Below, in pieces: positions 1 through 64,000 of a DNA stretch of 64,000 nucleotides. The translations under genes were made by a program, and so were the position numbers. The DNA is from Leucoraja ocellata (lineage: Eukaryota). Location of the stretch: contig JAWMAR010000086.1 in NCBI GenBank assembly GCA_036785375.1, positions 3,410,001 through 3,474,000 of the forward strand. Reading direction: 5' to 3'. The notes beneath the pieces are model-generated. The model did no database searches. It was not told the DNA's origin and saw nothing but the letters and a program-made list of their open reading frames with translations. The first letter of the stretch is position 1, and each line of letters begins with the position of its first letter.

Positions 1-271
1 ACCATTGACTAAAGGTTTTGATTCTCAACAGTTGAGCATTGAGGTGCAGTACTACAGCTGCTTTTCATCTGCAAATATTTATTTTTCTTCTCTTCCTTCC
101 ACTCCAAATCTTGATAACTGTTGATATCTGACAAACTATGGGATAAAAAAGATTTGTCTCATAATTTTAACAGATAGACTTAACTACTTTTATGCTTCAC
201 TTTTTCTAAAGTTAATGATTAAATGAAATATTGGACCCATTTAAATATTGTTACACAATTCTCTGTTTCAG

Positions 272-1592
272 GTAACATCAAATGAAAATAGAATATTCAG
301 TCCAAAAGAGTACGTACTTGCACCAGTGAATAAAGAGTCTCCAATTGCTGTTGTACCAACTGAATTACATCCATTTCATGAGGAGTCCGAACAGTTTATT
401 CAAAATGATATGGTGGAACCTGGGCTTGAAACATCACCGTATGATGGAGTGCCTCAAACCTCTAATCCAAGCCAGAAGGAAGTATGTTTGCTTGATATAA
501 CATTTGAGGATTTTCTCCCAGAGCAATTAGAACCTGTTGCTGCCATTGAAGCAGTTAAACAAACCACAATACTGGAGGAGGCTCTGAAGGAAATAGGGTC
601 GGAGCTATCAAACAAGAAAAAAAACACGGCTTTTGACAAAGATGAATATGATTTCAGTATTCCTTCAGCAGCATCTGGGGGTGCTCAGGATAAAGCATCA
701 GAAGGCAAATACTTTTCACAAATGGATTATCTGGAACACGCACTCTCTGATCCATATATTAAAGTTGTAGCGTCAGATAGTAAGTCTTCAGGGCCACATG
801 CAAATATATATGGCCATGTGTCTGATTCAAATCTAAATATAGGTGGGTATACATCTAACGTTGAACTTGCTGGGCCACGGTGGAATATTCATGGACATGC
901 TTCACAATCTAACATAAAGGTTGGTGATTATCTTTCTAACGTTGAGCCTTCTAGACCACGATGGAATATTCATGGACATGTATCACAAGCCAGCATACAC
1001 GTTGGTGAATATGTTTCAGATGTAGAGCAATCTTGGCCAAAACCAAACATTCATGGACATCCATCACAGACCAATTTACAAATTGGTGATGATGTTTCCA
1101 GTGTGGAATCATGTAGATCAAGATGGAACATCCATGGACATGTGCCACCAGCCAATGCTACACTTGGTAAAAATGGATCCAGTACAGAACCATGTGGGCC
1201 ACAGTTGAAATTTCCTGGTAAATCATTACCCACATTGCCTAAAATAGATGCAGAATCTCCTTCACTTGATTGGATATCTTTGGGGCATCCTTCTCAATCA
1301 AATATCAGAATAGGTGAATGGTCACCATATGTGGAAGCAAATCTGATCCCAAGGCTGAAATCAGCTGCTGGTCATTCATCTGATTCCACCATTCAAGACA
1401 TAATATACAATAAACAATCACCATCAGAAATAGTGGTGCCTAATGATGAAAATCTGAATGCTGAAACTGTACGTCCCCCCATTTCGAAAGAAGAAATGCA
1501 CATCGCTGAAGAATCCAAATTGATTACAGATCTTCCAAGTCCAGAATCTGAGCTAAATGGAAATGAAAACAAAAGTCAGGGTGAATCACAAG
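272..1592 (+). CDS. TUBGCP6: TUBGCP6 large repeat-containing exon
   Basis: Acceptor tgtttcag at 270-271 and donor AG/gtgaga at 1593. It lies inside ORF 248..1642 and encodes the GCP6 27-aa repeats. Confidence 0.92.
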
Positions 1593-4500
1593 GTGAGAAA
1601 TGCAAGGCTTTTGCAGGATTGTACTTTTTTTTCATGAACTGAAGCTATTTTTCATAACAAATGCATTAGTTGACAAAATATATTAACATATTATAGTACA
1701 CGCCGTCTTAATGTAATTAACACGGAACGTAAAACAGTACAGCACATGAACAAGCCCTTTGACCCACAATGTCCTTGCTGAACCTGATGTCAAGCCCATC
1801 TCTTATCTACCTACACGTAATCCAAATCACTCAATTTCTGCATGTCCCTATGCCTATCCAAAAGTCTCAGAAATGCAACTATTGTATCTGCCTCAGACAT
1901 GGCCCCACTCCTTTAAACTTTGTCCCTCTCAGCCTAAAGCTAGTAAAGCTAGCACCCTGTAGTATTTGATTGTTTACATCCTGGGAATAAAAGGTTCTAA
2001 CTGTCTACCTTATCTATGTCTCTCATAATTTTATATACTTCTATCAGTTCTCTCCCCAACCTCTGGCAGTCCAGAGAAATTCCAGAGATATTTAGATATT
2101 TTCTGACAAATTAATGACATTTTATATGATTACCAATTCATTATCTTTTGTAGCTAACTATGAAAAAGATGCCATTAATGAACATCCACAAAAAGTAGCA
2201 TCCACTCCCACTCTTCAAACCACAGGTTTTCAAGATGAGGTATTTTATTTTAAATACAAAATTAATTTAATATTATCGATACAGAGAGTCATTCGTGACT
2301 CAAATATGCTTGTTTGAAGTTTGTGATGTGGTATAATAATGGCATTACTAAACTGTTTAGATGGGGGACTTTAGGGCAGTCACGGTGGTGCAGCGGTGGA
2401 GTTGCTGCCTTACAGCGAATGCAGCGCCGGAGACCCGGGTTCGATCCTGACAATAGATGCAGTCTGTACAGAATTTGTACGTTCTCTCCGTGACTTGCGA
2501 GGGCTTTCTCTGAGATCTTTAGTTTCCTCCCACACTGCAAAGTCGTACAGGTTTGTAGGTTAGTTGGCTTGGTGTAAATGTAAAAATTGTCCCTAGTGGG
2601 GGTAGGATAGTATTAATGTGCGGGGATCGTTGGTTGGCGTGTACCCAGTGGGCCGAAGGGCCTGATTCCGTGCTGTGTCTCTAAAACTTTTTTTTAAAAA
2701 ACATGGTGGTGGGGAGAGGAAACCTGGAGGAAGGAATTTTGCACATCCCTCTTAGGTGGGAATGCCGTACAGCAGTAATGAGGATTTGCAAGGTTTAAAT
2801 TGTCGTGGATTTGCATTAGCAAATCCAGAAGAGAATAGGAGCTAGAGTGGACACATTGCTGAAATGTGATTGATAGTTAACCAGTATAATCACTCCAGCT
2901 AATGGTGGGACAATGGGAAATAGTGGGAAATATGTATTTCATTCTCTCTTCATTTATGAGATAATATCATGAAATTTCTGGCTGGAAAGAGCAACGTTCA
3001 GTTGGAGCAGCAATGGTTGAAGAAAGCCTATTAATATCTTCTTGGACTGACGAAGGACCGTGACCAGGAAAAATTATTCTTTGGAAAATATAGATATTTA
3101 TAGTGTGATTATAGTTTGTGTGCTATAATTTACATTAAAAAAAAACAAAATATAAGAAATGCTGATGGGCTAGAATTCCTGACTGGGTGGGGGTGAAGGG
3201 TTTTCCTTTTAATAGTTTAATAAAGTGAGTGTTTTATTGAGCAACCTCTGGGAGAACTTATGAAGTGAAACTTGGTTTGTGCCCCATGTGAGTTTATACA
3301 TCATTCCAGCATTTCAAGGCCACCTACTAAAAGGCAACTGTAGGAATTGTATTCCTCTTGACAAAAATATACCCCAGACCTCTAGATTACTTACCTAGAA
3401 ACATTTTTATTTTTGTTTTGCTCATGATTACAATGATTTAATTGTTTATGGTGTGTTGTTATGTTTTAATTTTCCATGTCAAGTTGTCAACATGTACTTG
3501 AGATCATTCTAACCCAAATAATTTTCAGTTATGTAAATGATAGATTATGCTTAAATTTTCTTATTGAATTTAAAAAAAATAAAAACATTTGCAATGATTC
3601 CTGGGCATCTTACGTATTGATGACTCTGACAAGTAGTTTATGTTTACCTGTGCTATAGAAGAAAGATCCTTTTGAACCACAAAAGGATTGTTTTCAAGAT
3701 AGAAATGCACATGCCGATCAATCAGAAGATCTAAAGCATGCAGCTACTGACCTTTTGATTGCGCAAGTGGGTCCTACGCAAGAAAATGCGGTTGAACTTT
3801 CTTTATGGGACAAGGAAGAGGCCTACCTTAAAAGCCTGGCAGACCAATACTGTGTAGAACACTACCAGGACAACTATGAACTGATGTGTAAGCATGCAAT
3901 ATTTATTGGAATTTAGCAATGGTAACAATTCAATTCTTAGCATTAGAATCATGATTTAAAAAAAAAAAATTATTACAAAATTGTAACATTTACTGATGAT
4001 GAATATTGATGGCATTTTACTTTTATATCTGCTCTCGTAATATCTCTGCTCTGGTCCTGGTTGAAAGTTTTAGTGCCATTACTAGCTCAAAATGTGCATC
4101 AATGTAAAAGTATTTCTTTCGAATGTTGAACTGAGTGTTTTAACCATTACTAATATACACAAATGGTCACGTTAGGACATGAGAAATAATACCTCTGGTG
4201 TTAATGCATTTGAGAAGCTGATGCAGCTAGAGGAGAAATACAGTAGGAACTCAGAATATAGGTTAGTAACTTTGTTACCAGTGACTATTCACAGAAATGC
4301 TTTAAAATTAATGTAACATGAGCATGTCATATTCATGTTATCGGAGCAGAATTAGGCCAAACAGCCCATTGAGTCTGCCATTGAATCATGGCTGATTTAT
4401 TTTTCCCTCTTAACTCCATTCCACTACCTTCTCACCAGAACCTCAACACCCTTACTAAACAAGAACCTGTCAATCTCCACTTTAAAAATACCCAAAGACT

Positions 4501-7500
4501 TGGCTTCCACAGCCATCTGTGACAATGAATTCCACAGAGTCACCACTCTCCGACTAAAGAAATTCCTCCAACTCCTTTCTAAAGGTACGTCCATTTATTG
4601 TGAGGCTGGGCCCTCTGGTCCTAGACTCTCCCACTAGTGCAATCATCTCCACATCCACTCTATACAGGTCTTTCATTTTGATCAGTTTCAATGAAATTTC
4701 TCCACCCCCTGGTATCCTTCTAAACTCCAGCAAATACAGGCCCAAAGCTGGCAAATGCTAATCGTGCGTTAACCTAAACATCCCTGGAATTCAAAAGCCC
4801 ATTATTTTTAATTTGCATTATGTTTCTGAACCACCTCCTCTTCTTGAATATTCTAAGGTATCTTATCCTGCTAGGGTGATGTAAAAGTTTGCGTGCAAAT
4901 CTATTGAGTTCCTACCAGCAGTGTGATGCTGCTCTCAAGGGGACAGTTGGATGGAAATAACTTTAGAAAACTTGCCATTAGTTTTCTAAGTTATTCTCTC
5001 ATTGAGTTTTTATTTTGGAGAAAATGTATAATTGGTGAATTAGTCTTTTTTTCTTGACGGTCTTAATATTCTGTACTTTATTTACTGCCCCAGCTGAGCC
5101 TCCCATCTCGCATCTGCTTCAGAATATAGTAACGGAGCCCTGTTTACCACCCTTGGATCCTTCTGTTCGTAGAGCAACAGATGCAACAGCAGTACAAGCA
5201 AGCAGTCTAGTCTCACTTCCAGTACTGATGAAACACTCCATAACGGCACCTCTTATAGCTCAGTAAGTATTTATTGAAACTGCCATTGCTGTCTTAATTG
5301 CAGTTTAGGGCAGATAAAGCCCTGGCTCAAGAAACAATTTTTCTGTTTCTGACATGGACACTTTTCACTGATCCATTTGAAAAAAATCTGGCCATTTTAT
5401 TTACAGAGTTAGAGGTAAGTAAAATAAGTAGAGGAGAAAAGAGTAATCACACTACAGATAAAAAATATTTCTTAATGCACCTGACAAAGTTTGAAATTTT
5501 TCAGAGTAGGATTACTGTCTGTGGATTTTTATTTTTTTAACAAATAAGATTCTGTCTGCATCAAAATAACTATAGCATACTAAAATACTGAGATTTCAGT
5601 CTTTAATATTTAAACAAAATTTGAGATATTGCATTTAAGTTACTCTCTCTTTTCAGTGCTTCTCTGGTAAATAAAGCCATAATTGATTATTTATTTGTGG
5701 AACTGAACATTGAACAGAACTTTGAAGCGTTAAGACATTTCCTTTTGATGGAAGATGGAGAGTTTGCTCAATCACTTAGTGATCTGCTCTTTGAAAAGGT
5801 AAATTTAATTTCCTAGGCTACACTTCACACATCCATCAGAATTGCACCTGTGTGAAATGCAGAAAACATTTTACAAAATCCATTAGGTTTAACATTTTAT
5901 TGAGATATTGATGTTTATGTTTATTTGAAGCTGAATTTTTCAAACCGTTAAATCATTTATTATGGAGTATTTAGTTTTCTACAGGATTGTTTTATTAATA
6001 AATCTTAACCAAACGACAAGAATCTTCTGCTTGTGTCAAAAAGATCAGAAACCAGAACTGTTGAGCTTACGGATTAATTGGCCCAGGTTTAGCGAGTTAT
6101 TCTTTAATTCCAATATAAAGCTCACTTGCAATATAAAAAACGAACCGATGTCAATTAAAGAAGGTTTAAGTATTCCTTTTAATATGTTTATAGTTGATAC
6201 GAAATCAGACTGATGGTAATGATGAGCTGTTTTCCATGTTCTCTTAGAAGTTAATTAAATAGGTAAATTAGCTGTCATGGCAGTTTTCGTTCTCATTGGG
6301 TGTGAACAGTGGCAATAATGCAAGGAATTAATGACCATGCCCTTCCATGATGTTTTTGGCCACTGAGATTCAGAATTATTGAAATATGCAAGAGCTTTAT
6401 TAAATCCAGTATGTTAGAAATCAGTAACCATTTTAATGAAATCCTTCAAATGCATAAGAATATCTTTATTTTGCAGCACAAAGTGTAGTATACTCCTTTG
6501 AGGTGAGTTCTATTCCTATTGTCATTTTGTGTATTTGCATCCCTGGGAAATCAACTTACAGATTTGAATCAATGCCTTACCTTTCTTATTATTTCCAGGC
6601 GTTACCTTATTAGAAAGTGAAAAAAATAATATCTAGCTATGGCCACACATTGGTGTAGGTTCCTTCAAGCCAGAGTGATTGCATTTGTTCCTTTAGCGCT
6701 CTCAATCTGTTAGTGGTATCTGCACCTGGTATGGCTTTTATAATAATATAATATAACAATTACAGCACGGAAACAGGCCATCTCGACCCTTCTAGTCCGT
6801 GCCGAACACATAATCTCCCCTAGTCCCATATACCTGCGCTCAGACCATAACCCTCCATTCCCTTCCCATCCATATAACTATCCAATTTATTTTTAAATGA
6901 TAAAAACGAACCTGCCTCCACCACCTTCACTGGAAGCTCATTCCACACAACTACTACTCTCTGAGTAAAGAAGTTCCCCCTCATGTTACCCCTAAACTTC
7001 AGTCCCTTAATTCTCAAGTCATGTCCCCTTGTTTGAATCTTCCCTACTCTCAGTGGGAAAAGCTTTTCCACGTCAACTCTGTCTATCCCTCTCATCATTT
7101 TAAAAACCTCTATCAAGTCCCCCCCTTAACCTTCTGCGCTCCAAAGAATAAAGCCCTAACTTGTTCAACCTTTCTCTGTAACTTAGTTGCTGAAACCCAG
7201 GCTTTCCAAAATTTGTGGTTGCATTGCGATCCCGAGCTTGGATTTCTTGAGTAATATCATTGTTACAGTGACTACTAATCCCTTCATGCCATACTACCAC
7301 ACGATGTGGGATCTGCGATGTCCCTACGGAAGTAAGACTTAATGACCCCTTGAGGAAATAGCTAATGCCACTGAACTCATATTTCCTAGTACACATCAAA
7401 TGTGAAGTAAAACACCCAAGTCCATACACATGCAAGGCTAATTAATAAACTAAGTTCCCAGCGTGGTGCAAAGTTGCATGTTTTTATTCTTTCACTGGAA

Positions 7501-10500
7501 CTGTAAGGCAACATAAGCAGGTATTTCTTCAACTCGATGCAGCCCAAATCACAGAACATTCTTCATTCACTTGCTTAACGGTTTTTCATTTCTACAATAG
7601 TTTCCTATACTTCCACGTCTGAGATTACCGATTAGTTGGTTTCTAGAAGAACTAGATTTAATCGGATCCCAGCACTGACTGGTACAGTAAACCGTAGTAT
7701 TAACAGACCTCTTTATAACCAATTCCGGTTATAATGGACAGACCTGAGCTCCCACTGCCTCCTTGGCCTCTTACAACCCCGCTGCCCTCACAGTCCGGTT
7801 TTCACGGCTGTTATTTTGGCTCAAGTTGTAGCTCCTGGGGGCTGCACCTTCTTCAGGCCGCTGAAAAAATGACAAGAACCGGTTGGTCACTGTGGGGCTC
7901 CTTCCCCTATCAGCAGCTGCCACTTCTTTGTGTTGTCCATCACTTTGTCCGCTCCTCTCTCCACTGCCACGCCATCCTCCTTCCATCACTTTGTCCACTC
8001 CGCCATTGCCTCATCCTCCTTTTTGCCCGGAATTGCCAACATCTTCCAAGGTGGAGCGCGTCGGAGGAGAAGGTGGCGATGGGGCGCGGGGGAAGAGAGA
8101 CCGTCCAGTGGACGTGGCTGTTGTTGCAGTCCACATTGTAACCCCCAAAATGATGCACTCGGTCACCGTGTGTCTCCCTCCCATGCCGCTTCTTCCTTCG
8201 GTCGTCACTTTGTCTGCTTTGCCGCCTTTCCCCTCTCCACCGGAGCCCCTGACATCCCCCACCTTGGAACATGTCGGCGACTGCGGGGGTGGCGGTGGAG
8301 GAGGGAGCGACAGAGTAGACAAAGCGACGGGAGAAGTCAGCAGCGGTGGTGCGGGGAGTAGACAAAGCAATGGCCGACAGCTGTTAAGAGGGGAGGGAGC
8401 CCCACGGTGACCAAGCATGTCCTATCTGTGGCCTGCAGAAAACTTTGCTGGCCAGGGGCTACAAGGTGAACCGTAACAACAGCCGTGTCAGCTGGACCGT
8501 GCAGCTGGTATAGACCAGCAGTATCAGTGCCTAGTTTTAACGTGAAGCTGCACAATGTACTGGCGTAACTAGGCAGACTGAATCAGTCGGAAGAAGGGTC
8601 CCAACCCAAAAGTTCACCTATCCATTTTCCCCAGAGATGCATCCTGACCTGAGTTACTCCAGCACCTTGTATCCTTTTGTGTATTAACCAGCATCTGTAG
8701 TTCTTTGTTTCTACGACATACAATGATAATCCTTTGCTCATTTATAGCGGACAATCGGCAATAATGAACACCACTTCCCCATCCCCTATTGTCTGGTTTA
8801 ACGAGGATTTACTGTACCTAATTCATTGTTACAGAATTGCCCAATGAAATCTTTTTCCATTTTGATTGTCAGCTGGATTAAATTGTACATATGTTAAAAG
8901 TGATTATTTTGAACATTTTAATTAAAGAAATTCTGAAAGCATTCAATGGAGTACTAATTCCTGATCTTATTTTACTTAATAAATGTAACTTTAGTCTTGT
9001 GTATTGAAAAATCCCATTGTAATGTGTATTGAACTGGTGCTTCTTCTTTTAATAGCTTGGATCCGGACAGACACCAGGAGAACTTTTGAATCCTTTAGTT
9101 CTTAATTCAATTTTGAACAAAGCTTTGCAGTATAGCCTTCATGGAGACTCTAAGATGGCTTCTAATTTGACTTTTGCCCTGAAATATCTGCCAGAAATAT
9201 TCAAACCGAATGCACCCGATGCCTTGAACTGCTTGGAACTAAGATACAAGGTCACAAATCTTTCTTGCAAAATAAATATCTTTTGTATTTTTTATATTTT
9301 CTTTTCGGAAAGTTATTTAAATGATTTAATACATTTTCATTGAGAATTTGACTGTCAATAAACTGACTAGGTTGCTAACAGATACAAAGTGAAATGATGG
9401 AAAATTTACTTTAGTGAAACTATAGAGAAAGTTATAACATGGACCAATGCCACAAGTTTCAAAATGAATGGGACTTCTTGGGGGAAGGTGAAAACCGACT
9501 CAATATCAATGTAACTGGTAATCAAAATAGAGAGTAAATGTTACGGTTAAGAAAATAGTCATACACAATACTGACAGGGTGTAGAGTTATACGGCACAAA
9601 CCGGTCCTTCCTCCCAACTCTTCCATAATAACCAAGATGCCCAACTGATCATTTTAAGAGTTCATGATGCAGTGCCATTGTGATTATTGTACTGGGTACC
9701 TGGACGAGGCGCCGACGAACGAGAAGCCGAAGCAAAGAAGTCGAAACCAAAGAACCGCATGGAAACTAGGCCGAAACGCCTAATAACCGAAAGGATGGGA
9801 TGCTTAAAAGCCAACGAACCAAAAAACTGCGTCGCCTAAAAGCAAACTTACCGAATGGCCGCTCTGTCGAAACGCCACCTACTCGTAAGGCGGTGTCGCC
9901 TACAAGACAACGGACCGACTGCCGCTAAACAGAAAAGTCCAATAATGGACATGACGCTGCCGGGGGGCAGGACTGGTCAGCAATTGGTCCAGACCCCCGC
10001 GTCCATCACATCAGAAAGGGGAGACGGGATCGTGGGGGTCATAGGTGACTGCAATCTGAACTCAAGCACCAAGTTGAAAGCGGCCGAAGGTGCGCATCCC
10101 TCGGGACAGCCCACACCCACTCTCCCACGGCCACCCTCTGCGGACTGCGGGTCGGGTGGAGTGGAGGTGTGGGCCAATGTTCATCCCTTCACAGTGATAT
10201 GATGGACGCGGGGGTCTGGACCAATCGCTGACAAGTCCCCCCCCCCCCCCCCCCCCCCCCAGCAACGTCATGTCCGTTATTGGACTTTGCTATTGAGCGG
10301 CAGTCGGTCAGTTGGCTTGTACGCGATGCCGCCTTTCGGGCAGTTGGTGTTTCGGCCTCGTTTCCATTCGGTTCTTTGGCTTCGACTTCTTTGCTTCGGC
10401 CTCTCGTCAGTTGGCGCCACGTCCGCACACAATTGTACTGTTAGGAACAATATTATTACTGTTGGGAAAATAGGACACCAAGATAAGAGTATGGTGTAGA

Positions 10501-13500
10501 AGTTAGTTATCACGCTGGAAAAATTGAAGAATTTAGTTTACTCTTTTCAAAAGCTGTGGCCTAAGTTTCCAAAGCAGTTTATTCAAACAGGTAATCACTT
10601 CCGTTCTTCACTTTTTCACAAAAACAATGGTTCTTGGTACTAAGATTGGAAGACATTTTGTCAGTTTGGAGTTCTTTGGGGATACTGGATTTGAATGTGT
10701 CAGTCAAAATGTATGCAAATGTATATGAGGTGCATTTTTAAGTCCTATGATTAATCAAGTAATTAATATGATTTCAATGGATAATTAGAATTAATACTGG
10801 TTACATTGGGAAGAGAGGGATTGAGATCAAAGAGTGGATGTTAAATTAATTCATGATTTTTATCATGTTAAAAAAAATGATATGTTGGTGAAAGTAGAAA
10901 TTACTGGATATTGGAAAGCAACTATATTGTTATCATTGTAGTTGTACACTTTTTGATTTTAAGTTTTGTACTGTTCATAAATGTTATGACATGGTTCGCT
11001 CTAGTCACTCGTTAACTGATTTTTTTCCCAAATGGAACTTAATTGGTTCCCAAATGTTGTAAAAACTCATTAAATGCCTGTAACAATAAATGTTTGTATT
11101 TAAATAGTAAACGAGAACTACAGTTATGAAAGTTGCACCACAATGCTATCATGAATGCAGTATTGTACAATTTCACATGTGTTTTACTGCTTTTCTAATT
11201 TTTTTTTTGTAGGTGAATTGGCCTCTGAACATTGTAATCACGGAAAGCTGTATGAACAAGTACAACAAGATATTTTCTTTCCTGCTGCAGCTAAAGCATA
11301 TGGTCTGGACATTAAAGGATGTTTGGTTTCATTTAAAACGTACTGGTGAGAAAAATATTAGCTCTGGGTTCTTGAACATGGGTTGAGGATCATTGAAATG
11401 CTATAGGAAATAGTTTTTAAAATTGCATTAAAAAAACATTTGTGATTCATTTATTTGGTTGCAATGAAAGATAAAAGGTTAGATTTTAAGCAGAAGAGTA
11501 AATACATGTTTAGTAATGTGTGTATGTGTAGTAGTAGATTCATGTAAACAGCAAAGGTTTTATGGATAATCTTTGACTGCCAAGTCAATGTTAGCACATG
11601 GTGAAAGTTGATAATGATTGTTATGTACCTTAAGTGCCTTCATCTAAGGAGCTACTTTTGAAGTAGAACCTGTTTTTTTTTTCAGTTGTAGGATCATTAA
11701 AAAGAAATTAGAATCATCGAGGAAAGTCAGAGATGCCCAAGAGGTTCATAGATAGGAGTAGATGCCTACAGTGCAAAGGGTCTTCAGGCCAATGTGTCAA
11801 AACCATCAAACATCAATTTACACTAATCCCATTTTTCATCTCTCATTACCATCAACTAGCACCCCTCTCTGATTCTCTTGTCATCGACTTACACCAGGGG
11901 CATTAACCTACTGGTCATCGTATCTTTGATATGTGAGACAAAACTGGAGCACCCCGAGAAAATCCAGGGATATGTGCAAACCCCACACAAATTGCTTCAT
12001 GTCGTTGATGGCTATTTCTCTCTTTATTTAGATGCTGCATGGCCTGCTGCTTCTAGCATTTTTGTTTGTGTGAGAAGAGGGATTATCTACTCAAACTTCA
12101 TTCTCGGATAGGGAGAAGGGAAACTTGATGTTATTTATTTACAAATATGGAAAGTATGGATTTAGTACAGCTCTAGCTACAACATTCATTGTTGGTGAAA
12201 ATGGTTTAAATTATTGGAGATAAAAGGAAATTTGGGAAATTTAGTCATTTTTCTTCAGACAAAATGTAGATTTATTCCTATTGGAAAAGTATCACTCTCT
12301 TGTCAGCTAGGAAACCGATGATGTGGATAAACCATAGATCTTCTACACAAAGTATAACTTTAAGTTCAGGGAACATAGTATTATTGGAGTGCTTCTTAAG
12401 TTGTGAAGAAGGAATACAAATTTGTGAATTGCACATAAATCTCTTTATATTATGTACCACAAACTGTAACCATATTCAGAAATTGGAATAGATAGATGAC
12501 CTGTCATTGTGATATTTACATTTAAAGTTAGTCAAAAATAATTAGGACTATCTAATTTAATTCACTGTTATTACCACCTACAAATGCAGGTCCCATTTGT
12601 TTTGTGTCATCGTTCCTTTCAATTTTGCAGATTGAAAATTTTAACTTGTTTTTATTTTAGCTTTAGTTAACCGTTCTTCAAATTCGGTCCAGTTGCACCA
12701 GCTTCAACTCTATCGACATGAAATGCAGCATTTTGTCAAAGTCATTCAAGGTTACATTGCTAATCAAATTTTGCACGTTACTTGGTGTGAATTCGGACAC
12801 AAGTTGTCATCAGTTGGAAATCTGGATGAACTCCACAGAACACATGCAGAATACCTCAACAAAGGCATTTTCAGGCAAGAATTTCTGTACTTTTGTTAGC
12901 AGCATTCTGAGAGAGTTGCTTAACATATCTTTTGTAATTAAAATTATTAGGTTGCATGTTTCCTTTGATAACTCAATAAATGTTGGGGGAGAATAACTAA
13001 TGAGACTGTTGTGAAGGAGCCTTTCTGGCTGTCAGCTAATCATTGTGTTAGACGCGAGATAAACTGACCTTTTGTTTAATTATGATGATATGATTATTGA
13101 ACAGTGAAATGAGAAATATATCATTAATCTGGAGAATAATCCAAATCATTTGCATTTGTTCTAAAAAGGTGGGAATCCATTTTGATGGGAAGATTCTGAG
13201 CTAACAGTGCAATTAAAAAATCACATGGGAAAATGAAATAAACTCAAATTCAAGTTGAAATTAATGTGACCATTAGATACACGTCTAATTATGTGATCAA
13301 AACGGGAGGTGGGAGGGAGAGATTGAATAGAAATATAAAAAGTGCATATCCAGTTGTCTGGTTGGCAAAAGAAGCACTTTGTAGTTTTTAATCTCTATCG
13401 GATTAAATACTTTAATTTTGGATTTACCAATTGGATTGTCATGTAAGTAGCACCCAGAGTAGACAACAGAATGATGCAGATTGTATTGTTCTTGTAAATG

Positions 13501-16209
13501 GTGATATTGCATACTTGAACCAAAATCTTTGTTTATTTTCAATTACAGAGGGTTATTGACTGAGAAAGCTGCTCCAGTGATGAAGATCATTCACAATATT
13601 TTTAGCTTGATTCTGAAATTCCGCAGTCAATTGATCTCTCAAGCCTGGCAACATGATGCTGATGATCAAATGGCAATACATCCTAACTTTGTTATGATGC
13701 AGCAGTCCTACAAATCATTCAAACATTATTCACACTTCCTATTTAAAGGTAACACATTTTCAAATACTGTCAATCTGTTACAATTAATTTGGAGGTAAAG
13801 TATACTAAACATCTTACTAATTCTGTAACTGAATGTAAACATTTCAAAATAATGGTGAAAATGGATATCACAGGCAATTAAGTCCACAATCTCTTTATAA
13901 CCAATTTTGGTTATAGAGGTTCCCCGACACTTAGTCCTGCTGCCCTCACAGTCCAGTTTTCACAGATGTTGTTGTAGCTCACGTTGAACCCCCTGGGGGC
14001 AGCACTTTCTTCACCTGTTGGTGACTGGAGATTTCTGCCCTATCACCAGCTGCTGCTTCTTTCTGTTATCTGTCACTTTGTCCGCTCCCCTCTCCACTAC
14101 CATGGCATCCCCTTTCTCCCATCTCTTTGTCCATTTCGTCGCTGCCTCCTCCTTCTCGCCCGGAATCGCCAACATCTGCCGAGGTGGAATGCGTTAGGGG
14201 AGAAGGAGGAGGCAGCACTAGTGGGGGAGGGGCGCGGTCAGGGTGCATCAGTGAGGCCTTCACCAGCTGCCCACCATCCAGTTGACGTGTCTGTTGTGGC
14301 AGTCCACATTGTAGCCCCCGACAGGATGCGCTCGGTCACCGTGTTTCCTTCCACTGCTGCTTCTTCTCGTCATTTTGTCCACTTTGCTGTCGCCGCCTTC
14401 TCCACTGGAGTCCCCAACATCCCCCACCTTAGAACATGTCGGCGACTGCAGGGGACGAGGTGAAGCAGGTGGCGGTGGAGAAGGGAGCGGCGGAGTGGAC
14501 AAAGTGACGGGAGGAAGCAGCAGCAATGGTGGAGTGGGGAGCAGAAAAAGTGATGGCCGACAGGAAGAAGTGGCAGTTGGTAAGAAAAATAGATATCACT
14601 TGCAATCAAGTCCACTATCTGATTTTTGTATTAGATCATTGAGTGAACATAGGTGAACAACCTAAAAACAGTAGCATTACCACAACAATGGACAGTTTTA
14701 ACTTTTTTAGTTACAGTTAATGGTTTATTTTATGAAACAAAATTATTAAATACCCAGCTTAGGATAATTAGTGGTTTTGATGTAATGGAAACAAAGCAGT
14801 GCTTTAAAATACGTACATTCACTGAAGATTTGAATGGGATGTGGGCTTTGCTAGCATTATTACCCATTCCTAATTGTCCTGAAGATGTTAGCCACCTTCT
14901 TGAACTGCTGCATGGCTTCTGGTGACAGCTCATAGGGCTAGTTTGAGGATTTTGATCCAGTGTCTTTGAAGGGATGCTTGTGACGGAGGCAAACCAGCAG
15001 ATAGTTGTGTTCACATGTGCCATGTCTTGGTGGGAGAGATCACAGGTTTGGAAATCATGTAATTTCCAGGTAAGGTAAGATGCAAGACAGTAATTTTAGC
15101 TTATGTAGATGTATCTACATTGTGATAAGACAGAATTAAAAGCCTTTCAAAAATATTCTGTTTTACATTATACCAGAGGCAACATGTCACATTTTGATTG
15201 TGATTTAGGCTATTCATATTCAGCTCATTGAGTCCATGTTGGCCCCCAGAGCAATATCATTCTTGTCAACATTATATACCACTTTTTCCCTGTAACCTGT
15301 TTTCTCATAGATATCAACTCCACCTTTAGTCTCTTATGGGCCAGCTAGACTAGGGTAATTAACCCAACACCCAGCTCATCATAGGGATGTGGTCGAAAAC
15401 TTCAGCACCCAAGGGAAGCCCAGGGTCACCAAAGTTGTGAGATGGTAGCCATAATTGCTGGACCACAGTGCTGCTAAGAATGTGCAGAATTCTTTCATTA
15501 CAGCACTCTCAAAGCAGTGGGTGTTTCTATTAGACTCTGTTTATTCAAGGACAGTCAGCTACAAAATGAACAGTCTGCATTGGTGCTCTATGAAAGGGAA
15601 TTCAAAACATTCTGCCCAATTCTTTATTTCTTTAAGGATCTTTAGGATACAATTCCATGGGTGTTGTTGATCGGTTAGTACATTTTTCCCCACTCACCAA
15701 ATTGAACAGGTGGCAGAATTGCAGGCTAGGACCAAATAAACTAGCATTCATGGACTCTTCTTCCTCCCAGCCTATGAAGTGGGGTTGTTTGGCACAAATA
15801 GTAATTGCATTTCAAACATCAGACATTGCTTACTGTTTGTGAAGTGTGGGAAGATCAGCTATTTAAATTCGATGATTTTTGAGATCTTGTAGGTGGCTGT
15901 TGTGCATATGCCTTTCACCTAGTGTTGAAGATGCAGATGTGACTTTAAGATCTGTTGGAGCCGGCATAAGAGGTCTTAACATGTTAATTTATGTTGCTTT
16001 GGAAAAATATGGTTCTTTTAGATCAGTTTGTTTAGAAATGTGAAATTTCACAAGAAAATGTAACTCTTTCCCAAAGTCTTCTGATCTTTTATTTTTTTTC
16101 CCCCATCTCATCCCTAGTGGTCACCAAACTTGTCAATCGGGGCTATCAGCCACACCTTGAGGACTTCCTGCTGAGAATTAACTTCAATAATTATTATCTA
16201 GATGTTTAA
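272..16209 (+). CDS. TUBGCP6: Gamma-tubulin complex component 6, 3' part (10 coding exons, 926 aa + stop; 5' exons lie upstream of the window)
   Basis: Exons 272-1592, 2154-2239, 3659-3887, 5094-5262, 5657-5798, 9056-9250, 11213-11345, 12661-12874, 13549-13748 and 16118-16209 join in phase (2781 nt). The translation has GCP6 hallmarks: RWNIHGHVS repeats, EALRHFLLMEDGEFAQSLSDLLFEK, VNWPLNIVIT, HEMQHFVKVIQGYIANQILHVTW and the C-terminus VVTKLVNRGYQPHLEDFLLRINFNNYYLDV*. Confidence 0.97.
791..1195 (+). repeat. Coding tandem repeat, 5 x 81 bp (27 aa), GCP6 repeat region
   Basis: Units start at 791, 872, 953, 1034 and 1115: GPHANIYGHVS, GPRWNIHGHAS, RPRWNIHGHVS, WPKPNIHGHPS, RSRWNIHGHVP. Two degenerate GHxS units follow. 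Confidence 0.93.
1725..2077 (-). mobile_element. CR1-type LINE 3' fragment
   Basis: Reverse complement of the CR1 3' end (acagtacagcac...caagccctttgacccaca...tctcataattttatatacttctatc), shared with many copies in the window. Confidence 0.75.
2154..2239 (+). CDS. TUBGCP6: TUBGCP6 small internal exon (poorly conserved region)
   Basis: Acceptor tcttttgtag and donor GAG/gtattt. Its 86 nt bridge phase 1 to phase 0 between the flanking exons (ANYEKDAINEHPQK...FQDE). Confidence 0.75.
2374..2687 (+). mobile_element. tRNA-derived V-SINE (HE1-like chondrichthyan SINE) with CR1-derived tail
   Basis: Pol III A box (tggtgcagcgg), B box (ggttcgatcc), V-domain-like core (tttgtacgttctctccgtgac...gtttcctcccacac) and tail gggccgaagggcctg...ccgtgctgtgtctctaaa shared with CR1 3' ends. 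Confidence 0.85.
3659..3887 (+). CDS. TUBGCP6: TUBGCP6 exon
   Basis: AG acceptor and gtaagc donor. Encodes KKDPFEPQ...LWDKEEAYLKSLADQYCVEHYQDNYELM, homologous to the GCP6 segment before the C-terminal GRIP domain. Confidence 0.88.
4335..4790 (-). mobile_element. CR1-type LINE 3' fragment
   Basis: Minus-strand ORF remnant LGLYLLEFRR...LYRVDVE...VGESRTRGPSL typical of the CR1 ORF2 C-terminus. Confidence 0.8.
5094..5262 (+). CDS. TUBGCP6: TUBGCP6 exon
   Basis: cag acceptor and gtaagt donor. Encodes SEPPISHLLQ...LPVLMKHSITAPLIA. Confidence 0.95.
5657..5798 (+). CDS. TUBGCP6: TUBGCP6 exon
   Basis: tttcag acceptor and gtaaat donor. Encodes ASLVNKAIIDYLFVELNIEQNFEALRHFLLMEDGEFAQSLSDLLFEK. Confidence 0.96.
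6739..7200 (-). mobile_element. CR1-type LINE 3' fragment, relatively young, with short-repeat tail
   Basis: ORFs 7100..7435 and 6820..7116 give LSYRERLNKLGLYSLERRRLRG and MIEVFKMMRGIDRVDVEKLFP...TRGHDLRI...FFTQRVVVVWNELP, separated by one frameshift. Confidence 0.92.
7685..8814. mobile_element. Non-autonomous Tc1/mariner-pogo (Tigger-like) DNA transposon with GC-rich interior
   Basis: TA-flanked termini TA|CAGTAAACCGTAGTATTAACAGAC and GTCTGGTTTAACGAGGATTTACTG|TA form imperfect 24-bp TIRs. A second truncated copy lies at 13889-14580, and a Penelope-type short repeat is nested at about 8580-8715. Confidence 0.75.
9056..9250 (+). CDS. TUBGCP6: TUBGCP6 exon
   Basis: aatag acceptor and gtcaca donor. 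Encodes LGSGQTPGELLNPLVLNSILNKALQYSLHGD...LNCLELRYK. Confidence 0.96.
9695..10431. mobile_element. Non-autonomous Foldback/Mutator-like DNA transposon with long modular TIRs
   Basis: 9-bp direct repeat ATTGTACTG at 9686-9694 and 10432-10440. Inverted arms at about 9695-10013 and 10194-10431 are built of (G)CCGAA-like subrepeats. Confidence 0.8.
11213..11345 (+). CDS. TUBGCP6: TUBGCP6 exon
   Basis: ttgtag acceptor and gtgaga donor. Encodes VNWPLNIVITESCMNKYNKIFSFLLQLKHMVWTLKDVWFHLKRT. Confidence 0.96.
12661..12874 (+). CDS. TUBGCP6: TUBGCP6 exon (ends at a GC donor)
   Basis: ttttag acceptor. Encodes ALVNRSSNSVQLHQLQLYRHEMQHFVKVIQGYIANQILHVTW...HAEYLNKGIFR. Donor is AG/gcaaga. Confidence 0.93.
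13549..13748 (+). CDS. TUBGCP6: TUBGCP6 exon
   Basis: ttacag acceptor and gtaaca donor. Encodes GLLTEKAAPVMKIIHNIFSLILKFRSQLISQAW...YSHFLFK. Confidence 0.96.
13889..14580. mobile_element. Second, truncated copy of the Tigger-like element at 7685-8814
   Basis: Colinear similarity in the same orientation (ctctttataaccaatt..., gctgccctcacagtcc, cactttgtcc repeats, gcagtccacattgta, aacatgtcggcgactgc). Confidence 0.8.
16118..16209 (+). CDS. TUBGCP6: TUBGCP6 terminal coding exon
   Basis: ccctag acceptor. Encodes VVTKLVNRGYQPHLEDFLLRINFNNYYLDV, with TAA at 16207-16209. Confidence 0.97.
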
Positions 16210-16536
16210 CTTTTATGATGTCTTATTGAAAATGGTATCTAAATTACATCATATAAATATTTAATTTTTAAACATAATGCTAAGTATTTGTCCATGTACA
16301 TATTTGTATATCTGTGATATATCAACATCAGTGTTGTGGAACATTTTATGCCACAGTTACACAAATATAAAGAGATTTGTGATGACACAGGTCAGCATTT
16401 ATAACTTATTATGCAGGGAGATTAGCATGACATTCAAATTTACTATTCTGCCATATTTATAATTAAAACAATGTTTTTAAAGCTGTTTATCTTGATGCAC
16501 GCTTATTTTTAACTGTGTCTTACTGTATTTTCTTTG

Positions 16537-16542
16537 AATAAA
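16537..16542 (+). promoter_or_regulatory. Candidate polyadenylation signal of TUBGCP6
   Basis: First AATAAA after the stop codon, about 330 nt downstream, in AT-rich UTR-like sequence. Confidence 0.55.
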
Positions 16543-17791
16543 ATAATTGTATCTCAATCCACTCACCAATTTGTACTAGCTTCTTACCAGCCTGAAATTT
16601 ACTGAGTCAGACACAACCATCATTTACAAAGGCATAGCTAGGTGTGGGTAATCTTTCATTATTTTTCACACAAATGTTGGTGAGCCAATCGGTGGATGCA
16701 CAGATTAAAGGCTATTGGTATCAATGTTGTCAATTTAAAACCCTGTACACCAACTGCAAAGAGTCTAAATTCTGCATTATTTAAATAGGCTCTGATTCTC
16801 TATTCTAATAGGTATAAGTACAGAGTGTTTCTGTTTTTAAAGTGTTGACTCCATGGTAAAACTCCACAAATCACAGATACAACTATTGAAGGCATTGGTG
16901 ACTCACTTTAACTTCCTCACGGAATCTTGCTTGTAAAATTGGAATTAGTAAATCTAGGCAGGATTTTTTCTTTTGCTATTAAATTGAAATATAGTAATTG
17001 TGGTCTTTGACATTTTTCAAAGTTACTCTTCCCATCAAACACATCAAATTAAAGCACCTATAATAATCTGTTGGTCAAATTCAAATGCATTCGTCACATG
17101 AGGCCGAAGGTGTAATGAAATTAATTTTCCAGCAGAGATACACTTAAAAAGAATAAACAATAGAATTTAACACAAACATCCACCACAGCATTCTTCAGTG
17201 GTGGAAGGCAACAAAGTTCAGTCAGCCCTCCTATGTTCATCTGTGGCTGGGGCCATAAACCCTCCATAGTCGCCGCTACAGATGGCCAGGCCCCCTCGTC
17301 GGGATGATCAAACACATCCTGCGTGTGCAATAAATACCCATATTTAAGGATTAGTAAATGTTATTTATGCTATTATCAATCTATTTTAATCGGTGCAGTA
17401 ATCCACCAAATTGTAGGAATTCATGAGCACAACTTTTAGTCTAGTCGCAATAGATTGGTGTAGGAGTACTTAAGAGAAATGTTTAAAGAATTTGGAGATA
17501 AGAAAAAATTACCTTGAAATATAATATTAGCTTCAATCCTGCATTTGCGATGCAACTTTAGCAAAGCAAGACAAATTGATATCAATCTCACTTTAGACTT
17601 TAGAGATGCAGTGTGGAAACGGGCCCTTTGGCCCACTTTAACCAGCGATCACCCCGTACACTAAATGGTAACTCAGGGACCCAGTTATGTGCACATCAGT
17701 TGCAATGATTTGCTACAATGGATTTCAATTAATGAACTGGTTATGAAGCATTTTAACATTCTTACAGTGTGAAAGAAGTAGATTTGTCTCA

Positions 17792-17822
17792 TTTATTTAC
17801 TGTTTGTGTATTGATATTTATT
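17792..17822 (-). promoter_or_regulatory. Candidate distal polyadenylation signals of SELENOO
   Basis: Two minus-strand AATAAA (17817-17822 and 17792-17797) about 220-250 nt downstream of the SECIS. Confidence 0.55.
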
Positions 17823-18029
17823 GCTGCATTTCAAAGGCAAGACATCTATACAACTTGCATAAATTTAAAAAAACATCAGTTTGTTTACAACCAAATTGCT
17901 ATTTTAAATAGTGTATACATATATAAAAGGTTCCTCAGAAAAGCATAGTGCAAATTATCATGCAAGGAATTAAAGCTGATTTGTGCGTTAACATTTCTTA
18001 AAATGTTGAGCATTTTAAAAGAGTACAAC

Positions 18030-18105
18030 AGTTTCCACATCTTACAAAAATAGCTCTGTGTCAGAGTTGATATTTTTGTATTCATGATAACAGATTTTAG
18101 CTGGA
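18030..18105 (-). promoter_or_regulatory. SECIS element (type II) in the SELENOO 3' UTR
   Basis: mRNA sense reads AUGAA-UACAAAAAUA-UC-AA-CUCUG-ACA-CAGAG-C-UAUUUUUGUA-AGAU (core 18039-18085). It shows the AUGA/GA quartet, a perfect 10-bp helix II, unpaired AA and a 5-bp apical mini-stem. Helix I is weaker. Confidence 0.9.
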
Positions 18106-19100
18106 GAGCTTTCATTTCAATCTTAAACCAGCACGTTTGCTCAAAAGTTCTACCTCCTCATTTGTACATAATATAATTTAATTACTGAATTACTTGAAGT
18201 AACTGAACACAATGAAATTATATTGAATTAAATGGCCTTAAGCTGAATAAAATGTTTTCAAAACTTGTAAATCATCTCTGCATACGTTATTCAACATAAC
18301 TTAGAATAAGAAGTGGTCTCAAATGGTGTTAATGTCCAGCCACCTGGATTCTTATGAACATCACCCCTTCCTTACTTATTTGGTGTCAGTGTCTGCCACA
18401 TTACTCCTTGAACACAGCAATTTGTTTTGTTAGTTGTATAAAAATTGAATCTTCATCCAAATGTTATGGATTTTTTTACCATTAATTTAGCATTTAGAGC
18501 TTTATTGTGAGTGAACCTGTACACCTTTGCTGCAGTTGCAAAATAGGGCATCTTGAAGGGATGGTGGAGACAGATACTTAAAGTCTTTGATTACCTTAAA
18601 GAACTGTACAGCTGAGCACGTGAAATATCAAAAACCATGTAGGTAGGTGGCTGACTCGTACTGCAGGGCCCATTTCCATGCCACGCAATTGTGTGCTAAT
18701 TAGTGGCTTGTATAACATTTAGTATTTCATTCCAACAATCTTACAAGAAAACCCATCTCAAACAATTCTTGCCTTAAGGACATGATAAGGATAGATCTTT
18801 CTAAAAAGCATGTCATTTTTAAACTAATATCTGAATCACTTTTTTCACCAAGTGGTTGTGGCTGTGATTTGGCTGACCACATTATGGTCAAGGGAATTCA
18901 TGCTTGTATCAGTGAGGCAGAAATAATTCAGAAGCATCTGGTACTGATTTACATATGGCAAAATCTCCATTTTATATCTGTTGTGAGGAAAAAGTAGCAC
19001 TCTGTAGTTACCTTGCTTTGGCTTCTCCATCTGTAAATAAAACCTGTTTAACAGTCCATCCCTAAAGATTGTGATTTAACCAGAAGCCAAAACAAGGTGT

Positions 19101-19286
19101 TTATGAAGATCAGGTAACTAAAAGTTTCCCAGACCAGTCTGGTGGCTTGCTGTGGTATGGTATTCTCTTGTTGCTTAAAGGCTCACATGAAGCTGGAGCC
19201 TCCACTGTTGCTTCTTGCATCAGCTCTTCTTCCACGCAGGCATCCTCACTGTATGGATGCTCCAGAAGCTTGAGAACCCGTCTGAC
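19101..19286 (-). CDS. SELENOO: SELENOO exon 9 (terminal, contains the Sec codon at 19110-19112)
   Basis: ctttag acceptor. Encodes [61 protein letters not shown]. Confidence 0.93.
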
Positions 19287-22200
19287 CTAAAGGAACATGA
19301 TCATCTTTGAGCATTCAAAAAATAGTTCATTGTGATATTTTGCTAACTACACGTGTCAAAAATTCCAAGAAATTTTTGAAGTTAGCTTAGATTCGCAAGA
19401 TTCCAAATGGCAGTTTTTCTTTTTACTATTGATACTTAAATTGGCCCACTTTTTGGAATTATAATTTTGAAATATTTACAAAATTATTCAAGACAAGAAT
19501 GGAACCTAATACTGAAATGATTATATTTGGTGTAATGGAAGATGGGAATAAATTGAACACATCTCAAAATCTATTCCTTAACTATGGTTTAATAATAGCA
19601 AAAAAATTAATACTTAAATTTTGGAAGGGTACATCAATACCAACGCTTAAAATGTGGATTGCAAGTATGTTGGACACCGCTCATCTTGAGGAAATGCGAT
19701 TCCTCCTAATGTATAAATCAGACCAATTCATAACGAGTTGGTCTCCATTCGTCGTTTTTTTGGAATCATATGGTGCAACACAATTGTAAAAAATAACTGT
19801 TTCAGGACTGGACGAGGGTTGGTCAAGATTATAAATAATGATCTCCTTTTTTTATTTTATTTTCTTTTCACTATTTTCTCTCTCAACTTTCTTCACACAC
19901 TATATATTTCACATCTTTCTATCCTTTACTATCTAACTTCTTTTTCTTATTCTCATCTTTTTTCAATGTAACAAGAAAAATAATTGTACATAAAATGTAT
20001 TATGAAAATATATATTAGGCACTTTGGTGCCATATGACTGTACTTCTAATAAAATAAAATATTTAAAAAAAAAATTGGCCCACTTTCTAGTTTCCATGAG
20101 TGCATTTGCAGAACGTAAAAAATGTTTCTTCGCATCATAATAAATTGTGCAAGATAATTTGCTTAAAGTCACAGTCCTTACTGATGATTTAAATAACAGA
20201 GTCGGTACAGCTAGTTCTGTGAAGCGATAGTTGTGTTCCTAACCTTGTTATAGAAAATCATGTTATAATGACAATTTTGTCAATGAGGGATTGAGCTTTA
20301 AGCACTGCAGAATTTCAATCTCACAAGTTATTTTTCTGGCAGGATTTTCAAAAATAAAGATCTTTCCAATAGGAATAATTTAATTGTATGTTATTAACGC
20401 ACAAGCCTCTTGTTACATCAAGTATCATTGTACAAGTGTCATGGAAAATATTGTATGTAAAAGTCAATGGCCACCCGCAGTTAAAGTAGCAGCTATGTTC
20501 TTAAGACAATGGTGTCTGATTATTGTGAAGAGGTTACACGGAAAGATGTGTTTGTTCCTTATACTGTTTAAATCCAAGAGTTTTTTTGCTTGTCAATTTC
20601 CAATGTAATAGTTGAGTGGTTCTCTATTTCCTAGTCAAAATCACATTATGACCAATTCAACCCGCATAATATAAATAGTGATCCCCAATTCATCACTTGT
20701 TATATCTAATTCACGCTATGAAAGCACATTATAGCAGAATTACCTGTGTAATGAATGTTGTTTCCTAAAACCTATGAACATGTTTAAACTGAGAATTTGA
20801 TCTTGACTAATCAGACATTGTTGTCTGATTAGAGCTGCTACTTTATTTTAAATTAAAAAATATATATTTATTAGAAGTACAATACAGTGGTATGTTTTTT
20901 CAGATTCCCAAAACTATGTTATCATAATATATTCTCTGTACAATTTTTTTTTTAAGAGAGATAAGAAAGAGATAGTAAAGAATAGAGGAAAGTCTAGTGT
21001 GTGTGGAAAAAAAGAAAAGGAAATAGTAAAGAAAAGAAATGTAAGAAAGCGAAGCAGGAGGGAGATTGTCCAATCTTATATTCTTGATCATCTTTCACCC
21101 ATACCTGAAACTTTAAATTTTTACGATACTGTTGCGCCACATGAATCCAAGAAATCAATAAATGGAGACCAACTCGTTAAGAATTGGTCTTGTTTATCTA
21201 TTAGGAGGAGTCTCATTTCTTCCAAGTGGGCTGTGTTCAACATATTACTGGTCCACATTTTAAATGTTGGTATAGTAGCATTTTTCCAAAATTTTGTAAG
21301 TATAAGTTTTTTTGCTGTTATTAAACCATAATTTAAAAAATGAATTTTGGGGTATATTTAATTTGTTCCCGTCTCCCATTACTCCAAATATAATCATTTC
21401 AGGATTAGGTTCCATTTTTATCTTAAATAGATTAGTGAATATATCAAATATATCACCAAAATTTATGAAGTTTTGTGCAAGAAACAAGAGTGTGTGATAT
21501 TGGCATTTTGAGAAAGACATTTATCACAGATGGGAGAAATATTTGGATAGAATTTATTCAACCTAGTTTTTGAATAATATAATCTATGTAATATTTTAAA
21601 TTGATTTAATTGTGTCTAGCATTAATCGAACATTTATGTGTATATATATCAAATACTTTTCCCATGTTTCTTTTGAAATTTTTTATCATTAATTCTTTTT
21701 CCAAGTCTTCTCTAATTGCCTCTGTTGATGGTAATTCTCTGTTTAGAATACTATTATATAGATATGATATTAATTTTTGTGAGTCCGCCTTAATATTCAT
21801 TGCTTCTTCCAGTGAGTCTATCATTATACTCTGAAATCTTGGTATATATTTCTTCATAAAGTCGCATATCTGTAAATATTTAAAATATTGGTTGTTATTC
21901 AGTTTAAATTTTAATTTTAATTGTTGAAATGATAATACATTTCCCAGCTGCTACTTTAACTGTGGCTATATTTCTGCAGGGCAACTCACTTTAGCAGTTT
22001 CATACAAATCTCATGGAGACCAAACATCTTCCATCCATTATGGAAGAGCAAAAATAAAATGCTTTGATTTAAAATTCTAAATATTGACATAAACGGTATA
22101 TTACAATTATTTTAAAACATGGTATTTAAAAATTTGGGAGATTTTTGCAATGGAGATTCTTGCTTTAAAGAAGAATCTTCAATGCTGCACCAAAGTCAGG

Positions 22201-25200
22201 AGAGGGTAATACAGCAGAAGGTAAGGGTTGCATTCACAAAAGGTTCCGAACCACACTTCCTGGGTGAATTGGAATACTTTTCGTACCTTACTCACACCTA
22301 TTACTGTGCAAACTTTAAGAGTACCTTATCAGACACTAACCTGCAGAAGGATTGTTACTTTGCACTTAACCTTTGAAATTGATGTGGTAAAATCTACCCA
22401 CCTCTGAGAAGTCCCCATCCTCTGCAGCTGATATTGCATTTTGTGCAATGTAATTTCTCAGGATAAATTTGGGGTTGTTTGCATTCATCACCTTCACACG
22501 TTCAGCTTTTAGTTCAGCAACATCATCCACACCTTCTGCTTCATTCTCCAAACGAGACCTGAAAGGGACCAAAAACAAATACCTACATCTTTTCAGATAT
22601 AAAACATTTTGAAAGTTCAAAGATGAACACCAATAATTAACAGCACAGAATCTAACCCTTAGAAATACATATTAAAACTTTCTGTCATTACCTGAAAACA
22701 TCGGACTGGCTGCGGAGGCCACAATAGGCCAGAAGGAATAGGGTGAACAGTGGATGGGACTGGACTTTGCTGCCTTCCCCCACAGTGGGAACCATTGTAG
22801 GGTGGCGTTTTTATGTCTATTGTTAAATTCTTTAATGTTGTGTCTTATCTTTATTCGTGTGCTGCAATGGCAAATCGAATTTCACTACACCATTTGGTGT
22901 ATGTGATAATAAATGTCCTTTGTATCCTTTGTTTCTATAAGATCCCCTCGTCCATCTAAATTCCAGTGAATACAAGCAAGTTCGACCCATTCTTTCATAT
23001 GTCAGTCCCGTCATCCCTGGAATTAACCTGGTGAACCTACGCTGCACTCCTTCAATAGCAATAATGTCTTTCCTCAAATTAGGAGCCCAAAATTGCACAC
23101 ACTACTCCAAGTACAACTGCAGAAGGACCTCCTTGCTCCTAAATTCAAATCGTCTCACAATGAAAGCCAACATGCATTAGCTTTCTTCACTGCTGCTGTA
23201 CCTGCATGCTTACTTTCAGTGACTGTTGTCCACTTGGCCCATAACTCTCCAAACCTTTCCTATCCATGCCCCTGTCTTAAGCATCTTTTAAAAGTGGTAA
23301 TTATACCACTTCTGGGAACTCGTTCCATGTATGCATCACTCCTACCACGTAAGTTGCCCCTCAGGTGCCTTTTAAATCATCCCATTCATTAACCTGTAGC
23401 CTCTATTAGAGAAAAAAAATTGGTTGTTCACTGTATCCAAGCAATTCATCATTCTATACCACTCTTACCCTTCAGCCTCCTAGGATCCAGGAAAAAGACC
23501 CAGCTTTTCCAACCTCTCCTTATCACTCATATCCTTCCACCTGCCATATGTTTATTTAAATCTTAAGAAATCTATTTCAACTTCAGATTTTTGTCTGTTG
23601 CAGCTTCGAACCTGTACTTCTGCAGCCAGTCAGTCCATGCTTTCTTGAGTTTGCTCAGTAGCTCTTCTGTTGTCATCTGCTGGAGCTCGGAGAAGCGCTC
23701 TATGCGATCCATCTCTATAGCAACTCCTCGTTTGTCTCCAATCAGTTCAAAGAGTTGTGGGTTGGATTGAGACAGGGCCAGCAATATGGACAGCTGCCTG
23801 AGTGGACAACCAGGACATGATCATAATCTAGCTCACAGTGCCTTAAAAAATATATGTACATAAAAACAGACAAATTACTGTGCATGAAACACAACACAGG
23901 CAGGAGGCAGGGCAACAGCGGTGCTGAAACAATTAAAAAACACGCCAACACACTCAGCTGGTTAGACAGCATCTGTGGAGAGACAATAAAAGTTAACCTT
24001 TTAGGTTAATGATCTTTCATCAGAACTGAAAAAGTGAGAAAACAAGTGCTCTTTAAACTAAAGGGGGGGGGGGGAAGGATGTGTAATTGGGAGAGTAGCG
24101 CCAGCAATGGCTGCCTCGCCAACAGTCTGTCTGTCCTTTCTTCTGTTTTGTTATTTTAAGTATGTGTTAAAGAGTATGCTTTCGTGTTCCTTGATTTGTT
24201 TGATGTGGGGGGTGGGGGGGACTTGCCATCGTGGAGCTTGCGATCCCTTTGCCGGGGATCGACTGTGGAAAGCTCCAACCGCGGGCCTGTGGACTTTAAC
24301 ATCGTGGAGCCCGCGGTCCCCGGTTAGAGACCGATTCGGGAACTCCAAGCCACGGAGAGTTTCAACCGTCTCGACGCGGGAGTTTCGATAACCCCGACAC
24401 TAGCGCTTCGGATCGCCGGCTGCGGGAGCATTGATCGCCCCGACCGTGGGAGAATAAAGAGGGAGAAAATTGGACTTTATTACCTTCCATCACAGTGAGG
24501 AATGTGGGGAGCCGCTGTGGTGGATGTTTATGAAAACTTTTATTTTATGTGGCTGTGTGTCTTTTTGCTTTTCACTTAATATGGCTGTATGGTAACTCAA
24601 ATTTCACTGTACCTTAATTAGTACATGTGACAATAAACTGACCTTGAATAGGTGTAATAGGGAGAAGCATAATTTTGTACTATACACACAAATATTTTCA
24701 ATGTTGGCAGCTGGAAAGAGAAATAAAAATATTGGCAGGCTGCTGAAAATAACAAGCAGATAGGCTGTATCCATGGAGATAAAAAAAAACCTTAGTTAAT
24801 GTTCGAGATGGATGACCTCGCATCAGAACAGACTAGTTAATGGAAATTGCTGAATTCGGTAGAATTATAAAATTTACAAAAAAAGGTCTGAAGAAGGGTC
24901 CCGACCCTCAACGTCACTCATCCATGTTCCACAGAGATTCTGCTTGACCCACTGAGTTACTCCAGCACTTTGTGTTCTTTGCTGAATTCAATGGTCTGGA
25001 AGCTTGCAACATGCAGCAATGGAAAATGCAGTGCTGCTCCTTGATTTTATGTTGTACACCAGTGGAAAAGTGTAAGTTGCCAGAATCACACATCTGGACT
25101 GAACATATAGTGATCATCCACTCTGTGCTTGATTTCTCCAATGAAAAATAAACTGCATTGTGACCACCAAATGCAAAACATGGCAGTAGAAAATTCCAGT

Positions 25201-28200
25201 CCTCTGTCACTTTCATTCCCCATCCCTCTCTGATAACTCCATTTTCGATTTCCCTGAGTTCTATGACACTGAACCTGCGCTTGAGGAACAGCACCTTTTC
25301 TCCCATTTATGCATGTTACAGGCATCAGGACTCAATGTTAAATTCAACAATTTCATCTAACCTTTCCAATTTGTATTAGATCTGGCCAGCTCATGCAAGG
25401 TCATCTACCTCAAACATTAGCTTGATTTTTCCGTTTTGGTTTCAGATTTGCAACAACTAAATTCTTGTGCTTCAATAACCACTGTGCTGCATGGACGGAA
25501 TTAATTGTATATTTTTACAAAGCAATATTCTATTAATTGCTTTTATAACATAGAGTAAATTAAAAAAAAACAACTAATAAATCACCTAAGTAAAATTTTA
25601 ATTAAATGCTCATACACAACTTTCCCTTAATATAAAAAACTATGACAAAGCACTACACTTTCTTACCGTGGATCCATACTTGGTGTGAATGCTAATTTCA
25701 GCTCTTCTAGTGATGCACACTGTTCAATCAATTTTGCAAGAAATTCTGCAAATGTGAAAGAAGTGGACGATCCAGGAATTGGAAAATCACTAAGTAAACG
25801 GAAGGAGTTTGTAAAATCTGCACCTGAATGGAGCAAAGAGATGTAATTTAAAATGTGCTTGCATTTCTAGCTCATTTAATTTGCAGTCTTCTCTGTACAG
25901 ATATGGCATTAAGCATATGTCTAGATTTTGTGGTTGTAATTGTGAAAGTCGGAAAGTTCCACGTATGATACGAATTACTGAATACTGAATTACTGTTGGT
26001 GACTTAGCAATAAGCACTTAGATTGCTGCTGTGAATTTACAAAATAGCATCATTGTAAAATAGCGTGAAGAGTCAAGCTTTGTGATAAAGAGATGCAAGC
26101 AAGCTTTCAAAATAATCTACAATTAATTGTTAAAGTCCTTCGACCTAATATCCAATTGTATTGGAATTGGATTAAGATTAACACAGATTTTTTTTTTTTT
26201 TTTTAATAGATCTAAAAGTATTTTGTGATGATTATTTGGTATTTGCACGTTTCAATCTTTAGTTTATAGCGTGCTTATCACTTCCCGTATACATTTTGGG
26301 AATATTTCAGTGGGATTCACCACCGCTAATTTATAATCACATTTGTATACTCTGGTTCCTCAGAACCATTACCTGACAGCAACTGGAATTATAAAAGAGA
26401 TGGTGCATGCACAGACAACACAAGATCTTTTGGGGACAACTTTCTTTATGGCTGGTGGTAAACGCAAATTCCACCATGTAAAAAATACCAATTATATTTA
26501 ATCTGGGTGTATTTAGCACTGGCATTTCAGATATTACTCTAGCACCCATGGATGAATGGCATATTTAAAATCAAACCTCCCCCACCCTGTCAAATCTCCC
26601 GTTCTCTACTTCACTACACCTATTTGTCGCTTAACGAGGAGATAAAAAAGGTGCACGGAATTACGTAGAATGATAGCAGGTTTTTTTTTTAAGGAATGGT
26701 TAGAAAGGGAAAATAGAATAAAGAATGAGGAGCAGTTTGTAAATAATCTTGGATATAGGCTTTGAGGATGCATATAAAAATTTCAGAGGCATGGTTAATT
26801 CTATAGGAAGCATAAAACTATCCTACAAACCTGTTGAATGGAAAACATGCAATAGATCAGAAACTAACGCTTCATCCTCTGCCTTCTCACATCTAAGTAG
26901 ACCCAATTTTTTCCTCATCTTTTGCAGGAAGTGTTGGTCAAACTCTGAATTAAATTCCTCTTCAATGATAGACTGACCCACTTCCAGGGTAAGCTCAGGA
27001 ACCAGGACTTCTGCCAGTTTGCCCAGATTCCATTTACAGATTTCAGGTTGTCGGTTATAAGCATAACGGCCTCTGTTATCAGAAGCATTACATACAAAAT
27101 CCGGATCAAACCTTGAATGGTTGGAGGAAGAAATGTATCATTATACTGATCATGGCTCATGCAATCTTTGCAATAAAATAGATTACTTGAATTTGATTAT
27201 CTATGACCTTATCTACATTATTTGTACATTGAAAAGCAGCACTTCTGCAAGTAAAATAAAGCAATATGTGGCTGCCAAATAAAAATCACATGCAACCTAC
27301 TGCAAAGCCTAAGAAAATGTTGTTCTTTGTATTAATTAAACAATAAAAAAAAGAACACTTTTCATTTCTACAATGCAGCCAAATTACCCAAAGTGCTTAA
27401 CAAGAGCACTTTTACTTAGCAAGGATACCAAGCAATTCCAGATCTTAATAAGTGAGACAAAGTTAAATTCTTTCAGCGATGATCCACAATGTGCATCAGT
27501 CCCGACCACAGACTAACACTCATTGCCCAAAATATTCCAGTATTGTTAGGTAAATTATTGTCACAGAGCAAGATCACAAATCAGTGCCAGGTTAAGAAAC
27601 CCAAGATCACTCGGAATTGAGTTCAGCTACTCCAACTAAAAGTCAAGCTTTTAATAGAATGGCGCAAAGTTATGTGCTTTACATCAGAGGCAAGATAGTT
27701 AATAGATAATCTGATATAAATTTAAAAGGTAATAAAATATAACGGATAAAATAAATTTCAATAGAGGGTTAGATTTAGCTCTTAGGGCTAAAGTAATCAA
27801 GGGATATTGGGAAATAGCAGGAACGGATTACTGATTTTGGATGATCAGCCATGATCATATTGAATGGTGGTGCTGGGTTGAAGGACCGAATGGGCGACTC
27901 CTGCACCTATTTTCTATGTTTCTATGATGATAAATTGCATCTATTGGTTAGTCAGATAAGTCAAGATCACAAAAACAGGAAAATTAGAATGTAGACAGCC
28001 TATTGCAAGCTATTATTGAAGCATTAAATAAAATCCTTTGTATTATTAAATATACAACGGAGATAACAAAAAAATTGAAATCGATGTGAATAACATGGAT
28101 AAGAATACTAGCATGAAAGGGACAATTTCTCATTGCTATGAATGATTCCAATGCAGATTTATCAGTTCATTACAGATATCATCCAGTTAATTAATAGCAC

Positions 28201-31200
28201 AAACTGCAAAACATACAAGTTCAGTGAATTGTTAGAATGGTCCTCATAAAATACATAAACCAATTTAAGAATGATATTGTAAACAAGTTTAACAAATAGA
28301 TTAAATACTACAATTGAGTCAAATTTGTTTTCGCATTTTTAATTAGCATGAATTAAGAGTTGCCTTCTAAATTGGCAGTCTTTTGATCTGGTATTGATCA
28401 TAATTAGAACAACAATGTATGGAGGTATTCCATAAGGTATCCAGCACAAGATTCATATATAAAAAAAGTTAACTGCTGAGTTGAAAAGTTGCCGTCATAC
28501 AGATTTCATGCTTTGATTCAGAAGAAATGGGTGGTTGCTTGCAGAAGTTTTTTTTTGTTGGGCACACTCAATATATCCGACGGAACAAGAATTAGACAAC
28601 TATACCAACCTTTCTTCAGCATTACATGTCTACAATCCAGTATACAACATCACTCAACTAGAATTTACTAAAGCTCTAAGAGCATTTTGTTTCTAAAACC
28701 ACAAGGTTGAAACAAACCAGTTTTGTGTGGGTCCAGTAAATGGCCAAATAAAATTATTGACTAGGTAAATTTTGATTTTTAGCTGATGTAAATCCGAAGG
28801 ATCAGAACTTAACATACGTTTTCATTAATAATCCAATTTCAGTGACACATAATCAATGATAATATGTGCAAGAAAAAACAAACCTGCAAAAAAAACCCTG
28901 AAATTATGTGTTGACATAATATTAAAGGTACTGAAATTTTAAAGGCACTAAACAGCCTGAAATCCCTCAGAAATTCCTTCACCCAGCTAAAGAAAAAGCA
29001 GCACGAGGCAAAAAGATAAATAAAGCAGCAGACAAATTCAAAACCAAGGGAAAAATATCGGCAGATGCTAAACACGTGTAATAAAAACTGAAAATGCTGA
29101 AAACACTTAGCATGTCAGGCAGCATCAGGGGAAGGAGAAACAACATTAATGTTTCATGTCTGTGACTTCTGAACTGGGAAAAAATTAAGATTCATTTTCA
29201 TTATGAAAACAAGTTCAATGAAACAAAGTTAATAACCAGAAGTACAAGAGAAAATGAACATGCAGTTCTAACTAAGGGTCGCCCATCTAAAGTCAACTCT
29301 GTTACTCTTTCCGTAATTAGAATGTTTTCAGCATTTTCTGTTATTTAATAACCTCATTGCAAGCCATCATTAATATTAATGTGGCATGCCATAAAACGCA
29401 GAGGAAACAACTTGTTATACTCAACACTATGGTTTATTTGGCAACAATATTTAGATAAAATTATCACCATAAAACTATAAATAATTTCCAGTTACATTCA
29501 AAATCTATATACCTGTCCATAAAGCCAAAAGGTCCATAGTCGATGGTAAGTCCTACAATGCTCATGTTGTCTGTGTTTAGTACACCATGACAAAACCCAA
29601 CACACTGCCATTCAGCAACCAGCCGGGCTGTCCTCTTGGTTACCTGTAGATTTAGAAACATAGATGAGTGGGAATGGCAGCAGGCCATTCAGGCCTTCGA
29701 GCCTGCTCCACCATTCAATACCATCATGCCCGATTCTCAGTATGGACACCAAATTCCCAGTCTCTCTAAAATCCCTCGATATGTTTTATGCTGTTGAAAA
29801 TTTGTTTTATCACCATAAATATGTTCAACATCTTAGCCTCCTCCAGTGGTATAGAATTCCATTTGTAAACTAGCCTCTGGATGAATAGCTTTTATGCCTA
29901 CATATATTATCCCACATCCTGAGACTATAACCCTCTCCCTCACTCCATTCACCAACCCCACTCCATTCCACCCCACCCCTATTCCATTACTCCCCCATTA
30001 GCTCTAGACCTGACCCCAGCCAGCACATTTTTTTTCTTTATATAAAATTTTGAAAAGTACCCCATTTCTACGAATTTAGTTGCCAGTGTGCGTTTAGTAT
30101 TGGTTAAGGGAAATGCATCCTCACACCAATTAAAGGAATCAAACACTTAAGCATCTGCATTTCCTGCTTCCAATAAAACATCAGTCAGAGGTGTTAAATG
30201 CGCCAAAGCTTGTCATGTGATCAGGGTCACCCAGCCTGCAAGATTGCTATACACCATTACTACTTGTCTTCTTCATTGATAACAGAATTTGAATTGTGTG
30301 TTTTTTTTTTGCCCTGAACTCAGGTCCATTCAAGCAGAGACTCTCCAGAACTTAATTTTGCATTCATTTTCATTTTGCTTAACTACCTCATATGAAGAGC
30401 CTCAATTTATGCTGACCACACCTTGAAAAAACAATCTAAATAAGGTAAGAAGAACCTTATTTAGATTGTTTTTTCAAGGTGTTGTCAGCATAAATTGAGG
30501 CTCTTCATAGGACTCCATTTATTTGGTTAATCTTGTCTAGCATTTTCTGCTGTCTCCAATATAGATTGTTGACTTTGTCAAGACACGAGACCCATGAGAA
30601 GGACAACGCATACCTCAAAGAGACAGCAAACATGTCCTTGTGCAGCCACTCTGACCTGGTCCAGTACAGATGATTAATTACTATTTGTCCTTTCCAGACT
30701 GCTCCCAAAATTTGCCTTTGTCGCAAGTGCCCATCACCATAAAAAATAATAAGATTAATCCAAGGCTAAATATTTCCTGTTATAAAATACAGCCAAAAAT
30801 TATCCCATGTATTTTTCTCTTAATGGGAAAACATGTCACTACATCTAAGATTTGCACGCAGCTCGTTAAACAATAATGTTCATTTTTCATTGAGTATTTT
30901 TCACATCTAATTTTAATATATGAAGTGGAGGAGTGGGTAAATAACTAGTTTTGAATGAACCTCAGGTGAGATCAATTAACGTGACCAAGAACCAAATTTG
31001 GAACCTTCCTGGCTTGCGAGATTTCAGATTTGAAATGTGCATGAAAATGAACATTTTTGCATGGTCACAATTTCAAAATATATAGCAGTAAAACAAACTT
31101 GTATTCTCTTTGAATGTTATGTTGCAACAAACAAGGTAATTAAGAAAAGCTGACAAGTTCTTACTTCTCTGAAGAAAGCAGCATTCCTCTGTGCCTTGTC

Positions 31201-34200
31201 CTTAGGGTGTGCTTGCTGAATTTCTGGATAGAATGTCCCAATGACATAGTCAAGCATTTGTATTTTAATATCATTTCTACCAGAACTAGGTCCCCTTCGA
31301 CCTGTCTGCTCGTCCACATCTTTAAAGATCTCAAAAGATCCAAATCTAATTTAATTAAACAGGATGTATTAATAAATAGTTCATGAAATAAGACTAAAAT
31401 ATATATTTGTAAAGCTCTAAAAGTTTGCACAGATCATATCTAAAATGGAAATACCGTAGAAATGTAGGAGCAACACGGAGGACAATAGTGCATCTTTCAT
31501 ATTTTGGATGCCCATCATAGAATACATCCCTGATTACTTTAGAATCGGATGTTACACAAGTTCCCCCTCGTGTTGTCGGTATTCCAAGATGATGCATGGC
31601 CTCACTGCAGAGAAATTCTCTAATGCTGGAGCGAAGCACTTTTCGACCATCTGATTGCCTGCAAATGTGAACATAGCACACAACATTATGAACTGTACAA
31701 ATATATACTTAATCCAAGATTACTGCATACTATGCTATGTACTATACATCACCACAGAAAACTGAACTATATTTGCATTTAAATGGAAGAGTAATATGTA
31801 CTATACTTCTCCCCATTAACGTTGAACAAAGCATAATCAAAAAGAATTAGATTAAGAACCAAATTAAATATTAGGATGCATGACTCCAAGTTAGTGTTGA
31901 AAACGTGCGTTTTATCAACAGTTGATTGTATGTGAGAGGAAACAGAAGAGATGGTGGGGGTTTGGTTTGGAAGGAGCTGTCGGGAATACACATTACAGCC
32001 ACAGTGCCGCTATGGCAGAGGCAATGAATGTTTAGATGAGAGATGGGGAAATCAACAAAGCAGATTGATTTGTCCTGGGTGCTGGACTACTTGATGTGTT
32101 GGAGCTATACTCAGAGACACATAGAAAATATTCCATCGTGCTTCTGTGAGATGCCTTGCAGGAGATGTCAAGATACTCAGACTTACTTTTGTTTCCACAG
32201 TATTTCTGGTCAATATTGCAGTTGATAACTGGGTACGTGTCAGAATAATTACATTGAATACTGCAGATATATGGTTCATTTCTCTCTAGTTGGGGATACA
32301 CATTACCTGGCAAGTTACTTGGCACTAATTGGCCCATGCTTAAATGTTATCTAGGGTCTTGTTGAAATGCTTTATTTGCTTTGGACTTGCATAAATGCCA
32401 GCACTAGCTTTTCCTTGGTGTGACTGGTGCCAGAGGAAGCACCCAGGCTAGTGGCCTACTTGCAAGCAATTATTGAGCTCCTGGGCCTGGTGTTCTACAG
32501 TAACAGATGAAATCAGTTAAACTAGACTATGAGAGGGCCTGAGGTGCAGCAGTTCAGTGAGCCTGGCTCAATCCTGATCTCAAGCTCTCTCTGTGCACCT
32601 TCTCCCTGTGACTGCGTGTGTGTCACTTGACAGCCTAAATTTCCTGCTCTGTCTAATACTCGTCCTGAGAATTATGCTAGTGCAGGTGGATGGCAGGACA
32701 AATGGTTGGGTTGATGAGCATTTAAGAGAATAGGTTTCAGAGAAGTAAAACTCAACAACAATAGGATTGAGTTTCTGGGCATTGGCATAGACCTGATGGG
32801 CAAAATGGCCTTTTGCTGTGTCATAGTAACCAAAAAATGCAGGTCACTCAAGTCAGGTGCAAATTGGATTTTACAACCATCTTTTGTAGAATATTAAGAA
32901 GAATATATCAAGTTTCAAAAAACTCTTGCACTATAACTGCACTCCATCCATTTACATCAGTGCTTATCTAATGCAGTTACAAAATGTGCTCCCAAGATAT
33001 TGACACCAACAGTAACAATTGTCACAATATATACAAAGTAATGGAGGTTATGGAAACACCCTGAAAGTAAAGGGGAGGGTTATAGGATCTTTTATGGTTG
33101 AAAACTATAATGTAAACAGATACAGGGCAGGAAAAAAAGGTGGGGATTCACCTTCCACTGAATAACCCACAGGGCCGACAAGTTAAAACACAGGGTGGAA
33201 GCCCACAAATAAAGGGATTAGCTTTGGTTTATTATTGTTTCGTGTGTTCACTGAAACAGCAATAGTGAAAAACTCATTGACGTGGTTTTCCATGCTGTCC
33301 AGGCAAATCATAACATGATTTACAACAGATAATTTAGAAAATAAACTAAGTGCAGATATAGGATTACAGCAGCAGACATTACGCAACGTCCACGATGAGG
33401 TAGATCGGGGATATATCTGTGGCTTACGAGACTCCGTGTGTCTACCCGATCTGTTCCTCTCATGATTTTATACAACTCTACAAGATCGCCCCTCATCCTC
33501 CTGTGCTCCAGGGGATAAAGTCATAGCCTGCTCAACTTCTCTCTATATCTCAGGCCCTTGAGTTCTGGCAACATCCTTGTAAATCTTCTTTGCTCCCTTT
33601 CCAGTTTAATAACATCTTTCCTATAACAGGGTTACCAAAACTGAACACAATACTCTGAATGTGGCCTCACCAACATCTTATATAAGTCCCATAACCTCCC
33701 AACTTCTACACTCAACACCCTGACTGATGAAGGCCAATGTCTCAAACCCCTTCTTGGCCACCCAATCTACTCGTAACTCCACTTTCAAGGAACTATGTAC
33801 CTTCCATCCTTGATCCCTCACCTCTACACTTCCCAGAGCCCTGCCATTCACTGTGTAGTACCTGCCCTGGTTAGACTTCAAAAAATGCAACACCTCCCAC
33901 TTCCCTGTGTTAAACTCCAGAATGAGGCAGGAATGTGGAAGAAAAGCAGATGATCACAGGGAAGAACTGGAGGAAGACAAGGAGGTATCCGGACAGGAAT
34001 CAGGGAGGAGGTGTCAGGACACGGAACAGGAGGAGACAGAGATCAGAAAACAGGCAGAAGGATCAGGACATTGATGCATGTGAAGGTCTGAAAATGGCTC
34101 ATGGATCAGGAGGAGGGATCTGGGATCAGGACAGGTATCAGACAAAGGGATCATAGAGCAGGCAGAGGCATCAGGGAACAGGCATATGCATCAGGGAGCA

Positions 34201-35119
34201 GGCAGAGGCATCAGTCTGAAGAAGGGTATCGACCCGAAACGTCACCCATTCCTTCTCTCCAGAGATGTTGCCTGTCCTGCTGAGTCACTCAAGCTTTTTG
34301 TGTCTACCTTCGATTTAAACCAGCATCTGCAATTCTTTCCGACATAGAGGCATCGGGGACCAGGCAGGGGCATCTGGGATCAGGCAGAGGTATCATGACA
34401 GGGATCAGGAGGAAAGTTCAGGACAGGGATTCGGAAGCAGGCAGAGGAATCAGGATCAGGCAGAGGTATTAGGACAGGGATCAGGAGGAAGGATCATAAC
34501 AAGGATCGGGAACAGGCAGTGGGATTATGCAGCAGGGAGATAAGGGATCATGCAGCAGAGGGGTGCTGGGCTCTGACCTGGAGTAGGGTGTGGGTCCGGC
34601 GCCTTTGATCTGGAGCTCCCAGCGGCGGCCGAGGGGGCCGAGCACCTCGCCCAGGTAGATGGCGGCGCCGTCGCCCAGCTGCCCGGCGAACGAGCCGAAC
34701 TGGTGTCCGCAGTAGCAATGCGCGGCGGTTTGGGCGCCGGGCGGCAGCCGGTTCCCGCTGAAGCATTGCGCCAGCTCGGCGTCGGGCAGGCCGCCGAGGC
34801 CCAGAAGGCGGAGGGCGGCGACCGAGCGGGCCACAAGCCGCGGCGTCTCCACCGGCGTCGGCTGCACCAGCGAGAAGCAGGCGCCGGGCACTAGGCGGCT
34901 GCCGGCCTCGCCGCTCCCGTCCACCGGCAGCGAGCGCAGCGCCAGGTTGTCGAAGCGAAGGCTGTGCAGGCCTGGTCCCCCGCCGCCGCCGCTGCCGCTA
35001 CTCATGGCCGAGGCTCCGCCGTTGCCCAAGGCCGTGCCCATGACCGAGGCTCCGTTGCCCGCTCCCCTCCCACAGCCGCAGGCGGAGCGGACGGCGCAGC
35101 GCACCGACATCCCGGCCAT
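19101..35119 (-). CDS. SELENOO: Selenoprotein O (mitochondrial protein AMPylase/pseudokinase), 9 coding exons, 674 aa including Sec
   Basis: Exons 35119-34578, 31658-31455, 31345-31165, 29643-29513, 27111-26831, 25823-25667, 23797-23612, 22558-22402 and 19286-19101 join in phase (2025 nt). Motifs [55 protein letters not shown] and NPKFILRNY are present, followed by ...VT-TGA-SS-TAA and a downstream SECIS. Confidence 0.97.
19453..20071 (+). mobile_element. 5'-truncated L1-clade LINE with A-rich tail and 15-bp TSD
   Basis: ORF2 C-terminal remnant ([11 protein letters not shown]...[10 protein letters not shown]...LEEMRF), AATAAA and an A-rich tail. TSD AAATTGGCCCACTTT at 19438-19452 and 20072-20086. 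Confidence 0.88.
20206..20748. mobile_element. Old Tigger-like non-autonomous DNA transposon remnant
   Basis: Degenerate inverted termini ta|cagctagttctgtgaagcg and cattatagcagaattacctg. Confidence 0.4.
20846..21945 (-). mobile_element. 5'-truncated L1-clade LINE with 13-bp TSD
   Basis: Frameshifted ORF2 remnants (ORFs 21606..21857 and 21260..21520, [20 protein letters not shown]) from the same family as 19453-20071. TSD AGCTGCTACTTTA at 20833-20845 and 21946-21958. Confidence 0.88.
22402..22558 (-). CDS. SELENOO: SELENOO exon 8
   Basis: tttcag acceptor and gtgggt donor. Encodes SRLENEAEG...[29 protein letters not shown]. Confidence 0.96.
22935..23530 (-). mobile_element. CR1-type LINE fragments
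   Basis: ORF 22832..23098 gives [28 protein letters not shown] (CR1 ORF2). Confidence 0.8.
23612..23797 (-). CDS. SELENOO: SELENOO exon 7
   Basis: actcag acceptor and gttcga donor. Encodes [20 protein letters not shown]...WTDWLQKYR. Confidence 0.95.
24095..24651 (+). mobile_element. CpG-rich non-coding retroposon (SINE-like or LINE 3' UTR) with TSD
   Basis: Flanks GTGTAATTGGGAGA (24081-24094) and GTGTAATAGGGAGA (24652-24665). Its tail tttcactgtacc...gtacatgtgacaataaa is shared with shorter copies at about 22700-22925(+), 17080-17330(-), 37570-37750(+) and 59030-59140(-). Confidence 0.7.
25667..25823 (-). CDS. SELENOO: SELENOO exon 6
   Basis: attcag acceptor and gtaaga donor. Encodes [15 protein letters not shown]...[19 protein letters not shown]. 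Confidence 0.95.
26831..27111 (-). CDS. SELENOO: SELENOO exon 5
   Basis: ttcaag acceptor and gtttgt donor. Encodes [36 protein letters not shown]...MRKKLGL. Confidence 0.95.
29513..29643 (-). CDS. SELENOO: SELENOO exon 4 (catalytic loop and DYG motif)
   Basis: ctacag acceptor and gtatat donor. Encodes [44 protein letters not shown]. Confidence 0.97.
30391..30509. repeat. Near-perfect inverted repeat (56-bp arms, 7-nt loop)
   Basis: 30391-30446 is the reverse complement of 30454-30509 with a single mismatch. The loop is AAGAAGA. Confidence 0.95.
31165..31345 (-). CDS. SELENOO: SELENOO exon 3
   Basis: aattag acceptor and gtaaga donor. Encodes [42 protein letters not shown]...RNAAFFRE. Confidence 0.95.
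31455..31658 (-). CDS. SELENOO: SELENOO exon 2
   Basis: ttgcag acceptor and gtattt donor. Encodes [32 protein letters not shown]...[10 protein letters not shown]. Confidence 0.97.
33435..33918 (-). mobile_element. CR1-type LINE fragment
   Basis: Minus-strand remnant [11 protein letters not shown]...[26 protein letters not shown] plus CR1 3' sequence. Confidence 0.82.
33925..34560 (+). repeat. Degenerate purine-rich minisatellite (about 21-bp unit GGCATCAGGGAGCAGGCAGAG-like) at the start of SELENOO intron 1
   Basis: Recurrent GGATCAGGA, GGCATCAGGG and CAGGCAGAGG motifs, interrupted by a Penelope-type repeat at 34214-34345. Confidence 0.7.
34214..34345 (+). mobile_element. Penelope-like pLTR-derived short repeat (best-preserved of many copies in the window)
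   Basis: Sequence gtctgaagaagggtatcgacccgaaacgtcacccattccttctctccagagatg...aaaccagcatctgca. Related copies lie at about 8580, 24887, 35195(-), 35403, 39865(-)/39993, 42700, 45220(-), 47826(-), 57540-57800, 58110, 62475(-)/62590 and 63212. Confidence 0.75.
34578..35119 (-). CDS. SELENOO: SELENOO exon 1 (coding part), within a CpG island
   Basis: ATG in strong context GCAGCGATGG at 35119. Encodes [14 protein letters not shown]...[26 protein letters not shown]...[15 protein letters not shown]. Donor AG/gtcaga. The start codon choice is inferred. Confidence 0.9.
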
Positions 35120-35175
35120 CGCTGCAGCGCCGCCCCTGGGGGGAGGAGGCTGAGCAGGTGTCAGGTCTCGGGCCT
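34590..35175. promoter_or_regulatory. CpG island / probable SELENOO promoter and first exon
   Basis: Abrupt GC- and CpG-rich block in an otherwise AT-rich, CpG-depleted window, coinciding with exon 1. Confidence 0.8.
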
Positions 35176-35799
35176 GAAATATTCTTCGGTGTTGTGTGGG
35201 AGGGAACTGCAGATGCTGCTTTACCCCGATGATAGACACAAAAAAAGCTAGAGTAACTCAGCGGGTTAGACAGCATTTCTGGAGAGAAAGGAATGGGTGT
35301 GACCCTTCTCCAGACTATTGAATATTATTCACAACCCTGGAGCTTTTCCAGCCGGTGGCAACATTGAAATGCAGAGCAAGTATGTCTTTTTAATTTAAAG
35401 GTCAGTCTGAAGAAGGGTTTCGGCCCGAAACGTTGCTTACTTCCTTCGCTCCATAGATGCTGCTGCACCCGCCGAGTTTCTCCAGCATTTTTGTGTGCCT
35501 GTCTTTTTAATTTGACGTTATTGCCAACCTTCTCAGTGGAATATTAGAAGTTGAATATCTGAACATTAAACGCGTCTACATGTTGCTAGTGGCAAGGGTG
35601 CTTAATTATATGTACGATTACACAACAGTAATAAAGGAATTTAAACAGGACAGGGCTTGCTCAGGCTTCCTCCGCACTTAGTAAACTCACAGTACAACTT
35701 TTCTGCACTAGCCCCATTCCTCTTGATTTCCTTAATATCAAACATCTGTGTTTGAGCATGTTCAATGACTGAACCACCTTCAAAGTGATCCCACCACCA

Positions 35800-36850
35800 G
35801 TCACATCTTCCAATCCCACCCCTCTCTGCAGGGATCACTCCCTCTACAACTTCTTGTTTCGCTCACCCCATCTCACCTAATCCATCCCCATTCCTGTAAA
35901 ACCTGCCCCTATACCTCCTCCCTCACATCCACCCATGGACTTGTGCAGCACTTCCATTTGATGACCATTTCACATTTGATTCAATTCAATTCAATTCAAC
36001 TTTAATGTCATCGCACAAATACAAGTATCAGTACAACGAAATGCAGTTTTGCGTCAGTCCGTAGTAGTTGTACATAAAGAAAACAAAAAAAATAGAAAGA
36101 GGGAAGATACAGAATAATCAAGAAATACAGAATAATTAAACAATGGGGACGGAGGGACCAGAGAAAATCTATCGTCGGGACTCCGAGTTCAGCAATGTGA
36201 TTGTGTTGTTGTAGAAGCTGTTCCTCATCCTACTAGTATGTGACCTGAGGCTCCTGTACCGCCTCCCTGATGGGAGGAGGGCAAACAGTCCATGGTTGGG
36301 GTGTGAGGGGTCTTTCATGATCTTCCCAGCCCGTCTCAGACACCGTTTTCAGTGGAGGGCATCCATGGCAGGGAGCGGGGCACCGATGATGTGCTGCGCG
36401 GTTTTCACCACCCGTTGTAGTGCCTTCCTGTCCGCAGCAGTGCAGCTGCTGTACCATACCGTGAAGCAGGTGGTCAGGATACTCTCTATGGTACAGCGGT
36501 AAAAGTTGGTCAGGATCCGGGGGGACAGGTGGGCTTTCTTGAGCCTCCTCAGGAAGTAAAGTCGCTGAGATGCTCCTGATGTGGCCTCCTTTACATCGGC
36601 GAGACCTAGCGTAAACTAGGTGACCATTTTGCCGAACACTTGTGCTCCGCCCACCAAGGCCTGTAGGATCTCCTGGTAGCTAACAATTTTAACTCTTCTT
36701 CCAATTCCCATACTGTTATTCCCCTCTCTGTTCTGGGCCTCTTCCATCGCCACAGTGAGACCACACGTAAAATGGATGAGCAGCCCCTCATATTCTGTTT
36801 GGGTAGCTTTCAACCTAATCATATTAACACTGAATTCTCCAATTTTTAAA
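35800..36850 (+). mobile_element. Penelope-like retroelement remnant (GIY-YIG endonuclease end), split by a Rex1 insertion
   Basis: From 36580 it translates CGLLYIGET*RKLGDHFAEHLCS. The 3' end resembles the PLE terminus (QPLIFCLGSFQPN..NTEFSNF). Similar remnants lie at about 25100-25350, 48540-48900(-) and 62900-63100. Confidence 0.75.
35978..36570 (-). mobile_element. Rex1/Babar-type LINE 3' fragment with (TTGAA)n tail
   Basis: Minus-strand reading gives ...RKALQRVVKTAQHIIG...DPSHPNHGLFALLPSGRRYRSLRSHTSRMRNSF. Tail microsatellite at 35978-36000. Confidence 0.85.
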
Positions 36851-36859
36851 ACCAACCTA

Positions 36860-37270
36860 CAAGCACTGACACAAAAAAGGCAGCAGCAATGTCTGTCCTT
36901 CCTTATACTCCCAAGATCAGGATTACCTACAGTAAGCATATCAAGGGTCTGGAAAAATACCAACACTTTCTGAAAAATCCTCAAAATGCATTAAAAGTAC
37001 AAATGAACCAATATCTTTGTCCTCACCCAGGTCAACATACCTTGCATCAAGTCCTCAGTTACTCCCAGATGTCTACATTGGGCAGGTCACATTGTTTACA
37101 TGCTTGATATCACTGCCAAAAAAAGTTATGTAAGAGGACAGTTGATTCAAGGACGTGTTCAAAGCATCCTTAAAGAAACGCAATAACCTCACCAACTCCT
37201 GGGAGCTTTTAGCTCATGACTGATCAAAAAGGAGACTTAGTGGCTGACATTCACCATAATGAAGTGCATC
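36860..37270 (+). mobile_element. Degraded RTE-type LINE fragment
   Basis: Remnant motifs resembling WAGHIV and FKDVFKASLKK...SWE. Confidence 0.45.
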
Positions 37271-37299
37271 GAAAGATTGGTGATGGCACACATTAACTC

Positions 37300-37920
37300 C
37301 AGCCCCCCAGCCAGCTGGAGTTACTGCAGTTTGCTGACTGTTGTAACAGGTACACCACAGACATCATTGCTCTAGCTACAAACTCATCTCTGGAACACCT
37401 AGATAAGGACACCTATGCCACACTCCTATTTATTGACTTTAGTTCAACCTTCAACATAGATGCATAATCCCATCTAAACATCTCCAAAGTCCTGGACCTA
37501 GAAGTCAGCACTCCCTTCATCCAAATTCCACTTTCTTAGCCATAGACAACCACAACCACGGAGCATTGCTGACCTCTTTGATGACCCTCAGACTATTCTG
37601 GATTGGACTTTGCTGGCTTTACCTTGCACTAAACTTCATTCCTGCAAATGGATCGATTGTAATCATGTATTGTCTTTCTGCTGACTGGTTAGCACACAAT
37701 AGCTTTTCACTGTACCTCAGCACACATGACAATAACCACTGAACTGAGACTACAGTGAGGTTGGAGACAATACGTCCTCCACAATAATTCTCAACACCAG
37801 TGCCCTACCAGGATGCATTCTCAGCCTCCTACGATGCTCACTATACATTCCCTTATGCAATAGGCTAGCAAGCCACGTAAGAATGGGCAATACAATACCG
37901 GCTTTGCCAGAAATAGATGT
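37300..37920 (+). mobile_element. Degraded Rex1-type RT fragment interrupted by a short retroposon
   Basis: Remnant LQFA...SSLEHLDKDTYATLLFIDFSSTFN and later NTSALPGCILSL. Confidence 0.6.
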
Positions 37921-39864
37921 AGTGCTTGAATTAGACATTGTTCACATATCAAATGCTAATATTTATGTTCAATTGTTGTGCTTACAGCAATCCCATTTTC
38001 CTCTGGCTAGCATTTGTTAGTTTCTTACTCCAAAAATGCAGAGGAATAAATATGTTGACCAACGCAGTACAGAAGGAAACTATAATCTCCAACCTGTAAT
38101 TTCTCAGTTTAAGCAATTTTGCCCCTCTCTGCCATTGTGTTCAAGTTGCTGACCTAGAAAGCATTTTTTTTTTTAAACGGCTCTTCGCTCAGATTGTCCC
38201 TGAAGCAACGTGACATAATAAAAGTTGTTCTGTGAAAGTGCCTTTAAAAAATATATTTATCATATCATTGACACCAGAATTGTTTTTGTTTTGAAAGGCA
38301 TGTGTAAATGGCACGACGACAATTTGACACAAGTTTGTTTGCTCAGTTGTTTTTTGGTGGTGGTGGGGGGAGAAATCAGACATTCGAATCACAAACACAC
38401 TGGAGTGCTTTTAATTAAGAATTGGGGATTTTTAAATTTTTTTTTAAGGAAAGAAAATAATAGCAGATTCTTCATTCAATATAGCGTGATGGCTCACAGC
38501 TTGATCTCTACAGTATTTTTTGTTGTTGAAATGATCTTTGTTCAACTCTTCTGTTGCTCATGGTAAAAATAGTAGAACTCTGGGATTTCCACTACAAATC
38601 ATGAACCCTTGCTTGGGCTAGTGGGAAGGAATTTAGCAATACATGTTCAGTTGAAGGACATTCAATAAAAAAAAATCTGAAACAGAAGTAAAATCTCTGC
38701 AAAACTTTATTCTTACAATAATGTTACCATCATGATCTCCAATATCTCAGAATGCTCAGCAGTTTAAAAGGCACAATCCTACAGAAATTGAATATGGAGA
38801 TGTTTCAAATTTATATTACAACGGAAAGACATGGTACAGAAACGACATAATCCACAGCATGATGCCAGGAAACCTTGAACAACATAGTTCAAATAAATGA
38901 GAGTGTAAGATTCCATTTAAATAGAAGTACAATACTTGAGACGCAGAAATTAGGCCCTGCGAAGCATTTTCACACAATAGGTAACTGAAAAATTAATTTT
39001 TGGGGGTACATTAAAAATAACTTTAAGGAATGATATCACAAAAATATGTATTTCAGCAAGCAATCTCAGCAACAGAAATAACAATGCTGGAATTTAAAAT
39101 TTGCTATACCCCACATTTTTTATAATTTATAGGTAGTGTTAAAAGTAGTTACCATTTGGAACAGTGTGAGACTTAAATACTGTTAACACTGCCAAATCCA
39201 GTGATCAGATCAACATTATGGTGCATTATCCTAGTTTCCTAGCTTTGCCAAATAGATTTTGAATTTAACTCAAATGTATAATACATACATGAATACATTC
39301 ATTAATTTTTGTCAGCCAGGAATAGGCCCACTTTATTCTTGTCATTTTATAATAAATGTACATTTTCTACTGGAAAAGTATGGTGCAAGAATACTATTTT
39401 GACAATTAATAGACAAACGCTTGCTGAACTCTTGACGCTTACATTTTGCATGAGCAACATGAGGCTATATGGAAAAAGAATGTTCAGTATCAAATTTTAC
39501 TTATGGATAGATTTGCAATTTTTAAAAAGTTTTCATGGTGAATCTAAATTGCTGTATAGAAAAATATCCAGCAAGAGCAGGCACAGAAAGCTTCAAAATA
39601 ACAGAAATCATTGTTAGTAAAAATTGCAGTTACATGTGAAGCAGGATGTGATTATTTACATATAGGCACTACTGAACACCCAATTTCAGTTCAATTGAAT
39701 TCAGTTATGAATCTATTTAGTGCATCACGAGACACAGCTCATCTCGGTCTTTAAATACTGACTAAAATCACAACATGCGTGCCCAGCTTGAGTATTTAGT
39801 TTGACAAAATTAGAACTCAAACAAAGCCTTTTCTGTGGGAGTGAACAGGCGTGTTAAATTACAT

Positions 39865-40092
39865 GTGTAGGAAGGAACTACAGATGCTGGTTTAAACTGA
39901 AGATAGACACAAAATGCTGGAGCAACTCAGCGGGACAGGCAGCATCTCTGGAGAAGGAATGGGTGACTTTTCAGGTTGAGACCCTTCTGACTACTCTGAT
40001 GAAGAGTCTCGACCCGAAACATCACTCAGTCTTTATCTCCAGAGATGCTGCCTGTCCGCTGAGTTACTCCAGCATTTTGTATCTATCTTCAT
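39865..40092. mobile_element. Head-to-head inverted pair of Penelope-type short repeats
   Basis: The left copy (-) gatagacacaaaatgctggagcaactcagcgggacaggcagcatctctggaga is the reverse complement of the right copy (+) tctccagagatgctgcctgtccgctgagttactccagcattttgtatctatc. Confidence 0.85.
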
Positions 40093-42281
40093 CTTAAATT
40101 ACATACTTTTCACATTTAATTTAGTTTTATTTTCAAGGAAATTAAATAGTACCATTAAAACAAGCAGATATGAAAGCAGCATTTCATTTGCTGAAAATGT
40201 TTTACGAGAACCGCAGAGGAAGTATCTGCATTCCATCAGAATGAAAGACTTCTCAAAAGATATTCAAACACGATGGCTTTTGAGTAACACTTCAAATGCT
40301 TTTGTGATCCATGTGATTTTATACTTAAACCCGCTGACGCTTTCTGCTTCAGATCTGATTAACAAAACTATACACCAATATGGTTAAAGTCTCAGATTCA
40401 AATCAACAGATTATGTGGCAGTTATTTTAACATGAGACGCACTTGTAATACATTCAGATTCCAAATGCAAACATGCATTTCCACTACATTATTTTCACTC
40501 TCCCCATTTCCCTGACACTTTGAATCAAAACAAAATTGTTAGATAAGTTATACCAGATATACACCAGGTGTTTGTCATACAACTTACACCCACCTCCCCA
40601 AAAGGCATCAAGGTGCACTTTACATTTCCTAAGCATTCAAAAGCTAAATAAAAACGAATTGAGCCCTTTACTTGTTAATAAAATTGCATGGTTGGTTATA
40701 TCTATGTATTACCCACACACAATTCCATTGCTCAGATGTAATTTGCAATTCTGACAAGGAAATTATAAATTACTTTCTTTTCAGCACAATTGGCAATTGA
40801 GACATTCAGATGGTAATGTTTTGCTGCTGAAGGTGACACTAGATCTGCACATGTGAAGCAATAGCAGCCTAGCAAGCACCATCAAGGTAATGCTGATTCA
40901 CAAAAGTGCACATAATCTACATTGTTAAGGTGAATCTTGCTACATTACTTGAATGATTTGAAAACATATTTAACGGAGGTACAAATTCAGAATAAGGTAA
41001 TTTACAAGATTCAGCAAATCTTGCAAACCAAACAGCAACAAGTTATGTTTTATCACTGTCTAGAAATAAAATTGAATGTAACATGATATAACATAAAAAC
41101 ACTTCAAAGTTTATGTTCCCAAGTCCAATGGATAAATTTATCTTTAATCAGATTTTTGTCGGCCACGAATTGGCATTTAACTGGCTTTTAGGAAAACTAC
41201 AATCACTTGAAAACAAGGCAATAGGAGTAAAGCATTAAAAGTAGATAATGTCGTTTAGTTGCATTACATGGTTTTAATTTCAAATGACTCAGAAAGTTGA
41301 AGCATTTGCGGGATGGAAACAGGAATTCAATCTACCAGGCAGCTGGAAACCTGCATATATATCAAGGCCAATGATGCTCCTTCATTGGAAAATTGCCCGA
41401 CATACCCAATTTGAATCTTGAAAAAATCAACCAAACGAAGGGAAAGTACCCAGCAATTATAGGGCACTGCCTGCAAGGTGTCAATACCTTCAGAGATCTG
41501 GAGACTAAATCTAGGAAGTGGAGGGAGGGAGTGGGAAAGGGAAGAAGTCTACCCCTCCGTTTGAAATGCATTGTGAAATGGCAAACTTTCAGAGGGGAAC
41601 CCAAAATAAATTGTGAATGCACGTAGGTTTTGAATGAGTGAATCATAAATAATTTTAAATACTTATTTTAATAGAATTCCACCACCTTTCAAAATAAGAG
41701 TTAACAAATGTTTCTAAATTCTACTGGTTGCATTATCAACTGTAAACCATACAGGTGCTACCTTATGGATAATACATAAAAATCTTAAAATGTATGAGTT
41801 TTGTGCAGTTTCAGTTGTAATGGACATCTCAGATAATCACGATTGGCTCAGTGGCATCTGAACATGATTTTAAAGTAACCATAGGTCCATTGATGTTCCA
41901 TTAAATGAAAGTAGTAATATTGCAAAATTTCAAAATATGAATTTGTAATTTTTCTACGTTCTTCCACACCTATCCCCAAACCGATAGGCTTAAAATAGTG
42001 ACTTGTGGATTAAGTTCAAGCCATTCACAGATCAGATATACTGCATTAAAATAGAGGCATTTTTTAGATAACATGGAATCAGTACATTTTATGATGTTTA
42101 TTTCTTCCCACTCGCAGATGGTGTAGCTTTTCAGTGAGCAGAACTTATCCATGTTACGAATCATGTCTGACACGGAATTCAAAGTGTAAAGTAAACAAGG
42201 GAAAATACAAAGATTCCTGCATATTTTCCTTCAGCTCTTCTCAAACAACAAGTACAAGGTCTTCAAAATGTTTTCTTTCAG

Positions 42282-42453
42282 TTAGAATATTTGATTTGTA
42301 TATTTATGGAGGTAAGTCTGTACTAATGGCCTTGACAGCATCAGCTTAATGGTCCCTTTTCCCAAACGGTAGCAGCCATAACCCACAAGTCCAATAACAG
42401 TTGTTTTAAGGGAAAACTTCAATACTTTAGTCGCTAAAGATGGCGGAGGAATA
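42282..42453 (-). CDS. TRABD: TRABD terminal coding exon (hydrophobic C-terminal anchor)
   Basis: ttacag acceptor. Encodes IPPPSLATKVLKFSLKTTVIGLVGYGCYRLGK...TNQIF, with TAA at 42282-42284. Confidence 0.9.
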
Positions 42454-45400
42454 CTGTAAAATAAAAATTGGTTTATTAGTTATTCAGGGAAGATGCAAAA
42501 AAAAACCCCAGTATTTCATAATAAAGTCAACATGTTGAAAATGTGCCACAAATGTTCCACTTCCCAACTTTTACATTCCTTTGTTAATATTCTCTCTACT
42601 AACTGTCCCTGGTCACCCATCAAACATCTCAATTTATTCTCGTAACAACCGTGGACTTGCCCTTAGATATTCCATTTGTCTACGTGTTCCTCTCCTGCAG
42701 AGCCTGAAGAAAGGTCCCAACTCGAAACGTCACCTATCCATGCTCCCCAGAGATGCTGCCAGACCCGCTGAGTTACCTTAACATTTTGTAATTTTTGTAA
42801 ACCAGCATCTGCAGTTCCTTGTTTCTATATTTTGATAAGTCAGAGCTTATTATTTTTTTTTAATTGAGGCTCCATGGCAATAACAATTTGGATAAGCATT
42901 CCCAATACTAGTCATGATAATAAAACCACATACTGGTATTGAAGCTCAGAACATTATTGTGATTCTATTCTGCAGAATGTTCTTTGGTTAGCCCCATGCC
43001 ATTATGATTATGTAGTTGCCGTTGACCTGCATTACTCTGGAATGTCCACTTACAATCTTTGAATGCTTTCCACCACTCCACCTCCAGGTCACTCAGATCG
43101 GCCGACTTGGGGCTGCTGAATATCCCGCGGTCTAGGCACAAGCTTAGGGGCGACCGTGCCTTTGCGGTTGCAGCTCCTAGACTGTGGAACAGCATCCCCC
43201 TTCCCATCAGAACTGCCCCCTCCATCGACTCCTTTAAGTCAAGACTAAAATCTTATCTATACTCCCAAGCCTTTCCTGACGTCCACTGAGCGAGGGCTAT
43301 ATGTATATATGAATGTAGTTTGTATGTTTATACTATTCTTATAACAAATGTAAAGCACTTTGGCCAACGAGAGTTGTTTTTTTAAATGTGCTATATAAAT
43401 AAATGCGACTTGATTTGACTTTCCTGATGAAGAAATCTACCATCATCATTTCAATCATTCCTCACTGCTGCTTCAGCCAAGCCTCTAAGTATTTTGTTAA
43501 GAGTGTCTCAAAACAAAATACTTATGAGCTTCAGGCCATACTCCCTGTACCTTCCAGTTATCTGAACCCCTCTGAATTCTGAACCCTTCTTAAATCCACT
43601 GGTCTGATTACCACCTATACTGGGAATGTTGGAAGCCTGGCTGCGGATGCTACTTGGACCCACCTTGTGGTTCCCACTGATTGGTATGGCATGCTGCTGT
43701 TCAGCTCTGCGTGTTAGCTTAAAATATTGGCAGAAAGAACACTCCTCCTTTGGTCTTATACATATTAAAGATCTTTACTATGTTTGAACTGCCCCAGAAA
43801 CTTTGGGCGGCAACACTGATAATTTAATTTGAAATATGAAAGGTGAACATTTGAAAATGCCTGTCCTCAATACCAAATATTCCCTTGATCACTCTCTTAC
43901 CCTCTGTCATCCTACCCTCCCCTCACCCCCCCCCTCTCCCCACCCCATTACAAGTCATTATAAATAGGATGAAAATGATAACTACCCATGTCATAACACG
44001 CTGCACCTGCAGGTAATTCCTGTACTATGTTCTTGGATTCAATCTAAATTTTGGGATTCCAGTTGTATGAATATTCTTACCAAATGGTTATATTTTGAAT
44101 TAACAAGGAAATTTGTTCACAAATAACAGTATTTCATCAATTCAAAATGTATGCAGACTTCTTCATAAAACAACAATTCCACGGTCTCTTATTAGAATAG
44201 TAATATTAACTCAAAACTGCTAAAAAAAGAGGCAGATTTTACCTCATTATTTCTTGAATGTTTAATAGATTATTCCAGTTCTTCTCAATTCCTGGCACAT
44301 GACCCATTCCAACTACTCCCACCACAACGGATGGCATCCGTTGACTGGGCTCAGCTATGGAATGAACAGAAAAATAATTTAACAAATCTCAAAATGGTAA
44401 ATGCAGTGTACTTCAGTCATCAACCTTTTACGTACCTGGAAAATGTAAAACTTTAATTTAACTAGGTATATTCTAGTTTCATATTTTATGATGATTGATT
44501 CCACAGGCTATGGCCTCCTATGCTGGCTTTTGGGGCAACTTCATCACTCCTGTTCCCTATAACCTGCACTCTATCACATGCCCACCAACACCACCCTTAT
44601 GCCACTTATTCTGTGCAGAGTAATTTATGGTAAACCATTAACTTACTAAGCAGTACATCTTTAATATATGGAAGAAAGCTGGAGCATTAGGAAAATCCAT
44701 GCAGTTATTAGGAGAATGTACAAACTCCAACAGAGAGCAATGGACAACAGGAACAAAGCCAGGCACCTATCCTACTTTCCAGTCAATTATCACACACTGG
44801 AGGACAAATAAAACAGCGAGAAAAAAAAAAAATAACCTGCTTGAAATTTAAGCAGGTCAAGCAGCATTTGTGGAGACAAAGGGATGGATGATATGCTGGT
44901 CGAGATCCTGTATCAGGACTGGGAGTGTGGAGGGAAGGTAACTGTTGTGAGAAGGAGGGGCAAGGCAGAGACGATCACTGGTGGGTGATTGCCAATGTTG
45001 GTAATATAGAGACAGATACAGCACAAATATAGGTCCTTCGGCCCAACGCGTCCATGCCAACCAAGAAACCCATCTACGCTAATCTCATTTAGCCATGTTT
45101 CATCCTAATCCCTCTCAATCTTTTCCATACAAAAGGTTATCCAAAAATGTATTTTAAATGTTATTACTGTATAACTTCCTCTGGCAGCTCATTCCCTATA
45201 AATACAATTTACTATCTGAAAATAGACACAAAATGCTGGAGTAACTCAGTGGGACAGGCAGCATCTCAGGGGAGAAGGAATGGGTGAGGTTTCAGGTCGA
45301 GACACATCTTCAGACTAGAGTCAGGGGAAAGGTCAACGACTACTCTGTGAAGTTGCCCCTCAGTTTCTATTAAATGTTTCTCCCATCACCTTAAAGCTGT

Positions 45401-48400
45401 GTCCTCTAGTTCTTGATTCCCTCAAACTGGGAAAAAGGCTGTATGCATTCAGCCTATTTACGCCCCTCATTTTATACACAGCAAAAATCACTCCTAAGTC
45501 TCCATCACTCCAATGAATAAAATCCTAGCCTATAAATGACTGTTATGCCCTACCCTTCCATTTATTCTCTCCGAGCACAACTCAGTGAAAAGAACCTACA
45601 AGACAAAATGTAGCTTCCCCAACTGGTTAAGCAACTTAGCAAGACTTAAAGAGACCAAACCAAGAAGTATTTTTGTTTATACAGACTAGCAGCAAAAATT
45701 ATGATGCAGACGGCTCAGTGGGGGGGGGGGGGGGGGGGGCAACATATTTGACTACCAAACAAATTCCAATCAGTAGATTAGAGAGTAACAGAAGCTTATC
45801 CAGGCTAGTTTGTGTGCTTACGTCCTAAAGCCAGAGGTAGTTCTAATGGCTTTGCGGCTTGCTTTAGCATATAGGCTAGGTAAACATCACGTTCAGCAAC
45901 AATGGTGCGATGAAGATCAGGAAACTCTCCGATCATTTCGGACATCATCTGTTCTAGAAGATCTTTCTGTTTGCACTTTTCTACGTCATCTTTACTGAAA
46001 CAGATAAATCAATTAAAAATTAAATTAAAAACAATCATTGCTTAATTTTACACTGTTAAGTCTTGCTTCCTTGAGCAAATAAGTTGAGAAAAACTGTGTC
46101 GTCAGTTCAAAACACTTAATGCAGAATGCATGTCACAATGCATCATATTTACATTTATAATAGATATTAAACAGTTATAAGTCTCTAATATTGCAATGAA
46201 CACGGGAAATTAAATGGGGTGTGCATCATGGCGAGAAGCAATAAGCTATATTAACCAGGGAGTGGTAGTGCCTCCTTAAGTTTCAATTGGGTGTGCATAG
46301 ATTGTGACAGAATCACGAGTAGGGAAAGCAAAGGGCTTGGATTTTGGATTAAAAAGAGAGAAAATGTGACTAATTGATAAATAAACAATGAGGAGTAATG
46401 GTCTTTGTTCTCCATATAAACTAAGCCTGTCCAAAAGAGTCAGTTTAAAAAAAAAATAGTTCCAATGGAAATAAAGGTTTATTATCAAAGTACAAAGAGA
46501 ATATGCAGATGTGCAGAACATTGATCAGATACCAAAAAAAAAATCTGATTTGGGGAATTCGTTGCCAAGAGGATTTGGGCTTATTAGAGATTTACCAGAA
46601 TTATATCAGAAAAAAAGTTATGTGGAATAAATTTGTCTACATACATTTCCAAGAGGTTTGAATGTGATTAAGTGTTTCAAACAATTTGATGCAGAAAATA
46701 AAACAGCTACGTACTACTTCATTTCAGAACGTGGCAAAATGTATGAAGTAGCAGTAAAACTCAAATTCTGTCGGGAGTATTATGTGACAAGGATTATGGG
46801 AGGTAAATGGAGGCAAGGAATAAAGTCACCCAACAACTAAAAGGAATGGCGTAAAAGTTTGAGGGACTGAGTATTTTTAAAGTGCTCCCAGGTTTATGTG
46901 TTTTATGACAGTGTTTTATGACATTGTTCTCAATTCCAATAAACTGCCCGAATATATATTCAAAATCATTTTGTTCATATAAATTGGCACATGACTTAGC
47001 AGAGCAGCACACCAGCACTTTTGAAATGTAAATTTACGTAATTATGAAAGCATGGCTGAAGCTTGCAAATCCATGAATTATGACATACATATTCATACCT
47101 GATGGGATCAGACAAGAAACAGAGACCCCAGGCTAATTTGACCTTCTGCCAGAGTGAAAGTGCAGCAATGGCCCTTTTAAAGGTGATAGGGATGGGCCTG
47201 TCCCCAAGGTGAAACTTACAGAAAGGCACTTTTCCAGCCTGAAACACACAATTTTTAAAATGCACGTTTCATAAGACGTTCAATGCACAGTACAGTGGAA
47301 AATTAAGGGATTAACAATCCATACTTAAAAATGTAGATTTGGTTATGTTAAAAGTTGTTGTAAAGCAATAAGTTATGGTTTAATGTGTCATTAAAACTCT
47401 AAAGCCGGTTCAGTCCTGAAGGCGGAGTTGGATTCACGGGAGGTGCTCCTGGAGGGAAGGACAGTCCTCAAACTGCATCTTGGACAATACAGCTCATCCC
47501 CTCAATCTGAGGAGTACCTCCAGCAACAGACTGGATCCACCAAGATGCAGTACAGAAAGCCCAGGAGATTCTTTATTTCATGTGACTATCAAACTGTAAA
47601 CTTCTCCCCCTTCTATCGTGGCGTAGACTGAGACCGACTCCCCTCTCCCTCACCCAAATCTTAGCACATCCCCAATCCTTTCCACTCGTCACTTTAATGT
47701 CATGTTTCATGTATCTTGTGTGTTATGAATGTTGGCAGATCAATTTCGCTCCTGGAATAAATAAAGTTCTATCGTATCGTATTATTAAACCTTATTCTAT
47801 GAGCCAGAACACTTAATATTTTCCATGTAGGAAGGAACTGCAGATGCTGATTTAAAACGAAGATAGACACAAATAGCTGGAGTAACTCAGCGGGACAGGC
47901 AGCTGGATAGAAGGAATAGGAGACGTTCGGGTTGAGACCCTTCTTCAGACTGGTTGTTAATATTTTCTATTTCATCCAGGAGAATAGATCTTAAATCCTC
48001 GTAATCCATCTATTCGACCTAGAAAACGCTGCACCAATACTCTCCAAATACAAGGAGAGGATCATTGACATCAGTTTCTAGCTTTCCCATTAAACAGCAC
48101 AAAGGCATAATCCAGATTGCTACCAGATTTGCTTCCTTGATGTTTAGGTCAGATAACTTTAATATTAGGGCCACGGTATTTAAATGGCATTGCTGACCAC
48201 AAGAGAGACGAGTCAACTTCGAGAGGGATGAAACGGACAAGAGGAATACCCACCTCCTTGAAGGCTTCCCTGAATTCACCCCCTGGGGCCATGCCCAGCT
48301 GTTCTGTGATGTGAGCAGAGACCTTCAATAGCAGCATCTGCATCAATCCAGACATTACTCCATTCTATCAAAACAAGAATAGTTAAGTTTTAAAAAGGTA

Positions 48401-51400
48401 CAGAAAACTTTGCTAATCAATAGCTGTTTGCAGACTGTGTTAACTACATTGAGAAATTAAAACACAGTATTATTCCACACAATACAAAGGACATGTGGCC
48501 TGATCGATTTATTTATTTGGAAGAGGTTCAAAATCTCAGACAGACAAAAACTACCGGAATGAATTCAGCGGATCAAGCAGCATCTGTTTTGGGGGTGGAG
48601 GTGGGAATTGACAGTCTGAGGTACTCCTCAGATTGACCAGTGTGTCATTTGGGTCATAACCCTGCATATGGACAGAGTGGTAAAAAATATAGGGACGCGA
48701 GGTGGTGGGGGAGAAAGACAGGGGCCAGTAGCACAGAAGGAGAGGAAAGGAATAATGGCCAGTTAGAGAAGGGGGAAGTCGTGTGTTAGGGTGTTGAAAA
48801 TGGGTGTTGTGGGACTGGAGCGGAGGTTGAGAGAAAGAGAACAAAAATGGGAGGTGGAGGGTGAGAAATGGCTACCTGAAATTAAGGGTTACCTGAAATT
48901 GAATAAAATCAAGATTCAATGTATAAAATCCCAGCTTTTTACAGATATATGCCCTCGCGCCCACTTTTTCAAATATTAAAATGATTTGCAAATACAGATT
49001 AAATAATTCTAACCAGATCTGTGATAATGATCATATTGTCATGTTATTTTATTGTATCGATGAGAGCCATTTGGCTTTAAACAACTGAACTGATGCTCAT
49101 TTGCACTGGAGAAGATTGACTGAGATATTAAAGACTCTTACTGATTTGAGGTATTAATAACCCAGATCTCAAAATAACGAGTGGGGCGTGGAGGGACGGA
49201 GGTACAAAGAGGAGGTAAAAATGAATCAGTGTGTCAAAAATTTCCATCAAAATGAAATAAGACTTCAGTAATTGAGAGATGAATGATCAGACACCTGGGA
49301 AGAAATTGATGATTTGAGGGATATTGTGAATGAATAACTTATTCTATTATTTAACTCAGAATCTATTCTCGTGTACCAAGGTGATCTTATCCAATCATGT
49401 TACTAAGTTTTGCACAATCATTTAAAAGTGAAAAAAAACTTACAGAATAGTGGCAGAGTCCTCAATGAAGAACGTTGCATGGTTTATGTGCAACATGGAA
49501 CAAAAGTTTTTTAGCGTCCCAAGAGCCAAAAAGGTAGCTTAAGACTATCAAAACGATGCTGTTCTTTCAAGTAGTACTCAAATTCAGTCCCATTACCCAA
49601 ACCTCTCCCTCATAAGCATATAATGTTGTTTTTTCAAAAACACACCAATTTGTCTCATGCTTTTTGTATGCATTCAATTTTTCTGTTTTTCATTCGGTTT
49701 CAAATTTTACAAAATCTTGCTTCCATAAATCAGCACAGGTCAAAATTAAGAATGCACAAACCAAAATTACAACCAAATGCACTTTAAACAAAAACGGAGT
49801 TGATCTTAAATTCAGACTTAAATACTGAACCTGTTTTATAGCTTGCTGTAACTTGTCCAGATTGATTTCTCTGGCTTCCTTAAGTAATGTCTTTTCATCC
49901 ATTTTGAGCATGGAGACTCTGTACTGACATAGTTCTACGACCACTATATCTGGCTGCACTTCTTGAATAGTCTGGAACAAAATACAACATATTAAGCATG
50001 CCACCTACACAGTTCCCACTGTCTCAAGAAATCCCAGAACATTATAAAGGACATTTCCCACCCCGGACACTCCCTGTTTGAACTGTTGCCGTAAGGCAGA
50101 CGGTACAGATCAATGAGGACAAGGACAAACAGACTCAAGAACAGTTTTTATCCCACAGCAATGACTGCACTTAATGTAGCCACCAAATGGGCACAGGCGC
50201 GCTGCATACCAAGGGATTGTGCAATCGACAGAAGAATGTATGGTTGTGTGTTTATGCTTGTTTTTTTTCATGTTACTTATTTTAGTTGTTTGTTTCAGAT
50301 ATTCCCTTTTACGTATCGTTAGCTTTTAGATAATGTGTGAATGGTGCACTGACTGGTTGGCATTTTTAATTTTGTTGTACATGTTTACATGTTATAATGA
50401 CAATAAAGAACCTATCTATCTATCCTTCAAGAAACATTGCTGCTACAGAAATATTACAAGATGGAATTTTGATACATTGAGGACAGACCAACTGGATTCA
50501 GCGAAATGCTCAAAGTGCAGAACTGCTTAACTTTTCTACACCTGGACCAAAGGATCTAAAGTGGGTGGTATCATTGATAGTGAAGATGCTTATCAAAAAT
50601 CACAATAGGATCTTGATCAGCTGGGCAAGTGGGCTGAAGAATGGCTCATGGAGTTTAATATAGACACGTGCAAGGTCCTTCACAGTGAATGTTAATGGTA
50701 GGGCTCTGTGGAGTGTTTTAGAGCAGAGCAATCTAAGAGTTCAGATACTTAGATCCGTGAAAGTGACATCACAGGTTGAAAGGGGGTCAAGACAGCTGGT
50801 CTTCATCAGTCAGGGTATTGAGTATAAAAGTTGGGATATTATGTTATAGATATACAACACGTGGGTGGGGCCGCATTTTGGGTATTATGTTCAGTTTTGG
50901 TGGCTCTGCTATAGGAAATACGTCATTCCATCTGGAAAGAGTAAATATTTATGAGGATGTTGCAGGATTCAAGGGCCTGAGCCAAAGGAAGAAATTGGGC
51001 AAACTAGGACTTTATTCCCTAGAGCACAATAGACTCCAGGTTGATCTTATTGAGGTGTATAAAATCATGAGGGGAATAGATGCAAAACATTGCTAATAAA
51101 TATGATTATGAAAGGGTTATACACAGTCTTTCATGCAAGGTAGGGCAATCAGGAATCAGAGAACATAGGTTTAAGGTGAGAGGGGACAGATTTATAGGAA
51201 CCCGAGGCGCAAACATTTCCACACAGAGGCTGGGATAGGTCTATGGAACAAACTGCCAGGTAGTTGGGAGCAGATATGATACAGGCATGAGACAGGAAAA
51301 ATCTGAAAAAAGAGGAAGAGAGACGGGGTCCAGTGGGCATTGCCCCTGGTAGGGTTCCAAGGGGCAATGCCCCAGGCAGGGGTAAAAGGGGCAGCGCCCC

Positions 51401-54400
51401 CTATATGCAGACATTTTTTGATAATTGTACCTTGAAATGACGTTTTCTTGCCGGTTTACCCTTAATTTATACTGTCATTTTTTTATTGTACCTTAAAATA
51501 ACACATTTTACTTGCCTGTCACTTCTTAATTTACACAGTTTACACTTAAGTCATATTGAAAATATTTTATATTACACCTACTTCCTTGCTTGTTTACTCT
51601 AATTAGAGATAAGTATCCTTTACCATTGTATTTAAACACCAAATCAAATCCAACTCATAACAGTTAGGATGCAAATGATGATCCATCTACTTCAAAGATG
51701 ATCATATTGTGCTACATAGCTGTCACAATGTACAGTGGACAAAATATTAACATCTCAACCTAGAATTTAAGACATTATTTGAAAATAACACTTCCCAAAA
51801 TTTAAAATTAAAGATTTAATTTCTTTAATTTCTTTAAATCTATGGTTTAAAAAAAAAAGGCAAATAATCATTTATCTTCTTTTGATTACTGGACATTTTC
51901 TGATTGCCAGAATTTTCAAAGTCAGTGACTATTAAGGAATGTTAATTGCTGACTCAATGGCGAGTCCAAGCTGGAAATGCAACAATACATTGTATTGCGC
52001 GGCCAGATGGCATCCCGACGGGCTGCGGCTGTGGACTGGGATCGCGGCCAGAGGTCTTTATCAAGGCGCCGCTGTCTCGATGCCGCCCGGACCGCCATGT
52101 AGAACCTCGGCTGGGGCCTCGCGGGTAGAATCCCCGGTCGGACGAAGCGGCCGACGGAGCCCGCGGCTGGGGCCCGGGTCGGCACCATGGAGGCATGAAG
52201 TGGGGCGTCGACAGGGGTGAGGCCTCGGCAGCAGTGAAGACTCGCGACGATGGGGCATGGCGGCGGTGCGTTACTAAATTTCAAAATCCGTGGATGCGTG
52301 GAGAAATCTCATGCCCGATGATGACAACATTAAAAAGGCATTTGGATATGTGCATGAATAGGAAAGGTTTAGAGCAATTTTGTCCAAATGCAGGCAGGTG
52401 GATTAGTGTGGATGCGGCTTCTTGGTTGGCGTGGACACGTTGGATCAAAAGGCCTGTTTCTGTGCTGTGTGACTGTGACTCTAAAAAGAATGTTGCAAAA
52501 GGACTTGATGCTTTAACACCAAATGCTATAAAAATTCCAATATAATTTTTTATTGATATGCTATTCCAGTCAATATTTTTGTCCTCAACACAGATTATTA
52601 GACCTCGACTTTCATGCCAACTGTCTATATTAATTTGTGCAAAATTACACCTATACACATCAGACTACATTAGATTTTGAACCTGTGCAACTTGTTTTTG
52701 TTATCTATCCAAGGACCAGATTAGAGCAAAGTCAATGGAATATAAATGTTCAAAATGATTTGATTTTTCCTATATTGGTATCATACACACATAAGTTTCC
52801 AATTTTATGGAAACAAGTCTTTTGGCGATTCATATTGAGTGAACGTTTGCAGCTGCTGATGGGGTTTTCATTTTCTCCCCAAGCTTTATGTTAGCCAAAT
52901 AGGAAATCAAGAGTGCTTTTTAGTAATTGACAGGCTATTCAATTACATGAAAGTCTGTCAAAGGTTCCAATTTTGCCCCGAGCCAGGGTCCATTTCTTGC
53001 AGGGACTCCTCCATCAGGTGAAAACCAAAACAATTTTCTCAATTCTTTGCCCCCACAGCCTTCTGTGGCAAAGAATTCCACAGATTCACCACCGTCTGAC
53101 TAAAGAAGACAGTAATGACATAGTAAATTAAAAAATAATATCCTGGTATGTCTACTGCTTTTTTTAGAGCAGTGAATGCAAACAGGATACAAAATAGGTC
53201 AGAGTGTAGTACTGTTCAGGTCACAATGATTTCATGAATTGATTAGGCTATGTATCTGATAAACTGATTAAAATAACGTCATGAAATTATACGTTAAACA
53301 ATGTACTGTATATTTCAACCAAATAAATACCCCAAAGTTGATTAAAAAGTTAAATACAAATAACACTCACACCATCTTGACACTTGCTTCTCGCAATCAA
53401 AAATATACTTTTCTAAAACCAAGGCAGTATCACATCTCAGAACAAAATCATTTCAAAATATTCTAATTTTTGCTACATTGCAAACTCGGCGTATTTCAAG
53501 TTTAATAAATTATTTATATCATACAAGCTTATTTCCAGGAACAGTTGTCAGTAAAGAATATGAAAACAAACTTTTGGCGTGACTAAATTGAGACTACAAT
53601 TCAAAATCAAAACTACAGCATACAGCAGAACAGGCCCATCAGCTCACAATGTCTGTGCTGAACATGATGCCAAGATGAACTAATCTCATCTGCTCACACA
53701 TGATCCATATCCCTCAATTTCCTGCCTATCTAAAAGCCACAATAGGATGTGCCTCCATCACTATCCATGGCAGCACATTCTAGGCATCCAACAAAAATCT
53801 GTCCACAGTTCTCTTTTAAAATCTGCCCTCATCCTAAGGCTCTGCCGTTTATGCTTTGACATTTCAATGGGAAAAATGTTCTGTCTATCAATCTATGATT
53901 ATTACTGTGATTATTCTCATTAAAAATGTTACATTAAAAACCACTGACCGAAAACTAAGTGAAAAATCCACGCTGAAGGGTGATGGAACCTTCTCTAACC
54001 TCCAAAGCCCTCAATGCACAATACCGTCTACCAAAATTAGTTTTTGGCCTGAAGATTGTTTTACATTAAATTAGGCTTAAACATATTTGGGTCCTACAAT
54101 GTTAATGCTTCAGTATTCTTGTACATAATTTAAACCTGAACACATTTTCTTAAATTTATTATTTTTTTCATTTTTACCTTCACAACATCGTTTCTGCTAC
54201 TCTCGCTAAAGTGGGCTGTGCCAACCAGGTACACCTTACAACCATCTTCTGTGCTGAGTTCAGTGACAGTGTCTGGTAGATTTGGCTTCCCCTGCCTTTT
54301 TCGCATCTTCATTTCCCACAAAAGTTTAAAAGCATCTTCATCTGCTGTAAAGAAATAAATATGTTACAATAATTCACAATAGCAAATGGAGCTAATTAGT

Positions 54401-57307
54401 TATGTCAATTAGCACAATAATAACTTTAAAGGATTCTAACATTTTCCTTCCTCTAATAGAACAGTACAGCACAAGAACAGGCCCCTTGGCCACGACATCT
54501 ATGATGAACATGATACCGAGACCTTCTCTTATCTACCTGCACATAACAATATCTCTCCAATCCCTACATATCCATATGCCTATCCAAAAGCCTCTTAAAT
54601 GCTTCAATCACCAACCCTGGCAACGCATTCCACACATCTCCTTTAAACTTTGCCCCTCACAAATGCTCTCCTGTATTTGAGTTTTTCATCCTGGGAAAAA
54701 GGTTTTGACTGTGGACCATATTTATGCCCTTTATACACTAATTAAATAATCCACAAAGTTAGCATTGTTATCAATGGAAAAAAAAAGACAATAGACTATG
54801 GCTTGTTGAGCTTACTCACGGTTCACTGAGAACATGACTGACAGCAACTCTACACTCCTGCCTACTCTCAAAAACCTTTCACCTTCCTTATCAAGAACCT
54901 ATCATCTTCATCGCCAAAATATTCAGACACTGCTTACAGGTTTTCTGAAGCCTCTCAATCCTCGGGAAAGGAAATACAATTTATACGTCTTAAATAGATT
55001 CCATTTTATTTTTAAACAATGATTCTTATTTTTAGATTTTCCCAGAAAAAGAAACATGCACTTCATACCCACCCTCAAGATTCATTGAAATGAAGCCACT
55101 TCTCACTTTTCTAAACTCCAGAGAATCTGTCTAGTCTGTACAAACTTTCTTCATAAGACTACCTGCCCAATCCAAGTATGCCACGTAAACCTTCTCCGAA
55201 CTGCTTCCAACAGATTTACATGCTGCCTTAAATCAGGAGACAAACTGTGCAAACACAGTCATAGTATTCCAACAGTTGTCTCGCCAATGCCCTGTTACTG
55301 AAGCATAGCGTTCCTGCCTTTATTGGATTCCATGCAAATTACTGAAAACAGTTTGTTAAGCTTTACTGATTACTTCATGTACTTGGACATACATCTTTTG
55401 CAAATCATGCAATTGGATATCCCACTGCAACCTCTTACCATTTAAATAATCTGCTTCTCCGGTATATGAAGTATATGTTACATCTCATATTTTAAGCACT
55501 ACTATTTAAGAATAATGGATTATCCTAAAGGGACAGTACAACTCACAAGAGGCGACCACAATAAAAACCCTCTGTGATATTACATGCAATTACTTTAATT
55601 CTTAATTTTTTAAAATTATCAATTAATACAAAATGCTTACACAGGTTTTGTGGAATATCGGACATATTGTGTGAATCATCGTCAAATACTGCTGATGGCG
55701 TTGGGCTTGCATCTGCCTAAGGATGAAAATTGTGTTTTTAAAATTGTTTTAAGTTTATAAAAGTACATCGCTTTCAGTTACATTAAACACAGTAGGCATT
55801 CTGGCAATAAGAAAATCACACAGTACATGGTTTAATATTTACAACAAAATATTAATATTTAGTTTTTTCTTTTAATATTGGTACGTTTTGAAGTCCAATT
55901 TCCTCAAATACACATTTACTGCTACCCGTACCAGGTAGATGGTACGTCGTTATGTACCATCTACTAATATTACTATTAGAAAGCTTTATAGTGAAGGATT
56001 AAATTAGATATTGTGAAAAGGGCAAAGGCGAGGTCTTGTGAGACAAATGTGGATTGGAGGATCAAGAGTTACCACATCTCATACATATCACCCTCAAAGT
56101 CAAAATCCAGTGATTTATTTTGGTGTGGGAAATTAATAATGCCTTGTCTTGGGCATTATTGTTGTTACACTATCACATCTAAGCATGTTTTTCAAAATAT
56201 ATTACACATAGGGGTAACATAATCAGGCACAATTTATAGCGATATTTTAAACAGCTTTTTTTGCAGCAGCTTTGCTCCAGCTTGGGAGACACCTTGTTAA
56301 AATGATCCTCTTAATTATCCGGTCTCTAATCCTTTGGAATTTTTCTACTTGGCTGCTCATCACAATAAATGCACTTGCACTCACAGGACATCTACATTCT
56401 TTTCTGAGTCCAGACACATTCCAAAAAAACTAGCTGGAAGACAGGTCATTAATCAGCTTGCTGCGTGATAAAACTTCTGAATAATTATGCCTTTCACTAC
56501 AATGTTTTTCTGCAATTCTCTTATGTGCTTTATGTTCCTATCTGCACTCAAATGTGCTGGCACACCTCTGTACTGATTCTTTGTATTTGATGATACTTTC
56601 AAAATGTCATACATTAAAAAAGATTGTCTGAACAAAAAGCTCAAAGTCTACAGCCAAATTAAAAAGCACTAATTTAGCCATACTGGCCCTACCTAGGCCC
56701 TCCCAACACATGATTTACAGGCAACCTGTACATACGAGCAAGCTCCCATATTAAATTCAAACGAGAACCAATCTTGAAAATAAAAAACTGTTTGCATGTA
56801 ACCTCCCCTCAGTAATCAGATAATGTCTCTTAAGAACATCAGCTGCCAGTTTCACTGGGCAAGGCCACTTAAGAGACTTCCATTGGAAATTGACAAACAT
56901 TTGCTTCTACTGATACTTGTGCAATAATACTCTTAATACTTCAACCCCACTGACCCACCACCAGGCCTGCGACATCTATATTTTGTACCATTGTAACAAG
57001 GCTGGGGAAGATGGCGATTAATTGTTCATGTTAATTGGCCTTCATGAACACCATTCACTAAAATGCTGTGGAGGCACAGTTACAATATCAAGCAACGTAT
57101 TTTCTGCCTAACGGTTTTACGTAAAAACAGAACCTATCCAAAATGAGAGGATAACAGTAATCAATTCATGCACAGTCACCTGAAATCAAACACAACCAAA
57201 TTAAACTAAAAATTAACTTTCCCACCTAAAATGTATGCAAATACCGTTAAAACAAAAGATGGAAGAAAATTACATAAATGACTTACGTTGTGCTGGTCTT
57301 CCTCCAT
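42282..57307 (-). CDS. TRABD: TraB domain-containing protein, 9 coding exons, 370 aa
   Basis: Exons 57307-57287, 55716-55641, 54344-54178, 49971-49831, 48364-48254, 47238-47099, 45994-45822, 44354-44243 and 42453-42282 join in phase (1113 nt). Motifs VYLVGTAHFS, QPDIVVVELCQYR, GMAPGGEFREAF, LGDRPIPITFKRA, ERDVYL and VVGVVGMGHVPGI are present. Confidence 0.96.
43075..43402 (+). mobile_element. L2-type LINE 3' end
   Basis: Encodes RSLRSADLGLLNIPR...GDRAFAVAAPRLWNSIP..IR.APSIDSFKSRLKSYLY. Tail tgtaaagcactttg...gctatataaataaa plus (GACTT)n. Confidence 0.88.
44243..44354 (-). CDS. TRABD: TRABD exon
   Basis: ccatag acceptor and gtaaaa donor. Encodes EPSQRMPSVVVGVVGMGHVPGIEKNWNNLLNIQEIM. Confidence 0.95.
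45010..45530 (-). mobile_element. CR1-type LINE 3' fragment with nested Penelope-type repeat (about 45220-45340)
   Basis: CR1 tail acagcacaaatataggtccttcggccca, interrupted by the atagacacaaaatgctggagtaactcag repeat. Confidence 0.75.
45822..45994 (-). CDS. TRABD: TRABD exon
   Basis: tttcag acceptor and gtaagc donor. Encodes KDDVEKCKQKDLLEQMMSEMIGEFPDLHRTIVAERDVYLAYMLKQAA. Confidence 0.96.
47099..47238 (-). CDS. TRABD: TRABD exon
   Basis: tttcag acceptor and gtatga donor. Encodes AGKVPFCKFHLGDRPIPITFKRAIAALSLWQKVKLAWGLCFLSDPI. Confidence 0.97.
47395..47781 (+). mobile_element. LINE 3' fragment with (TATCG)n tail (probably Rex1-type)
   Basis: Ends aataaataaagttctatcgtatcgta, a microsatellite tail typical of Rex1/L2-like retroposons. 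Confidence 0.55.
48254..48364 (-). CDS. TRABD: TRABD exon
   Basis: tgatag acceptor and gtgggt donor. Encodes NGVMSGLMQMLLLKVSAHITEQLGMAPGGEFREAFKE. Confidence 0.97.
49831..49971 (-). CDS. TRABD: TRABD exon
   Basis: ttccag acceptor and gttcag donor. Encodes TIQEVQPDIVVVELCQYRVSMLKMDEKTLLKEAREINLDKLQQAIKQ. Confidence 0.97.
50030..50425 (+). mobile_element. Rex1-type LINE 3' end with (TATC)n tail
   Basis: Encodes IIKDISHPGHSLFELLP*GRRYRSMRTRTNRLKNSFYP. Tail caataaagaacctatctatctatc. Confidence 0.82.
50550..52482 (+). mobile_element. CR1-type LINE fragment interrupted by a DNA transposon at 51282-52317
   Basis: Remnant KLGLYSLE...DLIEVYKIMRGID. CR1 sequence resumes at 52318 (acaacattaaaaaggcatttgga...ggcctgtttctgtgctgtg). 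Confidence 0.82.
51282..52317. mobile_element. hAT-like non-autonomous DNA transposon
   Basis: Termini CAGGCATGAGA and TCTCATGCCCG form an 11-bp imperfect TIR. Subterminal ggggcaNNgcccc palindromic repeats are present. The TSD is only approximate. Confidence 0.6.
54178..54344 (-). CDS. TRABD: TRABD exon
   Basis: ttacag acceptor and gtaaaa donor. Encodes DEDAFKLLWEMKMRKRQGKPNLPDTVTEL...VYLVGTAHFSESSRNDVVK. Confidence 0.96.
55641..55716 (-). CDS. TRABD: TRABD exon
   Basis: ccttag acceptor and gtaagc donor. Encodes ADASPTPSAVFDDDSHNMSDIPQNL, ending in the conserved PQNL-S junction. Confidence 0.85.
57287..57307 (-). CDS. TRABD: TRABD first coding exon (exon 57340-57287; a non-coding upstream exon is implied)
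   Basis: Acceptor ccaacag at 57341-57342. GGGATGG start gives MEEDQHN, then a gtaagt donor in phase 0 matching the next exon. Confidence 0.72.
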
Positions 57308-58359
57308 CCCTGGATTACTCCTCAGTCACACAATAGCAATCTGTTGGACAGACAAGAACAATTAATTAATTTATAATCAGCTATTGTGGAGGAACGTCTT
57401 AATTTGAGCATTGCAAAATTGCAATAATAAGGTATGATTAAGTATTATGAACTAAGATGCATACTGAAAACAAGCATTTTCTTTTCTCAACATCACACTT
57501 GTGGACCTGGCTCAAATTAAACTGAGAATACAAAAAAAAACATTCTCCAGTGCTGGAATAACTCAGTGGGCCAGGCAGCATAAGACTGAAGAGCAGAACT
57601 AGGCCATTCGGCCCAACTCCACCATACAATCACAGCAAATCTATTTTTTCCTTCTCATAGGGTTCCCTCCCATAGACATAGGGCGATTTCGGGAGGATAT
57701 GGATAGGTGACATTTTGGGTCAGAACTCTTCTTCAGACTACAATCTACTATCAAATGCCGAGTTACTTGAACACTGTTATTTTTGTAATCCAGTATTGCA
57801 GTTCTTTGTGTCACTATGTGAGAATACGGTTTAAGGGAATTGATGCATTCACAAACAGTGAATTTGTCCAACACACACACATGCATAGAGAGTTGAACTG
57901 AGTTTAGAAATTGTAAATTTCTGAACTCTCAGTTCAGTACACAAACCAGCATTCAGTGTGGACCTTTCATTTCAGAAGCCATTTGACAATCAACTATTAT
58001 CTGGTAATGATAACCACAACATTACCAATAACCACTATGTCAATTTCTAATTTACTGAATTTAAACGCCACAATTGCCAACATGGGATTCCAACATACTC
58101 CAAGCCTCTTGATCACCTATCCATTGTCTCCAGATGTACTGCCTGACTTGCTGAATCATTGGATTGTTAGCCCAAGCCTCTAGATCACCTACCTATTTTC
58201 TCCAAATATGCTGCCTGACCTGCTGAGTTACTCCAGTACTTGGTGTCTACTTCTAGATCGTAATCCAGTAATTTAACCACTCCACCATTATGGTATTGCC
58301 AATTATGGAGCTAATCCAAAATTAGATTTCTGTACATAAAAGTACAAACACAGATAGAG

Positions 58360-58853
58360 GCATATAGTGATACAGTGTGCTAACAGGCCCTTCGGCCCAA
58401 CTTGCCCACACTGGCCAACATGTTCCAGCTACACTAGTCCCACCTGCCAGCATTTGGTCCCTATCCCTCCAAATCTGTCCTATCCATGTACCTATCTAAC
58501 TGTTTCTTAAATGCTGGGATAGTTCCTGCCACAACTACCTCATCTGACAGCTTGTTCCATACATCCTCCACCCTTTGTGTGAAAAGGTTACCCCTCCGAT
58601 TCCTATTAAATCTTTTCCCTTTCACCTTAAACCCATGTCTTCTGGTCCTTGATTAACCTACTCTGGGCAAGAGACTGTGCATCTACCCGATCTATACCTC
58701 TCATGATCTTGTACACCTCTGTAAGATCACCCCTCATCCTTCTGCACTCCAAGGGATAGTCTCACCCTACACATCCTCTGCCCATAGCTCAGACCCTCTA
58801 GTCCTGGCAACATCCTTGTAAATCTTCTCTGTACCCTTTCCAGCTTGACAACA
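58360..58853 (-). mobile_element. CR1-type LINE 3' fragment
   Basis: CR1 tail aacaggcccttcggcccaac and ORF2 C-terminal sequence on the minus strand. Confidence 0.82.
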
Positions 58854-61189
58854 TGGATGGAGAAGGAAAAGCAATGACCATTATATACAGCCTGCCATCA
58901 GGCCTCTAATCGTCAAGTTAAATATTTCAGGCCATAGAATTTTTAAGAGCAATAGAACGTTAGGAAAAATGTATTTTGATAAATGGCAATTGGACAAGGA
59001 TGATTAACTTGTAAACTGGATAAAGATTCAGTTCAGTTTATTGTCACGTGCACCAAGATAGAGTGAAAAGCTTTTGTTGCGTGCTATCCAGTCAGCGGAA
59101 AGACAATACATGATTACCAGTGAGCCATTTATAGTGTACAAAAATGTTGCTGTAGGAGTAGAGATTTAAGAGTGTGGAGCAATTTGACTATGTGATTGTA
59201 GATCTGCTCTGTGGCTAGCATGCAAATAATTGCCAGGGTTGGGCACCAGCTTCAGAAAAAGCAATCGGCATGAGCCTCTGACAAACATTATGTGATGCTT
59301 GACAATCCATGAGCATGGTGACAGAGAACCATGGAGCAAAAACAAGTTGCAATTAATTAAGTGTTTCAAAATTTTTTATGAGTTTTGGAACAGGGAAACA
59401 AACCCTATTAGGATTGCACATTGAAAGAAAAACAGCAGCAAATATTTGCAAATGAAGCATTTCAATGAGAAGCAAAAGATTTTAAAGAAAACCATCCATT
59501 TTTATCTAATCCTGGAGGAACAGAATTGAATAGTTGATAATATGTCAATAATGCATTGAACCACATCACATTTTTTCAAAAAGAAAAATAATTCATGGAT
59601 AATACTAGAATCACACGGTTATATCAAATCAGCAAAGGTTGAACATTTGGGGTTTCAATTCTTTTGAAAAACAATCGAAGGCCAGAAAATGATCAACAGA
59701 GATCTAAAGTTATGATTGGTTTTGATACAGGTGTGATTCATCCCACCGGGGAAAAGGCAAAAAAAATGGCAGTGATAATGTAAGAGTAATTGAATGGAGA
59801 CATGTATCATGATAATTAGAAACTCGTTCTCCAACAGAGTGATGGGAATGTGAAATCCCCATTAAAACACAAATTAAAAAAGTTGGGGAGGATTAGAGGA
59901 AAGAGATGATTGTTGTCTACATTTTCCCTTCTGCTCTGCTATTTAGAACACACTGGTTTCTACCTCAATGAAACCTCATCAAACCAAAGTGATGGCTCTT
60001 TCTCTTTCTATAAATAGTATCAGCTGAGCATTTCCAGCATTCTCTGCTTTTATTTCCAGTTTCTAGCACCTGCACTATTTTAGATCTTGAGGAGCTAACA
60101 GTCGTACTATGGTTTCTCTTTTCATTGGCCAACTTATTGATTATGAGATTCCTCATATTTCTTCTGGTCAGGTGGCATTCCTTTGACATTTGTGCAAGCA
60201 AATGAAATTTCCACTGCACTTTTAATGCCAACGGAGAGCAGATCCAAAGAATTCCATTGCTGCTATGATACTAAAGAATTATTATTAAAAAGGGTAAACC
60301 ACAGACAAACTCCTTCTGGTTCAGAAGCATGTCCCGAGGCCAGTAGAACAGTATGCAATCTGGTCGTTTGGAAAATTTATCAAAGTAATGAATAATTTGT
60401 TTTTTTAAAAGATGCCAAATACAAGCACAGGTTTTTTGCTCCAGACTTTTAAATCTCGTTCCCAAATTCATTAATTATGATTTCACAATTAAATTTACTT
60501 CACGTAGGAACAAATTAAAGTTTACAGAACATTGCACAATCAAGTGACAATAGTTGAAACAAGATCTTTTTTAAACAGCATTAGAATTCAAGGGATCTGA
60601 TGCATAAACAGACATCCAAAACATTCCCTGCAGGATTCATGGTATGTAACTTTTTACATATTTTACATATTACATACAAGTAGAGTTGGTGGGTGGAGGA
60701 AGATTGGTAAGGCAGCTGTTATTTCATTGGTGAGGATTAGTCTCTTAAATACATTTAAGAATGAATTTATGCCTCAATGGTTTGCAAACGTATAATTTTA
60801 AACATTTTTAAAACATTAATTTCAGTCAGAATAATATTCAACAGAAGGCGATGCAAAGCAATACTTACTACACCTAGCACACGCAAATTTATCCAGGTGC
60901 CGTAAAGATGCCACCGAAACAAGTGGATACTGATAGTGGCAGACGTGAAGCCTCATCACCATCGGTATTATTCTACAAATAAGAAAATCCAATACAATTT
61001 TTGGAGGAATCCCATCTGTGGTTTTATGATCAATCAAATCACACAGCTTTGTAAAGACCCAAGCCAGTTCTGAATTAACATGTATTTTTCCCATTTTCTA
61101 ACAAACAAAATAAAGGAGTCACTCTGGCACCACATGCTAGTGAGAGTAGGAATAGAAGGACAGTACAGATGAATGCACGGCTGAGAAGC

Positions 61190-62392
61190 TGGTGCTCAGG
61201 AATTCTGAGAGATAGAATATACATGCATTTGGAAAGTCAAAGACTAATTAAGTATAGCTGGCATAGCTTTCTATGTGGAAAATCATGTTTCATCAAATTG
61301 ATGAAGGATTTTGAAGAGGTGACCAAAACGATTAATGAGGACAATGCAGTCAATGTCTACATTTAGAGAAATGTTTTGTCTCTAAATAGTCTTTGTTTAG
61401 TCTTTAGCAAGGCCTTTGACAAGGCATTGCATGGTTGGCTGGTCTGGAAGGTTAGATCACATGAGATACTGGCTGAGCTAGCCAATTGGACATCAATTTT
61501 GATTGAAGGCAAGAAATAGAGTGGTGGTTAAGGGGCTTTGTTCCAAATTAGAGGCCGGACAGGTAAAGTGTTGCAAGGGTCCACTGTTGATTTTTATTTA
61601 CATTAGCAAGTTGGATGTGAATGTAAAAGGCATGGCTTGGGTATTTCATTTTGGGAAAACAAGTGAGGGTAGGACTTGCATATTAAGTGGTAGGGCCTTG
61701 GGGAATGAGAGTCCAGGGGGTACAGGTATATAGTTCAATTTAGATGGCAATACAGGTGAACAAGGTGGTTAAGGCAGCATTTGGCATGCTTGCTTCTGTA
61801 GCATCAGGGTACTGAGTGGCAGTGGTGGGATGCGATGCTACACAAGACGCTGGAAAGACCATATTAGGCATAGTGTGACAATTCTCGTCGTCCTGTTATA
61901 GGAAGGTTGCAAAAGAAAAAAGGGATGTTACTGCATCTTTTGGGTTCTAGCTATAAGGAAAGAGAATATTTTTTCCTTGAAGCGCAGGAGGCTGAGGGAT
62001 GAGTTTATAGAAGTATATAAAATTGTGAGGGACTTGGATAAGGTGAATAGCCAGTCTTTACCTCAGGACAGGAGAGTGTAAAAGTGGAGGGCACAGGTTT
62101 AAGGCACGAGGGGAAAACATTAAAAAAAAAAAGAGACAGGCGGGTGGGGGCAGGTTTATTCCAAAGAGACCCAAGGGGTGCCTTTTCCCCATATAGATGG
62201 TTGAGGGAACATGGAACAAGTTGCCAGAGGATGGGGTAAAGGATGGTATAATTACAACTTTAAAAAGACACTTAGATATGTACATGAATAAGAAGAGTTT
62301 GTTTGGATAATGGCCAGGCATAAGCAAGTAAGACTAGGTTGGTTAGGCAACTTGATCTGCATGGACAAGTTGGGCCAAAGGGCCTATTCTAT
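61190..62392 (+). mobile_element. Degraded CR1-type LINE (RT region to 3' tail)
   Basis: Remnants GKSCFIKL..FEEVTK.INE.NAVNVY, FSKAFDK and RRLRDEFIEVYKI. Tail tgggccaaagggcctattct. Confidence 0.82.
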
Positions 62393-62474
62393 GACCATCT
62401 CAAAAGTAGTTTCCATGAAAGTACACTCAAAGAAACATCCAAAATATTTGTCTCCAATCATTTAGACCTTCTCA

Positions 62475-62730
62475 GAAAGACACAAAAAGCTGGAATAACT
62501 CTGCTGTTAAGACAGCATTACTGGAGAAAAGGAATAAGTGATGTGTCAGGTCGAGACCCTTCTTCAAACTTTCATTACCCTTTCCCCTGAAAGTCTGAAG
62601 AAGGGGCTCAACCCGAAACCTCACCCATTTCATTTCTCCAGAGACGCTGACTGACCCGCTGAGTTATTCCAGGCATTTGTGTATCTATCTTTGGTTTAAA
62701 CCAGCATCTGCAGTTCCTTCCTACACATTC
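62475..62730. mobile_element. Inverted pair of Penelope-type short repeats
   Basis: A minus copy (agacacaaaaagctggaataactc...gacccttcttca) is followed by a plus copy (gtctgaagaaggggctcaacccgaaacctcaccc...accagcatctgcagttccttcctacaca). Confidence 0.8.
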
Positions 62731-64000
62731 TGACCATCTTTTACATTTCCATGTTTATACATTCTAGTCCAAACATGGAGAATGGAAAATTAAACTCATA
62801 AGCAGCTGGAACTCAGGCTCATCCTTTATACGGAATAGAGTGCGACAAAACAATCACTCATTCCGAGTTAGGTTTCCCTACTGTGTGAATAATTCTATTC
62901 AAACCACGATAGTCTCTTCCAGAGTTTCCACTTGTGTGTCATTTTGATTCCCCATCGCATTTTCACTCTGATCTTTCTGCCTTTGGCTTCTCATTGTTCC
63001 AATGAAAGCCTATGCAAGCTTGAGCATGGTTCTCATCTTCCCGAGATCATGATATAATCCTTCGGATTCAACACCAAATTCAACAATTTCAAATAATCAA
63101 TCTTGCTGATGAAAGATCAATTTTTAACATCAATCCAGTTGTGTTCTCTCTCACATACCAATACAATGTGTAGTTCAGTCTGTCTCAATTGCTATGCTGT
63201 ACTAAATACTTGTCTGAAGGGTCTCGACCCAAAATGTCACCCATTCCTTCTCTCCTGAGATGCTACCTGTCCTGCTGAGTTACTCCAGCATTTTGTCTAT
63301 CTTCAGTGTAAACTAGCATCTGCAGTTCCTACCTACACACTAAATATTTTCAGTTTTAAAAAAATCAGTTTACTTAAAATAAGAGGTTCTGTCAGACTTG
63401 TAGATTATCTTTGGTTGACAGAGCAGGAGGGATACTGCGGGGAAAAAAACTTTCCACAGAAACCTCCGGTTTAAATCCCAATTATTTGAGATTAAAGTAT
63501 GTTCCCAAACTCTGATGAACAATTCTTACCCAGAAACTTTAACTGTGCAGCCTGACCCAGATTCTTCCAGCATTGTTTTATTTCACATTGCCACCATCTG
63601 AAGTTTTAGTGCTCCTATTGATTGCTCCCATTTCTGTTTATAAATGTATCATAGCTCTAAATTCATCAAATTCAAGCTCATTGATCTATTACTTAGGACC
63701 TAGTGAATATTCTTTTAGATTAATTTAACTATATCATTCTATGCTTTTAGAATGAGCAATTTCAAATTAAATACATTGCAGAAATTTGATGCGACTGTGG
63801 TTGCTCCTAAAAAGGTAGAACTTAACATTGTGCAAATCAATCATGGCGCAAGAGGAATATGATAAAGGAAACCAAAACATATGCAAGGAAGCTGACAACA
63901 TTCAAAAGTCAAAATTTATGTTTGCAATAATAGAAAATAGAGCATACTATACTTAAATAAAAAATGTAATATCTACATTTAAATAAAAATGTTAAGCAGC

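Follow-up and report, generated by a model that had tools for sequence, protein, structure and literature searches.

An Intact Chondrichthyan SELENOO Gene with Leucine in Place of the CxxU Cysteine and a Probable Terminal Selenocysteine

Introduction

The CxxU motif at the C-terminus of SelO has been called conserved or said to typify the metazoan branch, and has been read as a thioredoxin-like pair in the accessible portions of three papers (PMC3281104, PMC3994087, PMC7278666). The available text of Dudkiewicz 2012 describes single-Cys and lone-Sec tails, with CxxC or CxxU in 12 of 143 representatives, and states that most of the metazoan branch has the motif (PMC3281104), and that of Han 2014 mentions distant sequences without the Cys (PMC3994087). 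In the 64,000-nucleotide stretch of Leucoraja ocellata DNA analysed here (the window), a SELENOO gene ends in an in-frame UGA with Leu at the position of this Cys. The locus raises the question of how a terminal Sec would work without the upstream Cys, and whether that Cys was lost in this lineage or gained in others. The first-pass annotation regarded the tail as an unusual natural test case for the redox mechanism. The reading preferred here, with a rough probability of 0.68, is that of an intact chondrichthyan SELENOO1 in which UGA is read as Sec, a lone Sec672 acts like the terminal Cys of E. coli YdiU, and Cys669 is a later gain. No report of a Cys-less shark SelO tail or of a lineage pattern was found in the literature, although supplementary alignments may already show it. 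Chondrichthyan SELENOO genes are included in the gene tree of a 2026 vertebrate survey (Fig. S12), the accessible part of which holds no comment on the SELENOO tail motif (PMC13134290).

Results and Discussion

Structure and Orthology of the Gene

SELENOO lies on the minus strand as nine exons from 35119 to 19101 (Table 1), separated by eight introns that are all GT-AG. It encodes a single frame of 674 residues, the sole internal stop being the UGA at codon 672. The Pfam SelO family PF02696, with a gathering cut-off of 22.8 bits, is matched above that value by exon 1 (62.1 bits), exon 5 (70.8 bits) and the near-identical Logan protein P0276 (383.9 bits). The pseudokinase motifs are intact, namely K172 (the beta-3 Lys), D334/N335 and D344, together with C360, and both D334 and C360 stand at the same offset from their E. 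coli counterparts D246 and C272. The Cys or Sec required by the family third from the end corresponds here to UGA-Ser-Ser-stop, with a putative Sec. The N-terminus encoded by exon 1 is probably a mitochondrial targeting peptide. Its leader at 35119-35041 (minus strand) comprises 26 Arg-rich residues counted from the first ATG, and P0276 starts at Met27; either the first ATG or Met27 may serve as the start codon.

In a tree of 64 rows, obtained by a quick method with SH-aLRT values only and without bootstrap, the protein falls in the chondrichthyan clade (SH-aLRT 100), beside sharks and within vertebrate SELENOO (99); the same tree places the coelacanth with the chondrichthyans, contrary to the accepted species tree. 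The gene order in the window is TRABD-SELENOO-TUBGCP6, which is the human order as well. The gene is an intact chondrichthyan SELENOO1. A distant SELO-like paralogue and a pseudogene were both considered, and are ruled out by the tree, the synteny and the unbroken frame. Orthologues from Mustelus, Stegostoma, Chiloscyllium, Heterodontus and Callorhinchus (P0002-P0004, P0281, P0282) are 75-80% identical to P0276 and share the LLVT tail, Lys667, Cys360 and Cys630, the remainder being ordinary divergence. Human and mouse SELENOO, mitochondrial AMPylases/NADases ending in CVTUSS, resemble the skate gene in PF02696, the catalytic motifs, the activation-loop Cys, a (here predicted) Sec third from the end and a type-2 SECIS, but carry Cys664 where Leu is found here and an acidic residue at 667 where Lys is found.

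Table 1. Positions in the window of SELENOO, its key codons and 3' elements, and the neighbouring genes.
Feature	Position	Strand	Remarks
SELENOO exon 1	34578..35119	-	ATG; Arg-rich, acid-free N-terminus; K172 of ELQIKGAG; PF02696 E=5e-17
SELENOO exon 2	31455..31658	-	
SELENOO exon 3	31165..31345	-	
SELENOO exon 4	29513..29643	-	HGVLNTDN with D334 (= E. coli D246); DYG with D344
SELENOO exon 5	26831..27111	-	PF02696 match; carries activation-loop Cys360
SELENOO exon 6	25667..25823	-	
SELENOO exon 7	23612..23797	-	
SELENOO exon 8	22402..22558	-	
SELENOO exon 9, coding part	19101..19286	-	Ends LLVT-Sec-SS-stop (Sec predicted)
Cys360 codon TGT	27090..27092	-	Activation loop, exon 5; aligned with E. 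coli position 272
Cys630 codon	19236..19238	-	Variable linker, last exon
Leu669 codon TTA	19119..19121	-	Position of Cys in mammalian CxxU
In-frame UGA, putative Sec672	19110..19112	-	SECIS downstream
Type-2 SECIS	18039..18085	-	AUGAA core, perfect 10-bp helix II, unpaired AA, 5-bp mini-stem, AGAU core
Two AATAAA signals	17792..17822	-	At 17822 and 17797; probable mRNA 3' end, downstream of SECIS
TRABD	44242..54345	-	Upstream, same strand as SELENOO; outer ends approximate
TUBGCP6, 3' part	245..16209	+	Downstream of SELENOO, convergent; ends approximate

Decoding of the UGA

A pattern scan of the 6 kb downstream of the UGA located a type-2 SECIS 1025 nt after it, an element that the first-pass annotation did not mention. 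A stricter pattern, composed after the hit had been seen, recovered it as the sole hit without mismatches when both strands of the window were scanned. Among 500 dinucleotide shuffles of the 1321-nt UTR, the strict pattern arose in 1, and in 6 when one mismatch was allowed. The 47-nt hairpin folds with a z of -4.1, and the 101-nt region reaches a z of only -0.6 because helix I is weak. The unpaired AA differs from the CC of mammalian SELENOO, and an AA form is reported for non-mammalian SelO SECIS elements in the accessible part of PMC3316567. None of the listed runs that contain the stretch itself is recorded as RNA, which says nothing about expression. Raw RNA reads from a close relative (run X24, of which approximately 3 in 100 were sampled) accumulate at 17756-18075 in minus-strand orientation, overlapping the SECIS and extending downstream of it. 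Since this 3' pile lies by the two AATAAA signals, the mRNA extends past the SECIS, which is therefore located within the SELENOO transcript, its reach being seen in the relative. The UGA is very likely read as Sec through this element, and a correct Sec-containing SELENOO gene model with its SECIS is thereby obtained.

Database proteins could be taken to indicate a plain stop, with the protein ending at Thr671 and its Sec function decayed. Of the 115 tails, 114 break off immediately ahead of the Sec position, and the remaining one skips the Sec; moreover, Rfam returned no SECIS match, either at the gathering score over the window or at E<=10 over 15500-19110, and a truncated form would still AMPylate. 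A plain stop is nevertheless highly improbable, as the UGA is followed by the Ser-Ser-stop of the family and by a strict SECIS that is unmatched elsewhere on either strand and arises in 1/500 shuffles, while the mammalian entries in the same collection are also truncated, so that truncation is uninformative. The expectation of the first-pass annotation that standard annotation would cut the protein at the UGA was thus borne out by these tails, but it extends to mammals and may reflect how the collection treats Sec.

Two further observations concern these elements. In the relative represented by run X11, 2 bases are missing at 18057-18058, in the apical mini-stem and loop of the SECIS, and no substitution is listed in the core or helix II, the divergence being too low for this to weigh much. 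Shark and ray isoforms P0005, P0008 and P0280 (Heterodontus, Mobula, Scyliorhinus) are without the last exon, and hence without Sec; Sec-less SelO splice forms are described for mammals in the accessible text of PMC3316567.

The C-Terminal Tail and its Leu Codon

The minus strand at 19145-19101 reads CCA CCA GAC TGG TCT GGG AAA CTT TTA GTT ACC TGA TCT TCA TAA, giving the tail L-L-V-T-UGA-S-S-stop. A contig of run X20, which bears the same organism label as the best-matching run but comes from a separate study, covers 18927-19288 with 0 differing letters, so that neither TTA nor TGA is an assembly error. This contig continues approximately 200 letters beyond the exon-9 acceptor, in the manner expected of a spliced transcript, exon 8 lying outside the compared stretch and the RNA origin of the run being only a guess. 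Contigs of runs X11 and X18, from two other organisms, show 28 and 32 differences across the region, 0 of which fall within 19101-19145 among the 40 rows listed. Logan proteins P0001, P0276, P0277 and P0279 likewise end in LLVT. A sequencing or assembly error at the TTA was considered, and is excluded by the X20 contig and these proteins. The Cys three residues before Sec that defines the teleost and tetrapod CxxU is replaced here by Leu669. Our results agree well with the first-pass annotation on several points: the in-frame UGA is kept and the CxxU Cys is absent (on the minus strand, no strand having been given), the Leu codon for which a check in reads was proposed is real, the activation-loop Cys is retained in exon 5, and the E. 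coli tail also lacks the upstream Cys, Glu being present there.

The neighbouring position 667 also differs among lineages. Lys667 (codon 19127-19125, minus strand) is found in 6/6 chondrichthyan rows; Glu occupies this position nearly always in other vertebrates, and mostly Asp or Glu in invertebrates. In the latter the acidic residue is paired with Arg669, and in E. coli the two charges are exchanged. The pattern suggests that residues 667 and 669 may form an i, i+2 pair of charges in an exposed strand. Furthermore, along the SelO tail the hydrophobic residues 668 and 670 are fixed and residues 667 and 669 are variable and frequently charged, an alternation like that of a beta-strand. Such a strand would place residues 669 and 672 on opposite faces.

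Residue 669 across Lineages

Among vertebrates, the shark protein gave 614 hits, the best 120 of which were used; 115 of these 120 have a recognisable tail, the other 5 rows (isoforms or mispredicted ends) being dropped. Position 669 is Cys in 106 of these 115, Leu in 5, and Arg, Ala, Ser and Gly in 1 each. All the Leu rows are chondrichthyan, comprising Mustelus, Stegostoma, Chiloscyllium, Callorhinchus and the protein near-identical to the SELENOO described here; a cluster look-up adds Heterodontus, so that Leu669 is present in 5/5 named chondrichthyan species with the last exon. Arg is found in the coelacanth, Ala in sturgeon and paddlefish, Ser in the armadillo and a tree frog, and Gly in the salamanderfish. 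Teleost and tetrapod clusters, again within the best 120 of 614, have Cys669 in 106/108.

For invertebrates, the best 120 of 128 hits to a crinoid query, plus two flukes, gave 26 named species, 3 of them without a tail; the query itself has Arg at 669, which may bias the candidates. Cys669 occurs in 0/23 of the species with a tail, which have Arg (18), Lys (2) or Val (3). These proteins, from molluscs, echinoderms, hemichordates, a tunicate, a coral, a sponge, an annelid and flukes, resemble the skate protein in the absence of Cys669 and in ending at VT or VS, but differ in the residue found there; they are known from proteins, and it is from these endings that a Sec is presumed. Of 150 distant representatives, 113 have a recognisable tail and 37 do not, and in 79 of the 113 residue 669 is not Cys. 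Cys669 is present in some non-animal lines, namely Volvox, Platysulcus and three proteins falling outside the named animals. A search with the SELENOO last exon alone returned 2 proteins. Cys669 is a feature of teleosts and tetrapods among the animals sampled. Judged from these alignments, position 669 behaves as a labile, exchangeable site, occupied by Arg, Lys, Val, Leu, Ala, Glu or Cys.

A species-specific loss of Cys is ruled out by Leu in all five named chondrichthyans and by non-Cys residues in other lineages. The view of this tail as an unusual natural test case has to be given up, since Cys-less tails occur in all five of those chondrichthyans, sturgeon, paddlefish, coelacanth, armadillo, a tree frog, one teleost and 23/23 invertebrates. 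The first-pass annotation had itself allowed that, once C-termini were compared, its observation might prove true but not unusual; this is largely the outcome.

It should also be mentioned that the SelO proteins of the liver flukes Opisthorchis and Clonorchis (P0131, P0284) end at VT, as UGA-cut proteins do, and may thus keep Sec. Those of Schistosoma japonicum and Taenia solium are reported as Cys forms (PMC3828610).

Direction of Change at Position 669

A Cys-less start is the simplest reading of this distribution, because all the named outgroups are without Cys669 and the coelacanth shares their Arg. A hand count on the accepted species tree, for a sampling without lamprey, hagfish, amphioxus, bichir, gar and lungfish, requires 2 steps for two gains and 3 or 4 for an early gain followed by losses when Cys is scored against non-Cys. 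If the individual residues are counted, neither scenario is shorter, since Leu and Ala add one step apiece in any case. In the genetic code, a single base change suffices for Arg to Leu or for Arg to Cys and two are needed for Cys to Leu, so that an origin of the shark Leu from Arg is slightly favoured. The CxxU Cys was therefore likely acquired later, by teleosts and tetrapods, and not lost by the skate. What is modestly new here is that the SelO CxxU, described as conserved, seems to be a derived form, possibly gained twice. This corrects a common description of the motif and reveals no new system.

An opposite course would be the loss of an ancestral CxxU Cys in cartilaginous fishes, with a lineage-specific resolving residue of the last exon, Cys630, taking its place. 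Cys630 is present in 6/6 chondrichthyan rows and in 0/42 others, the alignment being loose there, and trapping experiments suggest a resolving role in the human protein; on sequence grounds Cys630 is a possible stand-in. It is located, however, where a poorly aligned linker begins, and neither Cys is found in sturgeons, the coelacanth and 18 invertebrate rows. The two base changes of Cys to Leu, against one for Arg to Leu, also count against such a loss, which we regard as quite unlikely.

A broader scenario in line with late gain of Cys669 is offered tentatively, and may well prove wrong. The CxxU would not be an ancient thioredoxin-like motif; a lone catalytic Sec, in the form R-x-x-U, would have come first in animals, and teleosts and tetrapods would each independently have added a protecting Cys through a single CpG-type Arg to Cys change, with sharks, rays, sturgeons and the coelacanth still without it. 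If so, swaps between fish and mammal residues at 669 would isolate the effect of a resolving Cys on a selenium-dependent mitochondrial NADase.

Possible Roles of the Terminal Sec

E. coli YdiU/SelO (PDB 6III, 6K20, 9JYM) offers the closest model for a tail of this kind. It shares the PPDW..L-x-V tail without upstream Cys and has the D246 and C272 equivalents, but differs in its terminal Cys instead of Sec, in Glu at the position of 669, in being approximately 190 residues shorter and in having no targeting peptide. A Cys272-Cys476 disulfide, with the tail docked near the active site, is described for it in the accessible text of PMC7278666, PMC8097203 and 10.1101/692707. Pairing with the activation loop is thus already the published E. 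coli mechanism, and it needs no upstream Cys, because the E. coli disulfide forms with Glu at that position. Regarding NAD+, commentaries on Jia et al. 2026 (Cell), as far as their available text goes, state that its hydrolysis is catalysed by the terminal Sec/Cys667, that AMPylation does not require this residue, and that NADase activity is lost in the C667A mutant (PMC13391479, PMC13443136). AMPylase and Mn-dependent NADase activities are known for E. coli and human SelO only. An AMPylation assay alone would consequently be the wrong readout for the terminal Sec.

Cys360 is retained in 118/120 vertebrate clusters (2 unscored), in 48/48 animal rows tabulated and in 18/18 aligned invertebrate rows. 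The activation-loop Cys is absent in 45 of the 79 scorable Cys-tailed representatives, whose rows are not phylogenetically independent. The latter count would fit a role of the tail Cys or Sec beyond the switch, and the retention of Cys360 would fit a switch kept in animals. The first-pass annotation proposed that the Sec cannot act through a local CxxU pair, which is supported by Leu669 and the absence of an upstream Cys, and that it more likely pairs with the activation-loop Cys. Such pairing gains from the retained Cys360 and the E. coli precedent, but as the main role of the Sec it is doubtful.

In its strict form, that proposal would make the lone Sec only a redox partner of Cys360, regulating AMPylation without any catalytic role. 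The E. coli disulfide and the near-universal vertebrate Cys360 are compatible with it, as is the presence of the activation-loop Cys in 25/30 scorable representatives whose sequences stop at the point of a UGA truncation; an inhibitory switch would also render the Sec dispensable for AMPylation. The 45/79 rows that keep a tail Cys without its partner, their non-independence allowed for, and the reported loss of NADase activity in C667A speak against a purely regulatory Sec, which is considered unlikely.

The preferred reading, a lone Sec672 with both functions, may be summarised by analogy with YdiU. The UGA would be decoded as Sec672 via the downstream hairpin, and the Sec-Ser-Ser tail would, by homology, reach into the active-site cleft. 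There, Sec672 would catalyse NAD+ hydrolysis; once oxidised, it would bond to Cys360 through a Se-S bridge and act as an off-switch. No upstream cysteine would be needed, as for the terminal Cys of YdiU. The limitation of Cys669 to teleosts and tetrapods among the animals sampled fits a Sec that acts against the enzyme's own active site.

Where Cys669 is present, it is likely an accessory resolving residue. In the accessible text of Han et al. 2014, SxxC trapped more redox partner than CxxC (PMC3994087), a result in favour of a genuine resolving function of this Cys in human SelO. Its strong retention, in 106/108 teleost and tetrapod clusters, also speaks against an idle residue. For human Cys664, the literature yielded neither AMPylation nor NADase data, and Leu, Arg and Ala are natural residues with which it could be probed.

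Other Features of the Locus

Several minor features were observed around the gene. Just 3' of the SELENOO end, a high-copy repeat, perhaps SINE-like, occupies 17590-17660, with a summed depth of >400,000 in two DNA runs. The TUBGCP6 exon at 245-1639 (plus strand) is long and has internal repeats. Intron 8 apparently holds two LINE-type remnants in opposite orientations at 19450-21950, two frames from which gave no match to Pfam. Upstream of SELENOO, a short frame at 36352-36615 (minus strand) matches PF09004 with 49.8 bits and is probably a retroelement remnant.
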